A DNA stretch of 64,000 nucleotides from a virus (taxonomy: Duplodnaviria; Heunggongvirae; Uroviricota; Caudoviricetes), in the IMG/VR virus record IMGVR_UViG_3300033074_000580, positions 159,270-223,269 of that record. One strand, written 5' to 3'. The translations under genes and the position numbers were made by a program. Below the pieces are notes generated by a model that was given only the letters and a program-made list of their open reading frames with translations, ran no database searches and had not been told where the DNA came from. The number at the start of each line of letters is the position of its first letter. Within the stretch, counting starts at the first letter, position 1. Shown here piece by piece: positions 1-64,000 of this stretch.

Positions 1-52
1 TGGACTGTCATACAAAGACCACCCCGAGTTACCATCTCCGTCCCTGAAAAGA

Positions 53-65
53 ATTTACTGGATTG
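53..65 (+). promoter_or_regulatory. AATTTACTGGATT upstream element, 11-13 nt 5' of the -33 TTTG
   Basis: the same placement recurs at 5105-5113, 8811-8819 and 10675-10683. Confidence 0.55.
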
Positions 66-74
66 AAAAAAAGA

Positions 75-106
75 TTTGTGTATAACAATTATACTTTGTA
101 CATTTG
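75..106 (+). promoter_or_regulatory. Bacteroidota-type promoter (TTTG -33, TACATTTG -7)
   Basis: TTTG at 75-78, 20-nt spacer, TACATTTG at 99-106. Confidence 0.6.
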
Positions 107-136
107 GTCATTGTTAAACTTTTAAATACTAATGTA

Positions 137-460
137 ATGAACAACGAAACAAAAAGATTGATTGAGAACATTGAGACTACAACCGATGTAAGAAAATTGG
201 AGGTAACTATTTCAATGTTAATGTTCGGTTGGGTAATGGACGACAACAACAAAGAGGACTACGAGAATCTAATTGAAATTTCTCAAAGTCGTTTGAATGT
301 ACTGATGTTACTTCGAGGAGAAGAACACCCACTTCAACATTTAGATTTGGTAAAAGACAAAAAGAAAATCGAGATGTCAGTAATGATGTCAATGATGAAA
401 TCGGTTATTGACCAAGAAGAAAATAAAATGGATTTATCCGATTTCTATTCGATGAACTAA
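137..460 (+). CDS. hypothetical protein (107 aa)
   Basis: ORF 104..460 trimmed to the first ATG (137), which lies downstream of the promoter at 75-106; coding-like composition. Confidence 0.5.
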   Translation: MNNETKRLIENIETTTDVRKLEVTISMLMFGWVMDDNNKEDYENLIEISQSRLNVLMLLRGEEHPLQHLDLVKDKKKIEMSVMMSMMKSVIDQEENKMDLSDFYSMN

Positions 461-545
461 TTCCCCTATAGTAGAAACCGAAAGACCTCAACGAAAGTTG
501 GGGTTTTTTTATGTCCACAGATTTCTCCCTGATCACCTGTACAAC

Positions 546-571
546 TTTACTGGACTACGTACTCCAGTAAA
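546..571. repeat. TTTACTGGA / TCCAGTAAA inverted repeat (8-nt spacer)
   Basis: 546-554 and 563-571. Confidence 0.9.
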
Positions 572-623
572 TTTAAATCTGGATCACCGTGAAAAAAAAG
601 TTTGTTCTGGACCACAAAATAAA

Positions 624-655
624 TTTGTATGGTAATTGTATTAGTGTTATATTTG
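624..655 (+). promoter_or_regulatory. Bacteroidota-type promoter
   Basis: aaataaaTTTGtat ... TATATTTG (648-655); near-identical to the promoters at 1231 and 6838. Confidence 0.65.
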
Positions 656-692
656 GGTATTGAAATTATTACTCACATAAAAACACAATGAA

Positions 693-1052
693 ATGAAAAA
701 CGGAATTTTAATTGATGTACACAATCGTACAATCGAATGGGTTGAGGTTAAGGATTGGAAAGACATTTACACTCACGTTAAGTGTGAACTTTTTGAGTGT
801 GTGGACATTGACGGACAAAATACTGTCTACGTTGATGAAGAAGGACTTTTGACAATGGATTCAAAGTCAATGTTCTTTATGTACAAAGGTTACCCACAAC
901 CTTTATGTGGGAATGGTTTGATTTTAGGAACCGACCACGAGAGTGGGGAAAGTGTTGATTGTTCTCTTTCACTTGAACTTGTTAAATCTAATGTTAGATT
1001 TATGGATATGTTCGAAGTGTCAATGAGAAGTAGATTAGGACAATTTGTATAG
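693..1052 (+). CDS. hypothetical protein (119 aa)
   Basis: ATG ORF following promoter 624-655 and followed by the strong terminator at 1078-1106. Confidence 0.55.
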   Translation: MKNGILIDVHNRTIEWVEVKDWKDIYTHVKCELFECVDIDGQNTVYVDEEGLLTMDSKSMFFMYKGYPQPLCGNGLILGTDHESGESVDCSLSLELVKSNVRFMDMFEVSMRSRLGQFV

Positions 1053-1077
1053 TTCATTTTTAGGTTGATATGTTAAA

Positions 1078-1106
1078 AGGGTGGGATTTTGTCCCACCCT
1101 TTTTTG
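1078..1106 (+). terminator. rho-independent terminator
   Basis: GGTGGGAttttgTCCCACC followed by a T-run. Confidence 0.8.
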
Positions 1107-1135
1107 TATCCAAAAATTTCTGAGGTGATATAAAT

Positions 1136-1167
1136 TTTACTGGAGTTGGTGTCATACATCCAGTAAA
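1136..1167. repeat. TTTACTGGA / TCCAGTAAA inverted repeat
   Basis: 1136-1144 and 1159-1167. Confidence 0.9.
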
Positions 1168-1230
1168 TTTATTCGATGGTTCACCTCCAATCAAGGTGTT
1201 GTCATACAAAGTTCTGGACCGAAAAATAAA

Positions 1231-1262
1231 TTTGTACAAGAATTATATTAGTGTTATATTTG
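1231..1262 (+). promoter_or_regulatory. Bacteroidota-type promoter
   Basis: TTTG 1231-1234, 20-nt spacer, TATATTTG 1255-1262. Confidence 0.65.
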
Positions 1263-1292
1263 TGTATTGTTAAACGACTAAATAAAAATGAA

Positions 1293-1436
1293 ATGAAAGA
1301 AATGTTTGTAACACTAAAAGAACAATGGAACGAAAATCCAAAAGAGATGATTAAAGGAATGTTGTTTATGATTCTTTGGGTTTGTCTTACTTACTTCTTA
1401 TTTTGGTTCGGTAGTATGTTTTGTTATGATATGTAA
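1293..1436 (+). CDS. small hydrophobic protein (47 aa)
   Basis: ORF 1251..1436 trimmed to ATG 1293 downstream of promoter 1231-1262; C-terminal TM-like segment. Confidence 0.4.
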   Translation: MKEMFVTLKEQWNENPKEMIKGMLFMILWVCLTYFLFWFGSMFCYDM

Positions 1437-1566
1437 ATTTTAAACCTATGATAAAAAATCAAGATGGTTCAGTTTTATACGAACCCCACGAAAGACTAAC
1501 TTACTTAGAAAGAATTAAAGACATTCTATTTTTATTATCTATCACACCTAAAATTATTCACACATT

Positions 1567-1791
1567 ATGGAAAAGAAAATAATCAAGTGTAGAATTACAC
1601 CACAACCCAAATCCATATTTGACCCAATCCCACAAATTTTCGTAACTCTCGAAGGTGAGTCTGACGAACAATTTTTACTGGAGTATTATCCTGACGAGAT
1701 TAGTTTCACGGAACAAGAAATTACTGGACTCACGATTAGTGAAGTCAGAACTTTACATTTCCAAAAAGATAAACGATATTTACAATCCTAA
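1567..1791 (+). CDS. hypothetical protein (74 aa)
   Basis: ORF track; co-oriented with the early gene block. Confidence 0.5.
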   Translation: MEKKIIKCRITPQPKSIFDPIPQIFVTLEGESDEQFLLEYYPDEISFTEQEITGLTISEVRTLHFQKDKRYLQS

Positions 1792-1975
1792 ACACATACT
1801 AACTCACAATGAAACAACGTAACATTCTCACAACAAAATTATTAACAATCGACTTTTACTACGAAGGAATTTTCTTTGGAGTAGGTAAGATTGACGACAC
1901 AATCGGAATCATTCTTCCGTTTTTAATTATTGAATTCCACATTCCCCGTAAACCAAAACCTAAAAATTACTTATA

Positions 1976-2194
1976 ATGTTTAACGAAATTTTAGACAAAC
2001 TAAGAGAAGACGTAGGTAAACGTATTCGAATAATCGAAATGAAAGGGGAAGACTTTCAAAGTGGTACCGAAGGAACTATTACCCACATTGACGATATGTG
2101 TAACATTCACGTTCAATGGGACAACGGAAGTACATTGTCCGTAATACCCGATGAAGACCAATACGAAATTCTTGAGAACCCACATGGTAATTAA
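1976..2194 (+). CDS. hypothetical protein (72 aa)
   Basis: ORF track; stop overlaps the TTTACTGGA element at 2196. Confidence 0.5.
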   Translation: MFNEILDKLREDVGKRIRIIEMKGEDFQSGTEGTITHIDDMCNIHVQWDNGSTLSVIPDEDQYEILENPHGN

Positions 2195-2289
2195 CTTTAC
2201 TGGACTTGAAATATGATTTGGTATTACAAGTTTATGGTTATATCTTTGTAAAACAATTTTTTTTATCCACACTTTAAATTTCAAATGAA

Positions 2290-2661
2290 ATGTTAAATTT
2301 AAAATTAACCTATCACGGAAGTGGTAACACCACATTAGTAAACATGGAAAGATTTACTACAATGTATCAAACAATTGACAATCGTAACGGACAACCTTTT
2401 ACGAAGATTCATTTCTCCGAAACCAATTTCTTAATGGTACAAGAAACACCACAAGAAATTGAAGAACTAATGGATTTAATTTCAAACGGAGGTAAACAAG
2501 AAGTGGAATGGAAAGTTCCAACAATTGAAGAAAGGTTTGAACAACAAACATTCCAACCAAGACCACAAAGACAACGAGTTCCATATCAACAAAAACCAAG
2601 ATACACAACTCGTGAAACAAATTATAATAACTTTGATACACCGAACTACAATAGATATTAA
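2290..2661 (+). CDS. hypothetical protein with Q/P/R-rich C-terminus (123 aa)
   Basis: ORF track, ATG start. Confidence 0.5.
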   Translation: MLNLKLTYHGSGNTTLVNMERFTTMYQTIDNRNGQPFTKIHFSETNFLMVQETPQEIEELMDLISNGGKQEVEWKVPTIEERFEQQTFQPRPQRQRVPYQQKPRYTTRETNYNNFDTPNYNRY

Positions 2662-2774
2662 AAGTGTTGTAATACTCTTTTAATGTTATGGGTGGTTAGT
2701 GAGTATTCCCTCATCGTTAATTCGGTGGGGGATTTTTTTGTCAAGAATGTTTCCCTGTAATTCACCTGTTGTAC

Positions 2775-2800
2775 TTTACTGGAGTACATGGTCCAGTAAA
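2775..2800. repeat. TTTACTGGA / TCCAGTAAA inverted repeat
   Basis: 2775-2783 and 2792-2800. Confidence 0.9.
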
Positions 2801-2923
2801 GATTTTCCATCGGGGACCGTATCCAAGAATTTCTCTTATTTAGAATGATTATAAATTTCATTATTTTTGAAAAATAATTAAAATACCTTTGGTAAAATGG
2901 TATCATTGTGTTAATTTTATGGT

Positions 2924-3220
2924 ATGGAATTAACTCACCAAGAGTACTTGACTTTGAAGGAAATCGTAGGGAGATACGAGAAAACTTCTAACAACCCAAA
3001 CGTTTTTTTATCCACAAAGGAACTAAACAAATCCATTTACGACATGGACATTTCAGTTAGATTGTTCCACGTTATGAAAAACGGAATGGGTATCAAAACT
3101 ATCCGTGATATGATTCACTTGTCGGTTCACGACTACACGATTCAACGAAACTTCGGTAAGAGATGTCTTGAAGAACTCAAAGAAATTTACGAAGAACACG
3201 GACTTAAATTTGTAGAGTAG
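2924..3220 (+). CDS. hypothetical protein (98 aa)
   Basis: ORF track; followed by terminator 3241-3278. Confidence 0.5.
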   Translation: MELTHQEYLTLKEIVGRYEKTSNNPNVFLSTKELNKSIYDMDISVRLFHVMKNGMGIKTIRDMIHLSVHDYTIQRNFGKRCLEELKEIYEEHGLKFVE

Positions 3221-3240
3221 TAGTAATCATAACTCGAATT

Positions 3241-3278
3241 AGAATCCCTCAGACTTTTGGTTTGGGGGATTTTTGTTT
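3241..3278 (+). terminator. rho-independent terminator (repeated module)
   Basis: agaatccctcagacttttggtttgggggatttttg; near-identical copy at 5537-5578. Confidence 0.6.
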
Positions 3279-3365
3279 TCTCCTGATCTGATCCTGATCA
3301 GCTCAAAAACTTTACTGGATTATTTTGAAACACAGAAAAAAAAATCTGTGGATCCCTTCATTAAC

Positions 3366-3420
3366 TTTACTGGACTGAAATCAAAATGTTCCACGTGGAA
3401 CGTCTACCCAATCCAGTAAA
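3366..3420. repeat. TTTACTGGA ... GTTCCACGTGGAAC ... TCCAGTAAA composite element
   Basis: motif 3366-3374, perfect 14-bp palindrome 3388-3401, inverse motif 3412-3420. Confidence 0.85.
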
Positions 3421-3545
3421 CATTTTTTCTGATCACCCGGATAAAAAAAGTTTGTTCTGGACAGAAAAATAATTAGGGTAAAATAGTATTGATATGATAT
3501 TGTTTTGTATATTTGTGTATTGTTTAACTCTTAAATGTATTCCAA

Positions 3546-4121
3546 ATGAACACATTAGTAAAAAATGTTATCGAAGTAGATGACAAAGGTTTTGAGAATT
3601 TATTCCTCGATTTAGAAAATCGAAAAACAATTCCGTTTCTTTACATTGGTCGAAAAAGTGATAAACCAAATGAATTGGTTTTGAAGTCCAAAATTGACGG
3701 AAGTAAAAATCCTTATTGGAAAGAAGTAAGTAAGGAAGTTTTTAATTCATTCCGACTTGTAGTAAATTTCAAAGGTCGAGTACACGGAAATTTAGGTAAG
3801 GAAGGAAAACCTACTACCGACTATGAGGAAGGAGAATTGAAAGGTAAGGAACATATTTCCAAATGTCTTTTAACTGATAAAGTAAGTAAGACAAAAAGAT
3901 ATGTTATGTTAGAATACTTTGTTGAAAGTCCTATCAAATCTAAAACTACTTACTTTCATAACGGAAACGAAATTGATAAGAAGTTTTTAGAGAAGTGGAT
4001 TAACTTTGTTGAAACGAAGTATGACAATCAAGGTACTGATAGACCTGTTCGAGTTATTACCTTAGATATTAAGAACATTAACCAAGTAAATGTAGATGGA
4101 GTAATTTACAAACGAGGTTAA
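3546..4121 (+). CDS. hypothetical protein (191 aa)
   Basis: ORF track; preceded by a TAnnTTTG -7 box at 3508-3515 and followed by terminator 4146-4178. Confidence 0.55.
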   Translation: MNTLVKNVIEVDDKGFENLFLDLENRKTIPFLYIGRKSDKPNELVLKSKIDGSKNPYWKEVSKEVFNSFRLVVNFKGRVHGNLGKEGKPTTDYEEGELKGKEHISKCLLTDKVSKTKRYVMLEYFVESPIKSKTTYFHNGNEIDKKFLEKWINFVETKYDNQGTDRPVRVITLDIKNINQVNVDGVIYKRG

Positions 4122-4145
4122 AAATAAAAGTTCCCCCACTTTTGA

Positions 4146-4178
4146 AACCACAACATTTTTGTTGTGGTTTTTTTTGTT
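4146..4178 (+). terminator. rho-independent terminator
   Basis: CCACAACatttttGTTGTGG followed by T8. Confidence 0.75.
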
Positions 4179-4218
4179 GTTATAATTTTTTTTACCGTCT
4201 TGAAGACTGGTCGAAAAC

Positions 4219-4251
4219 TTTACTGGATTAGGGGTATTACATTCCAGTAAA
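4219..4251. repeat. TTTACTGGA / TCCAGTAAA inverted repeat
   Basis: 4219-4227 and 4243-4251. Confidence 0.9.
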
Positions 4252-4314
4252 GTATTACAGTTGGTTCACAGGGACGGTGAAAAAAAAATAAAAATAATTT
4301 ACAATAAAATGTAT

Positions 4315-4340
4315 TTTGTGTTATATTATTTGTATATTTG
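4315..4340 (+). promoter_or_regulatory. probable promoter (-7 TATATTTG; non-canonical -33 spacing)
   Basis: TATATTTG 4333-4340. Confidence 0.35.
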
Positions 4341-4363
4341 TAGACACTAAACACACACTTAAA

Positions 4364-4513
4364 ATGAAAGAAAAACAAGTAAACATTGACGACCTAATTA
4401 AAGTACTCGAAGAACAAGTACAAAAAGGAGTAACTATTGTTTCAATTAAAGGAACACTTAGTTCACCACAAGACGGAAACCTTATTATTTTATCCACCGA
4501 AAAACAAATGTAA
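4364..4513 (+). CDS. small hypothetical protein (49 aa)
   Basis: ORF 4316..4513 trimmed to ATG 4364 downstream of the -7 box at 4333-4340. Confidence 0.4.
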   Translation: MKEKQVNIDDLIKVLEEQVQKGVTIVSIKGTLSSPQDGNLIILSTEKQM

Positions 4514-4514
4514 A

Positions 4515-5078
4515 ATGAAAAAGTACGAATTAGAAATCGAACAAGACACAGATTCAGAAAATCCACGAACAAGTTGGGATAATGTTACCACAATGGTTTG
4601 TTTTCACAAACGATACAATTTAGGTGACAAACACAATTACAAATCCGATAACTTCGATAGTTGGGACGAGATGAAGGAACAAATTTTACTGGATTATAAC
4701 GTCCTAATGATTAAACCTTTGTATCTATTCGACCACTCGGGAATTACAATTTCAACAAAAGACTTTGGGGATAGATGGGATTCAGGAATGATAGGATTCA
4801 TATTCATTGATGAAAAGGAATGGAAAAAAATGATGGGTGAAGATATGGATAGAAGTGAAGAACGTTTACAAAGAATTATCGATGGTGACGTTGAAACTTA
4901 CGATTCATATTTACGAGGTGACGTTTACCGATATGAAGTTTACGAAGTAGAGGAATGTAATTTAGGTCACACACATAAAACCTTTGTTGAAGGTTGTGGA
5001 GGATATTATGATGAAGACGATTGTCGAAGTGAAGGTGAAAGGGTGATAGATTATTTACTGGAGAAAGTCCCTTCTTAA
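4515..5078 (+). CDS. hypothetical protein (187 aa)
   Basis: ORF 4437..5078 trimmed to ATG 4515, which starts 2 nt after the previous stop. Confidence 0.55.
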   Translation: MKKYELEIEQDTDSENPRTSWDNVTTMVCFHKRYNLGDKHNYKSDNFDSWDEMKEQILLDYNVLMIKPLYLFDHSGITISTKDFGDRWDSGMIGFIFIDEKEWKKMMGEDMDRSEERLQRIIDGDVETYDSYLRGDVYRYEVYEVEECNLGHTHKTFVEGCGGYYDEDDCRSEGERVIDYLLEKVPS

Positions 5079-5104
5079 CGGAGGGGACTAACGTCCTGAG
5101 TAAC

Positions 5105-5113
5105 TTTACTGGA
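5105..5113 (+). promoter_or_regulatory. TTTACTGGA upstream element
   Basis: 12 nt 5' of the TTTG at 5126. Confidence 0.5.
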
Positions 5114-5125
5114 TTGTAAATTTAA

Positions 5126-5157
5126 TTTGTATATAAAAGTATTACATTGTATATTTG
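5126..5157 (+). promoter_or_regulatory. Bacteroidota-type promoter
   Basis: TTTG 5126-5129, 20-nt spacer, TATATTTG 5150-5157. Confidence 0.6.
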
Positions 5158-5186
5158 ATTATTGTTTCACCTTAATAATTAACACT

Positions 5187-5513
5187 ATGTTTAATCAAGA
5201 TTTTAAAGACAGAGAAATTGAATTTCAAATGGACGACCTTTCAGACGAGGTTTATTTCGAAGGTTGTGATGAACACACCTTAACGGAAATGTTTATGATA
5301 CAACTATTCGAGAAAATTAAATTGAAAGATTGGTTTATTCAAGGAAATAAAACGGAAGGTATTGTAACCTTTCATTCAGACAACGAACTTACAATTGAAT
5401 GGAAGTCAATTACAATGGGGGACGATTGGGACACGGACGAAGAAGTAGAACATAAACAAGACGTCCTTTTGAATATCGACCCGAGTCAATGGGAAGTTAT
5501 AAATTACAATTAG
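5187..5513 (+). CDS. hypothetical acidic protein (108 aa)
   Basis: ORF 5127..5513 trimmed to ATG 5187 downstream of promoter 5126-5157. Confidence 0.5.
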   Translation: MFNQDFKDREIEFQMDDLSDEVYFEGCDEHTLTEMFMIQLFEKIKLKDWFIQGNKTEGIVTFHSDNELTIEWKSITMGDDWDTDEEVEHKQDVLLNIDPSQWEVINYN

Positions 5514-5536
5514 AATAGTTTAGAGTTAGGAACAGA

Positions 5537-5578
5537 GAATCCCTCAATCTTTTAGGTTGGGGGATTTTTGTTGTATTA
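5537..5578 (+). terminator. rho-independent terminator (repeated module)
   Basis: gagaatccctcaatcttttaggttgggggatttttg. Confidence 0.6.
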
Positions 5579-5605
5579 CGGATCTGATCTGATCAGGGTG
5601 AAAAC

Positions 5606-5636
5606 TTTACTGGATTGATTGTAATACTCCAGTAAA
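5606..5636. repeat. TTTACTGGA / TCCAGTAAA inverted repeat (13-nt spacer containing GTAATAC)
   Basis: 5606-5614 and 5628-5636; same spacer form as 9688-9718. Confidence 0.9.
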
Positions 5637-5770
5637 CTATTTCAGGTGATCCACGGGGATCATCAGGAAAAAATAATTTAAAATAAATTGAATTCTTTTA
5701 AAAAAAGATTTGGATAATATCTAAAATAGATTTACATTTGTTCATTCATTCACCATAAAACATATACGAT

Positions 5771-6616
5771 ATGTTATTTCCAACACAAGACAAATTGGAT
5801 TGGTCAGTAAGAACTGAAACTATCCAAACAGAATCAGGAATTCAAATTCCTAACAAGATGTCAATTATTCGTAATGACACAAATGACTTTCTTTCTATTT
5901 GTAGTGATGACTACTATCCCTACCAAAACGAAGAACTAATTAACCTACTTCAAAAGGTATCAGGTTTAACAGGACTTGATATTGTTAAGTGTGGTTTCTT
6001 CGGTAAAGGGGAAAAGGTCTTTATTCAAATGAAATCCGATAACCTTAAATTAGGTACGGATAGAATTGAAGGTTATATGACAGGTATCAATTCATTCGAT
6101 GGTTCAACCTCGTTATCATTCGGACCTAGTAACATTACAATCAGTTGTCAAAACACATTCTATTCGTCTTACAAACAAATGGAGAATAAAGTAAGACACA
6201 CAAAGAACATGGTTGTTCGTGTAGACGAAATTTGTAGAAACGTTGAATCAGTATTAGACGAAGAAAAAATTATCTTCGATAATATCATTCAATTATCTGA
6301 AACTCGTTTCGATGATATTATTAAAGATGACGTTGTTCGTAAGTTGTTCAACATTAAAAAGGAAATCGACCTTAAAGATGATGAATCAATTTCAACAGTT
6401 ACACGAAATAAGATGTCGAAATTCTATGTAGATTTACACGGAGAACTTCAAGAAAAAGGTGATAACCTTTGGGGTTTATTTAGTGGAGTTACAAAGTACA
6501 CTACACATAGTATGTACAAAGGTGATAACACGGAACGTAAAATGTTCGGTATGACAGAACGTTCAGTCGGTGGAATCGAACGAAATATTTTTAAAGGTTT
6601 AGTTGAATTGGTATAA
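5771..6616 (+). CDS. DUF932-family phage/plasmid-like protein
   Basis: 281 aa; the segment 'IIRNDTNDFLSICSDDYYPYQNEEL' resembles the DUF932/TIGR03299 signature (R-x-D-t...vs..Y-x-p-x-QN). Confidence 0.6.
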   Translation: MLFPTQDKLDWSVRTETIQTESGIQIPNKMSIIRNDTNDFLSICSDDYYPYQNEELINLLQKVSGLTGLDIVKCGFFGKGEKVFIQMKSDNLKLGTDRIEGYMTGINSFDGSTSLSFGPSNITISCQNTFYSSYKQMENKVRHTKNMVVRVDEICRNVESVLDEEKIIFDNIIQLSETRFDDIIKDDVVRKLFNIKKEIDLKDDESISTVTRNKMSKFYVDLHGELQEKGDNLWGLFSGVTKYTTHSMYKGDNTERKMFGMTERSVGGIERNIFKGLVELV

Positions 6617-6641
6617 AATCCAATTGGTTAGGTTAAGGGGA

Positions 6642-6669
6642 ACCCTCGTAGTAATACGGGGGTTTTTTA
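6642..6669 (+). terminator. rho-independent terminator
   Basis: ACCCTCGTAgtaaTACGGGGGT followed by T6. Confidence 0.7.
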
Positions 6670-6760
6670 TTTGTCTGGATTTTGTCCAGGCAAAATCTGT
6701 ATAAATTTTACTGGATTAAAGTACACCAGTTTTTTACCTGCTGATCCCCAGCTCACGAAC

Positions 6761-6782
6761 TTTACTGGATTGGTCCAGTAAA
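6761..6782. repeat. TTTACTGGA-TTGG-TCCAGTAAA tight inverted repeat inside a larger palindrome
   Basis: 6761-6769 and 6774-6782, flanked by the inverted repeat 6724-6747 / 6805-6822. Confidence 0.9.
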
Positions 6783-6837
6783 CTTTTGCCAGGAGGATCA
6801 CTGGTAAAAAACTTTTAGTTCTGGAATGAAAAATAAA

Positions 6838-6869
6838 TTTGTATGGAAACTATATAAGTGTTATATTTG
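6838..6869 (+). promoter_or_regulatory. Bacteroidota-type promoter
   Basis: TTTG 6838-6841, 20-nt spacer, TATATTTG 6862-6869. Confidence 0.65.
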
Positions 6870-6897
6870 TGTATTGTTTAATTAAAACCATATACAA

Positions 6898-7323
6898 ATG
6901 AGTATGTTAAAAAACATTGAAACCTATCGAGAGTTTCTTAAAAAACAGAAAGAAGAAAGAGAGTCTTTCTTGGAAATCGTATCAACAAAAATTGTTGACG
7001 GACTAACTGACTACATTAAAGATTTTGGTTGGGTTCGTAAAGGTAAAAGTGGTGGTCTTAGTGGTGATAAGATTAAAGGTGTTAAGTACACCAAAAATTT
7101 CAATGGTAAAGATGTTACTATCGAGTATCGTAACAATTTACGAATTGATAACGACGGGTTATATTACTCGGGTGGTTTTAATGAATTCATCCACGACAAA
7201 TCGTTAGGTGAACCATTAGAGGTACTTCGAATGAGACACTTCTATTGGAATGGTGAACATACGACAGGTTGGGATTTAGATGAGGTACTTAGACGAATGG
7301 ATGAGTTCTATTCTAAACAATAA
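6898..7323 (+). CDS. hypothetical protein (141 aa)
   Basis: ORF track; promoter 6838-6869 upstream. Confidence 0.55.
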   Translation: MSMLKNIETYREFLKKQKEERESFLEIVSTKIVDGLTDYIKDFGWVRKGKSGGLSGDKIKGVKYTKNFNGKDVTIEYRNNLRIDNDGLYYSGGFNEFIHDKSLGEPLEVLRMRHFYWNGEHTTGWDLDEVLRRMDEFYSKQ

Positions 7324-7379
7324 TTGACGGGGGACAAAGTCCCCCTTCTATAATTCATAACACAAAAAACTATACTGGA

Positions 7380-7754
7380 ATGAAACTACATATTTTAAAA
7401 GTAACTGACCAAGACGATTCACAATTTGAATCGTATTACACATTCAAAAGTTTAAGAGAACAAGTATTAAACGAATGGTACGATGTGTGGGGAGAACACA
7501 AGGAAGAATCTCAGGACTATACCAAAGAACAAATTCAAAATAGTGATGAAGATTTGATAAGTTATATGGGAAGTTGGGGTTACAATGTCGAAGTGGTTTG
7601 GATTGGTACACAAGACGATTTTCCAAAACGAACCGATGTTATTGAAGTTGATATTTCATTCTATCACCCTAACGATAACGAGAGAATTAAAGTATATGAC
7701 GATGAGGGTATGAGAGAGGAGTTCGAATATAAATTAAAAAACCTTGTAAAATAA
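7380..7754 (+). CDS. hypothetical acidic protein (124 aa)
   Basis: ORF track. Confidence 0.5.
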   Translation: MKLHILKVTDQDDSQFESYYTFKSLREQVLNEWYDVWGEHKEESQDYTKEQIQNSDEDLISYMGSWGYNVEVVWIGTQDDFPKRTDVIEVDISFYHPNDNERIKVYDDEGMREEFEYKLKNLVK

Positions 7755-7759
7755 TTCTT

Positions 7760-8011
7760 ATGTCAAACTATCAAATTAAATCAAATCAGTACATTCCACG
7801 AAATGCGAAATCCACCCCAAGTGGATTTCCAATGTGTTCAACGTATTACTATGTTGTTAATGAGGACAATAAGATAATAAACAAACACACCCTCAAAACA
7901 TATCGAGGAAGAAATTTAGATATGTTTTATTTCAGGACAGAAGAAGGGGCGAAAACTTTACTGGAACAATTAAATAATTTGGAAAGTGTTGGTATTACCG
8001 AATTAAAGTAA
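7760..8011 (+). CDS. hypothetical protein (83 aa)
   Basis: ORF track. Confidence 0.5.
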   Translation: MSNYQIKSNQYIPRNAKSTPSGFPMCSTYYYVVNEDNKIINKHTLKTYRGRNLDMFYFRTEEGAKTLLEQLNNLESVGITELK

Positions 8012-8043
8012 TACATTTGTACACACCATAAAAATAACACACA

Positions 8044-8307
8044 ATGGAAACATTTGATTTTTACTTAGACACAAAGGTTACGACTTGGTATCGTACACCA
8101 TTTGAAATTGAGGCTAAATCTTTGGAGGAGGCTAAAAAGTTAGCTATTGAGTTTGTTGAAAAAGATAGACACTCCGAAATTTCTTGGGAACAAATTGACG
8201 ACACCATTGAGGTAATGTCAACAAAAGATAATGATAACCAATCAACGGAGGTGTTATATTACGAACCTGTTGGAGATATGATTTGGGATAACACTAAAAC
8301 TAATTAA
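8044..8307 (+). CDS. hypothetical protein (87 aa)
   Basis: ORF track; -7 box TACATTTG at 8012-8019 upstream. Confidence 0.5.
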   Translation: METFDFYLDTKVTTWYRTPFEIEAKSLEEAKKLAIEFVEKDRHSEISWEQIDDTIEVMSTKDNDNQSTEVLYYEPVGDMIWDNTKTN

Positions 8308-8308
8308 C

Positions 8309-8641
8309 ATGGGAGTAGGTAAAGAAATTTATAACACAAAAAATATCATTGACCTATCGAACGTGGATTCGTGGGACTTGATGAAAGAATTAAAATCTCG
8401 TGGGTATTACACAGATTTAATTTTCGGAGTAAGTGATGTGGATTTACAATTAGAGTCTATCAATGATGGTAGAGATGAAGACAATCAAATTGTTTTAAGT
8501 GAGGAGGAGAAGATGGATGTACTCGATAGTTGTTTTAGTGTTGAGTGGTATTGTCAACGAATGAACGAAGATATTGAACAAGAACTTCTTGACCATTATG
8601 ATTCGGAGGAGTATTACAAGAAAGAAGAAATAGAAGAATAG
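8309..8641 (+). CDS. hypothetical acidic protein (110 aa)
   Basis: ORF track; followed by terminator at about 8664-8697. Confidence 0.5.
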   Translation: MGVGKEIYNTKNIIDLSNVDSWDLMKELKSRGYYTDLIFGVSDVDLQLESINDGRDEDNQIVLSEEEKMDVLDSCFSVEWYCQRMNEDIEQELLDHYDSEEYYKKEEIEE

Positions 8642-8726
8642 TGTTTTAGTGGGTTAAACAATAGGAAGGGTGGACAGAAATGTTCACCTTTTTTTATTCC
8701 CCGAACTGTGCCGGCGACGGGAAAAC

Positions 8727-8748
8727 TTTACTGGATTGGTCCAGTATA
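8727..8748. repeat. TTTACTGGA-TTGG-TCCAGTAtA inverted repeat (one mismatch)
   Basis: 8727-8735 and 8740-8748. Confidence 0.8.
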
Positions 8749-8755
8749 CTTTACA

Positions 8756-8803
8756 CAGCGCATGCGCAGCATGATCTGCGAATTTGCGCAGCCTGATCTG
8801 CTG
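8756..8803. repeat. GC-rich GATC-containing repeat (GCGCAGC[A/C]TGATCTGC, twice)
   Basis: the 18-mer GCGCAGCCTGATCTGCTG at 8786-8803 is identical to 9730-9747. Confidence 0.85.
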
Positions 8804-8810
8804 TAAATAA

Positions 8811-8819
8811 TTTACTGGA
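8811..8819 (+). promoter_or_regulatory. TTTACTGGA upstream element
   Basis: 13 nt 5' of the TTTG at 8833. Confidence 0.45.
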
Positions 8820-8884
8820 TTGAAAATATTATTTTGTTATAATCATTTTATTGTTTTATCTTTACACAACTAAAACACACATAT

Positions 8885-9643
8885 ATGGAAATGAAATTCA
8901 CAACCGTGGCGGAAGCCAAACGATTAACAGGTTTATCCTATCTCGCTAAATGTAACCACACAGCGAAACACAAAAAGGCATATAAGTACGATGAACTTGT
9001 GTATAGCCTTTATTTAGCTCCCGCGAAAATGTCTGGTTACGAAGTTTGTCCGATGAGAAATAAACATTGTACGAACTTATGTCTAAATGAATCAGGTCAC
9101 AACCGAATCGATATCCACGAAAATAAAATTAACCAATCGCGAATAACTAAAACTAAATTGTTTTTTGAGAACAGACAGTTTTTTATGGAGTGGATGATTT
9201 ATGAAATTAACTTTTATAAAAACAAAGCTAAAAAGTTAGGATATAACTTTAGTGTAAGATTAAACAATACGTCTGATTTATCCCCTGAATCATTTTATGT
9301 TGATATCGACGGAACAAAGAAAAATATATTACAATTGTTTCCCGATGTTCAATTCTACGATTACACAAAAGTTTTCAAAAGAACTGATTTAGTTAAAAAG
9401 TATAAAAATTACGATTTAACTTTTTCCTATAGTGGTACAAATATGGATGAATGTGTTCAGGCAATGGATAAGAAAATTAGAGTAGCCGTAGTATTCGAGG
9501 GTCTACCTACTACATTTTGGAATCGGAAAGTTGTCGACGGTGACAAGTACGATATGAGGTATTACGACCGAAAGAATATAATAGTCGGACTTAAGTTTAA
9601 GAAAGTCAGAAAGAAATTAGTAAAGAACCCCTTCGTAGTGTAG
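8885..9643 (+). CDS. hypothetical Cys/His-containing protein (252 aa)
   Basis: ORF track; slightly GC-richer codons than neighbouring genes; flanked by ~110-bp direct repeats. Confidence 0.55.
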   Translation: MEMKFTTVAEAKRLTGLSYLAKCNHTAKHKKAYKYDELVYSLYLAPAKMSGYEVCPMRNKHCTNLCLNESGHNRIDIHENKINQSRITKTKLFFENRQFFMEWMIYEINFYKNKAKKLGYNFSVRLNNTSDLSPESFYVDIDGTKKNILQLFPDVQFYDYTKVFKRTDLVKKYKNYDLTFSYSGTNMDECVQAMDKKIRVAVVFEGLPTTFWNRKVVDGDKYDMRYYDRKNIIVGLKFKKVRKKLVKNPFVV

Positions 9644-9653
9644 GGGTTTTTTA
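9626..9653 (+). terminator. rho-independent terminator
   Basis: AACCCCTtcgtagtgtAGGGGTT followed by a T-run; overlaps the 3' end of the gene. Confidence 0.7.
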
Positions 9654-9687
9654 TTGTGCACTGTATCTGCACAGCAACAGTAAAAAC

Positions 9688-9718
9688 TTTACTGGATTAA
9701 ATGTAATACTCCAGTAAA
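9688..9718. repeat. TTTACTGGA / TCCAGTAAA inverted repeat
   Basis: 9688-9696 and 9710-9718. Confidence 0.9.
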
Positions 9719-9727
9719 CTTTTTGAC

Positions 9728-9765
9728 ATGCGCAGCCTGATCTGCTGCAGATCATTCGCAGATCA
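9728..9765. repeat. GC-rich GATC-containing repeat, second copy
   Basis: GCGCAGCCTGATCTGCTG at 9730-9747, followed by GCAGATCAT twice. Confidence 0.85.
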
Positions 9766-9874
9766 TCTGTAAAGAATTTACTGGATTAAAAATAATTTAA
9801 AAAATTATTATCGTAATACTTGTACGGAATTAAAATTATACCTATCTTTGGTCTTCACTAAAACAATACACATT

Positions 9875-10303
9875 ATGGGAACTCGCTCAACTTATCGAAT
9901 TATCGAACAATTTACCGATAAAGGTAAAGTCGTAAATCAGGAAATCTGTTTAGTGTATCGTCAATTCGACGGATACCCAACAGGTCATCCAATGGAAACC
10001 GCTGAATGGTTGGCATCTGGCACAGTTGTAAATGGTTATTCTAATACGGATAATTTACAATTCAACGGAGCTGGTTGTTTAGCCGCACAACTTGTTGCGA
10101 AATATAAAGATGGTGTTGGTGGAACTTACATTCAATCTTTGAAATCTCGCGGAAACTCTTGGGAAGATTATCTTTATGACATTATTGTAAAAGAAGATAA
10201 AACTATTGAATATGTGTGCTATGAGAATGGGGTTCGTAAGAAAGAATTATTTCGTGGAACTCCACAGGACTTCGTAGAGAAATTTGAAAAACAAGAAGCG
10301 TAA
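9875..10303 (+). CDS. hypothetical protein (142 aa)
   Basis: ORF 9848..10303 (TTG start) trimmed to ATG 9875. Confidence 0.5.
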   Translation: MGTRSTYRIIEQFTDKGKVVNQEICLVYRQFDGYPTGHPMETAEWLASGTVVNGYSNTDNLQFNGAGCLAAQLVAKYKDGVGGTYIQSLKSRGNSWEDYLYDIIVKEDKTIEYVCYENGVRKKELFRGTPQDFVEKFEKQEA

Positions 10304-10674
10304 TGAAAAAACATCAAGTTAGATTCAATCTCGGAAAGGGAGAGAATTATATGAAGTGGAAAATAACTTACAACGACGGCAGGGTGGAATATCACCATCC
10401 TGCTGAAGTTCAGTTACTATTACACGATTGCACATTAAAGAACAACAGAAAGGCTGCACAGAGAATCTTTACTGGAGAGAGTACCAAAGTAGTTTGTGCT
10501 TATGTTCTTTGTAAGGGAATTGAAATCTTAACTGAAGATTTTATTCCTGAAACTTCCGCACATTTAAAATACAATCCTCGTGTGTTTCCATTTTGGAACT
10601 TGGATGGGATGAATGTGGATGGGAACGAATACAAAGAATTATTTTCTGTACACAGCAAGCTCTATCTAAAATAA
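10303..10674 (+). CDS. hypothetical protein (123 aa)
   Basis: ATGA stop/start overlap with the upstream gene. Confidence 0.5.
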   Translation: MKKHQVRFNLGKGENYMKWKITYNDGRVEYHHPAEVQLLLHDCTLKNNRKAAQRIFTGESTKVVCAYVLCKGIEILTEDFIPETSAHLKYNPRVFPFWNLDGMNVDGNEYKELFSVHSKLYLK

Positions 10675-10683
10675 TTTACTGGA
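10675..10683 (+). promoter_or_regulatory. TTTACTGGA upstream element
   Basis: 12 nt 5' of the TTTG at 10696. Confidence 0.5.
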
Positions 10684-10695
10684 TTGAAAAATAAG

Positions 10696-10727
10696 TTTGT
10701 TAAAATTAAATTATTGTAATACATTTG
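10696..10727 (+). promoter_or_regulatory. Bacteroidota-type promoter
   Basis: TTTG 10696-10699, 20-nt spacer, TACATTTG 10720-10727. Confidence 0.6.
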
Positions 10728-10781
10728 TACATCATTAACTCACAAACTCGTGGACAGGAGATAAACTGAACAACACTCACT

Positions 10782-11333
10782 ATGGGATTAGATATGTATC
10801 TCTCAAAGAAAACCTATGTTAAAAGATGGGGTTACGAAAAACCCGAAGAAGCATTTAATGTCACAATCCAAAAAAATGGGGTGACATATCCTCACATCAA
10901 GTCCGAACGAATTTCCTACATCACGGAAGAAATTATGTACTGGAGAAAAGCAAATCAAATTCACGGATGGATTTGTTCCAATGGTCAAGTAATCACGGAA
11001 GATGTTAGATACATTTTGGAAGGTGAACAAATTGTTGAGTTGCTTGAAACTTGTAAGAAAGTTCTTGAACTTATCAACACATCAACTAAATCGACTACAC
11101 AGGTTGTGGGTGGTTGGAGAAATGGTGAAGAATATAAAGTTGATGTTGATGTGTATGACAACACAGATGAGATTATGGAGTTACTTCCACCAACACAGGG
11201 ATTTTTCTTTGGTTCATCAATTATTGATGATTGGTATAAAGAACAAATCGAGGAAACTATTAAAGTGTTAGAAGAAGAAATCAATTCTAATACGGATAAT
11301 TATCCCGAATACGAATACTACGCTTCGTGGTAA
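10782..11333 (+). CDS. hypothetical protein (183 aa)
   Basis: ORF track; promoter 10696-10727 upstream and terminator 11345-11385 downstream. Confidence 0.5.
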   Translation: MGLDMYLSKKTYVKRWGYEKPEEAFNVTIQKNGVTYPHIKSERISYITEEIMYWRKANQIHGWICSNGQVITEDVRYILEGEQIVELLETCKKVLELINTSTKSTTQVVGGWRNGEEYKVDVDVYDNTDEIMELLPPTQGFFFGSSIIDDWYKEQIEETIKVLEEEINSNTDNYPEYEYYASW

Positions 11334-11344
11334 AATAAAATAAT

Positions 11345-11385
11345 GGGGATATTGTTAGGAATAATGATATCCCCTTTATATCTTT
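11345..11385 (+). terminator. probable terminator
   Basis: GGGGATAT...ATATCCCC stem with a U-rich tail. Confidence 0.5.
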
Positions 11386-11409
11386 GTTCAACATTTAAAC
11401 ACACAGACT

Positions 11410-12093
11410 ATGCCAAATTGGTGCAACAACTACATTGAGATTTCAGGTTCTAAGGAGAATATGAAACCCATCTACGATTACTTCAACGAAGGACAGAAAG
11501 TAATCGACAAGTATTACGAGGATGTTAAGAAGTACAGAGAAGAAAATCCTGACGCAACTGATTTAGGAGTTAGTTGGGAGGAGAATCTTGTTATGAATAC
11601 TTTAGTTCCACACGACGAGGAATACGACCGAATTAAAGAGTCAGGAGATTTCTTACTTAATCCTCAAACAAGATTTTATGGAACTAAATGGGACTTCGAC
11701 CTAAGGGAAGCAAATCTAAATCAGGTGGAAGAAACTTTAATCACATTAGCCCCATCAACAGCTTGGTCACCTCCATCCGAGTTCTGTCAAAGATTGACCA
11801 AGAAATATAATGTACACGTTAATCTTACATATGAGGAAGGTGGTGTAGGTTTTGTGGGTCAGGAAGAATTTGAGGGTGGTGAGATGATTGGACAGGTAAT
11901 CTACGAAGATTACTACGAAGGTCTTTACAATTTGGATAAAGAAACCTTTTGGAGTATGGTGGATTATGAATGTGATGATGTGGATGAAGACACCACAGAG
12001 GAGGAGTTTCTTGAGAAGTTCAATTCCTATGTGTCCGAAGAAGATTTGGAAAAGATTAAAGAATACTATCACGAATATAAAATAGAGTCGTAA
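11410..12093 (+). CDS. hypothetical protein, possibly DUF1281-like (N-terminal MPNWCNN motif)
   Basis: 227 aa; the family assignment is recalled from the N-terminal motif only. Confidence 0.45.
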   Translation: MPNWCNNYIEISGSKENMKPIYDYFNEGQKVIDKYYEDVKKYREENPDATDLGVSWEENLVMNTLVPHDEEYDRIKESGDFLLNPQTRFYGTKWDFDLREANLNQVEETLITLAPSTAWSPPSEFCQRLTKKYNVHVNLTYEEGGVGFVGQEEFEGGEMIGQVIYEDYYEGLYNLDKETFWSMVDYECDDVDEDTTEEEFLEKFNSYVSEEDLEKIKEYYHEYKIES

Positions 12094-12350
12094 TGGAAAA
12101 GAAGTTAAAAGTTAAATACAGCACATTTGTTAGCCCACTCTCATATAATGAGTGGGCACAACAATACAAGGTTTCAAGTTTATATACGGAGAGTACTCCA
12201 TATTATCAGGGAAACCTTACCCATCAGGAGCCAAACCAAAAATCCAGTTTATATCAGTCGATTGAGGATTTGTTCCCGAGAAGACCACTATTAAAATCAA
12301 TCATTCAAAAATTTAAAACAAAGAAAAGATGCCAAGAGAAAACAAACTAA
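12093..12350 (+). CDS. hypothetical protein (85 aa)
   Basis: ORF track; ATGA overlap with the upstream gene. Confidence 0.4.
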   Translation: MEKKLKVKYSTFVSPLSYNEWAQQYKVSSLYTESTPYYQGNLTHQEPNQKSSLYQSIEDLFPRRPLLKSIIQKFKTKKRCQEKTN

Positions 12351-12799
12351 CAGAAGGAGTGTTTACTGGAATAGTAGGGACTCGAGAAAGAATCAGTTCA
12401 TATGACCTATTCTTAGAAACGATGACCAAGAAGAATTCACCTGAATTATCTAAGTGGAGCAAGAAGTATCGTGACCACATCAATAAGAATAAGGTGAAGT
12501 TCCAAAACTTAGCCAAACTTGAGGAGGTGATAATGCAGCTCAGGAGTAAAGAAACTTTACTGGAGAACATCAAACTGTCACTCGTTCGTGAATACATCTA
12601 CGCAAGAGCATTGTTCTACCGTGAGGGTAAAGGGACAAAAGACATTCGTGTTATCGTCGACAAGACTGATATCTACGGTGAGGACCTTAATGTTCTTCTT
12701 AAGAATAAGGAATTTATGTCCAAAGCTGTAACCAAACTACAGGCTGCAATGGATAAAGAAATTGCTGAGAATGTGAGGACCATTGAAAATATATTCTAG
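12329..12799 (+). CDS. hypothetical protein (156 aa)
   Basis: ORF track. Confidence 0.5.
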   Translation: MPRENKLTEGVFTGIVGTRERISSYDLFLETMTKKNSPELSKWSKKYRDHINKNKVKFQNLAKLEEVIMQLRSKETLLENIKLSLVREYIYARALFYREGKGTKDIRVIVDKTDIYGEDLNVLLKNKEFMSKAVTKLQAAMDKEIAENVRTIENIF

Positions 12800-12851
12800 A
12801 ATTATTTGGAATATTCGAACGAAGTGTTAACTTTACTAAAAATTCACACAT

Positions 12852-13178
12852 ATGAACTACACAGAACAAATCAATCAATTGAGGGATAAGATGCATAAGG
12901 ACATCATCCACTCAGTTCAAAGAGCTCATTCGGTTATGGATGAGTTTGATGTCGAGTTACTTAATCCATTCTCCATTTGGGTAACCGAAGGGTTTGAGGA
13001 TGAGTATCAGGTTAATATTGCGGTTATGGGTGTATCAGGTATTACAGGTGATTTAATCACACGAGGTATTACAGAGGATGCATATTGTGATATTAACTAT
13101 AGTGACCTTACATTGGAGCAACTTGCATATCTCCACAGACAAATTGAAACACAACAATTCACCATAAACATAATATAA
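12852..13178 (+). CDS. hypothetical protein (108 aa)
   Basis: ORF track. Confidence 0.45.
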   Translation: MNYTEQINQLRDKMHKDIIHSVQRAHSVMDEFDVELLNPFSIWVTEGFEDEYQVNIAVMGVSGITGDLITRGITEDAYCDINYSDLTLEQLAYLHRQIETQQFTINII

Positions 13179-13179
13179 A

Positions 13180-13725
13180 ATGAAAACGATTCAATTAACT
13201 GAAGAAGTAATGGTATCCGACCCTTGTTACACGGTGCCAACCTGGTGTCAACATAAGCTCACAGGTGTATTACCAGGGGAGTATGTAACGAATGTTATGA
13301 AATCCGACGAGGGTGCTTGGGGACACAGGATAGGATTATTGGTGGCGGTCCATAAGGATTATGTCCACGATGATTTATCTTGGAGGGTAGTATCTGCGGC
13401 AGATATCGGGGTCGACTCGGGTCAGGCTGGCATCTTTGCAATGGACACATACAGAAAGGACAGCGTCTTCCAAGAACCAAACAACTTTGGTTTCTCCCAA
13501 GTTGCTGAGGGTGATCATTGGTACGGCCATATGTGTGATAGGACCTTAAGTGATGAGCAATGGGGAACTTACAGCCACGGGGTTGTTTCTTCCACAGGTT
13601 ACGGGGATGGTTCCTATAGATTATGTGTGGCAAAACACAATGGGAAGATTGTCGGGATTGGTATTGATTACTTGGGATATAAGAACTATGCGTTCAACCT
13701 GGTGATAGATAAAGAGTTGGTATAG
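13180..13725 (+). CDS. hypothetical protein (181 aa), GC-richer codon usage
   Basis: ORF track; compositionally distinct from the AT-rich upstream genes. Confidence 0.5.
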   Translation: MKTIQLTEEVMVSDPCYTVPTWCQHKLTGVLPGEYVTNVMKSDEGAWGHRIGLLVAVHKDYVHDDLSWRVVSAADIGVDSGQAGIFAMDTYRKDSVFQEPNNFGFSQVAEGDHWYGHMCDRTLSDEQWGTYSHGVVSSTGYGDGSYRLCVAKHNGKIVGIGIDYLGYKNYAFNLVIDKELV

Positions 13726-13784
13726 TTAAACAATATGAAGACGGGGGAGTTATTCCCCTATCTTTGTATATTAAATAAACAGAT

Positions 13785-13976
13785 ATGACAACAATTAGAA
13801 CACAGGTGATTCCAACCAAGAAAGGTTATGAAGTTTGGTACTCCTTAGATGGAGGACAATCAATGGAGCTTCATAGTGTCCACAAGACAATGGACAGTGC
13901 GGTGAAGGAAACGGTGAGCCTCAAGGGCCACTATACTTTACTGGAGAAGATTACACGTAAATTCACAAACCTCTAA
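13785..13976 (+). CDS. hypothetical protein (63 aa)
   Basis: ORF track. Confidence 0.4.
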   Translation: MTTIRTQVIPTKKGYEVWYSLDGGQSMELHSVHKTMDSAVKETVSLKGHYTLLEKITRKFTNL

Positions 13977-13989
13977 ATAACGATTAACT

Positions 13990-14127
13990 ATGAAAAAGTT
14001 CCTCAAGAAGGTAGAGTACATATGGGACATCTACTTCGTCTACTTCCTTTACAACGGCAATAAGACCGACCGTTATTATGCTTACCTCAGGAAGAAGTAC
14101 CCCGAAATGTTTACTGGAGAGAAGTAA
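13990..14127 (+). CDS. small hypothetical protein (45 aa)
   Basis: manually read ATG ORF (MKKFLKKVEYIWD...), too short for the ORF track. Confidence 0.3.
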   Translation: MKKFLKKVEYIWDIYFVYFLYNGNKTDRYYAYLRKKYPEMFTGEK

Positions 14128-14257
14128 TCTCCCCGTGATCACCCGGTGATCAGGACTCCGAAGTTTACTGGATTAGGGGACATGTAAAAATATTTTGCCG
14201 GCAGATTTTTTATTGTGGATATTATTTACTATATTTTAGTATAAAATAATAAAACAC

Positions 14258-14440
14258 ATGAAAAAACAATCATCAACACGCCGTCAGACTGTAACCACTT
14301 ATGTTCCTGTATCTGACAACATCTACCACGACGGTTCATCATACCGTGTACGTGTTAGTATCAACGGTAAGAAGTACTCTAAGAACTTCTCTAACAAACG
14401 TAAAGCGGTTTCATTCCGTAACGAATTGTTAGGTCGATAG
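14258..14440 (+). CDS. AP2/integrase-arm-like DNA-binding domain protein (60 aa)
   Basis: 'YRVRVSINGKKYSKNFSNKRKAVSFRNEL' resembles AP2/integrase DNA-binding folds; codons of the cgt/ggt/aac/tac type. Confidence 0.45.
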   Translation: MKKQSSTRRQTVTTYVPVSDNIYHDGSSYRVRVSINGKKYSKNFSNKRKAVSFRNELLGR

Positions 14441-15360
14441 TAAGTACTACTTCCAATAAGACTTCGGGGTCTCCTACAGTTGCTCATGTTAGCTGTACGG
14501 GGACCCTTCTTATTTGTACATGTCAGAGATATTCCTTACCTTGTTCTTAGGGAGGAAGAAGGTCCACAAACTTTACTGGATTAACTGATTACGGGACTCC
14601 CCTTCGGGTCGTCCCTTCATCCCGTGGTGAAGGTTCCACGTGGAACGTGGGTATTACACCATACATGTGGGACTGTATGACAGGGGTATATATTGTACTA
14701 TTCTAAGTCCCCGTCGAAAATTCCCTAAGGGTTTTTCTAAAAACCATATAACTATTCTAAGATTCAGGGATGTATTACCATCCTGAAGGGAGGACTCGTA
14801 GAGTCCGACCGACTCAATCACTTCTTTTGTGGACTTAATCCAGTAAACTATGTAATACATATAACCCATTATACGGGGGTCCTAACGGACCCCCTTCATC
14901 CCGTACAGTTGCCAGACAATATCACAATATTATGACCATAGTGTATTACCCATATTTGTCTGGCAAGAATTACGGGGACTCTGTCGAGTCCCCTTCAGGG
15001 GGGTTAGGACCTATAATGTATGACACGTTATATGGTATAATATGTATTACATAATACTATAATATAAACGGGATGAAGGACCGACCGAAACGAAGTGTAG
15101 GGAGGTCCGTATTACACTAAAATGGTTATATTCTGGTACCGGAAATAAAATGGGTCGTGATTCACGCAAGGGTCAATCCCGTAATACATTCCTAGCCCGT
15201 GGGGAAAAGTGGGAATTTGTGGATTGTAATACTGGTATCCCAAATTTTAGATAAAAAAAGATAATTTAGTATATATTTTTCGATCACGATAAAAGTGTCA
15301 GAAAAAAGTACAGGTTTTTGTACTAAAAACAGGAAAAAATTCGGTCTAATTTTAGGGGGA
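14441..15360. other. ORF-free, GC-rich, hairpin-dense repeat array at the convergent junction (candidate structured ncRNA cluster, or replication origin / iteron region)
   Basis: repeated modules: CCCTTCATCCCGT at 14613 and 14892, with the reverse-orientation copy at 15068 carrying one mismatch; TACAGTTGC twice; TACGGG(G)NYYC three times; UUCG/UUCA-looped GC stems; about eight GTAATAC/GTATTAC sites; AT-rich core 15036-15066. Confidence 0.5.
14633..14646. repeat. second copy of the perfect palindrome GTTCCACGTGGAAC
   Basis: identical to 3388-3401. Confidence 0.85.
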
Positions 15361-15451
15361 AAATAGTGTGGATTCTGACTATATTAGAGGGGTTTTATTA
15401 TGGGGTTCTGGAACCGGTATTGTCGGTCGGGAGTCTTTCGACTCCCTCCCT

Positions 15452-15901
15452 TCAGGGTGTATTAAAATTTAGATGTACTCTTCTTACTATACTCGGAGTA
15501 AACTTCTTATTATGTCTTGTCTTATGTCCTTGTTCATTTAAGAGATTACTTATCTGGGTATAATTTAGATATCCATTTACCTTTACAAATTCATCTATAA
15601 AGTTCTTACAGAATATCCAATTTTCATTCTCAATACGATTCCTTTTAATAGATTCAACACCCTTTAATGTGGCAACCTTTGTTAGATTCTGAGGTGAACC
15701 TAATTTAACTCCTCTATCTTTGGCTCGTTTCAATCCTTCTCTTGTCAATATTCCATGGTTAGTAAAATCAATCCCATGTACTTTACCGTGACAAACTTCA
15801 CATAAGGGTATGGTTTTAGTTCCCCCTTTACTCTGTGGAATCACATGATGATGATGTATATTTTCCTTAGAGTCACATTCAAAACAATAATATACTTTCA
15901 T
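15452..15901 (-). CDS. HNH endonuclease fused to a resolvase-type helix-turn-helix DNA-binding domain
   Basis: N-terminal 'CFECDSKENIHHHHVIPQSKGG...CEVCHGKVHG' HNH motif; C-terminal recombinase-like HTH. Confidence 0.8.
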   Translation of the reverse strand: MKVYYCFECDSKENIHHHHVIPQSKGGTKTIPLCEVCHGKVHGIDFTNHGILTREGLKRAKDRGVKLGSPQNLTKVATLKGVESIKRNRIENENWIFCKNFIDEFVKVNGYLNYTQISNLLNEQGHKTRHNKKFTPSIVRRVHLNFNTP

Positions 15902-16230
15902 GATAAGTTCTCTATAATAATCGGTTCATCACAATGGGGACAATCCTTTAGTACAAGAAGATTATTCATATGGAAGGACCATTTCTCAACCTGTGGTTTT
16001 TCCATAGTAGATAGTTTTCTGAATCCATCTTGATTATCCACTTCACCATATATGTCATAATATTTTCCCTTATACCTTGTGATAATATGATTCCCATTCG
16101 TATATGGTATACAACCTTTATACATCTTACTTAGTAGGAGGTGAAACTTATAACAACCTCCTTTTGTGTAGATGTGATGAATATACCTGTCAGTATTTCT
16201 TAGTTCATCTATGAAGTCTACTATGTTCAT
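15898..16230 (-). CDS. hypothetical protein (110 aa)
   Basis: ORF 15898..16308 trimmed to the ATG that starts 1 nt after the upstream stop. Confidence 0.45.
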   Translation of the reverse strand: MNIVDFIDELRNTDRYIHHIYTKGGCYKFHLLLSKMYKGCIPYTNGNHIITRYKGKYYDIYGEVDNQDGFRKLSTMEKPQVEKWSFHMNNLLVLKDCPHCDEPIIIENLS

Positions 16231-16231
16231 A

Positions 16232-16522
16232 CTACTCAACAATAACTTTATGACATTCCCAACACTTATAACATCCTTCTCTATAGTATTCCCTATATCT
16301 TTGTTCATGAATACATCCTAATGTTTTCTCTACTACATTATTCTTTACCTTAAAGAATTTGAGAATCTTATCTGTGAAAGAGAGTTTATTCTTTCTTAGT
16401 TGTTCTTGGTATTCTATTACTTCCATGGCTTCTCCCATAGATACAGGTATACCTCTTCTAACTCTATCAGATAGTTCTTCGAGTCTATTATCCTTTATGG
16501 TCTTTCTGAATGTATTTTTCAT
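16232..16522 (-). CDS. hypothetical protein (96 aa)
   Basis: ORF track. Confidence 0.45.
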   Translation of the reverse strand: MKNTFRKTIKDNRLEELSDRVRRGIPVSMGEAMEVIEYQEQLRKNKLSFTDKILKFFKVKNNVVEKTLGCIHEQRYREYYREGCYKCWECHKVIVE

Positions 16523-16845
16523 CTATTGAATGTTATTGTTATATCTGATTGATTGTTGAATATCTCCCCGCCTTCTGTCATTCTATCCTGTCTTTCCCAT
16601 ATATCCCTTAGATATTCCGCGTTCTGTTCACTACGGAAATACCATAATGAATCATAGTCAGGTTTGAATACGATTGCAAACTTCTTTCCAACATATCTTC
16701 TTACAATAGTATATTTGGGAATCATTCTCCCCGTAATTGATGAAAATTCCTCCTTATTCATTGTATAGAACGTTTCCCCCGCGTATATATAACCACCATC
16801 GTGAGCGGTTGCAATCGGATTCTTTAAGAACTTAAACGGTTTCAT
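16519..16845 (-). CDS. hypothetical protein with MKPFKFLK N-terminal leader (108 aa)
   Basis: trimmed to the ATG that gives the shared MKPFKF leader. Confidence 0.5.
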   Translation of the reverse strand: MKPFKFLKNPIATAHDGGYIYAGETFYTMNKEEFSSITGRMIPKYTIVRRYVGKKFAIVFKPDYDSLWYFRSEQNAEYLRDIWERQDRMTEGGEIFNNQSDITITFNR

Positions 16846-16941
16846 ATACCAAATATACAATATATTCCGATATATCCCAAATAATTTAAATTTTTTTATG
16901 TCAAATCTATTGTTTAACTTTGTGGTCTAAACAAATAAACA

Positions 16942-17121
16942 CATGAAAGGAATATCTTATAGACCGTTAGCAGACATGCATAGTGATGGAGTATACTTCG
17001 ATAAAGATGAATTACTATTGGTAGGTGACGATAGTCTATGTCAATATAGTGGATTACCCTCCGTACAATCCTACGTATTCGTAAAAGAAGAAGAGGAAGA
17101 TGTGGTTATAGGACACTCATA
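16942..17121 (+). CDS. small hypothetical protein (59 aa) on the opposite strand
   Basis: manually read ATG ORF in the 245-nt gap, with a TAACTTTG -7-like box at 16914-16921. Confidence 0.25.
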
Positions 17122-17426
17122 AAGTACGTCTGAATAATATAAGATAACTTATATCCAGTGAACGCACCAAGTGCCGATGGGATTGGGAATACGATGAGTC
17201 TACCAAGGTCGGTGACGTATTTGGGACGATTAACAATCCTCCCCATAAAGAAATAGTATGCCAAATATCCCAATATAACCATGATATCAGTTCTGGTGGA
17301 TATGAATACCACAATGGTCGCACCCAAGAATCCAAAGATGAAGTTATCTCTTACCCCTTCGAACACCTCTTTGGGTCCACATTCATTCCATTCCTTAACA
17401 ATCTTTTGTAATTTCTTCTTGGCCAT
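17106..17426 (-). CDS. membrane protein (106 aa)
   Basis: two or three hydrophobic segments. Confidence 0.45.
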   Translation of the reverse strand: MAKKKLQKIVKEWNECGPKEVFEGVRDNFIFGFLGATIVVFISTRTDIMVILGYLAYYFFMGRIVNRPKYVTDLGRLIVFPIPSALGAFTGYKLSYIIQTYFMSVL

Positions 17427-17449
17427 ATACCATTAAATACCGTATGTAT

Positions 17450-18187
17450 TTATTTGGACTCGTTTATCCTTCTATTATCAACCTGTTCCTTCTTTGTTGC
17501 CCATCTACAATTATCTTTGGAATAGGCGTCAATCAATTTATGGTTATCAATCCTATCAATACTATGCGTCGGAGTGGGTTTGAAACCCATATCCTCAAAA
17601 AAATTCTCAAATGATTCCAACCACCTATCACATACCGTTAGTCCTCTTCCACCATAATCCTTAAAATGTATGGTCTTGGGATTATAACATCTCTGTTTTA
17701 ATGATTGCCAAGCCTTATACTCGGAAGTCTTATGCATATCATGCTTTGTAATTGTCTCCAAACTCCTCTCAATTCTATAACAACCACATGATGTGGTCTT
17801 TCCCGCCGTTAAATGTCTCATCTGAACCACACATATGTTCCCACATGTACATTCACACTCATATTGTCTATGGTCCCTTTTTTGATTATTGTATCTAATA
17901 CCCTCAACCTCCCTTTTCACCTTTAATCTACCATATACATCCCCAACATTTAAAAATGTTCTCCTACTCTTTAATCCATTCTCCTTGGAATTTTTAAATT
18001 TCTGACAACCGCAAGATGTTGTTGCACCATTTACCACATTAGTAAGTTTGATTACCTTCTCCACCCCACAATCACATTTACACAAAATCAACCTACCCGT
18101 GTACTTCTGACCCTCAGGTGTCGGAACTTCACGAATTATCTTTAGATATCCGTACTTCTTTTCATAATCTATTTCAATCTTTGCCAT
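17450..18187 (-). CDS. HNH homing endonuclease with N-terminal CxC...GC zinc-finger repeats
   Basis: C-terminal 'YGGRGLTVCDRW...SIDRIDNHK...NCRWATKKEQ' is a classic HNH motif. Confidence 0.85.
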   Translation of the reverse strand: MAKIEIDYEKKYGYLKIIREVPTPEGQKYTGRLILCKCDCGVEKVIKLTNVVNGATTSCGCQKFKNSKENGLKSRRTFLNVGDVYGRLKVKREVEGIRYNNQKRDHRQYECECTCGNICVVQMRHLTAGKTTSCGCYRIERSLETITKHDMHKTSEYKAWQSLKQRCYNPKTIHFKDYGGRGLTVCDRWLESFENFFEDMGFKPTPTHSIDRIDNHKLIDAYSKDNCRWATKKEQVDNRRINESK

Positions 18188-18195
18188 TCTTTATA

Positions 18196-18450
18196 CTATT
18201 GGGGTTGTTGTTCCCAGTTTTCCCTATTACTCCAACCCGTCATCCAATGTTCACGTTCTATTGTTCCAATATCATATGGACATTGACCTGGTGGGAGATT
18301 GTTATGATGTGCATCCCAACCTTGATATTGTTCGTATGGGATGGGAGTAGGTTCTTCCCTTATTCCACCCAAGAAATAATCATCCATCCTATCCATGTAG
18401 TCGGTGAATACTCTCTCGGGTTTATTTTGAAAAAATTTAAATGGTTTCAT
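18196..18450 (-). CDS. hypothetical protein with MKPFKFFQ leader (84 aa)
   Basis: ORF track; shares its N-terminal octapeptide with neighbouring genes. Confidence 0.5.
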   Translation of the reverse strand: MKPFKFFQNKPERVFTDYMDRMDDYFLGGIREEPTPIPYEQYQGWDAHHNNLPPGQCPYDIGTIEREHWMTGWSNRENWEQQPQ

Positions 18451-18453
18451 ATA

Positions 18454-18756
18454 TTAAGGTCTAAATCTTATCCATTGAATTGCAATCAAATCCACTAATA
18501 TATCAAATCTCCAACCAATTCCATCATTATCAATACTATGTACAAAACCATCAGGACCGGTAATTGATAAGATTATTGCAATATGTCCATCAGGAAATTG
18601 ATTTAGAAATGAATGAATACCAAAATGATAATCTAATGCAATATCGTAATTGTATTGGTCAAGATTCTCAAGTCTTCCCCACATCCACGATGCACCATTG
18701 TGTGGTGTTATCTCATCCTGATTGTTATCTTGAAAAAATTTAAAATCTTTTACCAC
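18454..18756 (-). CDS. hypothetical protein with M-VKDFKFFQ leader (100 aa)
   Basis: ORF track. Confidence 0.5.
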   Translation of the reverse strand: MVKDFKFFQDNNQDEITPHNGASWMWGRLENLDQYNYDIALDYHFGIHSFLNQFPDGHIAIILSITGPDGFVHSIDNDGIGWRFDILVDLIAIQWIRFRP

Positions 18757-19250
18757 ACACTTAATATTTTTGCTATCGTTAGAATTACAAATATTGTTAA
18801 TCCTCCGGCAATTGCAATTACACCTGCTGGGTCTTTAAACCAAAACTGTTCTTGAAAGAATATCTTTATCTTCATCCACCATTTTGGATTTGTTGTTGTT
18901 GCTATTGGTGTGCCGGTGAAGAATGGTACAATTCTTTCTCCACCATTTATTCTTCTAATCAATCTCAATCTTTCTTGGTGCTCTTGGTCTTCGATTCTTT
19001 GTCTGGTTAATTGAGTTGGTTGAATAGTTTCAAAACGTCCTAACTCCCTGTCAAAATAATATCTATCCGCCTCCATATGTGTACCTCGATACAATCTATC
19101 ATATGTGGCACGGTCTGTGTGATATAATCTTCTTCGATACATATGACCACCAGGAGTGTCCTCATTAAACGATGCGGTTGCTTGAGTTAAATCATTTAAC
19201 ATCTGCGGGTCATCGAGTGTCCCCTTCTGAAAAAATTTAAATGGCTTCAC
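18750..19250 (-). CDS. hypothetical protein with MKPFKFFQ leader and C-terminal TM segment (166 aa)
   Basis: GTG start; ORF track. Confidence 0.5.
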   Translation of the reverse strand: MKPFKFFQKGTLDDPQMLNDLTQATASFNEDTPGGHMYRRRLYHTDRATYDRLYRGTHMEADRYYFDRELGRFETIQPTQLTRQRIEDQEHQERLRLIRRINGGERIVPFFTGTPIATTTNPKWWMKIKIFFQEQFWFKDPAGVIAIAGGLTIFVILTIAKILSVW

Positions 19251-19548
19251 TGTATTGTATTTGTTCTTCTTTTATTTCTTCAATCAATGGTTGGTTTTCC
19301 AATTCCTCAATTACGATATTGATAGCTTCAGGGTAATGTGTGTCACCACTTCGAAAGTTTATACCTACTAAACCTAATACCTCATTGTTAATGTAGTGAC
19401 GATTCTTACCTTTACCATTCACAATCTCGTGGTCCATCGAAACATCATCCCAACTTTCTAAGACACATTGATGTCCACCTTTAATTTTGTAATGTAATCT
19501 CACAATATTATTGTGAGAAAATTGTTTGATGAATTCTCCTAATTTCAT
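19237..19548 (-). CDS. hypothetical protein (103 aa)
   Basis: ORF track. Confidence 0.45.
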   Translation of the reverse strand: MKLGEFIKQFSHNNIVRLHYKIKGGHQCVLESWDDVSMDHEIVNGKGKNRHYINNEVLGLVGINFRSGDTHYPEAINIVIEELENQPLIEEIKEEQIQYSEAI

Positions 19549-19552
19549 ATTT

Positions 19553-19753
19553 TTAATTTTCTATATCAACGTGAAAAAATATCGAGTCCCATTTAGAGTG
19601 AGCCATAAAACGTGTACCATCTTTACATTCATAAAGATTAACCGGTTTACCATTAACAATGTCTGTGAATCTAAACTCTATAAATTTTGCAAATAATCTT
19701 TTTATCATCACTAATTGTTTTCGTAAATCAATGTATAGTCTCCATTGATACAA
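19553..19753 (-). CDS. hypothetical protein (66 aa)
   Basis: ORF track. Confidence 0.35.
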   Translation of the reverse strand: MYQWRLYIDLRKQLVMIKRLFAKFIEFRFTDIVNGKPVNLYECKDGTRFMAHSKWDSIFFHVDIEN

Positions 19754-19950
19754 ACATTTTTCTTATTTGTATCTCTAAAATATATTGTTCTTCCTGTAAC
19801 ATTAAACTGGTTACAATGATACACTCTGTCTGCGGCATATATTGTATACTTTGCGGGTTTATCAGATGTAAACAAACTAATCAACTTTACAAATGTCACA
19901 AATGCAATTAACAACATTGCAAATACAACCGTTTTTTTAAATGGTGTCAT
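19711..19950 (-). CDS. small secreted/membrane protein (79 aa)
   Basis: N-terminal hydrophobic signal-like segment. Confidence 0.4.
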   Translation of the reverse strand: MTPFKKTVVFAMLLIAFVTFVKLISLFTSDKPAKYTIYAADRVYHCNQFNVTGRTIYFRDTNKKNVCINGDYTLIYENN

Positions 19951-20285
19951 AGAAATTTTCTAATTTTATAGTACAACTTAAACAATCTTTTATATAACCA
20001 CTCAGGTTTCCTATAATAGAAACCCTTACTCTTTGTTTTTGGATAAGACCAATGATAACCAACCATTTGTTCAAATAGAAACTTTCTTAATCTGAATTTA
20101 ACTTCCTCCCAAAACGATAACATGTAGATATCACATGTTATTTTTTCATAATCACCTTCTATTTTAGTTTCAAACCAAAATAATGTGTTTCCCATTCTAC
20201 ACAAACCAGATAGATGAACATCGTAATGATTGGATATCCAAACAAAATCAATTTCATCATATGGTAATGTTGCTATTCGTTTCAT
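19947..20285 (-). CDS. hypothetical protein (112 aa)
   Basis: ORF track. Confidence 0.45.
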   Translation of the reverse strand: MKRIATLPYDEIDFVWISNHYDVHLSGLCRMGNTLFWFETKIEGDYEKITCDIYMLSFWEEVKFRLRKFLFEQMVGYHWSYPKTKSKGFYYRKPEWLYKRLFKLYYKIRKFL

Positions 20286-20872
20286 TTTAATAATTCATTT
20301 AAAACGTGTTTGGCAAATTTCTTATGTCCTGAAGATTTTAAATGAATACCATCATCAGAATCACTTCTGTCTACAGTATTATCCATAGGAATGATTCTAC
20401 ATCCAGTAATTCTTTCTTGAATTTTCTTTTGTAGTTTTATGTATCGATTTCTACAACGAGTGGTTGTTGCATCGTCATAAGTTGTTCTAACATTAACCTT
20501 CTCAGGGTTATAACCAACAATAACAATGACTTCCATCTCATATAGATTACCTAAGTCAACCATCGATTGAATGTTATTCAATGTTTCCGTTTCACTAGTC
20601 ATCGCAAATGAATCATTGATACCACCGTATATAATTAAAGTTGAATGAAATTCATTTTTCTTTAAGTAAGATTCCAATGTTGATAACATCCACTTAGTTC
20701 TTTTACCTCCTTTTGATATGTTATGAAACTTCATATCCATACCCTTAGCCACACTTGATTGCCATCCACCACTATAACAAGTTAAACTATCTCCCACAAA
20801 TAATATCCTTCTACCTGTCTCAGATTTAAAAGATACCATAGTTAAACATAAAAATAAAATTACTCCCCTCAT
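20282..20872 (-). CDS. SGNH/GDSL hydrolase
   Basis: 'ILFVGDSLT' block I with the catalytic Ser; signal-like N-terminus. Confidence 0.7.
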   Translation of the reverse strand: MRGVILFLCLTMVSFKSETGRRILFVGDSLTCYSGGWQSSVAKGMDMKFHNISKGGKRTKWMLSTLESYLKKNEFHSTLIIYGGINDSFAMTSETETLNNIQSMVDLGNLYEMEVIVIVGYNPEKVNVRTTYDDATTTRCRNRYIKLQKKIQERITGCRIIPMDNTVDRSDSDDGIHLKSSGHKKFAKHVLNELLK

Positions 20873-20899
20873 AATGGATTTATAAAGTTGTGATTCGTA

Positions 20900-21136
20900 T
20901 TATTTAACAGTTATTCCAACTGGATATGATTGACTACGTCCCTCAACAATGTACAAAGTATCATCGCCATAAGTGTAAACTGAAACATAACCAGATGATA
21001 TTTCTAATCTATCTGCAACTTTTTTAAAGTTAGAAACTGATTCAGATACAACATGTTCTGTTTGTGTGTTTTGTGGTTCACAAGAAATTAGTGACATCAA
21101 TACTAATCCTATAATAATTCCTAATAATGTTTTCAT
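20900..21136 (-). CDS. lipoprotein (78 aa)
   Basis: signal peptide ending in 'LISC' (lipobox-like Cys). Confidence 0.5.
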   Translation of the reverse strand: MKTLLGIIIGLVLMSLISCEPQNTQTEHVVSESVSNFKKVADRLEISSGYVSVYTYGDDTLYIVEGRSQSYPVGITVK

Positions 21137-21142
21137 TTGATT

Positions 21143-21742
21143 TTAATTTAATGAGTTTGGATAATATAATAATGTTGGGTTTTTCTTTTGAATATCGGTG
21201 TTAGGAAATTGTTTTTTAAATTCCGTTACATCGAATCGTTTTGTAATAAGATGAACTCCACTATTTGTTGGAATAACTGCCTCAACCTTCGGCCCCTCTG
21301 GTCTTAACATATAGATTTCATTACTGATTAAGTTTTCAATTCCATTCTCTTTTGAATCTATATCCACAATCCATCTCTTCTCTTGTGTTTTGATTTGTCC
21401 AACTACGGAATCAAACACATTCTTTTGATTTATTTGGCCAGATTGAATACGAGTAACGATTTCAGATATCATGTTCAACCCAACATCCATATGATTTTGT
21501 TTACACACATGGATATAAGCACGTGCCTTAAACACCTCACATAACATCTTAATCTCATCATATCTTTTATCAAGATATTCATGTGATGTGATGCAATATG
21601 ATTTGATTGTTCTAACTGATTGATGATTATCTTTCTCACCTTCGGGTTGGTCTTTCTTGCGCAGAAAAACATACAATTGATAGAAGTCACCTTCCTTATC
21701 AAATGTCAACAATGGTTTTATAAGCTTAATGTTATCAATCAT
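21143..21742 (-). CDS. hypothetical protein (199 aa)
   Basis: ORF track. Confidence 0.5.
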   Translation of the reverse strand: MIDNIKLIKPLLTFDKEGDFYQLYVFLRKKDQPEGEKDNHQSVRTIKSYCITSHEYLDKRYDEIKMLCEVFKARAYIHVCKQNHMDVGLNMISEIVTRIQSGQINQKNVFDSVVGQIKTQEKRWIVDIDSKENGIENLISNEIYMLRPEGPKVEAVIPTNSGVHLITKRFDVTEFKKQFPNTDIQKKNPTLLYYPNSLN

Positions 21743-21835
21743 GTTAATGAATGTTATTTTTCTTTGTTACCAAATTTGTATCCGACGGAAAACCATAAGA
21801 TACATAAAATTACTACTTTATAGAATTCCATTTTG

Positions 21836-22348
21836 TTAAAGTTTAATGTAACTGATTCCTCCTTGTGTTCCCTTTAATGGATTGTTGTATTTTAATTCGG
21901 CAGATTCTCTACTAATAATCTTTCCGTTTTTATGAAACAACGCCCATTTCCATTCTTTGTTAGGTCTATAACCAGGACCCTTCCAATGATGATGGATACC
22001 TTTTTCGTATTTTTCTAATTTAGTTATGGTTGCTTCCAACACATATTCATCAGACACCTCAAGATAAACCATACCTTCATATATTTTATCTCTCTTAGGA
22101 CAATTATACATTACCGCATAACCACAATCTTTAGAAATGTCTAAGTCCTCATTACTACGAGCACTAATCACAATGGCGAGTTGGTCATGAGTAACCTCAA
22201 CTTTTTTCTTTGTGACTTTGGGTAGAACCTCAACTAACTTTTTAATGTTACCTCTGTGAGCTCTAACCGCATCTTGCATTGTATTGTATAATGTTGATGG
22301 TTCACTACCATCTAACAATACAACTTTATAAGCCTTTTCTACTATCAT
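21836..22348 (-). CDS. hypothetical protein (170 aa)
   Basis: ORF track. Confidence 0.5.
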   Translation of the reverse strand: MIVEKAYKVVLLDGSEPSTLYNTMQDAVRAHRGNIKKLVEVLPKVTKKKVEVTHDQLAIVISARSNEDLDISKDCGYAVMYNCPKRDKIYEGMVYLEVSDEYVLEATITKLEKYEKGIHHHWKGPGYRPNKEWKWALFHKNGKIISRESAELKYNNPLKGTQGGISYIKL

Positions 22349-22349
22349 T

Positions 22350-22745
22350 TTATTCTTTTGGTTTAATTAGTTTAACATTTTTAATTGTTGTTTGTTTGTC
22401 TTTTGGGTTGATAAGAATATCGATACGTTTTTTATATCGTTTATTCATGACATCTTGGACGACGTATTCACCATTGAATTTACCTGCGTTTTTGATTGTA
22501 AGTTTTGTTCCAAACGGATATTTCTTTTTTAAATCTCTTGACACCGCCATTATGCGATGTTTCTTTGGATTCTTCTTACTAATTTTAAAACCAGATGCGG
22601 TAATTCTTGGGTGTTTATCTGTCTCAGAACCAACAGACTTATATGTTGTTAGGGTAACAACTTCAAACGGTTCAACTTCTATACTATCTTCGTTAACTTC
22701 CTGTGGAAATATAACGAACATCATTAAAAATAATAGTATATTCAT
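22350..22745 (-). CDS. secreted protein (131 aa)
   Basis: trimmed to the ATG that gives the signal peptide MNILLFLMMFVIF; perfect minus-strand promoter upstream. Confidence 0.5.
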   Translation of the reverse strand: MNILLFLMMFVIFPQEVNEDSIEVEPFEVVTLTTYKSVGSETDKHPRITASGFKISKKNPKKHRIMAVSRDLKKKYPFGTKLTIKNAGKFNGEYVVQDVMNKRYKKRIDILINPKDKQTTIKNVKLIKPKE

Positions 22746-22769
22746 TTTTGTATGTGTTTGTTTCTTCTC

Positions 22770-22802
22770 CAAAGATATTATATTTTTTTGAATATTCCAA
22801 AA
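22770..22802 (-). promoter_or_regulatory. minus-strand Bacteroidota-type promoter, TTTTGGAATATTC class
   Basis: minus strand reads TTTGgaatattcaaaaaaatataaTATCTTTG. Confidence 0.65.
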
Positions 22803-23381
22803 CTATATCAAAGTATCTCGTTTTCTTTGAATATAATTCATACCAATAGTACCATTTTGTAATCTTCGTTTACTATCTAATAAATCCAAATACTTTAAAT
22901 CACCCATGTTAAGAAACGATTTAACTTTTTCAACATCTTCTTTTTCTTCAAATAAGTTTTCGTATGTTGTTCTTAACGCATTGATATTCAACTCATCTAA
23001 TTTTTCTGATAATTTTCCAACCCAGTTTTCCATTCGATTGATTTCATCCTTATGTCTTTCAACCCAGTCGTTATTTAATTCATATGTTTTGTGATTTTTA
23101 TAATCACCAACTTTATTATCCGAATAAACCCAACTGATTGCAACATCTCTAAAATTCAATCGTTTATGAATTATCACCTTATCAAATTTAGATATGAAAT
23201 CATTATCAATTCTAAATAAAAACTCTTTAACCACAATGTTATCGTGGTCAATATAATCAAGAAGTTCTTCGTGATTCGGGGAAAACGGTTCGTGTAAATG
23301 AATATAGTTTAATTCACTTGAAATCCAAGTACTTAAAGAATATCCACCCGACCTTGGATATGTTATAATCAATATTCTCAT
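22803..23381 (-). CDS. sulfotransferase-family protein
   Basis: 'TYPRSGGYSLSTW' resembles the 5'-PSB PAPS-binding motif; 'FRDVAISWVY' resembles the 3'-PB motif. Confidence 0.55.
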   Translation of the reverse strand: MRILIITYPRSGGYSLSTWISSELNYIHLHEPFSPNHEELLDYIDHDNIVVKEFLFRIDNDFISKFDKVIIHKRLNFRDVAISWVYSDNKVGDYKNHKTYELNNDWVERHKDEINRMENWVGKLSEKLDELNINALRTTYENLFEEKEDVEKVKSFLNMGDLKYLDLLDSKRRLQNGTIGMNYIQRKRDTLI

Positions 23382-23623
23382 TCATCATAGTTTTTAATTA
23401 GTTTCTCCCATTCGGGTCTTAATAAGATTTTAGGTAATTCTATTTCAGGAGTTGCACCATCATCCTCTTTTGATGTTAAATGCCAAGAACCACATAGTGG
23501 ACAATGGTACGAGCGTATCTCTCTTCGGTATTGTTTTCTACCGAAGCGAGTATCTCTGATATAGTTCAGAGCAGTCTTCGCACCTTTTTTAGTGAATTTA
23601 GATTTTTCACACTCTTTGTCCAT
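23378..23623 (-). CDS. zinc-ribbon protein (81 aa)
   Basis: 'CPLCGSWH' motif; minus-strand promoter upstream. Confidence 0.45.
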   Translation of the reverse strand: MDKECEKSKFTKKGAKTALNYIRDTRFGRKQYRREIRSYHCPLCGSWHLTSKEDDGATPEIELPKILLRPEWEKLIKNYDE

Positions 23624-23627
23624 AGGA

Positions 23628-23660
23628 CAAATGTAACTAATTTTTCAGAATATTCCAAAA
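23628..23660 (-). promoter_or_regulatory. minus-strand promoter, TTTTGGAATATTC class
   Basis: minus strand reads TTTGgaatattctgaaaaattagtTACATTTG. Confidence 0.65.
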
Positions 23661-23664
23661 AATA

Positions 23665-23913
23665 TTATAGCTTTTCTAACACTATTTTATTTAATTCACT
23701 ATCCCTCAGGGCTATGGTTTGACAAACCTCACCACTATTAGTTAATAGGGAAACTAAATAAACCCCGTTTTGACGTAATTTGATTTTAATTATTTCACCA
23801 CATATGAATCCCATTTCCATCAATCTTAATCGAATACAAGGTTTACATTTTAAACAATGTTCAGCTTCGGGAATATCGATAACTTTATATAATTCACCAA
23901 TTTCTAATTTCAT
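23665..23913 (-). CDS. FeoA-like (SH3-like) domain protein
   Basis: 'RLRLMEMGFICGEIIKIK...GEVCQTIALRDSELNKIVLE' matches the FeoA pattern. Confidence 0.5.
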   Translation of the reverse strand: MKLEIGELYKVIDIPEAEHCLKCKPCIRLRLMEMGFICGEIIKIKLRQNGVYLVSLLTNSGEVCQTIALRDSELNKIVLEKL

Positions 23914-24641
23914 TTATAATTTTTTAAATAATATTCTAAATCTTCTGGCGTCCCAAGTCCCCACATATCTTTTGATTCAATCATATAGTTGTATATTTGT
24001 AAACCATTACCGATTGCTTCGTTATAAACAGGACAAACATAAAATTCATTATTAACTCGGATGTTCTTATCAATCATTTGTTCTGCGGATTTAACAAAAT
24101 CCGAACCATGTTTCCAATAGTAAATTCCTGCAGTTGCCTTATTTGATATTGCTCTTTTTTCCGCAACCTCAGTTATTAGATTGGTGTTGCTGTTTACCCT
24201 TGCAAATGACCACTTCTCATCATATGCTTCGAAACACATTATTGCGCCATCATATTCTTTAACCGCACCCATGAAATCATTTGAGTCCCATATAATTAAC
24301 TGGTCTGAATTCATGATGATTAAAGGGTTATCATTATTGATTAGTTCTTTAGATGCCAACACACTACACGCAGCACCTTCAGTTAATCCATTAACTTCCA
24401 CAATTGAGAAGTTAGGAGTGAAAGATAAAATATCATCCAATGGATAATCGAGTCTATGTTCCTTTTGAACGATGTATATGAAATGAGCATCTATGTTCAT
24501 GGATTCAACAACCAATTTAACCATCGGTTTTCCATTAACATCAATCAATGGTTTTGGCAATTCGTATCCAACCTTTTGGAATCGACTACCCAATCCCGCC
24601 ATTGGGATTACAACATTTAATTTATTGTTTTTATATTTCAT
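23910..24641 (-). CDS. sugar-phosphate nucleotidyltransferase
   Basis: N-terminal 'VIPMAGLGSRF' NTP-transferase signature. Confidence 0.7.
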   Translation of the reverse strand: MKYKNNKLNVVIPMAGLGSRFQKVGYELPKPLIDVNGKPMVKLVVESMNIDAHFIYIVQKEHRLDYPLDDILSFTPNFSIVEVNGLTEGAACSVLASKELINNDNPLIIMNSDQLIIWDSNDFMGAVKEYDGAIMCFEAYDEKWSFARVNSNTNLITEVAEKRAISNKATAGIYYWKHGSDFVKSAEQMIDKNIRVNNEFYVCPVYNEAIGNGLQIYNYMIESKDMWGLGTPEDLEYYLKNYK

Positions 24642-25492
24642 TAAAATAAATAATCTTTATAACTAATATTATGTTGGTCCATGTATTTTTTTATATCCAC
24701 AAATCTTTCTTCTTTAACCATGTTTTTCCAATTATATGCGAATCTATGTGAATCAATAACATCTTTGTTATATTCTAATTTACCATTTAAAAAATCCATA
24801 TAATCTGGTCTTATCAACATAGGCTCAACCATACCAGATTTTTGGTAGATTAGTCTATGTTTCATATAGAATGATGTTAGTTTATGATGTGGATTGGCAA
24901 TGTATAAATTTTTCTTATTTAATGTTAACTCAGTATCATATAATCTTGAACAAAATACATTAGACGCAACCGAACCCGCCTTCATGAAAAAATCGGAAGA
25001 CATTGGATAATCATCTTTAGTTGATTCAAAATGAATATCTAAATTTGTTATCTCCAATGAAAATATTTTAGATTTTAGATGTTTAAAATTTTTATTTTCA
25101 ATTTTATATAAAACATCCGGTCTAATAAAAATCACAAAGTCATAATCAAAATTAAAACTAACTTCTCGTTTTCTTTTTGCAATTGATAATATTGAATCTA
25201 AGTAAGCAATCTTCAAATAATTATTTTTTTTAAATGAAGATTCATATTCAACGGATTGTTCATGAAAGTTATTTCTTACAATTGCACCGGTTTCTTTTAC
25301 AGATGCATTTAGATAAACTAAATTATAATTTTTGAAATCCTCATAAATCGCTTCATTATTTACGGTTCCTGAATCCCACATCGCAATATACCAATCGGGG
25401 TTATCATATAAAGTATTAAACAATTCAATTGTTTCGTTTTTTATTAGATTCCACGTTCTAGCATGACCCCTTAAAAATATTGCAACTTTCAT
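24641..25492 (-). CDS. hypothetical protein, paralog family A (283 aa)
   Basis: N-terminus 'MKVAIFLRGHARTW...YIAMWDSG' parallels that of 45414..46136. Confidence 0.55.
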   Translation of the reverse strand: MKVAIFLRGHARTWNLIKNETIELFNTLYDNPDWYIAMWDSGTVNNEAIYEDFKNYNLVYLNASVKETGAIVRNNFHEQSVEYESSFKKNNYLKIAYLDSILSIAKRKREVSFNFDYDFVIFIRPDVLYKIENKNFKHLKSKIFSLEITNLDIHFESTKDDYPMSSDFFMKAGSVASNVFCSRLYDTELTLNKKNLYIANPHHKLTSFYMKHRLIYQKSGMVEPMLIRPDYMDFLNGKLEYNKDVIDSHRFAYNWKNMVKEERFVDIKKYMDQHNISYKDYLF

Positions 25493-25971
25493 TATATTTC
25501 AAATAAATTTAATCCAATTCTATTTCCCATCCAAGGAATGATATTATTATGTATTTTTTCAGGATTATCTAATATCATGGTATTAGCCGACATTATAGCC
25601 GACGATAAAGTTACCACCGCGTTTTTATGACCACCAAACCAACTATGTTTAAAATTTGGTTTTATAGATTCTAAATAAATTTCATCGGGTTTGGGTTCAC
25701 CGATACTCTCAATAATTTTTTTTATATTGACCCCATTTGAATCCCAAATTAAAATAGACTGTGTATATTTTTGTTCACCAAATACTGAATCATATTTAAA
25801 TAACTCCTCTTCAATATCAATACCACCCAATCCAATATTTTTATATGTGGATACCGTAAAATCATATGGCGTGTTAATAACTTTTACATTAGGAATGTTT
25901 AAAGTTATTTCAGTATCCTTATATAAATTACAAACTATGGTCATTATCTTTTTAAAAAATATGATTGCCAA
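25492..25971 (-). CDS. hypothetical protein (159 aa)
   Basis: ORF track. Confidence 0.5.
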   Translation of the reverse strand: MAIIFFKKIMTIVCNLYKDTEITLNIPNVKVINTPYDFTVSTYKNIGLGGIDIEEELFKYDSVFGEQKYTQSILIWDSNGVNIKKIIESIGEPKPDEIYLESIKPNFKHSWFGGHKNAVVTLSSAIMSANTMILDNPEKIHNNIIPWMGNRIGLNLFEI

Positions 25972-26264
25972 ACCATTTTCTTATAATATGAATGACTACT
26001 CTTAGTTGATTTTAATTTACCCTCTCTTTTCTCAAGATAGTTTTTAAACCACTCAGTATTTCTTTTTTCGTCAACATATTTTTGTTCTTCCTTATTTTTC
26101 TTTTCTTTACTCAAAAAACTTCTACATCTAGTACATTTAGTAAAATTAGAATGTTTCATTTTTTTACTATAAAAAAGTTCGATATCCTTAACCTTATCGC
26201 AACACCCACAGTATCTCAAACCTTTTTCTTCAAATTCGAGTTTCATTTTTTTAGTTACCAACAT
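25944..26264 (-). CDS. basic zinc-finger protein (106 aa)
   Basis: 'CGCCDKV...CTRC'; Lys-rich. Confidence 0.45.
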   Translation of the reverse strand: MLVTKKMKLEFEEKGLRYCGCCDKVKDIELFYSKKMKHSNFTKCTRCRSFLSKEKKNKEEQKYVDEKRNTEWFKNYLEKREGKLKSTKSSHSYYKKMVWQSYFLKR

Positions 26265-26275
26265 ATAAATAATGT

Positions 26276-26461
26276 TTATGACATCAGATAAGTTATTTTT
26301 ATAGACTTACCATGAAACTCTGTTCTATACAAATAACATTCAGCTTCAGATACTCTAAGACTTTTTAACTTTCTTTCTGCCTGTTCTAACGATTCACATT
26401 GAATAGTTTCCTGACCGACTTCAATGTGGTATTTAATTGTTACTTTTACTTCCATCACCAA
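26276..26461 (-). CDS. hypothetical protein (61 aa)
   Basis: ORF track; terminator just upstream. Confidence 0.35.
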   Translation of the reverse strand: MVMEVKVTIKYHIEVGQETIQCESLEQAERKLKSLRVSEAECYLYRTEFHGKSIKITYLMS

Positions 26462-26491
26462 AAATACAAAAATATATCGACAATACCAAAT

Positions 26492-26518
26492 AAAAAACCC
26501 CCTAATCGGGGGTTTTAT
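26492..26518. terminator. bidirectional terminator hairpin
   Basis: A-run, CCCCCtaatCGGGGG, T-run. Confidence 0.7.
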
Positions 26519-26754
26519 TAAAAATATTTTAAATTACCTTTCAACTCGTCGAAGGTATTGAAACCGTCTTGTTTTGGTTTTTTTACTTCCTTTTTACTAT
26601 TCCTTAGTTTGGTAGTCACATTATCGAAAAACTCGTCATATTCCAATAATTGATGATTCTCGTTTACTTGTACCTTTTCAGTTACAATACCATCTTCTTT
26701 TAATAGATGTCCTTGTAATCTTTTATATGTTTCTTCTGTTATTTTAATTTTCAT
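26518..26754 (-). CDS. hypothetical protein (78 aa)
   Basis: ORF track. Confidence 0.4.
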   Translation of the reverse strand: MKIKITEETYKRLQGHLLKEDGIVTEKVQVNENHQLLEYDEFFDNVTTKLRNSKKEVKKPKQDGFNTFDELKGNLKYF

Positions 26755-27274
26755 CGGTATTGTTGTTTAAAGCTGTGCCAATGTTTATCGTTTGGTTTGG
26801 ATATGTGTCCGTAAAATCTTTTAATAGACTTGTACGATTCACGGTAAAATGCATCTCTTCAAATATCCTATATAAAGTATTCATACCATCACTTACATTG
26901 TAAAGTTCATTAAGGACATGATTGTACTTGTTATAGGTGTCTCTAGTTTCATCGTCCATCTCATCATTGATATAAGCATCCCAATGAGATTCGATAATAT
27001 CATAGAATTGGTCATGTTTTTTAGAATAAACGTCTTGAGTGTTTTCAATATCTTGAAGTAACTTATCGTATTTACTGGGGTCTTCTAATATCTCTCTAAG
27101 ACTTAGGTCCATAACAAAATTATATATTCTGTTTATTGTTTTTTTACCCTCATTTGTGATTTTTTCCATCTCACTTAATTGTTTGGGTAAATCATTTTGA
27201 TTAGGTAGAATGTTCAAAGTCTCTTCTACTATTCGAATCAAATCATTTTTCGTAAGTTTAACTATTTTAGCCAT
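26744..27274 (-). CDS. hypothetical protein (176 aa)
   Basis: ORF track. Confidence 0.5.
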   Translation of the reverse strand: MAKIVKLTKNDLIRIVEETLNILPNQNDLPKQLSEMEKITNEGKKTINRIYNFVMDLSLREILEDPSKYDKLLQDIENTQDVYSKKHDQFYDIIESHWDAYINDEMDDETRDTYNKYNHVLNELYNVSDGMNTLYRIFEEMHFTVNRTSLLKDFTDTYPNQTINIGTALNNNTDEN

Positions 27275-27293
27275 ATAGATAAATATATAAAAC

Positions 27294-27839
27294 CTACGAT
27301 TTGTACAATCTCATATGATTATATAATGCCACGGGATTCTCTTCTGCAATAACCCCATATTCCTTCATTACGTTCTCATGAATGACCTCAGTATTCTCAG
27401 TAATGTATTTGGATATGATGTTAACAAACCCGTAATTTGACTCGTCTATGAGTTCCTGGTCGGTACCTGGAATCCCACAATAGTCCGCCTCCTCAATCTC
27501 ACTAATGAACATCCCACTATAAAACCCTTTTAACCCAAAAGTTCTAACAAACCCATCGGCATTGCACCAAATGTAGACATTATCCTTTTTCTCCATTAAA
27601 CAAGAAACCATTAAATGGTCAATGATATAACCATTAGAGGAATCGAACATTCCCACACTAAAAAGACCCTTAGGACTTCCGTGACCCATCATCATGACTC
27701 TATCATGTTCCCTGATGAGTTGTTGAATTTCTCCTTTTGTGTATCCACCGGTAACCAATGTTTGGTTTGGGATATCCTTGTAAACGATATCAAGAAACGT
27801 TGTAGTTTCGTCTTTTGGATGTATAATAAGTGTTTTCAT
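27294..27839 (-). CDS. hypothetical protein with conserved His/Cys pair (181 aa)
   Basis: 'VMMMGHG' and 'VYIWCNADG' each follow a hydrophobic strand; a thiol-hydrolase fold is only speculative. Confidence 0.5.
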   Translation of the reverse strand: MKTLIIHPKDETTTFLDIVYKDIPNQTLVTGGYTKGEIQQLIREHDRVMMMGHGSPKGLFSVGMFDSSNGYIIDHLMVSCLMEKKDNVYIWCNADGFVRTFGLKGFYSGMFISEIEEADYCGIPGTDQELIDESNYGFVNIISKYITENTEVIHENVMKEYGVIAEENPVALYNHMRLYKS

Positions 27840-28222
27840 TATTCTATAATGTTTTTAATGTCTTCATAGACACCGTCACTAACTTGTTTATAGTCACTAT
27901 ATTGGTGGTACCTTTCTCTGTGTGTGTTAACCGCGTGGATGATAGTTGTGTGGTCTCTTTCTAACATTTCACCTATTGCCTCATAGGTATAATTAAATTG
28001 TTCTCTTAACGTATTGATAAAGATGAATCTAGCATCAATCACCTCTCTTTTTCTAATTCTGGATGTGATATCTTTTAAGTTGACGTTACAGTTTCTGGCA
28101 ATGATTAAAAGGATGTCATCCAGACTAATTCTATCTCTCTTGAACTTCTTAATTTTCTTTATTTCATCCTTATTTTTAATACCGGGGAAAACGTAAGGAC
28201 TAATCTTAACCAATGTACTCAT
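27839..28222 (-). CDS. DnaA C-terminal (DNA-binding) domain protein
   Basis: 'REVIDARFIFINTLREQFNYTYEAIGEMLERDHTTIIHA' matches the Bac_DnaA_C consensus. Confidence 0.7.
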   Translation of the reverse strand: MSTLVKISPYVFPGIKNKDEIKKIKKFKRDRISLDDILLIIARNCNVNLKDITSRIRKREVIDARFIFINTLREQFNYTYEAIGEMLERDHTTIIHAVNTHRERYHQYSDYKQVSDGVYEDIKNIIE

Positions 28223-28237
28223 ATGTTATATTTTGTA

Positions 28238-28270
28238 CAAAAATAGGGGATTAGTTAGAATATTCCAAAT
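28238..28270 (-). promoter_or_regulatory. minus-strand promoter, TTTGGAATATTC class
   Basis: minus strand reads TTTGgaatattctaactaatccccTATTTTTG. Confidence 0.6.
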
Positions 28271-28275
28271 ATTTT

Positions 28276-28509
28276 TTAGAAATTTCCAAAAAGGTACTGA
28301 TATATTACTTCAGGTATTTTAGTACAAATTACCTCATTACCGTTAGAATCGGTACATAAGATGCTCGGTAATCCTTTAATGTATTCACGAATATACTTTG
28401 GACCTTGTTTTAATTTGGCCACAACCAAGTCCTTTCTGTATAGTTTTTCACTATCATAGTATTCTAAAAGAACTTTATTGTATTGAGATTCTGTTAGTTT
28501 TATTTTCAT
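28276..28509 (-). CDS. hypothetical protein (77 aa)
   Basis: ORF track. Confidence 0.4.
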   Translation of the reverse strand: MKIKLTESQYNKVLLEYYDSEKLYRKDLVVAKLKQGPKYIREYIKGLPSILCTDSNGNEVICTKIPEVIYQYLFGNF

Positions 28510-28688
28510 TTTAATTCGTCGAATAGTTTCTTTAATTGGGAACCTCCCTTAAACAATAAATATCCTCCTCCAATGATTAAAAACAAGAAAAACAGAATTA
28601 CATAGGTGTGGTAAATCAAACCATATAACAGGAATAAGATAATAAAAGTCCAAATTAACCATCTTTTAATTTTAGTTTTCATTATCAT
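28506..28688 (-). CDS. small two-TM membrane protein (60 aa)
   Basis: two hydrophobic helices; a holin-like role is only speculative. Confidence 0.4.
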   Translation of the reverse strand: MIMKTKIKRWLIWTFIILFLLYGLIYHTYVILFFLFLIIGGGYLLFKGGSQLKKLFDELK

Positions 28689-28696
28689 AAATATCC

Positions 28697-29701
28697 CTAC
28701 CCATTAAAAGACGCACTTCTTGGGAGTTCCATTACTGGTGCCTGTTCGGTCATATCCATCTCAGGTTCAGGTTCTTCTAATCCAACCTCATCCTCTATAT
28801 TATTTGTTAAGGCTCTACGAACACGACCTCTTCTGTTATTTTCAATTGGAACTGGTTCTGATGGTATATTTTGTTCACCTATAAAGTGTCCTTTACTTCT
28901 TAACAATCTTTCTTCTTTAGTTCTTTCTTCATCCGATAACAAGAAACGATTTGTTTTAGCATCAATTGTTGATTCTCTCTTAATCATACCCAAAAGGTTG
29001 TCAGGTAATTCTGTTTGCATAGAATCAATCCTCACATCCTTTTGGTTCCAAAATGAAAATTCGGGTTCGTTTTTATCTAAAGAATTAAAGCTCGCAACTT
29101 TATAACCGTTCTTTTTGTTAATGGCATATATTAAAACACCTCTACTGGCATACTTCATAAAGTAATCAGGATTGTTTTCTTGTGTTGTGCACCATTTAGT
29201 GTTTGAACCATATTTTCTTGATGCAGTATATGTTAAAGGTCTAACCATTAACCATTCGTCACTTTCAAATACGATACGAATTTGTTTCTCCATATCTTTC
29301 ATATCGGCAACCATTTCAGCAAGACTTAATTCTGATAACACTTCATCGAATGAATTATATCTACTCAAATCATTTTGTTTAATTAAACCTCTTTCATTTA
29401 ATTCACAAAACTTTTGGAATGCTTTCAAATCTGAAAAATTAAACATTGAATCAATCATTCGGTAAAAGAAAACAATCTCTAATGTTGTGAATTTTTTTAA
29501 TGTTTCTTTAGGTATCTTAAACTCATCACTAAGTCTTTCGATAATTTCTTTTTTATGCTCATCAATGTTCGGTGTTTTTTTCATTATACGAATCAAAGTT
29601 TCGGTGTATTTTGATTTACCTTCAGGTGATAATAATGAAAACAATTCAAACATGTTGATGTTATTCTCGGGCTTTTCTTTTAATTCTTTAGCTCTTGACA
29701 T
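28697..29701 (-). CDS. hypothetical protein (334 aa)
   Basis: ORF track. Confidence 0.55.
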   Translation of the reverse strand: MSRAKELKEKPENNINMFELFSLLSPEGKSKYTETLIRIMKKTPNIDEHKKEIIERLSDEFKIPKETLKKFTTLEIVFFYRMIDSMFNFSDLKAFQKFCELNERGLIKQNDLSRYNSFDEVLSELSLAEMVADMKDMEKQIRIVFESDEWLMVRPLTYTASRKYGSNTKWCTTQENNPDYFMKYASRGVLIYAINKKNGYKVASFNSLDKNEPEFSFWNQKDVRIDSMQTELPDNLLGMIKRESTIDAKTNRFLLSDEERTKEERLLRSKGHFIGEQNIPSEPVPIENNRRGRVRRALTNNIEDEVGLEEPEPEMDMTEQAPVMELPRSASFNG

Positions 29702-29752
29702 TTTAACTATATTTTATCTAATAATAATATTTTATTTTTATAATACCAAATT

Positions 29753-29947
29753 TTATAATTCTTTTTCTATTGAATTCATAATCCCCGTTGTCGATGAAAA
29801 TGAAAACATAAGGAAGAGTGTTTTGGTTACCCAATGCCAAACAAATAAATTTGGTTCATTGGTGAAAAACCAAAAAATTAAATACCATATTCCAAATCCA
29901 AAAATAAAGGATAGACAAACGAATAATAACAATTTAAACATATTCAT
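29753..29947 (-). CDS. small membrane protein (64 aa)
   Basis: two hydrophobic segments in an otherwise empty 250-nt gap. Confidence 0.35.
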   Translation of the reverse strand: MNMFKLLLFVCLSFIFGFGIWYLIFWFFTNEPNLFVWHWVTKTLFLMFSFSSTTGIMNSIEKEL

Positions 29948-29950
29948 AAT

Positions 29951-30235
29951 TTATTTTATTTCAATGTAATTTGATTTACGATACATTTTACTTTCCTCAT
30001 ATTCCCTTTTCCAATTGTTAATTATCTCTTCAGCTTGCCATTTATTTTGAAATGGATAATCGGAGGAAACCCACACTTTAAACGGTAGGTAGAAATAATT
30101 TGTTTTAAACCAAACTTTTTTTTGTGGTTTATAAAAATTTACACCATCACTTACCCAAGTTTCAATTCTATATTTAGGACTCGCCTCTAATGTCATCACT
30201 CCCAATAACATTAGCACTAATAATATTTTTTTCAT
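29951..30235 (-). CDS. secreted protein (94 aa)
   Basis: N-terminal signal peptide 'MKKILLVLMLLGVMTLEA'. Confidence 0.45.
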   Translation of the reverse strand: MKKILLVLMLLGVMTLEASPKYRIETWVSDGVNFYKPQKKVWFKTNYFYLPFKVWVSSDYPFQNKWQAEEIINNWKREYEESKMYRKSNYIEIK

Positions 30236-30477
30236 TAGTATTTGTTTTTTTCTGATTTACCTAAATGAATGTGACCCTTAACTCTTCCATTAAAATTATC
30301 TTCTTCGATATTTCTGTCCACAATTTTTGACGTATCATTAAGTCTCGTCATTTCTTGAAGTATTTTCTTGGCAATTGAGTTTGCATATTTTCTCTTATGT
30401 TTGGTATTGTCGGCACCTAACAATGGCGCTTCAAATTCAACATCCAAGTCCAATGTGATTTGATATCTGAATAACAT
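30235..30477 (-). CDS. hypothetical protein (80 aa)
   Basis: ORF track. Confidence 0.4.
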   Translation of the reverse strand: MLFRYQITLDLDVEFEAPLLGADNTKHKRKYANSIAKKILQEMTRLNDTSKIVDRNIEEDNFNGRVKGHIHLGKSEKNKY

Positions 30478-30487
30478 AATATATGAT

Positions 30488-30958
30488 TTATAAGTCTAAA
30501 ACTTTTAGTTGGTCAATTGTGTGTTTTGCACTAACATGATGAATACCGATTCCACCCGCATCTCTCCATCCTTGAATGTTGTCAATTCTATCGTCAATCA
30601 AAATTGATGTGGGGGTTGCAAAATCTTTCTTATGTTTAGCACTACGAAGTATTAAATGAACACCTGGTAATTCTTTGTTAATCCAGTCGTGTTTAGCCAC
30701 TCTCGATTCTGGTTGTCTTGATGGTGCGGATAATATTTCAGGATTATATTTTTTTATATAATTCCACAATCTTTTACCATCTGACATCCATTTTAAGTTT
30801 GCCCAAAAGTCATAACCCGCTTTGTTTATCGGGTCCCAAAAATTTTCGTCATTACGATGTGTACCATCAAGTTGGTGACCTGTTAATTCAAAGTAACCTT
30901 TATCAAAGTCGACAAGAACTCCGTCCATGTCACAATAGATTTTGTATTTTGTGTTCAT
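30488..30958 (-). CDS. 5'(3')-deoxyribonucleotidase (HAD, NT5C family)
   Basis: 'KIYCDMDGVLVDF' motif I. Confidence 0.75.
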   Translation of the reverse strand: MNTKYKIYCDMDGVLVDFDKGYFELTGHQLDGTHRNDENFWDPINKAGYDFWANLKWMSDGKRLWNYIKKYNPEILSAPSRQPESRVAKHDWINKELPGVHLILRSAKHKKDFATPTSILIDDRIDNIQGWRDAGGIGIHHVSAKHTIDQLKVLDL

Positions 30959-31003
30959 ATTTTAAATATAAGTAATTTTTTTCGTTTTAACAAAAAATGG
31001 GCA

Positions 31004-31033
31004 TAAAAAAACCCTCAAAATTGAGGGTTTTTG
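31004..31033. terminator. bidirectional terminator hairpin
   Basis: aaaaaaACCCTCAAaattTTGAGGGTttttt. Confidence 0.75.
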
Positions 31034-31050
31034 TTTATAATATATTGGTG

Positions 31051-31314
31051 TTACTCAGCTGCCATTCCTAATTCTTCGGAACCACTTTCCAAACCGGAAA
31101 TCTTACCACTCATATCCTTTCTTCCAAGGATATCTCCAGTTTTAGAGTTGATAACATAGATTACTCCATTCTCATCTTTCCCTAAAAAAATCTGTATTTT
31201 ATCGTCCTGAGGTTGTTCATCAAGTTCGTGTGTTTCCTCATCAACTTGTTCGTTAACGATATTGTTAACTATCTTTTCAATATCTTCTTGTTTTAATTTT
31301 ACTATTTTTGACAT
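31051..31314 (-). CDS. hypothetical acidic protein (87 aa)
   Basis: ORF track. Confidence 0.4.
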   Translation of the reverse strand: MSKIVKLKQEDIEKIVNNIVNEQVDEETHELDEQPQDDKIQIFLGKDENGVIYVINSKTGDILGRKDMSGKISGLESGSEELGMAAE

Positions 31315-31341
31315 GTCTTTTTTATATATAAATACTGATTA

Positions 31342-31440
31342 TTAGGTTTTTTTCTTATGAAGTCCCTTCTTTTGATTCATCTTACGGGTTTCTTTACCCA
31401 TTTTGATTCTATTCTTCTTCTTTTTTTCTGCTTTTGTCAT
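31342..31440 (-). CDS. Lys-rich micro-protein (32 aa)
   Basis: manually read: MTKAEKKKKNRIKMGKETRKMNQKKGLHKKKT. Confidence 0.25.
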   Translation of the reverse strand: MTKAEKKKKNRIKMGKETRKMNQKKGLHKKKT

Positions 31441-31464
31441 GTAAATAAATATAACAAAAGAATA

Positions 31465-31500
31465 GAAAAAACCCCGATGGGAATGTCCTAATCGGGGTTT
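31465..31500 (-). terminator. minus-strand terminator
   Basis: A-run on the plus strand, then CCCCGAT...ATCGGGG. Confidence 0.6.
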
Positions 31501-31508
31501 ATGAACTA

Positions 31509-32453
31509 CTAGTTAACTCCTTTAAATAATTGTGGGGTTTGACCGTAAACCGGTAACTTTCCGTCCCATTTTTCAATCCACAATTGTTGTAACAATAATG
31601 AATTCAAAGTAGATTGTTTCATTCTGTTTGCTTCAGACTCAGCCTTAGCGGTTGTTAACATCGCCTGAGCGTTACCTTCAGCGGTTGCCACTTTAATCTT
31701 AGCTTCAGCTTCAGCTTGTTTAACTTTATTCTCTGCCATCAAAGCAGCTTGAACCGCATTGTTCTTGGCGTTTATTGCGTTCTTAAATGATTCAGGATAT
31801 AATAGATTAGATGTAAATTGATTTACAACAAACCCTTCATGTAACAATTGACCTTCCAATAACTTACGAACTTCAATCTCAAATTGAGCTCGATTACTAA
31901 TCAATTCATCTGCGGTATATTTGTTTGTTGCTAATCTAAACGCGTCGAATACTGCGGTCTTTAAGAACCCTTCTTCAATCTGTTCTAAACTTCTACGATA
32001 CTTAGCAAAGATTTGTGGTACCTTTTCTCTTTGTACTGAGTAGTTGATGATTGGAGATACGTGGAACTCACTACCGTCTCTACTGTTTACGATGAATGAA
32101 TTGTCGCCAGTATATTCTTTGTGTTGAATAAATGTTGGGAATTCATAAATGTTGTGAGTGATTGGATTAAAGAATACCATACCAGTAACTTCAGTTACAT
32201 CACTTACACCTTTATTATCACCATATAAGTTTACCTTTACACCAACGTGTCCAGCATCAATTCTTTCACATGAAAAGAAAAGAAAAATAATTAGGAAAAA
32301 TCCCACCACACCTGTTACAATTGTTTTCATTGTTTTTTTAATTTTAATTGTTTGTTCGTTATTAAATTCTTCTTCCATTAGGTCCAATTCTTCCTCGGAC
32401 CTACGATTACCTCGATTATCCCATCGGTTATTGTATCTATCAAATTTCGCCAT
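31509..32453 (-). CDS. SPFH/band-7 (prohibitin-like) membrane protein
   Basis: N-terminal TM segment; prohibitin-like core and Ala/Glu-rich coiled-coil tail. Confidence 0.8.
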   Translation of the reverse strand: MAKFDRYNNRWDNRGNRRSEEELDLMEEEFNNEQTIKIKKTMKTIVTGVVGFFLIIFLFFSCERIDAGHVGVKVNLYGDNKGVSDVTEVTGMVFFNPITHNIYEFPTFIQHKEYTGDNSFIVNSRDGSEFHVSPIINYSVQREKVPQIFAKYRRSLEQIEEGFLKTAVFDAFRLATNKYTADELISNRAQFEIEVRKLLEGQLLHEGFVVNQFTSNLLYPESFKNAINAKNNAVQAALMAENKVKQAEAEAKIKVATAEGNAQAMLTTAKAESEANRMKQSTLNSLLLQQLWIEKWDGKLPVYGQTPQLFKGVN

Positions 32454-32796
32454 ATTGTTTTGTTTTAGTTGTTTTATACAAATTGTTAATTACTTTATGT
32501 GCCTCTGTCCATCTTAAAATTGGTCCCTTACCTGAAATATGGTACTTACTTAAAGGTGAAAACGGTGTGTGTGAAATATATTTACCATTTTTTGCTCTAT
32601 GAATCATTTTTTTTATATCCCCATCAACATTAAGAACCGGTCCCAGTATTTTATTATCAAATGGATTTTTTTCAAACGGTTCAAATTCATATAGATAATC
32701 AAACACAACATCATCTTTAATGTACCAACCATATGTTGCAATGGTAGAAACTTCTAAAATCAATAATAGAATTGTTAATACTAATAAAATTTCCAT
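32440..32796 (-). CDS. membrane-anchored hypothetical protein (118 aa)
   Basis: N-terminal hydrophobic segment. Confidence 0.45.
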   Translation of the reverse strand: MEILLVLTILLLILEVSTIATYGWYIKDDVVFDYLYEFEPFEKNPFDNKILGPVLNVDGDIKKMIHRAKNGKYISHTPFSPLSKYHISGKGPILRWTEAHKVINNLYKTTKTKQYGEI

Positions 32797-32797
32797 A

Positions 32798-33283
32798 TTA
32801 TTTTGTTAAAATAGGTGATGTGGTTGTTAATGGTGTTGGTGTAAATGTAACAACTGTCACATCACAATTTCTTAAATTACTTTTTATTGCAGATTCAATC
32901 GCACCCCAATCACCACCACCAATACCCGCACCAATCTTTGGTAGTCCAATATGTTTACCCGCAAATATTCTATTCATACTTTTTAAACACGATTTAAGTG
33001 CATTTAGTCTGAAATCCGGTCCTGGTCTATATTGTGTATAGGAATTAACAACAAACAATCTATATTTGGTATTATATTCCCAATCAATTTTACCCAACTT
33101 TTCTTTCATTCCTTCGAACCTTTTACTTTCAAGAAAGAATCTATCACAACCAAACGCTCTAGCCATTTGTGGTGCTAATCCTCCAGCCATTGCATTGAAA
33201 CAATTACAACCGTGTGTTATAACATCGAATTGTTTATTCTTTGCCAATTCAATTAAATCCCCTTCAATTATGTTATATTCCAT
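32798..33283 (-). CDS. macro-domain protein (ADP-ribose binding/processing)
   Basis: 'DVITHGCNCFNAMAGGLAPQMARAFG' and 'LPKIGAGIGGGDW' motifs. Confidence 0.8.
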   Translation of the reverse strand: MEYNIIEGDLIELAKNKQFDVITHGCNCFNAMAGGLAPQMARAFGCDRFFLESKRFEGMKEKLGKIDWEYNTKYRLFVVNSYTQYRPGPDFRLNALKSCLKSMNRIFAGKHIGLPKIGAGIGGGDWGAIESAIKSNLRNCDVTVVTFTPTPLTTTSPILTK

Positions 33284-33284
33284 A

Positions 33285-33665
33285 TTATTTTCTTTTTACT
33301 TTTGGATGAACTACATGTGGTTCTGGTTTCTTTTTAGTCGCTCTTTTCTTTTTAATCACCTCTTCTTTGGGTAGATAATCGAGTTCTGTTTCTCCCGGTG
33401 GAATTGGTTTTTCATCCTCTTCTGATAAAAAATCAAATAGATTTTTCCATTGAATAAAATGGAAAGCGAAAAGAATTGAGAATCCGCCGAGTAATAATGA
33501 AATAATGTTTAATATTGTATCTGAAGCGGTTAATCCTGGAAATACTATGAATTCAAAAATCAAAATAATTCCGAGTACAACCCCAACTACTGACAATATT
33601 TTTGGGTTAAATGTTTTTTTTAATGTTTCTTTCATGGTGTGAGTTTTAAGGATGGTTGGGTTCAA
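33285..33665 (-). CDS. membrane protein (126 aa)
   Basis: three hydrophobic segments; basic C-terminus. Confidence 0.5.
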   Translation of the reverse strand: MNPTILKTHTMKETLKKTFNPKILSVVGVVLGIILIFEFIVFPGLTASDTILNIISLLLGGFSILFAFHFIQWKNLFDFLSEEDEKPIPPGETELDYLPKEEVIKKKRATKKKPEPHVVHPKVKRK

Positions 33666-33852
33666 AGTTCCAATTAAATAAATCTTAAAAGAGTTTTAAA
33701 GTTTGACGGTTAACTGTTGACTTGTTGATTTTTAATTTTTGAGTTCATAAACATCATCAAGTTATCAGACTTTAGCAGATTGAATATGTCAAATGGTTTG
33801 TGACCATTCATATTGATTTAAATAATTTTCCCTCGTCCCCCAACCAATATTT

Positions 33853-34290
33853 TTAATCGATTGTTGTGTTATGATTCCATTGGTCTAATTCATCTTGTAA
33901 GGTTTCGATTCTCGCCTCCAAGTTTTTAACCATACTATCTTTTTCAACAATGTTAATTTCTGCGTGTTTAATTACTGGTTCACCTTCACCCCATCTTCCA
34001 CCATTAACTTTACCGGATGCACAGTTAAGCGTTTTCAAATGTTTCACTTGATTTTTTAATTCTGATAATTCAAAAATCTTATCATAAACCGGTAAGTTAG
34101 CTTTATGAATTTGTGTTTTCAAAACGATTAAATCGTTTGTTAATTGCATCCACTTTCCAATAGATTCTGTCGCCGAATATGGACGTGGATTGCCTTCATC
34201 AACAACATTATAGTGTGATGCTTTATAAAACTCTTCGTTGATTAAACCTACGAGTTTGTTTTTCTTTTTAAGTGCTTGTTTGATATTCAT
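33853..34290 (-). CDS. hypothetical coiled-coil protein (145 aa)
   Basis: ORF track. Confidence 0.5.
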   Translation of the reverse strand: MNIKQALKKKNKLVGLINEEFYKASHYNVVDEGNPRPYSATESIGKWMQLTNDLIVLKTQIHKANLPVYDKIFELSELKNQVKHLKTLNCASGKVNGGRWGEGEPVIKHAEINIVEKDSMVKNLEARIETLQDELDQWNHNTTID

Positions 34291-34300
34291 ATTTTTAAAT

Positions 34301-34651
34301 TTAATCTTCTTCTAAATCTTCTGGTTCCCAATTCTCATTTTTATCTTCAACAAAATCTCTCATCTCTTGCATCCCAAGAATAACTTCTTCAACATTATCG
34401 GTATCATGGAAATTAAAATGAAACTTAAGACCTGTAGTTGTTTCTAACGCTAAACCAACCCATTGTTCGTTTTGTCTTGTAACATCAGGAAAATCATTAT
34501 GTACAAAAACATAATTAACATCAGTAACTAATTCGTCTTTTGTGTCTAACCCAACTTCTTCATCTTCATACAATTCCTTGAATTGTTTTTCTAATGATGA
34601 CAACTTTTTAAAGGTGTCAATAATTTCTTGCTTTAATTGTTCCTTTTCCAT
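34301..34651 (-). CDS. hypothetical acidic protein (116 aa)
   Basis: ORF track. Confidence 0.45.
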   Translation of the reverse strand: MEKEQLKQEIIDTFKKLSSLEKQFKELYEDEEVGLDTKDELVTDVNYVFVHNDFPDVTRQNEQWVGLALETTTGLKFHFNFHDTDNVEEVILGMQEMRDFVEDKNENWEPEDLEED

Positions 34652-34702
34652 AAACTTATGTGTTTATTCAATAATAAGAAATATATTTGATATAAAAAAA
34701 TT

Positions 34703-35356
34703 TTATCCAACAATTCCAACAATATCATCCATATGATGGTCATCAGTACCCAATTCAGAACCTATTTGATGTCTTTTGAGTGCTTTAATTACATCTTTTA
34801 AATCATATGGTGCAAATTCTAAACTACCATCCATACCAACATCCATACGACGACCATTACTAATCTTTTTATCGAAAGGTAAATGGCAATGTCCATGTAA
34901 ATGTATACGTCCTTTACGAAGTCCGTTCCAACTTGATATTGGGTAATGACACATCTCGATTGTTTCTCCTTGATATTCAAATTGGTCAAACCAACTCACA
35001 CTCATAAAAAGTTTTTTAACATCCCCTCTATTTCTATCAATGTGATGGTCATGATTACCCAGAATCAAATGTATGTTCTTACAAATCAATCTGTTATGGA
35101 ATTCTTCAATGTTTTCAAATCCACCAAAACTCCAATCACCTAAGTGAATTAGAATATCATCTTGTCCAACAACTTCGTTAATGTTATTAACAATTGCTGA
35201 ATTCATCTTTTCAATTGTCTCAAAAGGTCGTGTTTGTTTTTCAGGAATATCACCATTAGGTAATCTCCAATTAGTTACACCACGACATATATTTTTGTGG
35301 GCGTAATGAGTGTCAGATGTTATCCACACTCTTATATTATCATCTATCTTTATCAT
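34703..35356 (-). CDS. metallophosphoesterase (calcineurin-like)
   Basis: motifs 'SDTHYAH' (DxH), 'LGDWSFGG' (GD) and 'LGNHDHH' (GNHD). Confidence 0.75.
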   Translation of the reverse strand: MIKIDDNIRVWITSDTHYAHKNICRGVTNWRLPNGDIPEKQTRPFETIEKMNSAIVNNINEVVGQDDILIHLGDWSFGGFENIEEFHNRLICKNIHLILGNHDHHIDRNRGDVKKLFMSVSWFDQFEYQGETIEMCHYPISSWNGLRKGRIHLHGHCHLPFDKKISNGRRMDVGMDGSLEFAPYDLKDVIKALKRHQIGSELGTDDHHMDDIVGIVG

Positions 35357-37500
35357 ATCAATGTCTTTTTATTTGGTAATGGGGTAATTTCTTCGACTGG
35401 TTTATTTGACCAATCTCCCGAACCTTCCCACTCATATTCAAAACTAAAATCAACATTACTATTCATGTGAAATAGTTGTATTTCTAGTTGTTTAAATTCG
35501 GGGTCAGGTCTACCTTCTTCACCCCATCTTGGTTTTGCAATTTTTCTTGCTCTTGTCGATGCATTTAATTTAGTATATGAATAGTCTTCTAATCTAAATG
35601 GAATTCTTTCAACAGGGTCATATGCCGGTTGTGTAAATTTATGTTTACATTTATATGTCCACTTACCTTCATCATCTATCTTAAAATGATGGTCAGCCCA
35701 ATATGGTCCAGCATTTCTAGCACCAAATTCAATCATATCCAACTCCTCATCATATTTTAAATGAATCTCAAATCCACCCCTTGTTCTCCAAAATAATCTA
35801 AACAGAACAAACATTTCGTTAACTAAACTATCTGCGAAATTACTAATGTTAGGTTTAATGATATTGTAATCAAAACCAGTTTCATAATCAATCTCAATTA
35901 GTTTATCGGGATTGTCAAATGTTAGTGTGTAATGAAACTCAGGTAAGTTAGGTCTCCACGGTACACTAATCGGTTCTTCACTTTTCATATTTTGTAAGAA
36001 TATCGCAAATGATTTTACTCTATTCAAAACATGTATCTTAGATAATTTATAATCATCTCTCATCCAACTACCTAAGTAAAAGAATGGTGATATATTGAAA
36101 CGTTCAATGTTTTGTCCGGCAACCGTATTAACACCTAATCCAAAACCAAAACCAGCCGCAATTGTTAATATACTTGTGTTTCTATTTCTCCAAATGAAAC
36201 TCATCGTGTGTCCAAAGTCTTCATAGTCTTCAGTTGGGAAACCTACAATCCAGTTCGTCAATCCACCAACACCAACAACTTTACCCGATGCCAAGTTATC
36301 TTCCATTTCTTGAATGGTAACTCCTTTTAACATATCGTTAAGTACTTTCTGACTACCAGATTCACAACCATAACTCAACATCTCACAACCACCCGCCTTC
36401 AAGTCTTTATAATATTCTAAATCCATTCGACCATCATGTCTAGCATAACCCGTCCAATGTATCTTCATTCCCTTTGCAACAACACCTTTACAAAATGCTC
36501 TTAATTCATTTAAGTTACCATTAACTAAACTATCAATGAACCAAATAACATCGGTACCTTTGTTATAATATAACCATTCGATTTCCGTTATCGCATCAAC
36601 CGCCTGTCTTTGTCTATACTTCCAAAAATGTGTTTCTTCACAGAAAGAACATTTAGCAATACAACCTCTACTGAATTCTGTGTTAACTCCGTTTGGATAA
36701 ACATACTCATTAAAATCAAATGTTGAATAATCAGGTAATGGTAGATTATTTAAATTTAATCTTTGGTTTTCAGGTTGTGCCAAATATTGCATCGTTGGAT
36801 GAACCACACCCTTTTCTATTTCATTTAATATTTGTAACAAAATCATTTCACCTTCACCATTAACCGCATAATCAATTACACCTTGTGGATAATCATTAGG
36901 GTCTAAGAATTGATATTGTCTCAACGCAACGTGTGGTCCCCCTAATAATATTTTTATTGATGGTTTTAGTTTCTTTAACTCGGTCATCATCCACTTAACC
37001 GGTTGTTCATTACAATAATATAATGTAAACCCAACAACATCAGGGTCAAATGCCATAATATCTTTTAGGTACTCTTTAAATAATGGTTCCGTATGTTGGT
37101 GAATTTCTTCGTAGTAATGTGGTGGATTCCATTTCCATTCACGAGCACCATCAAAGGGGTCAAAGTCAATTTTATTTTCCAATAACCATTTACGAGATTC
37201 ATTATGTACTTTAACATTAAAATCGAAACACTTAGTATTATAACCGGCCTTTCTTGAAACGGCAGATAAACGAGCAATACTAAATGGCGGAAAGTTAGGT
37301 GACCACTCGGGCATTAACACAAGTGCTAATTTTGTATTTTTGGTACTCGGTATAATCTCAACGTCTGTGACGTTTTCTTGAACCTTAGCTTTTGCGAAAG
37401 GTGCAATGGCTCTCATCATGTCGAGGTGTTTATCCTCAGCATTGAAATCCATTGGTCTTGGTTTAGATTCTTCCTTTCTGTAATTGTAAAGTTCTGCCAT
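35353..37500 (-). CDS. B12-binding-domain radical SAM enzyme (715 aa)
   Basis: 'CIAKCSFC' CxxxCxxC motif after an N-terminal cobalamin-binding-like Rossmann region; long C-terminal extension. Confidence 0.8.
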   Translation of the reverse strand: MAELYNYRKEESKPRPMDFNAEDKHLDMMRAIAPFAKAKVQENVTDVEIIPSTKNTKLALVLMPEWSPNFPPFSIARLSAVSRKAGYNTKCFDFNVKVHNESRKWLLENKIDFDPFDGAREWKWNPPHYYEEIHQHTEPLFKEYLKDIMAFDPDVVGFTLYYCNEQPVKWMMTELKKLKPSIKILLGGPHVALRQYQFLDPNDYPQGVIDYAVNGEGEMILLQILNEIEKGVVHPTMQYLAQPENQRLNLNNLPLPDYSTFDFNEYVYPNGVNTEFSRGCIAKCSFCEETHFWKYRQRQAVDAITEIEWLYYNKGTDVIWFIDSLVNGNLNELRAFCKGVVAKGMKIHWTGYARHDGRMDLEYYKDLKAGGCEMLSYGCESGSQKVLNDMLKGVTIQEMEDNLASGKVVGVGGLTNWIVGFPTEDYEDFGHTMSFIWRNRNTSILTIAAGFGFGLGVNTVAGQNIERFNISPFFYLGSWMRDDYKLSKIHVLNRVKSFAIFLQNMKSEEPISVPWRPNLPEFHYTLTFDNPDKLIEIDYETGFDYNIIKPNISNFADSLVNEMFVLFRLFWRTRGGFEIHLKYDEELDMIEFGARNAGPYWADHHFKIDDEGKWTYKCKHKFTQPAYDPVERIPFRLEDYSYTKLNASTRARKIAKPRWGEEGRPDPEFKQLEIQLFHMNSNVDFSFEYEWEGSGDWSNKPVEEITPLPNKKTLI

Positions 37501-37533
37501 TAAAATATTATTTTTATAATTAGTTTTTTTATA

Positions 37534-38037
37534 TTAACAAAAATCTGTTGATGAGCTCACTCGAAGCCCATCGATTATTAAATCATCGTACTTTTCATTA
37601 TCCAACCAGAATGAACCGTGTCCTTTGGTTCTTTCTTTTCTACGATATTCTTCGTTTACAACCAAACCATTCGGTTCACCCCATTCCAACGCCATTGTAA
37701 TGAATTCTTCAACATCTTGTTCTTCACCATATTCATCAACAACTCTACCTGAACGAATGAATTCAAATAAACTTTCTTTGTCTGAATAGTATTTGTTATT
37801 GTGAAAATTCCAACAGAACTTCCATCCACTACTTCTTTTCCCCAAATGAATACTGGTATCCATTAAGAACATTTCCCACGGTGAAAACCATTCCCAATTT
37901 TTAGTAGGGCTAATGGTTCTAAAACCACCTTCAATGTTTCCTGGTGTTAAATCTAGACCATTTACATGACCTAATAATTCCATTTTACGAGTAACCATTT
38001 CCTCGTGTGTCGGTATTCTGTAATAGTTTGTTCCCAT
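37534..38037 (-). CDS. hypothetical protein (167 aa), likely co-transcribed with the radical SAM gene
   Basis: ORF track. Confidence 0.5.
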   Translation of the reverse strand: MGTNYYRIPTHEEMVTRKMELLGHVNGLDLTPGNIEGGFRTISPTKNWEWFSPWEMFLMDTSIHLGKRSSGWKFCWNFHNNKYYSDKESLFEFIRSGRVVDEYGEEQDVEEFITMALEWGEPNGLVVNEEYRRKERTKGHGSFWLDNEKYDDLIIDGLRVSSSTDFC

Positions 38038-38094
38038 TATGTTGTGAGTTAATACACAAATGTAACATATATTTTGGATATTCTAAAATATATC

Positions 38095-38126
38095 ATAAAA
38101 AAAATCCCCACATTTCTGTGGGGATT
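38095..38126 (-). terminator. minus-strand terminator
   Basis: aaaaaaaATCCCCACAtttcTGTGGGGAT. Confidence 0.7.
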
Positions 38127-38175
38127 GTAACAAAACTCAACTTGAGTCAGTCCGTGGTTACTTACCAGGAGAGGT

Positions 38176-39582
38176 TTACTTATTTTTAATAACTGTTTTA
38201 ACCAAATCTATGATTTCATTTTCATTCATTTTCAAACGAGTTACTTGGTCTTTTGTTTTGAATACTCTTTCCTTCAATTGAAGCATCGCTTCATTCTTAG
38301 AATATGCTGCAATTTGACTTGCCAAATCATCAAACACCACTTTCAATGTTCTCATAACTTTTGGGTTGTCCAAAATACTTCTTTTTGGGTCGAATTGAAT
38401 TGGTTCTGAATAATTTGTTGCTGCGTTTGCTCTAAAAGTAACAACAGGTTTCAAATTACCACCACCTCTTAATGATTCTTCTCTTAATTTTTCACTAATT
38501 TCAACACTAACTTCACCTGTGAATTCAATTTGTCCATTGTTAACGGTTTCACTCTTCAATTCAAATGATGTCATTGTAACGTAGTCCTTCTCTTCAGCCT
38601 TCATACCTCGTCTATCTAATTTATAAACTCGAGTAAGTGGGTCTCTTTTAAAATCAGAACTTGTTTTTATTTGTTTTCTTTCAACACTCCAGTTAACACC
38701 AGCATTGTATTGTCTTGCTTGGTATTCTGCGTCACTAATTTCGATATTCTTTTCTTCACCATCAGGTAGATTATTTAACTTAATCAATCCTAATGCTGAT
38801 TTCATGAATTCAGGATAGTTGTCATATGTGTAAACTGAGTGACTTTGAACTAATGCACTGTTGTTATCAATTTTTGAATACTGATTAAACCCTCTTTTTT
38901 GATGTCCTGGGTCCTGTGTTGGATAGTTAATCGGTGGGAATCCTGATAAATATAAATTTTCTTGAACATTACTCATAAACTCTTCCATCGGTTTACGAAG
39001 TGCAAGTAAATAATATGTCTTTGGTGTTAAGTCTTTTGTACCAATACCGAGATTTAAATCCACACCAGTTTTTTCAGCAAATGCGTTTCTAAATTCTTCA
39101 CTACTTGGTTTTTGTAGATATTCAGGATATGCTTTTTGATGTCCCGTTGCAATAAAATCAACAAAGTGAATTGTTCCCTTTTCAGGAGTCAAAACACCAA
39201 CCAAAGGAACAACAACATCCTCAAACCAATCGGTAAATTCTTTATTGTTCATTAGCTCTTCTTCAGTTGATTCTCCAACCGCAACAACAATAGTACCTTC
39301 ACCCAACTTTCTTGATGTGTTAAGTACATAAGCCATTGGATATTTTTCCTTTTCATTCTTTGCAACACTCATTGTTGGGTGAATTAAAGGTTTAACTCTT
39401 GATGCTTGTGGTTCAATTTCTTTACCTGTAACAGGGTCAATTTTTTTCTTACCTTGACCTCTTTCAAGTCTACCTGATTTAGTTTTGGTTGTTTGGAATC
39501 TTGGGGTGTAACCCATTTCGTCAATATCGAATTGATTTTCGGTTACTAAAGATACTAAGTCCTTCTTTGATATTTCTTTCAT
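38176..39582 (-). CDS. hypothetical protein (468 aa)
   Basis: ORF track; terminator 38095-38126 downstream. Confidence 0.55.
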   Translation of the reverse strand: MKEISKKDLVSLVTENQFDIDEMGYTPRFQTTKTKSGRLERGQGKKKIDPVTGKEIEPQASRVKPLIHPTMSVAKNEKEKYPMAYVLNTSRKLGEGTIVVAVGESTEEELMNNKEFTDWFEDVVVPLVGVLTPEKGTIHFVDFIATGHQKAYPEYLQKPSSEEFRNAFAEKTGVDLNLGIGTKDLTPKTYYLLALRKPMEEFMSNVQENLYLSGFPPINYPTQDPGHQKRGFNQYSKIDNNSALVQSHSVYTYDNYPEFMKSALGLIKLNNLPDGEEKNIEISDAEYQARQYNAGVNWSVERKQIKTSSDFKRDPLTRVYKLDRRGMKAEEKDYVTMTSFELKSETVNNGQIEFTGEVSVEISEKLREESLRGGGNLKPVVTFRANAATNYSEPIQFDPKRSILDNPKVMRTLKVVFDDLASQIAAYSKNEAMLQLKERVFKTKDQVTRLKMNENEIIDLVKTVIKNK

Positions 39583-39623
39583 TTCAATTAAAATTTCTTA
39601 TATGTATATAAATACTCGGATTA

Positions 39624-40091
39624 TTACATTTGGAACCATTCTGGATTAACTCTACCCTTCCATTTACAAAATTCTTTTTTATCACCCATATAATAATTTC
39701 TATATGATTGAATTGTATCTCCGTAAACCTTATATTCTTCAGGCATTGCAAGTGCTGGGGGTGTAAATTCCCTATCCTTAATATTTGGTCTATGATATGC
39801 ACACCATTCAATGATGTCTTGAGTTTTATGACGTTTTCCGTACCTATATGTGTACTCTTCACATAAATTGAATCCTAAGTCCACCAACCAAATGTAGTTC
39901 TGTAAATCCTCTCTAACCCATATAGAACACGGGTGATTCTTATGTGACAGTTTATATGGTGCTTCTCCACCTGTTGCCCAATGTGCTCCACAAAGTAATT
40001 GGGCAGTTTCTAATATCATTTTAACCACATGTTTGTCGTTATGATATTCCGCACATTTTTTAGGACTCCAATCTAAAAAGAAAATGTTCAT
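39624..40091 (-). CDS. possible pyrimidine-dimer DNA glycosylase (endonuclease V/DenV-like)
   Basis: weak N-terminal resemblance; start set to M15, which begins directly after the upstream stop. Confidence 0.35.
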   Translation of the reverse strand: MNIFFLDWSPKKCAEYHNDKHVVKMILETAQLLCGAHWATGGEAPYKLSHKNHPCSIWVREDLQNYIWLVDLGFNLCEEYTYRYGKRHKTQDIIEWCAYHRPNIKDREFTPPALAMPEEYKVYGDTIQSYRNYYMGDKKEFCKWKGRVNPEWFQM

Positions 40092-40092
40092 G

Positions 40093-40374
40093 TTATTTGT
40101 TTGTTTCGTAATATTGTTTTCTAACCTTGGCACCCAACTCCATGTCGTTTGGTGTATTCAATATATCTTCAGCTGATATTGTAACCAATGTGGTTCTGTT
40201 CTTCATGATTCGTTTAATTTCATCATCAGTAACGTAACCTTGATAATGGGATTTATTATAACAACCAATACAAAGTTGTCCCATCCCGTCAATATAACCT
40301 GTTCTAAAATCCACGTGTGTTGTTATTTCTTCGTGTGTTTCTTTACCACATAAGATACATGTTTCTTTTGGCAT
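40093..40374 (-). CDS. zinc-ribbon protein (93 aa)
   Basis: 'CILCGKE...CIGCYN'. Confidence 0.45.
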   Translation of the reverse strand: MPKETCILCGKETHEEITTHVDFRTGYIDGMGQLCIGCYNKSHYQGYVTDDEIKRIMKNRTTLVTISAEDILNTPNDMELGAKVRKQYYETNK

Positions 40375-40449
40375 AATAATAAGTTTAGAGTGTAAATCTA
40401 AACTTATTATTTGAAATATCCAATAAAATCTTTAAAAATTATAAAAATA

Positions 40450-41727
40450 TTAAGCTAAACTAGCAATTTTAGGTGAAGCCCCCGCATTGTAACTACTAAC
40501 GACTTTAGCAACTAAATCACCCGTACCCCAAGTTTTTAGGGATTCGCATTGTGCAATTCTATCGGCACCTAAATCGTTTCTTAATCCACTTAAAATACAA
40601 TTATATCTACCGTTTTTAAGGGTTTTAATTGTTGCAACTAAACCATCTTGTGCACTCTTATAGTTTCTAACTCCGTGTGAGTTCATTACTGTTGAACCAG
40701 GTAAATCCCAAGTCGTATTGAATGGATTGTTTATTCCACCCTTACCTTCCGCTTGTCTCCACGCAAATAGGAATTTCATATTCTCTTGGGTAACAGGTGC
40801 TTGTAGTGCGGTTAATAATGTTTTATAGAATTCGTTGTCAGTTGAACCAGTATAATTTATGTTACTAACATTACTATATTGTTGAATCTCACTTGCCTTA
40901 ACACCTCTTTCTTTCAATAATTGAATTAACTTTTGCAACATTTCGGGTGTTGCAACTTCTCCAGTAACTGATGAACCCACACCTTCCCCATATTGTAAGT
41001 GAAAATGTCCTCCTGTTGAGGCTTTTGATGGGTTGGTATATTCATCAATATAATTGAATTTGTTGTTCTTAGATTTGAAAGAATCTAAGATAGATTTAAA
41101 TGCATTTGCGTTTTCACTATTATATGGTTGAAGAACCAAATCAACCGCCTGACCTAAAGTGTGTTTACTATTATATCCGACACCTTGGTGAAACTTATCG
41201 TTACCTGATGTAACTACCACTTTAACATTTGGTTTTTGACTTTTAAATGTTTTTAATACCTCACTAACAATATTACTAAGTTCGTCGGAAATATCTCCAC
41301 CACTTGTTAATTGTCCCGATTTTTCTTGATATCCTAATGAAGATAAGGTATTTCTTAAATCAGCGGCATCTTCATTTAATTGTGAATTATCCTTTTTAAA
41401 TTTTTGAACCGCGGCACCCGTTTCAGGACCAAATAAACCATCAACACCAAATCTAGGTAATTCATATCCAAGAAGTATTAAACCAATTTGCATAGTTTCA
41501 ACTTCCTTTTGGAACGTCATTGAACCTCTTTCTTGTTGAGTGATTCCGTTACCTTTGGATGCTGTTTCTAATGTGTCGAAGAATTTTTGAACGTCGGGTT
41601 CGACTACATCGGCTTTCTTTTCGTCTTTTCTACCGAGTAATTTATCTAAAAAACCTTCATTTACTACTTGTTTTCCGTAGTTTAATTTGTGTATTCTCTC
41701 TAACTGTTCTTTAAGATTATTCTTCAT
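40450..41727 (-). CDS. endolysin: peptidoglycan-binding domain plus M15-family peptidase
   Basis: 'LILLGYELPRFGVDGLFGPETGAAVQKFK' (PG_binding_1) and 'SKHTLGQAVDL' (M15 Zn-peptidase S-x-H-x2-G-x-A-x-D motif). Confidence 0.75.
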   Translation of the reverse strand: MKNNLKEQLERIHKLNYGKQVVNEGFLDKLLGRKDEKKADVVEPDVQKFFDTLETASKGNGITQQERGSMTFQKEVETMQIGLILLGYELPRFGVDGLFGPETGAAVQKFKKDNSQLNEDAADLRNTLSSLGYQEKSGQLTSGGDISDELSNIVSEVLKTFKSQKPNVKVVVTSGNDKFHQGVGYNSKHTLGQAVDLVLQPYNSENANAFKSILDSFKSKNNKFNYIDEYTNPSKASTGGHFHLQYGEGVGSSVTGEVATPEMLQKLIQLLKERGVKASEIQQYSNVSNINYTGSTDNEFYKTLLTALQAPVTQENMKFLFAWRQAEGKGGINNPFNTTWDLPGSTVMNSHGVRNYKSAQDGLVATIKTLKNGRYNCILSGLRNDLGADRIAQCESLKTWGTGDLVAKVVSSYNAGASPKIASLA

Positions 41728-41748
41728 ATCAATATAAATATCAATAAA

Positions 41749-42144
41749 CTACACTTTTACCCATTTTTGAGTTGAATCTAATTTGAATGACCCGACGTAT
41801 TTTTTATTCCATTGGTCGGGGGATATTAACGATAAAAAGGTAGTCTCATCTTCCCTAACATATAAATGATAAATTTCATTCATAACGGGTATAAATGAGT
41901 ATGTGGATTGGTATACCAATTCATTCCAATTCACTTCATCAACAAGTTTCTTAAACTCCTCAACAAGTTCTTCGTATTTTGTTTTGAATTGTTTATTGGC
42001 AACTCCCGCCTGCATTTGTTTCCACCCTCCAACATCTTCTAATTTAATTGCAGGTGCGCCTTGATTACTACCATAAGTTAATCCTCTTTGATAGTAACCT
42101 TTCTCTTCATCCCATACAACTAAATCTGGTTTCTTTTTAGCCAT
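41749..42144 (-). CDS. hypothetical protein (131 aa)
   Basis: ORF track. Confidence 0.5.
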   Translation of the reverse strand: MAKKKPDLVVWDEEKGYYQRGLTYGSNQGAPAIKLEDVGGWKQMQAGVANKQFKTKYEELVEEFKKLVDEVNWNELVYQSTYSFIPVMNEIYHLYVREDETTFLSLISPDQWNKKYVGSFKLDSTQKWVKV

Positions 42145-42307
42145 TACCTATTTGATTTTTATCATTCTCATCAAACTCACCAAACAAATCGTCACCCTTA
42201 TAATCGGGATGATTCTTCATCATGTAGTCAAATCCTCTCACCCAAAAATATGAAATCAATGCCGAGAAACTAAAAACTATAATTGCAACTATAAAAAAAC
42301 TTGTCAT
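42137..42307 (-). CDS. small membrane protein (56 aa)
   Basis: manually read ATG ORF MTSFFIVAIIVFSFSALISYFW... Confidence 0.3.
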   Translation of the reverse strand: MTSFFIVAIIVFSFSALISYFWVRGFDYMMKNHPDYKGDDLFGEFDENDKNQIGNG

Positions 42308-42325
42308 AATGTTATTTGTTTAATT

Positions 42326-42508
42326 CTAATTATCTTCCACCCAAACTTTTAAATCTTCAGACAATGGATTAGATTCGCCCGGAATATAATTCGGATTATC
42401 AATCGTTTTCCATTTCATACCACATCTTTTACAAATACATTTAGATGGCATCCATACAAAATTGTATGAATATTTGTGTCCGAACAATTTACAAATCAGT
42501 TTCTTCAT
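42326..42508 (-). CDS. DUF1660-like small prophage protein
   Basis: 'CKLFGHKY...CICKRCG'; the family assignment is recalled, not computed. Confidence 0.4.
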   Translation of the reverse strand: MKKLICKLFGHKYSYNFVWMPSKCICKRCGMKWKTIDNPNYIPGESNPLSEDLKVWVEDN

Positions 42509-42752
42509 AACTCCCTAATGTCTTAAAATATTTACTTTTACCTTTTCGTGCCAATTTAATTTCATCGTGAAGAGTTTTACCATCTTTTCTCAATTCCCTT
42601 TCAATTTCATTAAGTCTTTGCCACTTTCTTATCTCTCTTTGTTCTTCTTCTTTACCACCAAAAACATAATAATGGAGGAGTACACCTAATATACCAGGAG
42701 GTTCGGGTAAACAAAAACCTGCCAATATTATCAACAATATGAATGTCATCAT
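42489..42752 (-). CDS. membrane protein (87 aa)
   Basis: N-terminal TM segment. Confidence 0.4.
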   Translation of the reverse strand: MMTFILLIILAGFCLPEPPGILGVLLHYYVFGGKEEEQREIRKWQRLNEIERELRKDGKTLHDEIKLARKGKSKYFKTLGSYEETDL

Positions 42753-43342
42753 AATAAAAATTTTAAAATCTTATCTTTAATACCGCTTTGTTTAATCCCT
42801 TCAGAACTTAATGGTGTTTCAACAAAATTATCTAAACCCCATTCATGTTCATATGAAATGGAATAATCCAAACCAGTTTTACCCATTCTCAAATCATCAA
42901 TAGCAACCCAATGTGTTATTTCAGGATGGTCAACCAAGTATTGTTTAATCTCAATACTTCTTGTTTGTTCCAATTCCCATTCACGAGACCAAACAAATCC
43001 TGCAGGATATGCTCCGATGTACCAAGTACATTGACCCAAGTTTGGTGTAAAGTCTATTGGTTTCTTTTTGAGACCTTGTGATTCATAATACTCACCCATC
43101 TCCTCAACAGTTGCCCATCTTTTCCAATCAGATGAGACAACAATTTCAGCATTAGTTTCTTCCAAGATTTCATTCAAAACTTTGATTGCCTTTTTATTGA
43201 AGTTATCAAAACGGGACATCACGGGTAACGATGCTACCGATTGTGATAATTTCCTACCTGCTTCTCTTTGTTTCTTAAACCGACCACCCCATTCGGTTGA
43301 TAAACATATCACACCATCGTGGTCTAAAAATATTACTTTCAT
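42749..43342 (-). CDS. HAD-superfamily phosphatase
   Basis: 'VIFLDHDGVI' motif I. Confidence 0.65.
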   Translation of the reverse strand: MKVIFLDHDGVICLSTEWGGRFKKQREAGRKLSQSVASLPVMSRFDNFNKKAIKVLNEILEETNAEIVVSSDWKRWATVEEMGEYYESQGLKKKPIDFTPNLGQCTWYIGAYPAGFVWSREWELEQTRSIEIKQYLVDHPEITHWVAIDDLRMGKTGLDYSISYEHEWGLDNFVETPLSSEGIKQSGIKDKILKFLL

Positions 43343-43686
43343 CTAAAATATATTTTATCAGGTAAATCCCCAAATACAAATTTGGTTACATCACATAACC
43401 ACATCTTTAAATCGTAATGTTGTCCTTTATAAGTACTTAACACATACCAAGCACCTTCACCCAATTCCCATGCCTCTAATCTACCATAATGTTCAAACAT
43501 TAACACTTCACAATTCTCAAATGGCTTAGTGGATAATGTAACATATACATCAGTTTCTCCTTGAGATAATAAATCTAAAAATGTATCCGCACCCGCAACC
43601 ATTTGTAAATCATATTTCTCACCTTCCCATCCAGGCAAGTCTATGAACCAACCATATTCGTCTTTATAGAATCGATATATTCTCAT
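43339..43686 (-). CDS. hypothetical protein (115 aa)
   Basis: ORF track. Confidence 0.45.
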   Translation of the reverse strand: MRIYRFYKDEYGWFIDLPGWEGEKYDLQMVAGADTFLDLLSQGETDVYVTLSTKPFENCEVLMFEHYGRLEAWELGEGAWYVLSTYKGQHYDLKMWLCDVTKFVFGDLPDKIYFR

Positions 43687-44363
43687 CTATTAAATTCTTT
43701 GAATACTTTTATGAATGGTTTTTCATACTTCTCAATTTCTTTAATATCCAAACCATTATAAAGACCGGTTGATAGAAATGCTTGTGCTTCGTCATCTAAA
43801 ATTTTTCTATCATTGACATATCCCATCTTTATAAGTTTCTTATCTATTTTATCCATAGTCTTTTTAGGGATTAAAGATAATTGATACGTCATTCTTAATT
43901 TGTATTCTTTATTTGTATAATATAAACCATGTGCAATCTCGTGGTTCATAGTACCTTTATCTTTAGAACTTGCACCAATCAAATACCAATCATGTCTTGT
44001 CCCATTATTTTTATTTTGAGCATCTAATGCACAATAAAAATAAATGTCATTCATTATATTATCATATTCAGTTTCTTTATAAAACTTATCGTGTGCCTTT
44101 TCTAAAACATTAGATGGGATATTATAACCAGACCAATCTTCAGGATATGTGAATACATCTTTTTTCCAAACATTCTTATAGAATTTCATATACTCCATCC
44201 ATGTGAAATATTTTCCTCTGAATTGTTTATATGGTGATTCGTAAAATTCTTGATAACGACAAAACAACATAGCTCTATCATAGTTGTCATCAACTGAAAC
44301 ACAATAGATGTATGGTTTTATTTCTTTTACTTTACCTTTAACTAAAGGATGTTTTATTTTCAT
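43683..44363 (-). CDS. putative zinc metallopeptidase-like protein (HExxH motif)
   Basis: 'MNHEIAHGLYY'. Confidence 0.45.
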   Translation of the reverse strand: MKIKHPLVKGKVKEIKPYIYCVSVDDNYDRAMLFCRYQEFYESPYKQFRGKYFTWMEYMKFYKNVWKKDVFTYPEDWSGYNIPSNVLEKAHDKFYKETEYDNIMNDIYFYCALDAQNKNNGTRHDWYLIGASSKDKGTMNHEIAHGLYYTNKEYKLRMTYQLSLIPKKTMDKIDKKLIKMGYVNDRKILDDEAQAFLSTGLYNGLDIKEIEKYEKPFIKVFKEFNR

Positions 44364-44365
44364 TT

Positions 44366-45076
44366 TTACTCATTTTCTTCAGTCATTCGACATCTGTTAC
44401 ATTGTTTGTCACATCTATCTCCACCATCATCTTCAACAGAACAATAAAACGGTTTGTCATTATTCATACAACTTGATAATATTTCTAAACATAACTGTTC
44501 AGGAATTTTACTTCTTTCATATGCGTTACTTCTGCCTTGTGTTCCCGTTTTAGAACCTCTTGGTGCTGCAACATGACAAGGGTCACCATTCTTACACATT
44601 GGACGAGGAACCCACATATTGCTATTGGTCCATATGTCAGTTGGTTTCATTCGTTCATCACCATATTGACAATATGTTACTGTGTGTCGTTTAAAGTCTG
44701 CCATGAATGGCATTTTACGAAGTACTCCTCTTGGATTTTCCATGAACCAATATCTTGGATTAAAATGTTCTATTATTTCTATTGTTTTCTTAACTAACTC
44801 GATACCTAATCTTGCGCCATCTGTTTTAGGAATGTAAGCACCTTTACCTCCAGTCCAATGGTGTCCTAATGATGCAACACTAAAACTTGTACATGGGGGT
44901 GATGCCCAAATAACATCTGGTTTAAACGGTACTTTCTTTACATCAAAATCCAATATACTAATTGGATAATGAATCCCTTCAAATTCAACCAAGTCAGATG
45001 AAAAAACTTCCATCCCTAAACTTTCGGAAATTTTACCAACCGAGCGACTGCCCGCAAACAATTCCAATACCTTCAT
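44366..45076 (-). CDS. DNA (cytosine-5) methyltransferase
   Basis: motif I 'LELFAGSRSVG', motif IV 'SPPCTSFS' and 'ENPRG'. Confidence 0.8.
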   Translation of the reverse strand: MKVLELFAGSRSVGKISESLGMEVFSSDLVEFEGIHYPISILDFDVKKVPFKPDVIWASPPCTSFSVASLGHHWTGGKGAYIPKTDGARLGIELVKKTIEIIEHFNPRYWFMENPRGVLRKMPFMADFKRHTVTYCQYGDERMKPTDIWTNSNMWVPRPMCKNGDPCHVAAPRGSKTGTQGRSNAYERSKIPEQLCLEILSSCMNNDKPFYCSVEDDGGDRCDKQCNRCRMTEENE

Positions 45077-45357
45077 TAACGTAAGTGTTTATACTTCGCC
45101 GCCATGTTATTGATGTAGTTTTCTTCGTGAATTGACAATAAGTCCCTACATTTTTTTAAATGGTCTAAACTATTCCAAAACGTCAAATCGTTTATGTTGG
45201 GGTTTTTAACTCCATTATTTTTCCACACTTCATCCTGTGGTGGGTCGATGTCGCCGTCTTCAATTAAGATTTCAACTAATCTTTTTCTTTCACTTTTACT
45301 ACATGAGTCAATGAACTCACTTGGGTCGATGTCAACTTCTGCTGTAAATTCTGGCAT
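45076..45357 (-). CDS. hypothetical protein (93 aa)
   Basis: ORF track. Confidence 0.4.
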   Translation of the reverse strand: MPEFTAEVDIDPSEFIDSCSKSERKRLVEILIEDGDIDPPQDEVWKNNGVKNPNINDLTFWNSLDHLKKCRDLLSIHEENYINNMAAKYKHLR

Positions 45358-45413
45358 AACTTTATAATTTAAATGTTTATCTAAAGATACTAAAAAAAAT
45401 TGAAAATAAAAAA

Positions 45414-46136
45414 TTATACTAACTTAGTTTTATTTAATGGAGTATCGATGAATTTCCATTCATAAAACTTCTCACGGATTGTTTCAATTGATGGTGATGT
45501 TATTTCCCTTAATGTTGGTCTCATTATGATTATATCAAAATCCACAATCTTTGTTTTTAATCCCAATTTTGTGGATAACTTATATAATTGTTTATGTGGA
45601 TTAACTTCCGAAGAAACAACATCTAATTCACTTATGAATTTACACATCTCATTGTGGTTCCCAAAATAAAATGTATCTGTTAAAAGAAATGGCTTTGGTG
45701 AAACGTAACCACTAGCATTTATTAACTTATTACAATAGAGTGTGTCTATTTCGTTTAACTCACGAAATATTGAGTGGTCGTTTAATTCGAAATGAAGGTC
45801 AGGTCTTAATAACATTATAGAATCATAATGTTTATTACTTTCTTTCATCAACCTAAACGATTCCTTCCAATGATAAAACATCTTCTGTGTGTTCCCATTT
45901 AGAAAACTAACATCGTCTTGGTTTTTAATTGAAACTGTTGCGTTTGGTAATTGATTGAGAATCCTATCTAATGTGACATCTTCTATGATGTTAATGTTTA
46001 AATCGTTCCTTATCTGAATAGATTTATCCCAAGTTGAGACATAGACATCACAATCGTATTCATTTAAAAATTTCCACGATTTAATTGCAATGTCCAGTTC
46101 TCTATACTCACCAAAAACTAAAACGGCAATTCTCAT
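45414..46136 (-). CDS. hypothetical protein, paralog family A (240 aa)
   Basis: '[14 protein letters not shown]...YVSTWDKS' parallels 24641..25492. Confidence 0.55.
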
Positions 46137-46465
46137 AATGAAAAAGATTCACCACATCCACAAGTTCTACTTGCATTTGGATTACCCCAACTAAATCCCT
46201 TACCATTTAACCCGTCAGAATAATCTAGTTCGGTACCAAAAAGATATAATATTGATTTTCTATCAATAACCACTTTTAATCCTCCGTCCAATTGAACCAC
46301 TTCATCTGTGATATCTTCAACATCATCAAAATCCATCTTATATGAGAGTCCACTACATCCTCCGCCAATCACACTAACGCGAAGATGGTGGGTGTCGGGT
46401 GTTAAACCTTCACTCACCATCAATTCTAATAGGTGATGTAACGCTTTATCTGTTACAGTAATCAT
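46133..46465 (-). CDS. iron-sulfur cluster assembly protein, IscA/ErpA (HesB) family
   Basis: '[14 protein letters not shown]' and C-terminal 'CGCGESF' cysteines. Confidence 0.85.
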
Positions 46466-46469
46466 AATT

Positions 46470-46730
46470 TTATTCTATTAAATCTTCAATGTCAATATTA
46501 TGGTCGCCGATTGTTTTAAGTATGTTATCCATACACATATCAATAACATCATAAACCTCAACATCCTCATTTTTAAACTCTTTGAATTCTAATTCTCTTT
46601 CGAGTCTCTTTCTTAGATTCATTTCAATCTCCCAAAGAGCAAGTGCTAAGTCTGTTGATTTAATAGCACGTTTGTGTGCCATTTTATCATCATGGTCATT
46701 TAAGTCAAACTCTAAAATCGCTTTTGCCAT
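46470..46730 (-). CDS. hypothetical protein (86 aa)
   Basis: ORF track. Confidence 0.4.
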
Positions 46731-46930
46731 ATGTCACTAAGTTTTTTACCTGGTTTTATTACTTTACCGGTTTGTTCATCCATCATAGGTGCTCTCCACA
46801 TTTCAAATCCAATCCATATTATGGACACAGTTAATCCAATTAAAATGTAAATCATATAGTGGTTTTTTATTGTTCTATGTATTTTGGTTTCCAAAATTGC
46901 CACCATTTTCTTTTGATAATTGGTCGACAT
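46712..46930 (-). CDS. small TM protein (72 aa)
   Basis: hydrophobic segment. Confidence 0.35.
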   Translation of the reverse strand: MSTNYQKKMVAILETKIHRTIKNHYMIYILIGLTVSIIWIGFEMWRAPMMDEQTGKVIKPGKKLSDIWQKRF

Positions 46931-47205
46931 TCTGAAAATGGATTATCACCAAAATTCACCTTATTTAAATATTTTGAAGATAAAACATTAAAAAAGATTT
47001 CGTGATATTTTTCAGGTATTTTTGCGAAATCTGAAGATACTTCAACATTTATTGTTATTGGCCCATCCTCAGAATAGATTGTAAAATTTTCGGTTAATTT
47101 TACTATTTGTGATGTTTTTAAATTTATGAAGTCTCCATTACCTAAATGGAACTCCCCTTGCCTTTTACTCATTTTATTCAGTTTCGGTGAATAATATCTC
47201 CTCAA
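46867..47205 (-). CDS. hypothetical protein (112 aa)
   Basis: ORF track. Confidence 0.4.
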   Translation of the reverse strand: MRRYYSPKLNKMSKRQGEFHLGNGDFINLKTSQIVKLTENFTIYSEDGPITINVEVSSDFAKIPEKYHEIFFNVLSSKYLNKVNFGDNPFSECRPIIKRKWWQFWKPKYIEQ

Positions 47206-47449
47206 ACTTTTGTGCTGAGAGACTGTCTTTTTCTTTTAAAATTTCAAGTGCCATTTCATATCTTCCTAAGTTACTTTGAAGTATGAATAATGAATCTTGT
47301 AATTCTTCTTTTTGAATATCTCCACCACTAACGTGGTACTTATCGGTTTGACATTTTTTTAGTTCGTCAATTGAGTTTACATATTTGATTGATATTATTG
47401 TAAACCCAATTAAAAGACTTACGATGTAAAATTTTACTTGTGATGACAT
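47174..47449 (-). CDS. membrane-anchored protein (91 aa)
   Basis: N-terminal TM segment. Confidence 0.4.
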   Translation of the reverse strand: MSSQVKFYIVSLLIGFTIISIKYVNSIDELKKCQTDKYHVSGGDIQKEELQDSLFILQSNLGRYEMALEILKEKDSLSAQKFEEILFTETE

Positions 47450-47451
47450 TT

Positions 47452-47721
47452 TTATAAGTTTTGTATTTCGATTAGTAAATCGGTTACTTCATCTTCTGTT
47501 AGATGTCCTCTTACATCACCTTGAGCTACGGGATTCTCATAATGTAGTTCACCTTCAGAATCTAAAACCGCCAATTCGTATAAACCGGCAGGACCACCGT
47601 ATGAATATGTGTGAGATACAACAGAAGCTCCCCATCCATTTTCAAAATTGATGCGACCAGTTTTTCCTTTCATAAAATCATCTGAAATGATTTCAAATTG
47701 AATGTCTTTAAATGTTTTCAT
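47452..47721 (-). CDS. hypothetical protein (89 aa)
   Basis: ORF track. Confidence 0.4.
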   Translation of the reverse strand: MKTFKDIQFEIISDDFMKGKTGRINFENGWGASVVSHTYSYGGPAGLYELAVLDSEGELHYENPVAQGDVRGHLTEDEVTDLLIEIQNL

Positions 47722-47732
47722 TTTATTTATGT

Positions 47733-47897
47733 TTAAAATATTTCCTCCGCAATTCCTAAAACTTCAGCAAGTCCCAATAAAATTGCCGCAACTTCTAAGT
47801 GTCCTTGGAAAAGAGAAAAACAGGCACCAAATCTGATGCCTGATTTAAAAATACTTATCCAAAAATGACTATTTGATTTTGATTCTTTCGGTTCCAT
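47733..47897 (-). CDS. small hypothetical protein (54 aa)
   Basis: manually read ATG ORF MEPKESKSNSHFW... Confidence 0.3.
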   Translation of the reverse strand: MEPKESKSNSHFWISIFKSGIRFGACFSLFQGHLEVAAILLGLAEVLGIAEEIF

Positions 47898-47910
47898 AAA
47901 TCTAATATAG

Positions 47911-48888
47911 TTATTTTTTCTGAGATTTCAAAATTTGTTTATTATTTAAGAAACTATAGATGTGACCAGTCACTGGAATACACCATCCGTTACCAATCAT
48001 CTTGATTCTTTTGGTTGCGGTCACACCTTCAACGTTAGTATATCCCGCTTTAAGTCCTTGAAGTACTTCCGCTTCCATAATGGTTAATTGTTTAATCTCA
48101 CCAGATTCTGTCTCATAAAATCCTGTGCCAAATGATTCACCCTTTCTATTTGTTGAACCAAGTTGTGTAACTAAACAATTTGATTTACCATCAATTCGAG
48201 TTGTTTTCGGATAAAAATATTTTCCATCTTTACCTTTACGACCTCTAAAACCAACACCATTCTTTGCACCATTAACAATATTACCAATTGTTATTCCTCT
48301 ATCTTCAGGTACTTGTACTCCTTCAATATCTGTCCAAAATAAACGAATACGACTTTGTCCCCAAACACGAGCTGCGTCAAATACAATTGGTTTAACACCT
48401 AACGCGTCACTAATAACATTCTCCCACTTCTTTGTCATCTTAACGTTTTCTAACAAGAAATTAAGAACTGGTAAACCTCTTTCAATTTGTAGGTCGCGAA
48501 TACCACGATATAACCTAACGAATTCCCAAAACAAATATGATTGACCTTCGAATTCAAATCCTTCAGATACCAATTGTTCATAATGTTCTAAAGTTAAAAT
48601 GTCAATCTCAGTTGTGGTTGAGAAACCTTTTTTCTTACCCATAAATGATAGACATTGACATGGTGAACCTCCATCAATAACGGTTACATCTAAAAAATCT
48701 TCGGGTTTAAGATTACGAACATCACCAACTTGAATAGTATCGGGAAAATTTGCGTTCAATACTTTGATTGAAGACTCTTCCACTTCACTACTGTAATGTT
48801 TAACAACATTTAATCCAGCATACTCAGCAGATAATCTTGACCCGCCATAACCAGCAAATAGAGATAAAAATACGTGTTCTTTTTTCAT
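47911..48888 (-). CDS. DNA (cytosine-5) methyltransferase
   Basis: 'LSLFAGYGGS', 'GGSPCQCLSF' and 'LLENVK'. Confidence 0.85.
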   Translation of the reverse strand: MKKEHVFLSLFAGYGGSRLSAEYAGLNVVKHYSSEVEESSIKVLNANFPDTIQVGDVRNLKPEDFLDVTVIDGGSPCQCLSFMGKKKGFSTTTEIDILTLEHYEQLVSEGFEFEGQSYLFWEFVRLYRGIRDLQIERGLPVLNFLLENVKMTKKWENVISDALGVKPIVFDAARVWGQSRIRLFWTDIEGVQVPEDRGITIGNIVNGAKNGVGFRGRKGKDGKYFYPKTTRIDGKSNCLVTQLGSTNRKGESFGTGFYETESGEIKQLTIMEAEVLQGLKAGYTNVEGVTATKRIKMIGNGWCIPVTGHIYSFLNNKQILKSQKK

Positions 48889-48974
48889 GTTTATTTTGTT
48901 TATTAGTTTAACAACACAACAAATTTATGTGATTATTTTTAATATACAAAAATATTTTAGAATATTTTTTAAAA

Positions 48975-49006
48975 AAATAAAAAACCCATTGAAAATCAAT
49001 GGGTTA
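48975..49006 (-). terminator. minus-strand terminator
   Basis: A-run, then AACCCATTGAaaaTCAATGGGTT. Confidence 0.65.
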
Positions 49007-50396
49007 TGAAATCGTATTTTTCTTTTTTCCAATCAAAGGTTAGATGTTTTTCCATCCTATCGGTTAGAATATCAATTGCCCTTTGGAATAAATCCTCGTC
49101 GACTGCGGTATTCGCTTTACCATAACTCTGTATTAGTTTACCCTTTTTATATTGTAGGTTAATCTTTTTTCTTTTATGTGACATAGATACGAAAACATAA
49201 ACGGCTCCGTGTAAGAATTGTTTGGCCATGCAGTTCTTCATATTATAACCCTCAATTCTATAATCCTCTTCCGAAACCAATACAGTTGGTTTATAAAGTT
49301 TATCATCGACAACAATCTCTTCTTCAATAACATCAATAAACTCCTTTGGTAAATCATACTTTATTTTATATCCTCTGGTGAAATGTAATTTTACTCCTGA
49401 CCAAGTCTCCATATGATTTTCAAAATCACTATCCGTTTTCGCTTTATATCTTAAATCAATTCCTTTTGATTCTAATAATTCACGGATTGAGAATAATTTA
49501 TTTAGTGAATAAACAAGTGAATCACTTTTTAATGTTTCGGTTTCCCAATTTTCTATTGTCTTTACCATACACATTTTTTCCGATTCATTTTTCAATTCAT
49601 GTATTCTTTTATTGGGAGGTAGTTCATAACAATGTTTTTCCCAATTAAATTGTTTCAAGTAGTCAATATGATTACTCCCAAATAATTTACAGATGTAATT
49701 TAAAGATTGTATGTGTATTGGTTTATTTGTATTCTTGTTTAACTCTCCAATCAAATATTTTGATTTAATTCCGTATGAATCTAATATTGCAGGAAGAAAT
49801 TTAAAATCATTTTTCTCTAACCATTTTTTCTTTGGGTAATTGTGTTGGATGTCATAGTATATACCATCGTGAGATTTAATTCCCTTCACATCTAAATGAT
49901 AATCCACCATTAAATCATATAATCTATTTATCTTGGCGTCGTTTAGATAATTCTTTGTTCTATAATATTCTAACGTAAAATTGGGTTGTAGAATTTCAAC
50001 CAGTAGTTTCATAATTGAATCTTGTGCTCTGTGGAATTTAACACCCCAATACCCGATTCTTTTTTCACCTCGAACAAAACCATTTTCACACAAATCGAAA
50101 ATCAAACTGAAATCATTTCTTTTGGAAATTGTTTTATTTTTAAATGATTTTTCAGTTGTTAAATTATCATTCTTTATGGAGTATGTGGTATTGATATCTC
50201 CGTTGTTGATGTTTAAACATAGTTGATGTTGGAAGAATACTTTCTTTCTATCTCCATATCTACTATATTCAAAATCGTACTTAGCGTCAAATATCAAAAC
50301 GGAATCATCTTGTAATAATTGTAATTCACATAAAGATTTTGTTAAACCTTTATCGGTCTTTTCTTGTGTGTGTCTAAATAATAAATCCATATACAA
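48996..50396 (-). CDS. hypothetical protein, paralog family B (466 aa)
   Basis: shares central and C-terminal blocks (including an 'EG-x2-M-x-[NH]-C' motif) with 50427..52286. Confidence 0.6.
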   Translation of the reverse strand: MYMDLLFRHTQEKTDKGLTKSLCELQLLQDDSVLIFDAKYDFEYSRYGDRKKVFFQHQLCLNINNGDINTTYSIKNDNLTTEKSFKNKTISKRNDFSLIFDLCENGFVRGEKRIGYWGVKFHRAQDSIMKLLVEILQPNFTLEYYRTKNYLNDAKINRLYDLMVDYHLDVKGIKSHDGIYYDIQHNYPKKKWLEKNDFKFLPAILDSYGIKSKYLIGELNKNTNKPIHIQSLNYICKLFGSNHIDYLKQFNWEKHCYELPPNKRIHELKNESEKMCMVKTIENWETETLKSDSLVYSLNKLFSIRELLESKGIDLRYKAKTDSDFENHMETWSGVKLHFTRGYKIKYDLPKEFIDVIEEEIVVDDKLYKPTVLVSEEDYRIEGYNMKNCMAKQFLHGAVYVFVSMSHKRKKINLQYKKGKLIQSYGKANTAVDEDLFQRAIDILTDRMEKHLTFDWKKEKYDFITH

Positions 50397-50426
50397 AAGA
50401 TATATGGATTTATTGATATTGTGTAG

Positions 50427-52286
50427 TTAAAAAGGTAATCTAAATTCGGCTTGTCTGGGTCCCCTATCGTCTAAATTTATTTCCATCCCATTTATTTTTA
50501 CCGGTACTTTCTTTTTCTCCTTCCAATTTAATGTACCCCATCTTGCGTGTAATCTAATTTTATCATCTAACAACAATAACCCATCATTAAATGTTTCAGG
50601 TGGAACTTTATTACAGAAATGTCTTTTTTGTATTGGTTTACCATTTTGAATTTCATATTCCACAGTAACCCTATCTGAACCATCTTCATTTCTTAAAGAT
50701 ACAATCATTGACTTATCTTTATCTGCATATGATGCAACACAATGGTGCATGAAATCACCTTCTTCAACATATTCTTCTTCTCTTTTCAAAATGACAGGAT
50801 ACAATGTATGTAAAGACTTATCGTCATATAAACATTGAATAGGTTCTTCAATATCTTTTAATGTTTTCTCATCGTATTGATATTCAATTACCCATCCCTT
50901 TCTAATCCCGCTTAATATTTTTGAAAGTTCTCTATGTTCTTCATTGAACTCTTTCATGCTTTTTGCTTTCATGAAGATATCGGGAATGTATTTTCTTATT
51001 TTGTCAATCATATTAAAATGGTCATCATACATTCTTATAGATTGTCCCGATAATATATTTCTATTAGTACTATCATCAGACAATACTCTGATTAAATTTT
51101 CCTTTTCAATATCAGATAATGGTGTATATCTTTGTTGTGAAGAAAAATGTAATAATGTTTCTTTAGTTATACCACCATATGAATATGGTGTATCTGTTCT
51201 TGATGACCTACTTAAAACATCATCGTTTAGATTACCCAAATACTTTGAGTAGTTATCTCCCAATCTATTGCATAACCAATGAAGACCTTCCAAATCTATG
51301 TTAGGGTATTTGTGTACAATTTTGATTGTTGATTTTGATTTTAAACCGATAGTGTCTAATACCGATGCAACTAATTTTCTATCGTTCTTTTTAAGATACT
51401 TTTCGGTAGGGTAAAATTTAGACAAAAGATATTCAATGTCACCATCAGGAATTCTTATTTGTTTCTTTTCAACAAAGAATGACATTAAATCGGTTGTAAA
51501 TTTATTTGGGTTTGTTGTATAGTTTACAAATAATTTTGGTTTGTTACCAAATAATAACTCATGTATTTTTGAGGTGAATTCAACATCATTAAATGAATTT
51601 ATCATTTCATTATATAACCTAGATTTCTTTTTGAAATTCTTAGCAACATTAAAAAATGAATAATTGGATATTGCGGTGTTATTCAACATCATAAAAGAGT
51701 TTGTTCTAAATTTTGAATTGGAGTTTCGTCCATTTTTACTCTTTTCTAATATTGTGAAATTACCGGTCTTCGTGTTTATAGTTACCGAAAACACGTGGTA
51801 ACTCTTTTTAAAATAAATTGAATTGAATTTTCTATACTTTGAGCCGTGATAGATTTTAATGGTAACCTTATCCCCAAATTTTCTAACTGACCTTTCGGTT
51901 GTTGTTATTGTAACCTCCGAAAATGGATTACCATAGTGTCTTTTTATTTGTCTGTCATTTATAGTATCAAATTCGTAAATAGCAAAATTTAGGTTGAATC
52001 TTTCAACCACGTCACTATTCTCATAAAAGAAATGCGTTTTCTTTTTACCGTTTTTAGTTGGGAAATTGACTACCCTTCCTTTTACTGGTTCCGGTTCCCT
52101 AAGAACAGAGGACAACAATTTTTCATTAGTTGTATACGAATCATCAAAAAATTCCTCCTCGTCTTCAAACCCATCCAAGTTGACATGCATTGAATTAAGT
52201 GAGGTTTTCTTTTCAGTTAATTTAGAATAATCTCTAAATAACGTGATAGTTGCATGACTAAATTTTTCGGTATATATTTCCTCCAT
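50427..52286 (-). CDS. hypothetical protein, paralog family B (619 aa)
   Basis: paralogous to 48996..50396. Confidence 0.6.
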   Translation of the reverse strand: MEEIYTEKFSHATITLFRDYSKLTEKKTSLNSMHVNLDGFEDEEEFFDDSYTTNEKLLSSVLREPEPVKGRVVNFPTKNGKKKTHFFYENSDVVERFNLNFAIYEFDTINDRQIKRHYGNPFSEVTITTTERSVRKFGDKVTIKIYHGSKYRKFNSIYFKKSYHVFSVTINTKTGNFTILEKSKNGRNSNSKFRTNSFMMLNNTAISNYSFFNVAKNFKKKSRLYNEMINSFNDVEFTSKIHELLFGNKPKLFVNYTTNPNKFTTDLMSFFVEKKQIRIPDGDIEYLLSKFYPTEKYLKKNDRKLVASVLDTIGLKSKSTIKIVHKYPNIDLEGLHWLCNRLGDNYSKYLGNLNDDVLSRSSRTDTPYSYGGITKETLLHFSSQQRYTPLSDIEKENLIRVLSDDSTNRNILSGQSIRMYDDHFNMIDKIRKYIPDIFMKAKSMKEFNEEHRELSKILSGIRKGWVIEYQYDEKTLKDIEEPIQCLYDDKSLHTLYPVILKREEEYVEEGDFMHHCVASYADKDKSMIVSLRNEDGSDRVTVEYEIQNGKPIQKRHFCNKVPPETFNDGLLLLDDKIRLHARWGTLNWKEKKKVPVKINGMEINLDDRGPRQAEFRLPF

Positions 52287-52357
52287 GGTTATATGTTATT
52301 ATGGTACAATAATATGAAAAATATTTGACATATACTTATATACATAAATGTTTTTTT

Positions 52358-52492
52358 ATGGCAAAAGCAAAAGGTAAAGGTGGTGCATCTTCAATGAAGA
52401 TTACCTTCGGAAAAAGGAAGAGCGGAAGGTCTCAAAAATCTTGGGGTCCTAAGGCTCAAAAACCTAAGAAATATAGAGGTCAGGGTCGTTAA
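52358..52492 (+). CDS. Lys/Gly-rich basic micro-protein (44 aa)
   Basis: manually read: MAKAKGKGGASSMKITFGKRKSGRSQKSWGPKAQKPKKYRGQGR; hairpin plus T-run follows. Confidence 0.3.
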   Translation: MAKAKGKGGASSMKITFGKRKSGRSQKSWGPKAQKPKKYRGQGR

Positions 52493-52965
52493 TTTAAACG
52501 TCCTGCCCCCTTATATGAGCGTAGGTAACGGGGTTCAAATAAGCTACTTATTTTAACCCCTTCCTTTTTATTTGCGGCATGAGCGAAAGTATCGTTACCC
52601 AAATACAACCCACAATGCCAACCACTTGGACTTTGTCTACTTCTAAAGAATACTATATCTCCAACCTGTAAACTATCTTTCTTTACTCTTTTGGTTTGAT
52701 TCCATTGTTCTGCACAATTTTTACCCAATTTCAAACCATAAACCTCCCAATATAATTTTTTAGTAAATTGGGAGCAGTCAATACCTCTTTTGGTACTACC
52801 ACCTAAACGATATTTTACCCCATACCATTCCATTACAAATGATGTTAATGGGGTTAATTTTGTTGGGTTTAGTTTACTGTATTCGACATAATCTATAAAT
52901 TGATTTTGACCATATCCAATAGACCCAATCATTAAAAATGTAATAATAAATGTAATTTTTTTCAT
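52489..52965 (-). CDS. NlpC/P60-family peptidase with signal peptide
   Basis: 'GIDCSQFTKKLY' catalytic Cys, downstream His; start set at the signal peptide MKKITFIITFLM. Confidence 0.7.
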   Translation of the reverse strand: MKKITFIITFLMIGSIGYGQNQFIDYVEYSKLNPTKLTPLTSFVMEWYGVKYRLGGSTKRGIDCSQFTKKLYWEVYGLKLGKNCAEQWNQTKRVKKDSLQVGDIVFFRSRQSPSGWHCGLYLGNDTFAHAANKKEGVKISSLFEPRYLRSYKGAGRLN

Positions 52966-52966
52966 A

Positions 52967-54013
52967 CTAATTTGATAAAGGTGCTTTAATTGTTGGGTGT
53001 GATTCATAATTTACTAATGTAAAATCCTCTAATTTATACATCGGTAAGGAATCACCTTCCAATCTTTTAACATTTTCTTCTATTTTCAATAATGGTAGAT
53101 TCTTAAAAGGTTCTCTACTAATTTGTTCTTTTGCCTGTTCAATATGGTTTGAGTATAAATGAACGTCTCCCAAATTACCAATCAACTCATCTGGAACCAT
53201 ACCCACCTCTTTGGATATAATTTCCAATAATAAACCATATGATGCGATATTAAATGGTAAACCTAAAAATGTATCCACACTTCTTTGATTCCACATTAAA
53301 GAGATTGCTCGTTTTGGGACCGGATATAATTTATCAATTTCTTCATGGTCTACTTTGTGGAAATCAAACGGCTCAAATAAATTACCATAAGTTTTTGATG
53401 CTAAATCTAATCTTTCTTCAATATTTAACTCTCTAGTATAAACTTGAAATCCATAATGACAAGGTGGTAAAACCATTTGGTCTAACTCACCTACATTCCA
53501 AGCCGATACCATTAACCTTCTACTATCAGGATTTGTTTTAAGTTCGTTAATTAAGTTTTGGATTTGGTCTGTTCCCCAAGTGTGATTTGGTTTAGTCCAA
53601 TCTCTCCATTGCTTACCATAGATTGGTCCTAATTCACCCCATTTTTCTGCAAACTCATCATCGGTTTTGATTTTATCAACAAATAGTTCTTTGGTTAGTT
53701 GACTTTCATTACCAAACCATTCGGTCATTTTCTTTTGGTAATTCTTATAAGCATCCCCATCCCAAATGTGACAACCATTATCAATCAGATATTTTATATT
53801 TGTGTCTCCACGTAAAAACCATAACAATTCAATTACCATTGTTTTCCACGCCATCTTTTTAGTTGTAAGTAATGGGAAACCTTGGGACATCTTATGACGA
53901 ATTTGACGACCGAATACTGATATAGTACCAGTTCCCGTTCTATCGGTTTTAACAATCCCATTATCGATGATATCTTGTAATAGTTCTTGATATTTGATGT
54001 CTAATGTATTCAT
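52967..54013 (-). CDS. thyA: thymidylate synthase (ThyA family) carrying a ~40-aa insertion
   Basis: 'DRTGTGTISVFG', 'PPCH', 'FLGLPFNIASY' and 'GDVHLYSNH' conserved blocks. Confidence 0.9.
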   Translation of the reverse strand: MNTLDIKYQELLQDIIDNGIVKTDRTGTGTISVFGRQIRHKMSQGFPLLTTKKMAWKTMVIELLWFLRGDTNIKYLIDNGCHIWDGDAYKNYQKKMTEWFGNESQLTKELFVDKIKTDDEFAEKWGELGPIYGKQWRDWTKPNHTWGTDQIQNLINELKTNPDSRRLMVSAWNVGELDQMVLPPCHYGFQVYTRELNIEERLDLASKTYGNLFEPFDFHKVDHEEIDKLYPVPKRAISLMWNQRSVDTFLGLPFNIASYGLLLEIISKEVGMVPDELIGNLGDVHLYSNHIEQAKEQISREPFKNLPLLKIEENVKRLEGDSLPMYKLEDFTLVNYESHPTIKAPLSN

Positions 54014-54639
54014 ATTAAATTTTTTCTTTCTGATTTTGTTTGTATAATTTTCATTATGTCTTCTGCCAATTGCTTTTGACCCTTTTCCGAAAAATGACCA
54101 TCAACCAATTCAAAATTCGTTTCATCACCTATTGTGTGATAACCACCAAAAGGATAACAATTTAATTTAGTGGTAAACGGTGTCCAATGAATTATGGTAT
54201 TGTGGGTGTTTGTTAGGTTAATATAATCAATCCAATAATTTACCTCATTTAAAAACTTATCAGACATTCTATTAACAAACATTTCTTCTACCGTTCTTTC
54301 TGAAATGTCCAAATCATCTAATACGTTTTTAAAATTTGGCACCATTGTAATCCATTCCCCACTTTTGGTTACAACTCTAAACCTTTCAATTGACGACCAA
54401 TTTATTAGTACTATATCATCACTTTTTATTTCTGAATAATGTTTAAAGAATGATTCCAAAATTGAGTAGTTATCATTTCCACCAACACCATAATTTATGA
54501 GGTCACATCCTAATTTCTCCGATATAATTTCTGAAAATATTTTAGGTTTATAACCTTTCCACTTCACATAAGAAGTTGACCATATGGCATACTCATTGTA
54601 ACCTTCACTAAAACTATCTCCGAATGTAAACAACTTCAT
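54010..54639 (-). CDS. SGNH/GDSL-like hydrolase
   Basis: 'LFTFGDSFSEG'. Confidence 0.6.
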   Translation of the reverse strand: MKLFTFGDSFSEGYNEYAIWSTSYVKWKGYKPKIFSEIISEKLGCDLINYGVGGNDNYSILESFFKHYSEIKSDDIVLINWSSIERFRVVTKSGEWITMVPNFKNVLDDLDISERTVEEMFVNRMSDKFLNEVNYWIDYINLTNTHNTIIHWTPFTTKLNCYPFGGYHTIGDETNFELVDGHFSEKGQKQLAEDIMKIIQTKSERKNLI

Positions 54640-54640
54640 A

Positions 54641-55009
54641 TTAAAACTTACTAATGCTTAATCTTTGTTTATTCTCTTTTTCAATTTCACGAGAATATTT
54701 TTCTTTCATTCCAGTAACTCTATGAATATCTCTATATGCCTCAATATGATAATCGTGTAAATAATTCATCATAAATTCATACTCACCAATTATATCATCA
54801 TAACGTCTTTCTTTTGAATCCCAACCATCTTCTTCAGACTTTAAGGTTCCCTCTAAATTACTTATTACGGTTTGTAATGAATCTTCTTTACAATTTGTTT
54901 TAATAGTATCATATGCTATTTCTGGTTTATCATAAATCATATAGATTGATGAGGTCACCATTAACATAAACACTAAAATGTGCCAGGTTTTAACTTCGTT
55001 ATTTTTCAT
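54641..55009 (-). CDS. membrane-anchored protein (122 aa)
   Basis: N-terminal TM segment. Confidence 0.45.
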   Translation of the reverse strand: MKNNEVKTWHILVFMLMVTSSIYMIYDKPEIAYDTIKTNCKEDSLQTVISNLEGTLKSEEDGWDSKERRYDDIIGEYEFMMNYLHDYHIEAYRDIHRVTGMKEKYSREIEKENKQRLSISKF

Positions 55010-55214
55010 TTGTATAATATGGATTTATTTGAAATTGTATTCCCATAAAAAATGTTAACCATCTTACACTAAACCCAATTGCTGGTGTGTAACATCCTGT
55101 TGAAAAAAATACATCTTTTCTATAAAAGAAAACAATCGTTGGTATGATAAACCAATGATATTTCTTATTATAAAGAAAGAAGTCTGTCAAATACTTTGGT
55201 TCTCTATTCTTCAT
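54999..55214 (-). CDS. small membrane protein (71 aa)
   Basis: ORF track; hydrophobic. Confidence 0.3.
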   Translation of the reverse strand: MKNREPKYLTDFFLYNKKYHWFIIPTIVFFYRKDVFFSTGCYTPAIGFSVRWLTFFMGIQFQINPYYTNEK

Positions 55215-55503
55215 TATTTCTTTTAAAATATGGTTTTAACTTTTCTTTTATTGCGTCATAGTGAACCATGGCAAACCACTTACCAACAATACTACCCATA
55301 ATATAAAAAATTATACCTAGATAATCACCTCTGAATAAACCATCTAATGAATAGTAGGTTGACCCTAATGCCATTAAATTTATCCAAACACTATTGACCA
55401 ATAAACTTTTTATTTTATTCTCATATGTAAACCTTATCTCCATTACTTTGAAGATGTTAAACATAATTTGAAAAAATAAAATTAGTAAATAATTATTCAT
55501 CAT
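55204..55503 (-). CDS. membrane protein (99 aa)
   Basis: three hydrophobic segments. Confidence 0.4.
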   Translation of the reverse strand: MMNNYLLILFFQIMFNIFKVMEIRFTYENKIKSLLVNSVWINLMALGSTYYSLDGLFRGDYLGIIFYIMGSIVGKWFAMVHYDAIKEKLKPYFKRNNEE

Positions 55504-55798
55504 AATCTCCTGTTGTTCTTCTTAATAATCTATCCACTTCGTCTTCTTTTTCTTTCAATTCGACAATTCTCATATACCAACCCTTCTTATCCGCATCTGG
55601 CTTTTCTACTTTTACGTTTTTATCAAACCATTTACTAAACCAAGTTCCTTTGTATACTAATACTTGACATCTCTCATCAAATTCATTTGCATCATCTTGG
55701 TCTAATAAACCTTCACCGACTAATTTTTGTAATATTAGTTCTTTTACTTTTTGGTAGTTAGACATATCGGTTTCTAACTGTAATAATTGTGCGTCCAT
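55493..55798 (-). CDS. hypothetical protein (101 aa)
   Basis: ORF track. Confidence 0.45.
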   Translation of the reverse strand: MDAQLLQLETDMSNYQKVKELILQKLVGEGLLDQDDANEFDERCQVLVYKGTWFSKWFDKNVKVEKPDADKKGWYMRIVELKEKEDEVDRLLRRTTGDYDE

Positions 55799-55810
55799 AT
55801 TTAATTTTAT

Positions 55811-56410
55811 TTAGTCTACATCATTTAATGTCCAAAGTTGCACGGTTAATGCCTTCCCTCTTGTATCTTGAAAATCAAAGTCAATCTCTAATTCTGTTCC
55901 TTTAAAGAATACTTTATCGACAAAGTCCCAATCACCATCGGGTGTATCGATTGAACCTCTAATATATGAGAAATCTTTGGCTGTAGGTATTTCTTCAGAT
56001 TCTAAATTAAAACCGTAAACAATTCCTTTATTTTCCTCAAAGAAAAGTAGAATGTTTTCATCACCATCTTCTTCAGGGTAACCATTTAAATTTCTACCTT
56101 CATAATCTTCAACGACTTCATAATGGTCAGTCATATCATCCAACTTGAATGTACCGACGGTTTCACCATTCTCATCTTCGATTATGAATTCCAATCTATC
56201 ATTATCCATTGGAACATCAATAACCCACATGTTGGTACTGAATGGTTCATATCCATCAACAACAGTTTCGATATCCCAAGCCATTTCACTAAGTTCATCG
56301 TGACCGTTTTCTTCTTGATATTCTCGAAGGTCTTCAACCTGTTCATTGGTGAGTGAATGTGCCGATGCGTTTAGTTCCCACCCGTGTACTTTTAATTTGT
56401 AGTTTGCCAT
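55811..56410 (-). CDS. hypothetical acidic protein (199 aa)
   Basis: trimmed to ATG MANYKLK; removes the 113-nt overlap with the upstream gene. Confidence 0.5.
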   Translation of the reverse strand: MANYKLKVHGWELNASAHSLTNEQVEDLREYQEENGHDELSEMAWDIETVVDGYEPFSTNMWVIDVPMDNDRLEFIIEDENGETVGTFKLDDMTDHYEVVEDYEGRNLNGYPEEDGDENILLFFEENKGIVYGFNLESEEIPTAKDFSYIRGSIDTPDGDWDFVDKVFFKGTELEIDFDFQDTRGKALTVQLWTLNDVD

Positions 56411-56414
56411 ATTA

Positions 56415-57014
56415 CTAAATTGATTCATATTCAATTTCACCATAATCATAATAGTCGTTATCGTCATTATTAACAACACCTTCTTGCCACGGGTCTTCCT
56501 CAACCATTTTGATTGCCTCACATGCACTTCTTGCGGTTACAGTATATGTCCAAGATTGTGTAAGTGGTTGTTCTGCTTTAATTGTAAATTCATGATATTC
56601 ATCATCTTCTTCATCACCACAATCATCCAAATCATAATCAACAACTTCTTTAACTGGTTTAAGTGGTCGCTTGAATTCGTCAATTGCCTCCATCAATCTA
56701 TTTCTAATTGAAATTAGTTGTTCCAAATCAAGAGACATAAATTCGAAGTTACCAACAGCGGTACATAGCTTGATTGAAACACTTGGGACTTGTCCTTTGG
56801 ATTCATCATCATCGTTTGATAAATCTACATAGAAACTATCTAATCTACCAAATTCAACGGTGTCAACTTTAGGTGAAGTATATTTTATTGTCCATTCATC
56901 CGGATTAGTCGCCTCCATTGTCATAAACTCAAGTTCTAAATCCGATAATGTTTTCATTGCATCAGAATATCTTTTCTCAAAATCCTTCTGCCATTTTTTA
57001 GTGAACTTTGCCAT
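56415..57014 (-). CDS. hypothetical acidic protein (199 aa)
   Basis: ORF track. Confidence 0.5.
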   Translation of the reverse strand: MAKFTKKWQKDFEKRYSDAMKTLSDLELEFMTMEATNPDEWTIKYTSPKVDTVEFGRLDSFYVDLSNDDDESKGQVPSVSIKLCTAVGNFEFMSLDLEQLISIRNRLMEAIDEFKRPLKPVKEVVDYDLDDCGDEEDDEYHEFTIKAEQPLTQSWTYTVTARSACEAIKMVEEDPWQEGVVNNDDNDYYDYGEIEYESI

Positions 57015-57019
57015 GTTGT

Positions 57020-57190
57020 TTATTTTTTAGGTTTTTTAAAATAGTCTAATATTATATTAAACGACCCAAGACTTATTGCACCCCACCCAAAATAATTAAC
57101 TAAATTAGGGTCGGCACCTCTAAGTCCATATTTTTCAACCAATATACCCGTGACTATCATCATCACGTAAATTATCTGTCTTAGTTTCAT
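57020..57190 (-). CDS. small hydrophobic protein (56 aa)
   Basis: manually read ATG ORF MKLRQIIYVMMIVTGILVEKYG... Confidence 0.3.
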   Translation of the reverse strand: MKLRQIIYVMMIVTGILVEKYGLRGADPNLVNYFGWGAISLGSFNIILDYFKKPKK

Positions 57191-57246
57191 TTCCTTTTTT
57201 TCACTAATATAGTAAATTTATATTAAAATTCCAAATAATTATCAAT

Positions 57247-57609
57247 ATGGTTCATATTAACAACAAAACATTTCCCGCCGAATATTTATCAACCGATGAA
57301 GAAATTGAAAAGGGAATGATGGGTAGAGATTCATTAGAAGGATGTATGGTTTTTAAAATGGGTAAAGGACATCATTCATTTTGGATGAAAAATTGTCTCA
57401 TACCCCTTGATATTGTGTTTGTTACAAATAATCGTATTAGCCGAATACACCCTAACTGTCCCGCACCAAATCCACGTCAAATGACTTTACCAAGATATAC
57501 CGGAATCGGTGACCATGTTATAGAGTTTCCCGCCGGAACATCTAATGGTTGGAAAGTTGGAGATAAGGTTGCCATGTACTTAGGTACTCCTCAAAATCCA
57601 GTTAGATAG
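57247..57609 (+). CDS. DUF192-domain protein
   Basis: 'GMMGRDSLEGCMVFKMGKGHHSFWMKNCLIPLDIVFV' matches the DUF192/COG1430 pattern. Confidence 0.6.
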   Translation: MVHINNKTFPAEYLSTDEEIEKGMMGRDSLEGCMVFKMGKGHHSFWMKNCLIPLDIVFVTNNRISRIHPNCPAPNPRQMTLPRYTGIGDHVIEFPAGTSNGWKVGDKVAMYLGTPQNPVR

Positions 57610-58348
57610 TTTCATTAAATTGGTATTCAATACTGTAATCTTCATTCCTTATCTTATTTAAAAAAACATCGTAAAGGGTGTCGTGAAATTTTTTCGATGG
57701 GTGAGCCAAATCTCTTGCAAGTTTATCATACCTATCAGGAAAATAACCCAAATGATAATAGTTACATCCTATTTTATTTGCTAAATTTTTAATTGAATTA
57801 ACATATGTGATATACAATAAATTAAGTTGTTCATTGTCAATTAAGTACTTAGAATATAATTCTTCATGTTCTTTATCATGTATACTTATTATTCTTGGTT
57901 TTCCATCAATAAAAAATTCATACCTCGGTAGTATCGGTGCGAAATGAAAAATATTTTTAATTTTCAATTCTTCATGAAAACCATATAATATTCTAAATTG
58001 ACTCATAATACTTGACCCACCTAATGATAGGTTCCAAAATTTTCCACCGATAGTCTGATTTAATTTATACGCCCACGTATCTTCGAGATGTAATCCAATA
58101 CCCATAGTGAAACTACAACCCAAATAAACATTACCTTCTTCATTTATATTAAAATCATCCGCCGTTCTGAATCCATTATTATTGAATTGATATTCGATTG
58201 GATTATTCAAATAATAATTTAAAGTTTCATTAGACGGGTCATTTTTGAGGTTATCATAAAATCTTTCCTTCGTATCCATGGGACACCAAAGTAATGTTTT
58301 ATTTTTAGGGTAAAAACTATATTTGTATTTATTGTTCATCCTCAACAA
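57602..58348 (-). CDS. hypothetical protein (248 aa)
   Basis: ORF track. Confidence 0.5.
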   Translation of the reverse strand: MLRMNNKYKYSFYPKNKTLLWCPMDTKERFYDNLKNDPSNETLNYYLNNPIEYQFNNNGFRTADDFNINEEGNVYLGCSFTMGIGLHLEDTWAYKLNQTIGGKFWNLSLGGSSIMSQFRILYGFHEELKIKNIFHFAPILPRYEFFIDGKPRIISIHDKEHEELYSKYLIDNEQLNLLYITYVNSIKNLANKIGCNYYHLGYFPDRYDKLARDLAHPSKKFHDTLYDVFLNKIRNEDYSIEYQFNETI

Positions 58349-59012
58349 TACACGTATTTATATAATCGTATTTAACTTTTGGTTTTACTTTTTCAAATAC
58401 CCAAAAATAAGAATGATATTTTCTTGCATGATATTGTTTAGTCCATTTTGTACCGTTAAAGGCATTGACTCTAACATTTGAAGTTAATACAAATAAATCT
58501 CTTGGGTAAAATCCAATTCTATATGCCATGTTCATAACCATGACGTGACTGAAATATTGTTTACCTCCCGATACGGTATCTTGACATTTCATCACAACAA
58601 AACCACCATCTTCGGTAATTCTATACAATTCTTTCAATGTGTTATTGTAGTTTGATTTTAAATCCTCGTAAGTTCCATACCCCTCAAATCTTTTTGCAAT
58701 AATAGAACTACCTTCTTTACCGTTTCTGTGACTATTACCACTACCAACAATAACAAATGGTGGGTCCCACATAATACTTTTCATTGAATTGTTTTCAAAC
58801 GGCAAATTTTCTGAGTTGGCTTCGATTACCGATTCATTTATAGGATATAAATCTGTTTTGTGTTTTGGACCATTTAAATCTTTCCAAAAATTACCTTTGG
58901 AATATGTACAATCCAAATCAAACTGTTCTATACCATATAATTCCATTATGTTTTTAATTGTTTCATAATTGGATCCGTACACACTTTTTACCGGCTTAAA
59001 GTCTTTTTCCAT
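58329..59012 (-). CDS. hypothetical protein with DPPF motif (possible amino-methyltransferase-like)
   Basis: 'IMWDPPFV' resembles motif IV of N6A/N4C methyltransferases; no clear SAM motif I found. Confidence 0.4.
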   Translation of the reverse strand: MEKDFKPVKSVYGSNYETIKNIMELYGIEQFDLDCTYSKGNFWKDLNGPKHKTDLYPINESVIEANSENLPFENNSMKSIMWDPPFVIVGSGNSHRNGKEGSSIIAKRFEGYGTYEDLKSNYNNTLKELYRITEDGGFVVMKCQDTVSGGKQYFSHVMVMNMAYRIGFYPRDLFVLTSNVRVNAFNGTKWTKQYHARKYHSYFWVFEKVKPKVKYDYINTCIVEDEQ

Positions 59013-59100
59013 TGATTTTTATTTTCTTTTTGTTTACATTTAATCAAAGTATAAGAAATAAAAACTAATAAACCAAAATATTTATAAAAAAAGAAACATT

Positions 59101-59247
59101 ATGGGATGCGGATGTAAAAAAAGAAATCAGGATACAGCAACAGAACCAGTACCTTTAACAATTAAAATTACCGAACAACAAACACCGGTACCTACACAAC
59201 CAGCACCTGTTCAGGAGCAAACTACAACAGATAATACTAACCAATAA
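59101..59247 (+). CDS. small Cys-rich / Pro-Thr-Gln-rich protein (48 aa)
   Basis: manually read MGCGCKKRNQ...; followed by terminator hairpin 59255-59293. Confidence 0.25.
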   Translation: MGCGCKKRNQDTATEPVPLTIKITEQQTPVPTQPAPVQEQTTTDNTNQ

Positions 59248-59254
59248 TAAAAAA

Positions 59255-59293
59255 ATATCGGGCAGAAATATAGATTTTGTCCGATATTTTTTG
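59255..59293 (+). terminator. rho-independent terminator
   Basis: ATATCGGgcagaaatatagattttgtCCGATAT followed by T6. Confidence 0.65.
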
Positions 59294-59328
59294 TATACTT
59301 AGTATATATAAATGTATAAACATATATA

Positions 59329-59526
59329 ATGAAAATAGAGAAGAAGCTAACGAGTGTTCATATATTGGACGACGTTTATAAGAAATTCAAGGTTAATGCC
59401 ATTGATGGTACAATTAACTTACAAAAATTAGTTAACAGGTCATTAGACTTGTATAATAAAGACGAATCTTTTAGAGAAAAGATAGATAATCACACTGGTT
59501 TAGCTGTGAGTGGTTCAAAGTATTGA
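59329..59526 (+). CDS. hypothetical protein (65 aa)
   Basis: ORF track. Confidence 0.4.
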   Translation: MKIEKKLTSVHILDDVYKKFKVNAIDGTINLQKLVNRSLDLYNKDESFREKIDNHTGLAVSGSKY

Positions 59527-59530
59527 TTTA

Positions 59531-60892
59531 ATGAAGAAGAAAAAAATATTATTATTATCTGACGATTTGCGAATGACGTCAGGTATTGCCACCATGTCTA
59601 AAGAAATCGTATTGGGTACAATTGACAAATACGACTGGGTTCAATTAGGTGGGGCAATTAAACATCCTGAATTTGGAAAAGTTGTTGATATAAATGACGA
59701 TGTTAGAAAGAGAACGGGTGTTGAGGATGCTAATTTAAAAATAATTCCATATAATGGTTATGGTGATATTGGTATTCTTAGAAAATTATTATTAGAAGAA
59801 AAACCAGATGCTATTTTACATTTCACCGACCCACATTATTGGCAATGGTTATATGATAATGAACATGAAATAAGACAAGTATGTCCAATACTTTATTATC
59901 ACATATGGGATAACTTACCAGACCCAAAATATAATAGAGATTTCTATGAAAGTTGTGATTGGATTGGTTGTATATCTAAACAAACATATGGTATTGTTCA
60001 TAGAGTTGGTAAAATGACTGATGAACCAACATATAAACCTTTAGAAGATTGGCAGATTAGTTATGTTCCACACGGAATAAATCCTGAGGTGTTCAAACCG
60101 ATTGATAAAATTTCAGATGAATTCGATAAGTTTTTGTTTTCAAAAAAGAAATATGAATTCATTTTATTTTACAACAATAGAAACATAAGAAGAAAACAAC
60201 CAAGTGATGTGATATATTCATATAAATTGTTTTGTGACATGTTACCGAAGGAAGAATCTGATAAATGTCTATTGTTAATGCACACCGCACCAGTTGACGA
60301 TAATGGTACAGATTTAAATGCAGTTAAAGATACTTTATGTCCTGACTACGATGTTAAATTTACCAACATTAAATTAGAACAGGATAAATTAAATGAATTA
60401 TATAACGCATCTGATTGCACAATAAACATTGCAAACAATGAAGGTTTCGGTTTAACCACAGTCGAAAGTCTAATGGCCGGAACACCAATCATTGTAAATG
60501 TAACAGGAGGTTTACAAGACCAATGTGGTTTTAATTACACCGCAGACAATTACATTACATTTGGTTCACTTCATATTAAAAAAGACCACGGGTCAACAAA
60601 ACATGGTGAATGGGTTAAACCAGTATGGTCAGTTGCAAATAACATAAATGGTTCGGTACCAACACCTTATATTTTTGATGATAGAGTAAACGATTATGAT
60701 GTTGCACAAGCAATTAGTGAAGTTTATTCATGGGGTAAAGAGGGTAGAAAAGAAAGAGGATTAAAGGGTCGTGAATTTGCAATTGAGAACTTCTCATCAA
60801 AAGTGATGTGTGATAAAATGGTTGAGGGAATTGAAACCGCATTGATGAATTATAAACCAAGAGAAAAATTTAATTTATATAAGTTAGTATGA
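59531..60892 (+). CDS. glycosyltransferase family 4 (GT-B)
   Basis: 'NNEGFGLTTVESLMAGTPIIV' E-x7-E motif; start trimmed to MKKKKILLL. Confidence 0.8.
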   Translation: MKKKKILLLSDDLRMTSGIATMSKEIVLGTIDKYDWVQLGGAIKHPEFGKVVDINDDVRKRTGVEDANLKIIPYNGYGDIGILRKLLLEEKPDAILHFTDPHYWQWLYDNEHEIRQVCPILYYHIWDNLPDPKYNRDFYESCDWIGCISKQTYGIVHRVGKMTDEPTYKPLEDWQISYVPHGINPEVFKPIDKISDEFDKFLFSKKKYEFILFYNNRNIRRKQPSDVIYSYKLFCDMLPKEESDKCLLLMHTAPVDDNGTDLNAVKDTLCPDYDVKFTNIKLEQDKLNELYNASDCTINIANNEGFGLTTVESLMAGTPIIVNVTGGLQDQCGFNYTADNYITFGSLHIKKDHGSTKHGEWVKPVWSVANNINGSVPTPYIFDDRVNDYDVAQAISEVYSWGKEGRKERGLKGREFAIENFSSKVMCDKMVEGIETALMNYKPREKFNLYKLV

Positions 60893-62145
60893 ACAAACCA
60901 ACATTATTATTTAGAGGACCAGTAAAAACGAGAAGTGGGTACGGTGCACATTCAAGAGATTTATTACAAGCATTGTATGAGATGGATTTGTTTGATATTA
61001 AAATTGATAGTTGTATGTGGGGAACCACACCAATGACCGCATTGGAAAGTGATAATACATTTCACAAATGGATTGAATCGAACATTGTAACAGTTAATTT
61101 AAATCAGACACCCGAACTTTATATTCAAGTCACAGTACCAAATGAATTTCAAAGAGTTGGTAAATTTAACATAGGAATTACTGCGGGTATTGAAACAACA
61201 ATTGCACCAAAAGATTGGGTTGATGGTTGTAATAGAATGGATATGATAATCACCACATCAACATTTTCTAAGGATGTATTATTACAAACTGTTTATAATG
61301 AAAATGAAAAGAATACTGGAAAATTAGTTAAACAACATAGAATCGAAAAACCTATTGAAGTATTGTTTGAAGGTGTTAATACTAATGTTTATAACAACAT
61401 TAAAAATGATGACTTTAAATTAGATATTTTGGAAGATTTTGCGTATCTTTTTGTTGGTCATTGGTTAAAAGGTGATTTAGGACAAGACAGAAAAGATGTG
61501 GGTATGTTGATTAAATGTTTTGCAAGTGCGTTTAAGGATAGTGAAGATAAACCCGCATTAGTTTTAAAAACATCGTCCGCAGGATTTTCAATAAAAGAAA
61601 GAGAATCTTTCAGAAAGAAAATTCAAGGATTAGTTAGTGATATACCAAATCCACCTTCCATTTATTTGTTATTTGGTGAATTATCAGATAGTGAAATGAA
61701 TGACCTATATAACCACCCAAAAATTAAATCAATGGTATCAATAACAAAAGGTGAAGGGTTTGGTAGACCATTGTTAGAGTTTTCAATGACGGGTAAACCA
61801 ATAGTTGCATCTAACTGGTCGGGACATAAAGATTTTTTACCTATGGATAAGGCAATTATGGTTGGAGGTAAATTGACAGATGTTCACGATAGTGCAATTG
61901 ATTCATTTATAATAAAAGGTTCCAAATGGTTTACTGCAAATTATGGTGAAGTTGTTGAGGTATTAAAATTAGTTAAGAAAGATTATGATATGTTTATAAA
62001 AAAATCTGAAGTTTTGAGAGAAGAGAATGTTAATAATTTTTCAATGGAAAAAATGAAAGATAAGTTTAAATCAATAATCTTGCCGTTTATGGTTATTCCA
62101 CAAGAAACTAAATTAGTTTTACCTAAATTAAATAAAATTAAGTAG
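60889..62145 (+). CDS. glycosyltransferase family 4-like (GT-B)
   Basis: 'KGEGFGRPLLEFSMTGKPIVAS'. Confidence 0.75.
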   Translation: MNKPTLLFRGPVKTRSGYGAHSRDLLQALYEMDLFDIKIDSCMWGTTPMTALESDNTFHKWIESNIVTVNLNQTPELYIQVTVPNEFQRVGKFNIGITAGIETTIAPKDWVDGCNRMDMIITTSTFSKDVLLQTVYNENEKNTGKLVKQHRIEKPIEVLFEGVNTNVYNNIKNDDFKLDILEDFAYLFVGHWLKGDLGQDRKDVGMLIKCFASAFKDSEDKPALVLKTSSAGFSIKERESFRKKIQGLVSDIPNPPSIYLLFGELSDSEMNDLYNHPKIKSMVSITKGEGFGRPLLEFSMTGKPIVASNWSGHKDFLPMDKAIMVGGKLTDVHDSAIDSFIIKGSKWFTANYGEVVEVLKLVKKDYDMFIKKSEVLREENVNNFSMEKMKDKFKSIILPFMVIPQETKLVLPKLNKIK

Positions 62146-62147
62146 AG

Positions 62148-62411
62148 ATGGCTAAGTCAAGAAAAAAGAAAATTGAAACTCCTGAGGTTGAATTTGACCT
62201 TAATGTTCCTGAAATTGAATATTATACTCCGTGTGAGTGGATGATTCAATTTGACGATGATGAACCTCAATTGTTTGCACAATCAGACGATAATTCAACC
62301 AATCATGAAGTTGTAATTAAATTACAAAACACAAACCAATCGTTTATAACTTTTACCAATAGTGAAAATGGTAAGACTTTTAAAATGTGGGCAAGACCCA
62401 AACAAAAATGA
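62148..62411 (+). CDS. hypothetical protein (87 aa), tandem paralog
   Basis: 'QFDDDEP' block shared with the next gene. Confidence 0.4.
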   Translation: MAKSRKKKIETPEVEFDLNVPEIEYYTPCEWMIQFDDDEPQLFAQSDDNSTNHEVVIKLQNTNQSFITFTNSENGKTFKMWARPKQK

Positions 62412-62665
62412 GTTTTAAATTTTTAAGAGGTGATGAAGATATATTTTTAAGATTGGAACCAATGCAGGTATTATCTTTAAGACAAAACACACCTCACACA
62501 AATAATGAATATTGTTTTCAATTCGATGACGATGAACCTCACGTGTTTGGTACGGGTCATGATACATTAACTATGACAATACAACCAACAACCGGTGGGA
62601 ACATAACATTCGAACATAATGGTAGAAGATTTAAAATATTTGCGAGGGAAAGAATAAATGAATAG
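62408..62665 (+). CDS. hypothetical protein (85 aa), tandem paralog
   Basis: ATGA overlap; trimmed to MSFKFLRG. Confidence 0.4.
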   Translation: MSFKFLRGDEDIFLRLEPMQVLSLRQNTPHTNNEYCFQFDDDEPHVFGTGHDTLTMTIQPTTGGNITFEHNGRRFKIFARERINE

Positions 62666-62885
62666 TTTTAAATTTTTTCGTGGCTTTGTTGTTGATGTTG
62701 AAACGGAATTAACGAATATGTTATCCGAACAAATTGCGAGAGAAATTGATAATAATATTATTGATGAATTAACCAGAAGAATAAACGATGGTGTACCATC
62801 AATATTTGAAGGTAGAATACAACGTTTAAATACTAATTTAGAATATTTTAATCGTTGGATGGACATAGGAGGACAAAGAGCATGA
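62658..62885 (+). CDS. hypothetical protein (75 aa)
   Basis: ORF track. Confidence 0.35.
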   Translation: MNSFKFFRGFVVDVETELTNMLSEQIAREIDNNIIDELTRRINDGVPSIFEGRIQRLNTNLEYFNRWMDIGGQRA

Positions 62886-62972
62886 GATGTGAAAGACACA
62901 GTTGGGATTCTAAAGACGCTGAGTGGTGTTGGAGATGTGAAGAATTAACGATAGAAGAAAATAAACGAAAAT

Positions 62973-63593
62973 ATGAAGATAAGTTACGCAATAACAATTT
63001 GCAACGAATTGACGGAAATAAGGAGATTAGTCCCGTTTTTATTGGATTACAAGAGACCTCAGGACGAAATAGTGATTCTATATGATAACACAAATGGAGA
63101 CCCTGACGTATTAAATTTTCTATTACCGTATAATAAACTACCAAATGTTCAAACTTGGAGATGTTTTGATTGGAATGATAATTTTGCCGATTTTAAAAAC
63201 ATATTAAACGGTTATTGTACTGGTGATTATATCTATCAAATTGACGCAGATGAGATGATTAGTCAATATATGGTTGAGAATTTACATAACATTCTTGAAA
63301 TGAACCCAAACGTAGACTTAATCTTTGTACCCCGTATTAACACAGTAGATGGGATAACACAAGAACATATCGACACTTGGAGATGGAACATAAATGAAAA
63401 GGGTTGGATAAATTTTCCCGATAGACAAGGTAGAATTTATAAGAAACATCTTAGATGGTATGGTAAAGTTCATGAAAGGATTATAGGCGGTAGTAAATTT
63501 GCCTCCTTACCTGATGACGAAGAATATTGTATTCAACATCACAAAACAATACAAAGACAAGAAAAACAAAACAAATATTACGGAACAATATGA
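62973..63593 (+). CDS. glycosyltransferase family 2-like
   Basis: 'ISYAITICNE' N-terminus and 'YQIDADEMI' DxD-like motif. Confidence 0.55.
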   Translation: MKISYAITICNELTEIRRLVPFLLDYKRPQDEIVILYDNTNGDPDVLNFLLPYNKLPNVQTWRCFDWNDNFADFKNILNGYCTGDYIYQIDADEMISQYMVENLHNILEMNPNVDLIFVPRINTVDGITQEHIDTWRWNINEKGWINFPDRQGRIYKKHLRWYGKVHERIIGGSKFASLPDDEEYCIQHHKTIQRQEKQNKYYGTI

Positions 63594-64000
63594 TAATAAA
63601 TAAACTAATAATCGATTCATCAGATTCAATTACTGATTTATGTAAGTTGGGTGTAAAATATCCAACAGATAAATCTCCATATGTTGTTCATGATGGACAT
63701 AGACATCCATACATGGCGGTATATGATATGTTATTTATGTCATTACGATACAAACCAATTAAATTTGCTGAAGGCGGTATTGCCGAAAATATGTCAATGA
63801 AGTGTTGGAGGGAATACTTCCCATATGCCGAGTTACATGGATTTGAATATGACCAAACATACATGAATAAAGCAATTAGTGATAATTTAGAAAACACTAC
63901 ATATCATTTCATGGATGTTAATAAATCCGAGTCAATTGAAGAGTGTTTACAATCGACTGGTGGTGGATTTGATGTGATAATTGATGATATGATACATGAT
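63590..64000 (+). CDS. SAM-dependent methyltransferase-like protein (partial; runs off the window)
   Basis: manually read ORF MIINKLII...; 'FAEGGIAENMSM' glycine-rich loop and acidic 'VIIDDMIHD'. Confidence 0.35.
   Translation, partial: MIINKLIIDSSDSITDLCKLGVKYPTDKSPYVVHDGHRHPYMAVYDMLFMSLRYKPIKFAEGGIAENMSMKCWREYFPYAELHGFEYDQTYMNKAISDNLENTTYHFMDVNKSESIEECLQSTGGGFDVIIDDMIHD

Follow-up and report, generated by a model that had tools for sequence, protein, structure and literature searches.

The stretch of DNA analysed here (the window, 64 kb out of a genome of ~300 kb) comes from an uncultured aquatic jumbo phage. Close relatives of its glycosyltransferase GT4a are encoded on 258 IMG/VR viral contigs, and we therefore regard the region as phage-like; 80 related viral loci, on contigs of up to 335 kb, served for comparison. 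The plus-strand block at the end of the window (Table 1) forms the opening 4.5 kb of a glycan island of ~12 kb with operon-like organisation. A contig that is 100% identical to window positions 53603-64000 (L004) carries the block ~7.4 kb beyond the window end, through nine further plus-strand genes. Among these are three further glycosyltransferase-like genes (one of TOD1/MUCI70 type, profile score 8e-22, and two GT2-like), a second methyltransferase, a DegT sugar aminotransferase (2e-91) and an SDR epimerase/dehydratase (1e-42). Thus the glycan toolkit proposed in the sequence-only reading stands, and is larger than the window reveals. Transmembrane segments are absent from all island proteins, and the island holds no flippase, polymerase, ligase, initiating phosphoglycosyltransferase, Gtr-type membrane protein or export gene; nor does it encode a nucleotidyltransferase of its own.

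Table 1. Features of the glycan island and of the minus-strand genes considered with it (window positions)
Feature	Position	Strand	Basis or remark
Small conserved ORF, 65 aa, at island head	59329..59526	+	conservation
GT4a, core glycosyltransferase 1, GT-B fold, retaining GT4 type	59510 (GTG)..60892	+	alternative start ATG 59531
GT4b, core glycosyltransferase 2	60889..62145	+	PF00534 and phrog_2170
sA, small protein, tandem paralog of sB	62148..62411	+	BLASTP sA vs sB, 8e-9
sB, second copy of the sA/sB family	62387..62665	+	BLASTP, jackhmmer
mini-Gp23, 75 aa, between glycosyltransferases	62658..62885	+	homologous to an internal segment of T4-type major capsid protein
GT2a, core glycosyltransferase 3, GT-A fold, GT2	62973..63593	+	PF00535
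Methyltransferase-like gene, first of cassette, cut by window end	63590..64000	+	full protein 215 aa, L004 9988-10635
GT2c, fourth core glycosyltransferase	just past window end	+	GT2
SGNH/GDSL hydrolase	20282..20872	-	PF13472, 2e-11
Minimal sulfotransferase-like protein, 192 aa	22803..23381	-	PF00685, 25.8 bits, above cut-off of 22
Sugar-1-phosphate nucleotidylyltransferase	23910..24641	-	PF00483, 1e-9; phrog_3980, 7e-71
GT-A-like protein, 283 aa, new family, candidate glycosyltransferase	24641..25492	-	AlphaFold and Foldseek
Second SGNH-like protein, cytoplasmic	54010..54639	-	PF00657, 1.2e-7, 32.6 bits, N-terminal block only

Two GT4 enzymes and a GT2-like enzyme had been read from the letters of the block, and all three assignments hold. 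GT4a scores above the PF00534 cut-off (E = 1.4e-8, 35 bits, cut-off 26.4), passes the GT4-conflict model PF20706 (6.5e-7) and matches phrog_2170, a 'glycosyltransferase' family (4e-20); it carries an EX7E motif, both glutamates of which are invariant across 12 homologues, and its best solved relative is B736L of chlorovirus NY-2A (3oy2, E = 3.4e-10). GT4b lies slightly under the same Pfam cut-off (1.9e-5, 24.7 bits) but matches phrog_2170 at 7e-20, while GT2a is above the PF00535 cut-off (3.4e-7, 30.8 bits, cut-off 23.3) and has a DxD-type motif, 'IDADE'. Together with the small upstream ORF and GT2c, these genes are conserved at 69-78% identity across the 80 related loci, where the glycosyltransferases act as core rather than accessory genes: GT4a (median identity 75%) and GT4b occur in all 80, and GT2a in 78 (median 69%). 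Their pN/pS ratios, between 0.035 and 0.066 (GT4a 0.042, GT4b 0.035, GT2a 0.066), indicate strong purifying selection, and the core enzymes are acidic to neutral (pI 4.9-7.1).

Cultured phages show the same succession of core genes, GT4-GT4-(small)-GT2-...-GT2: it is seen in Flavobacterium phage immuto and Microcystis phage Mel-JY01 and, less clearly, in Rhodothermus phage RM378. GT4b is 43% identical to immuto_90, and likewise to a neighbouring gene in Mel-JY01, GT2a matches immuto_92 along its entire length at 49% identity, and between phages of Bacteroidota and Cyanobacteria the four core glycosyltransferases share 43-49% identity. That carriers of this gene order span three host phyla argues for an acceptor intrinsic to the phage rather than specific to the host. 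A lineage of aquatic Bacteroidota jumbo phages likewise has four core glycosyltransferase orthogroups (PMC12619734).

Several small genes accompany the core. The ORF at the island head is found in 79/80 related loci (median identity 74%), is likewise under strong purifying selection (pN/pS 0.082) and is 39% identical to immuto_88, the gene directly upstream of the immuto GT4; it has no Pfam match, and its sequence pattern suggests that it may be a ribbon-helix-helix-type regulator. The sA/sB family has 86 members of 76-101 aa in 67 loci by jackhmmer; sA has no Pfam match and a pN/pS of 0.077. The gene that follows, mini-Gp23, is derived from a capsid protein. Its family HMM recovers mini-Gp23 at 3.6e-13 and the genuine immuto capsid protein at 1e-17, and the family profile aligns with T4 gp23 residues 251-315 in solved capsids, the same position being returned by two independent look-ups. 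Its match to Pfam Gp23 is slightly under the cut-off (6.6e-5), and of 1321 homologues in a large protein database the best 120 are all proteins of 92-171 aa with PF07068. The family is present in 55/80 related loci; with a pN/pS of 0.33 it changes more quickly than the remaining island genes, and it is absent from immuto and Mel-JY01, and thus is not essential to the core module. Structural genes are missing both from the 64-kb window and, in the 80 related loci, from the surroundings of the island out to 10 kb; in a tblastn search with 17 immuto structural and replication proteins the mini-Gp23 genes were the sole matches.

GT2a and GT2c flank a hypervariable, swappable cassette. Across the related loci it ranges from 0 to 7373 nt and contains 62 protein clusters, and its genes are each found in only 2-18 of the 80 loci. 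The clusters include methyltransferases (among them the rhamnosyl O-methyltransferase family), epimerases/dehydratases, additional GT2s, aminotransferases, hexapeptide acyltransferases and UDP-galactopyranose mutase. Here the cassette consists of two methyltransferases, the TOD1/MUCI70-type glycosyltransferase, a GT2-like gene, two unknowns, the DegT aminotransferase and the SDR dehydratase/epimerase. The first of these genes had been described as a SAM-methyltransferase-like gene running off the window. It does run off the end, and its fragment matches only phrog_21658 'methyltransferase' (2e-6), but the full protein scores slightly below the Methyltransf_31 cut-off (E = 1.5e-5, 25.1 bits, cut-off 27), so we call it methyltransferase-like only; it has close relatives in just 8 of the 80 loci.

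The sequence-only reading had joined to this block a minus-strand group of genes some 35 kb away. Its identification of a sugar nucleotidyltransferase is borne out by HMM, although every NCBIfam equivalog score is well under its cut-off; the protein is 53-58% identical to genes of T4-like cyanophages, and its counterpart in S-CAM9 sits within a sugar gene cluster. The sulfotransferase assignment likewise withstands an HMM check. A single homologue departs from the otherwise invariant 'PRSGG', R74 and S83 are invariant in all, and the AlphaFold model (pLDDT 85.7) has cytosolic sulfotransferases as its best Foldseek matches (E = 3e-5, query TM-score ~0.5), mixed with P-loop kinases, which is consistent with a sulfotransferase fold. 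There is no sequence match in the PDB. The suggestion that such a protein would be unusual in a phage proved apt: 23 homologues of the family were recovered from 5.8 billion proteins, and 50,697 phage records contained none, while sulfotransferase-annotated genes have been reported from viromes (PMC10829341). The 283-aa protein had been called a family-A paralog, but BLASTP and phmmer find no paralog in the window. It has no match in Pfam, PHROG, NCBIfam or phage records; its 20 homologues share an invariant 'FLRGHARTWN' and two 'IRPD' motifs, and GT-A enzymes make up all of the best Foldseek matches of its model (pLDDT 80.7; matches at E = 4e-4, query TM-score 0.36-0.43), a weak resemblance that makes it a candidate glycosyltransferase. 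Both SGNH hydrolases were correctly recognised. However, an acyl-tailoring role for them is doubtful, since the first looks secreted, judging by its signal-peptide-like N-terminus ('MRGVILFLCLTMVSF'), and the second occurs in just 23/80 related loci at 41% identity, so that its membership in the glycan system is itself doubtful.

Whether the two loci form one system is less clear. It is quite possible, though at somewhat under even odds, that they are functionally unrelated, the minus-strand genes being a small pathway of their own or independent accessory genes, and 'toolkit' an annotation grouping. The loci lie on opposite strands; in this phage the minus-strand genes are separated by others with no relation to them (for a FeoA-domain protein, a Cys-rich small protein and unknowns of 140, 170 and 199 aa); more distant sulfotransferase homologues stand alone amid unrelated small genes; and, save for one SGNH match, none of the four genes lies within 10 kb of the island in the 80 loci. 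Against this, the GT-A-like, nucleotidyltransferase, sulfotransferase and first SGNH genes lie side by side in a relative with 78% identity (L091, L092), and the DegT and SDR steps of the island need an NDP-hexose, which the nucleotidyltransferase could supply. The proposal of one toolkit split between two loci is an inference only; nothing links the minus-strand module to the island. Functional independence of the loci is compatible with any target of the main island.

As to that target, the evidence leans, among virion, DNA and envelope, towards the virion, and our best reading, with a probability of roughly 0.42, is cytoplasmic glycosylation of a virion protein. The four soluble core enzymes (GT4a, GT4b, GT2a and GT2c) would build a conserved core oligosaccharide in the infected-cell cytoplasm and place it on a phage-encoded acceptor, most likely a capsid or capsid-associated protein. 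The cassette would provide and transfer terminal sugars that differ between strains, in this phage probably a methylated sugar of the 4-amino-4,6-dideoxyhexose type. Mini-Gp23 and sA/sB may serve as adaptor, chaperone or acceptor and in this way connect the enzymes with the capsid, and the minus-strand locus, if coupled, may add nucleotide-sugar supply and a sulfated or extra sugar. We favour this reading because the island contains a conserved, capsid-derived gene in its interior, because the core glycosyltransferases are strictly constrained while the cassette is variable and ThyA is canonical, and because membrane segments, flippase, polymerase and initiating phosphoglycosyltransferase are missing. 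Peripheral glycosyltransferases that use lipid-linked host intermediates also lack transmembrane segments, making their absence a weak argument. There are also precedents for virion glycosylation. Chloroviruses use enzymes of their own to glycosylate their capsid protein, and B736L, the solved structure nearest to GT4a, is a chlorovirus glycosyltransferase for which no acceptor is known (PMC9614988). In mycobacteriophages, virion glycosylation by phage-encoded glycosyltransferases together with methyltransferases is established (cited in PMC12619734); unlike the arrangement there, no structural gene lies near the island here.

An unlikely alternative is that the glycosyltransferases assemble an oligosaccharide on a phage DNA base that carries a hydroxyl or hydroxymethyl group, evading restriction, with the cassette diversifying the glycan against modification-dependent nucleases; such selection would also predict a variable cassette. 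Phage GT-B enzymes resembling host LPS, MshA and BshA enzymes do glycosylate DNA, in clusters that can hold nucleotide-sugar biosynthesis genes (PMC13326640; 10.1101/2023.12.21.572611) and are often close to ThyA homologues (10.1101/2023.12.21.572611), and GT4a, as noted, passes the GT4-conflict model. In jumbo phage YerA41, a ~1 kDa modification on thymidine was considered likely to be a novel oligosaccharide, given that the genome encodes several proteins with glycosyltransferase motifs (PMC9023294). ThyA lies 5.5 kb from the island here and within 10 kb in 63/80 related loci, two C5-cytosine methylase genes are in the window (47911-48888 and 44366-45076), and an N6/N4 methylase adjoins the island. 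However, ThyA, which had been offered as a reason to consider DNA, fails in that role. It shares 51% identity with E. coli ThyA and retains L143, C146, D169 and N177, the residues by which hydroxymethylases and 5-hydroxy-dCMP synthases can be told apart from true thymidylate synthases (PMC13326640). By this published signature it is a canonical thymidylate synthase that supplies no reactive base, and DNA glycosylation gains no support from it. No Tet_JBP-type dioxygenase, dCTPase or extra dNMP kinase was found among ~45 ORFs scanned, and immuto has the same core glycosyltransferases, yet already possesses a complete 7-deazaguanine DNA-modification set. Six or seven glycosyltransferases with an amino-deoxy-sugar pathway and methyltransferases exceed the needs of any characterised DNA glycan, these being mono- to tri-saccharides (10.1101/2023.12.21.572611); the pI of the core enzymes also counts against a DNA target, and the capsid-derived gene has no obvious role in DNA modification.

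Action on the host envelope seems to us improbable. Here the soluble enzymes would, during infection, use lipid-linked (undecaprenyl) intermediates of the host or a different envelope glycan as substrate, leaving initiation, flipping and export to the host and changing the cell surface (superinfection exclusion, for example, or altered grazing or adsorption), with the secreted SGNH esterase and the sulfotransferase modifying the same polymer. This is the usual published reading of glycosyltransferase/nucleotide-sugar clusters in large cyanomyoviruses (PMC12801897), and it is consistent with the cyanophage affinity of the nucleotidyltransferase, the signal-like SGNH N-terminus, the nearby cell-wall enzymes (NlpC/P60, 52489-53007, and a PG_binding protein, 40450-41727) and a cassette resembling O-antigen or capsule locus architecture. 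It fits poorly with the missing initiation, flipping, polymerisation, ligation and Gtr-type functions, and with glycosyltransferases that are core genes, both here and in the Bacteroidota jumbo lineage, very strongly constrained and still 43-49% identical between phages whose hosts differ in their surface polymers.

Comparable phage glycosyltransferase clusters have been reported previously, and the island is a variant of these. If glycosylation of a virion protein is indeed its function, related phages would carry differing glycan 'serotypes'.

The glycan toolkit that the sequence-only reading had proposed for this DNA, with its methyltransferase-like and sugar genes, is borne out by profile HMM tests, which we ran on every enzyme it named (see table). 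Its two GT4 and one GT2 glycosyltransferases (GTs) hold up, GT4a and GT2a by passing Pfam and GT4b, which falls short there, by its PHROG match. GT4b is homologous to immuto_90 of phage immuto (annotated RfaG) and carries the EX7E motif 'EGFGRPLLE'; that of GT4a is 'EGFGLTTVE', with E311 and E319 invariant among 12 homologues. The proposed SAM-methyltransferase-like gene running off the window survives by its PHROG match and not in Pfam, even at full length, and on its sequence we call this ORF methyltransferase-like only. The window is phage-like and low in GC (~32%), and its genes lie on the plus strand to ~14 kb, then on the minus strand to ~59 kb, and return to the plus strand at 59.3 kb.

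Predicted sugar-related genes and their small companions in the window and on contig L004, which continues the island
Feature	Coordinates	Strand	Evidence
GT4a	59510/59531-60892	+	Pfam Glycos_transf_1, 35 bits (cut-off 26.4)
GT4b	60889-62145	+	Glycos_transf_1, 24.7 bits, just below cut-off; phrog_2170, 7e-20
sA and sB	62148-62411 and 62387-62665		tandem paralogs, shared motif 'QFDDDEP'
mini-Gp23	62658-62885		family HMM, 3.6e-13
GT2a	62973-63593	+	Glycos_transf_2, 30.8 bits (cut-off 23.3); DxD motif 'IDADE'
Methyltransferase-like ORF	starts 63590	+	PHROG, 2e-6; full-length Methyltransf_31 just below cut-off
L004 after GT2a, gene 1			methyltransferase-like, 215 aa
L004 after GT2a, gene 2			TOD1/MUCI70-type GT-like, 8e-22
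L004 after GT2a, gene 3			GT2-like
L004 after GT2a, genes 4-5			two unknowns, 303 and 181 aa
L004 after GT2a, gene 6			Methyltransf_24 protein
L004 after GT2a, gene 7			DegT/PseC-type sugar aminotransferase, 2e-91
L004 after GT2a, gene 8			SDR epimerase/dehydratase, 1e-42
L004 after GT2a, gene 9 (GT2c)	L004 15882-16988		Glycos_transf_2, 37.9 bits; 368 aa
SGNH hydrolase	20282-20872	-	GDSL_2, 45.2 bits (cut-off 32.9); 'VGDSLT' and 'DDGIH' (block V DxxH)
Sulfotransferase-like	22803-23381	-	Sulfotransfer_1, 25.8 bits (cut-off 22), E 8.5e-6, residues 2-159
Nucleotidyltransferase	23910-24641	-	NTP_transferase, 38.8 bits (cut-off 21.2); 'MAGLGSRF' (G-x-G-(S/T)-R signature)
GT-A-like 'family-A' protein (candidate GT)	24641-25492	-	283 aa; AlphaFold pLDDT 80.7
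Second SGNH-like	54010-54639	-	N-terminal block match only

Contig L004 is 100% identical to the window over 53603-64000 and runs 8.1 kb further, and the island is thus cut by the window end. Its island genes are abutting or overlapping in an operon-like manner, and add an aminotransferase, an SDR and more GT-like genes to the set. None of the island sugar enzymes reaches an NCBIfam equivalog threshold, so the exact sugar cannot be named, and the combination of aminotransferase, dehydratase-type SDR and methyltransferases suggests a methylated amino-deoxyhexose. Directly 3' of GT2c, on the opposite strand, some relatives carry an Anp1/GT62-like GT-A protein (L096 13002-13637 and L098 13202-13837, minus strand; Pfam 6e-8), and the same position in L004 holds an unknown 153-aa protein and a DUF401 membrane protein. 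A frameshifted or phase-variant GT2a in contig L003 (a 173-aa and a 67-aa ORF) was considered and rejected, given that the DNA is identical and that homology to immuto backs a 206-aa model; all four differences between the window and L003 over 13.1 kb fall inside 51 nt of the ThyA gene (53738-53788).

Close relatives of GT4a occur in 258 IMG/VR viral contigs, the best 80 of which are 68-81% identical and lie on contigs of up to 335 kb, and an identical GT4b is also found on a contig of more than 200 kb. We therefore place the genome that carries the island in an uncultured jumbo-phage lineage. Across 80 related loci, GT4a and GT4b are present in all 80, GT2a in 78 and GT2c in 58, and the conserved island genes have a median identity of 69-78%. 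The genes that lie between GT2a and GT2c here recur in only 2-18 of these loci; the interval itself varies from 0 to 7373 nt and holds 62 different protein clusters. A Pfam census of the cluster representatives finds many methyltransferases, the rhamnosyl O-methyltransferase family included, together with epimerases/dehydratases, extra GT2s, aminotransferases, hexapeptide acyltransferases, a UDP-galactopyranose mutase and a KAS-III-like enzyme. From these counts and this diversity we conclude that a fixed core of four GTs surrounds a hypervariable sugar-tailoring cassette. Purifying selection on the core is strong, with pN/pS of 0.042 for GT4a, 0.035 for GT4b and 0.066 for GT2a.

The ORF before GT4a (59329-59526, plus strand) encodes a 65-aa basic protein of pI 9.3 that is kept in 79 of the 80 loci and is found also as immuto_88; the pattern of its sequence resembles that of a ribbon-helix-helix regulator, with no HMM support. 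A DUF192 protein (57247-57609, plus strand; 4e-18) is kept close to the island, with 74% identity, in 77 of the 80 loci, and at a pN/pS of 0.076 is as constrained as the GTs. Between these, on the minus strand, are an N6/N4 methylase (58329-59012), divergent from the adjoining island and kept in 55 of 80 loci, and a 248-aa protein (57602-58348) whose 'LGCSFTMG' and 'NLSLGGSS' resemble degenerate SGNH blocks I and II, with no HMM match and no relative in the 80 loci. Further away on the minus strand lie two more DNA methyltransferase-like genes, with one full and one partial C5-cytosine methylase domain (47911-48888 and 44366-45076), two adjoining PcfJ-like paralogs of 466 and 619 aa (48996-50396 and 50427-52286; BLASTP 3e-15), and a 715-aa protein with B12-binding and radical-SAM domains (35353-37500; Pfam 2e-8 and 6e-11), unusual for a phage.

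Megablast finds nothing that matches the island among 50,697 phage records, its relatives being visible at the protein level only. The order small ORF, GT4, GT4, small gene, GT2, cassette, GT2 recurs in Flavobacterium phage immuto and in Microcystis phage Mel-JY01 at 36-49% identity, and GT4a matches Rhodothermus phage RM378 more weakly, as it does a 484-kb uncultured phage; outside the island there is next to no similarity between immuto and the window. For aquatic jumbo phages of Bacteroidota ('moraphages'), four GT orthogroups are listed among the core genes in a 2025 paper (PMC12619734). Moraphages, immuto (MW353176, genes 88-101) and Mel-JY01 are aquatic jumbo or large myophages with predicted or known Bacteroidota hosts, and the four moraphage orthogroups are, like the GTs of the island, part of a core set, although the window holds no marker gene shared with moraphages. 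In the reports on these phages the GTs are annotated only, with no core/variable architecture, no capsid-derived gene and no function determined. The T4-like cyanophages P-SSM2, S-SCSM1, S-SCSM2R and S-CAM9 are likewise large aquatic myophages with many GTs, epimerases and nucleotidyltransferases, in LPS-like clusters, but apart from a weak S-CBS4 match they contain no close homologues of the core GTs. The toolkit itself is therefore not new, given that earlier work already reports sugar-gene clusters in large aquatic phages and a set of four core GTs in jumbo phages of Bacteroidota.

The small genes between GT4b and GT2a are of two kinds. With the immuto major capsid protein (MCP) as query, tblastn matched small ORFs at this position, and an HMM of these ORFs, which we term mini-Gp23, finds a member in 55 of the 80 loci and recovers the immuto MCP at 1e-17. 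A large protein database (metagenomes) yields 1321 homologues of the family; the best 120 are all 92-171 aa long and carry Pfam Gp23 (PF07068, precomputed), and two homologues that we looked up occupy exactly the same position. The family profile aligns, at 1e-9, to residues 251-315 of T4 gp23 in solved capsids, which we take to be the strand and long 'spine' helix region of the HK97-type fold; the window member alone scores 22.9 bits against Gp23, below the cut-off of 24.4. We consider the predicted homology of this ~60-residue segment to a T4-type capsid protein to be solid, while at only 75-110 aa mini-Gp23 is not a complete capsid protein. It evolves faster than its neighbours (pN/pS 0.33) and, by the family HMM, is absent from immuto and Mel-JY01, unlike the window.

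Members of the family, at 69-171 aa, start with 'FKFF(R/H)G' and end in '...INGG.RA', and are found also at L096 7001-7327 and L098 7001-7474; a variant on another contig (L047 8682-9068) contains a Thr/Asn/Gly-rich low-complexity insertion of ~50 residues ('TGTGTITTNGGYALTTTNTGTANYTTLTATN...'). Low-complexity segments of this composition are of a kind often O-glycosylated. When we searched mini-Gp23 for Ser/Thr-rich, acceptor-like extensions, L047 was the only locus to show one, the longer variants duplicating the 'RINGG' end instead, and so the idea that mini-Gp23 is an acceptor gains no support from this. The tandem genes sA and sB, whose family has one or two copies at each of 67 loci, evolve under tight constraint (pN/pS 0.077); they have no Pfam match, and jackhmmer gave no link to the capsid protein or to immuto_91.

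The minus-strand locus adds two predicted enzyme families that are new and very rare. The sulfotransferase motif noticed by eye is upheld by Pfam and by the conservation of its residues: only a single homologue departs from 'PRSGG', R74 and S83, within 'R..(R/K)D.A.S', do not vary in 20 sequences, and as aligned these correspond to the two PAPS-binding motifs (the PKSGTT-like loop and the 3'-phosphate site), with an Arg-Ser spacing that is presumably one residue greater than in SULT1A1. The family has no Walker-A lysine, which disfavours a kinase. Given that phmmer found nothing among PDB sequences at E<=1, a fold search was needed, and its outcome is mixed: most of the top Foldseek matches to the AlphaFold model (pLDDT 85.7) are cytosolic sulfotransferases at E 3e-5, but the query TM-score is only ~0.5, P-loop kinases (YorR, Fap7) are interleaved, and the protein is ~100 residues shorter than solved sulfotransferases. 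All 23 of its homologues come from metagenomes, on contigs that reach 324 kb. The 'family-A' protein, described as a paralog, proved to have none in the window by BLASTP or phmmer --max; its top PDB fold matches are exclusively, though weakly, GT-A glycosyltransferases (E 4e-4, TM-score ~0.4), and with its invariant motifs 'FLRGHARTWN' and 'IRPD' we regard it as the candidate founder of a new GT family. Neither protein has a tblastn match in the 50,697 phage records.

The sugar nucleotidyltransferase passes its HMM test, without reaching an NCBIfam equivalog cut-off. The enzyme is 53-58% identical to genes of T4-like cyanophages, of which that of S-CAM9 (58%) adjoins a GT6 (GT-A) gene in a sugar cluster, echoing the pairing of GT-A-like and nucleotidyltransferase genes here. 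An RB69/DLP3-type UDP-arabinose enzyme was rejected, the phage homologues being these cyanophage sugar-cluster genes. As for the two SGNH hydrolases claimed, the first passes GDSL_2 and the second matches in the N-terminal block alone. A 78%-identical relative has its GT-A-like, nucleotidyltransferase, sulfotransferase-like and SGNH genes side by side, in the window unrelated genes come between them, and in distant relatives the sulfotransferase homologue stands alone; from this arrangement the four probably form a small module in this clade. Among the interrupting genes is an 82-aa FeoA-domain protein (23665-23913, minus strand; Pfam 1.4e-5) between the nucleotidyltransferase and the sulfotransferase-like gene, absent there in the 78%-identical relative. 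The N-terminus of a 140-aa protein (22350-22772, minus strand) is hydrophobic, and by eye its C-terminal half resembles a 3D/RlpA-like cell-wall-binding domain, with no Pfam match to the protein at E<=0.01. Nothing ties the module to the service of the island, 35 kb away.

For the target of the island we favour cytoplasmic glycosylation of virion proteins, at a probability of roughly 0.4. Our reasons are that the GTs behave as core genes and evolve under strong constraint, that soluble enzymes acting in this way would need no export machinery, that a capsid-derived gene is embedded in the island, that the nearest solved structure to GT4a is that of a chlorovirus GT, and that there are precedents in mycobacteriophages and giant viruses. 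Conservation of the core across host phyla further points to a phage-intrinsic acceptor. The mycobacteriophage GTs and methyltransferases reportedly glycosylate capsid and tail-tube subunits in the cytoplasm with no export machinery (Freeman et al. 2023, as cited in PMC12619734). The mycobacteriophage systems are reported to comprise 1-4 GTs next to structural genes, with no nucleotide-sugar biosynthesis. This phage, in contrast, has 6-7 GT-like genes, a predicted pathway to an amino-deoxy sugar and a sulfotransferase-like gene, and has no structural gene nearby. With 17 immuto structural and replication proteins as queries, tblastn over the window and all related loci turned up no structural gene near the island except mini-Gp23, whether inside the window or up to 10 kb to either side at the 80 loci; over the same span the mycobacteriophage-type adjacency of GTs to capsid or tail genes is absent, and this counts against a virion target. 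Giant viruses encode their own soluble GTs, methyltransferases and nucleotide-sugar enzymes for chlorovirus capsid N-glycans and mimivirus fibril glycans (PMC9614988, PMC4691112), and this phage shares with them soluble GTs, sugar methyltransferases, an aminotransferase and a dehydratase, as well as the pattern of conserved core and variable decoration. All of these are, however, viruses of eukaryotes, and the homology amounts to one GT-B domain, at E 3e-10 over ~150 residues, with B736L (3oy2), itself a GT of unknown acceptor (PMC9614988).

That the GTs instead glycosylate phage DNA is unlikely, although there is a case for it. Phage DNA GTs resemble MshA/BshA-type GT4 enzymes (PMC13326640), GT-B clusters often lie near ThyA genes, and jumbo phage YerA41 bears a thymidine modification of ~1 kDa that its authors consider likely to be an oligosaccharide (PMC9023294). 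The known DNA glycosylation clusters (T4 alpha/beta-GT; RB69 and DLP3 arabinosyl-5-hydroxycytosine, PMC13326640; 5hmC glycans, 10.1101/2023.12.21.572611) also have GT-B and GT-A enzymes together with a nucleotidyltransferase in the vicinity of a ThyA-family gene, but the nucleotidyltransferase here groups with those of cyanophage sugar clusters and not with the RB69 type. The ThyA homolog, which had been taken as a cue for a DNA target, does not serve as one. Positions 143, 146, 169 and 177 separate thymidylate synthases from hydroxymethylases and 5-hydroxy-dCMP synthases (N177D; D169N; altered L143; PMC13326640), and the window protein, which is 51% identical to E. coli ThyA (with a PDB search giving the same picture), keeps L143, C146, D169, N177 and the C-terminal tail 'HPTIKAP'. 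Given canonical residues at these positions, we reject a hydroxymethylase or 5-hydroxy-dCMP synthase and conclude that the enzyme makes dTMP. Also against a DNA target, the ~45 ORFs that we scanned (64 kb of a ~300-kb genome) include no TET-like dioxygenase, dCTPase or extra dNMP kinase, although C5-methylase genes are among them, immuto already encodes a full 7-deazaguanine DNA pathway alongside the same core GTs, and the characterised DNA glycans are mono- to tri-saccharides (10.1101/2023.12.21.572611).

Action on the host surface, the customary reading of cyanophage clusters (PMC12801897) and one that peripheral GTs working on lipid-linked intermediates could still accommodate, we rank marginally lower still, given that the island has by Pfam no initiating phosphoglycosyltransferase, flippase, polymerase, ABC exporter or GtrA/GtrB/GtrC, that none of its proteins is transmembrane (no 19-residue segment above Kyte-Doolittle 1.3), and that the core GTs have been kept in phages whose hosts belong to different phyla.

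Returning to virion glycosylation, a more specific version, capsid 'serotyping', is a long shot, and we set it out because it would be consequential. Here the four core GTs would glycosylate the major capsid protein or a head-docking mini-Gp23, with mini-Gp23 and sA/sB as acceptor or adaptor, and the cassette and the separate sulfotransferase module would vary the glycan, such that each phage strain would have a different capsid glycan, possibly sulfated. If true, this would be the tailed-phage counterpart of giant-virus capsid glycans and of bacterial O-antigen diversity.

We found no description in the papers we consulted of the core and hypervariable-cassette architecture of the island, of a conserved mini-Gp23 with sA/sB inside such an operon, or of the rare sulfotransferase-like and GT-A-like families. 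To our knowledge, actinobacteriophages are the only phages whose own enzymes have been shown to glycosylate the virion, and for the much larger sugar clusters of aquatic phages a 'host surface' or 'DNA' target has been named without evidence. Our results show that, in a widespread lineage of jumbo phages, one of these clusters forms a core module under strong constraint, with an O-antigen-like cassette and an embedded capsid-derived gene, and they turn a vague annotation into a testable hypothesis. Since the cultured phages immuto, Mel-JY01 and, with weaker similarity, RM378 carry the same core, the question of its target is directly answerable. If the glycan is on the virion, it would bear on phage-host recognition, on the stability and stickiness of particles in water, and on immune and lectin recognition, and autonomous viral glycosylation would extend from giant viruses to tailed phages.
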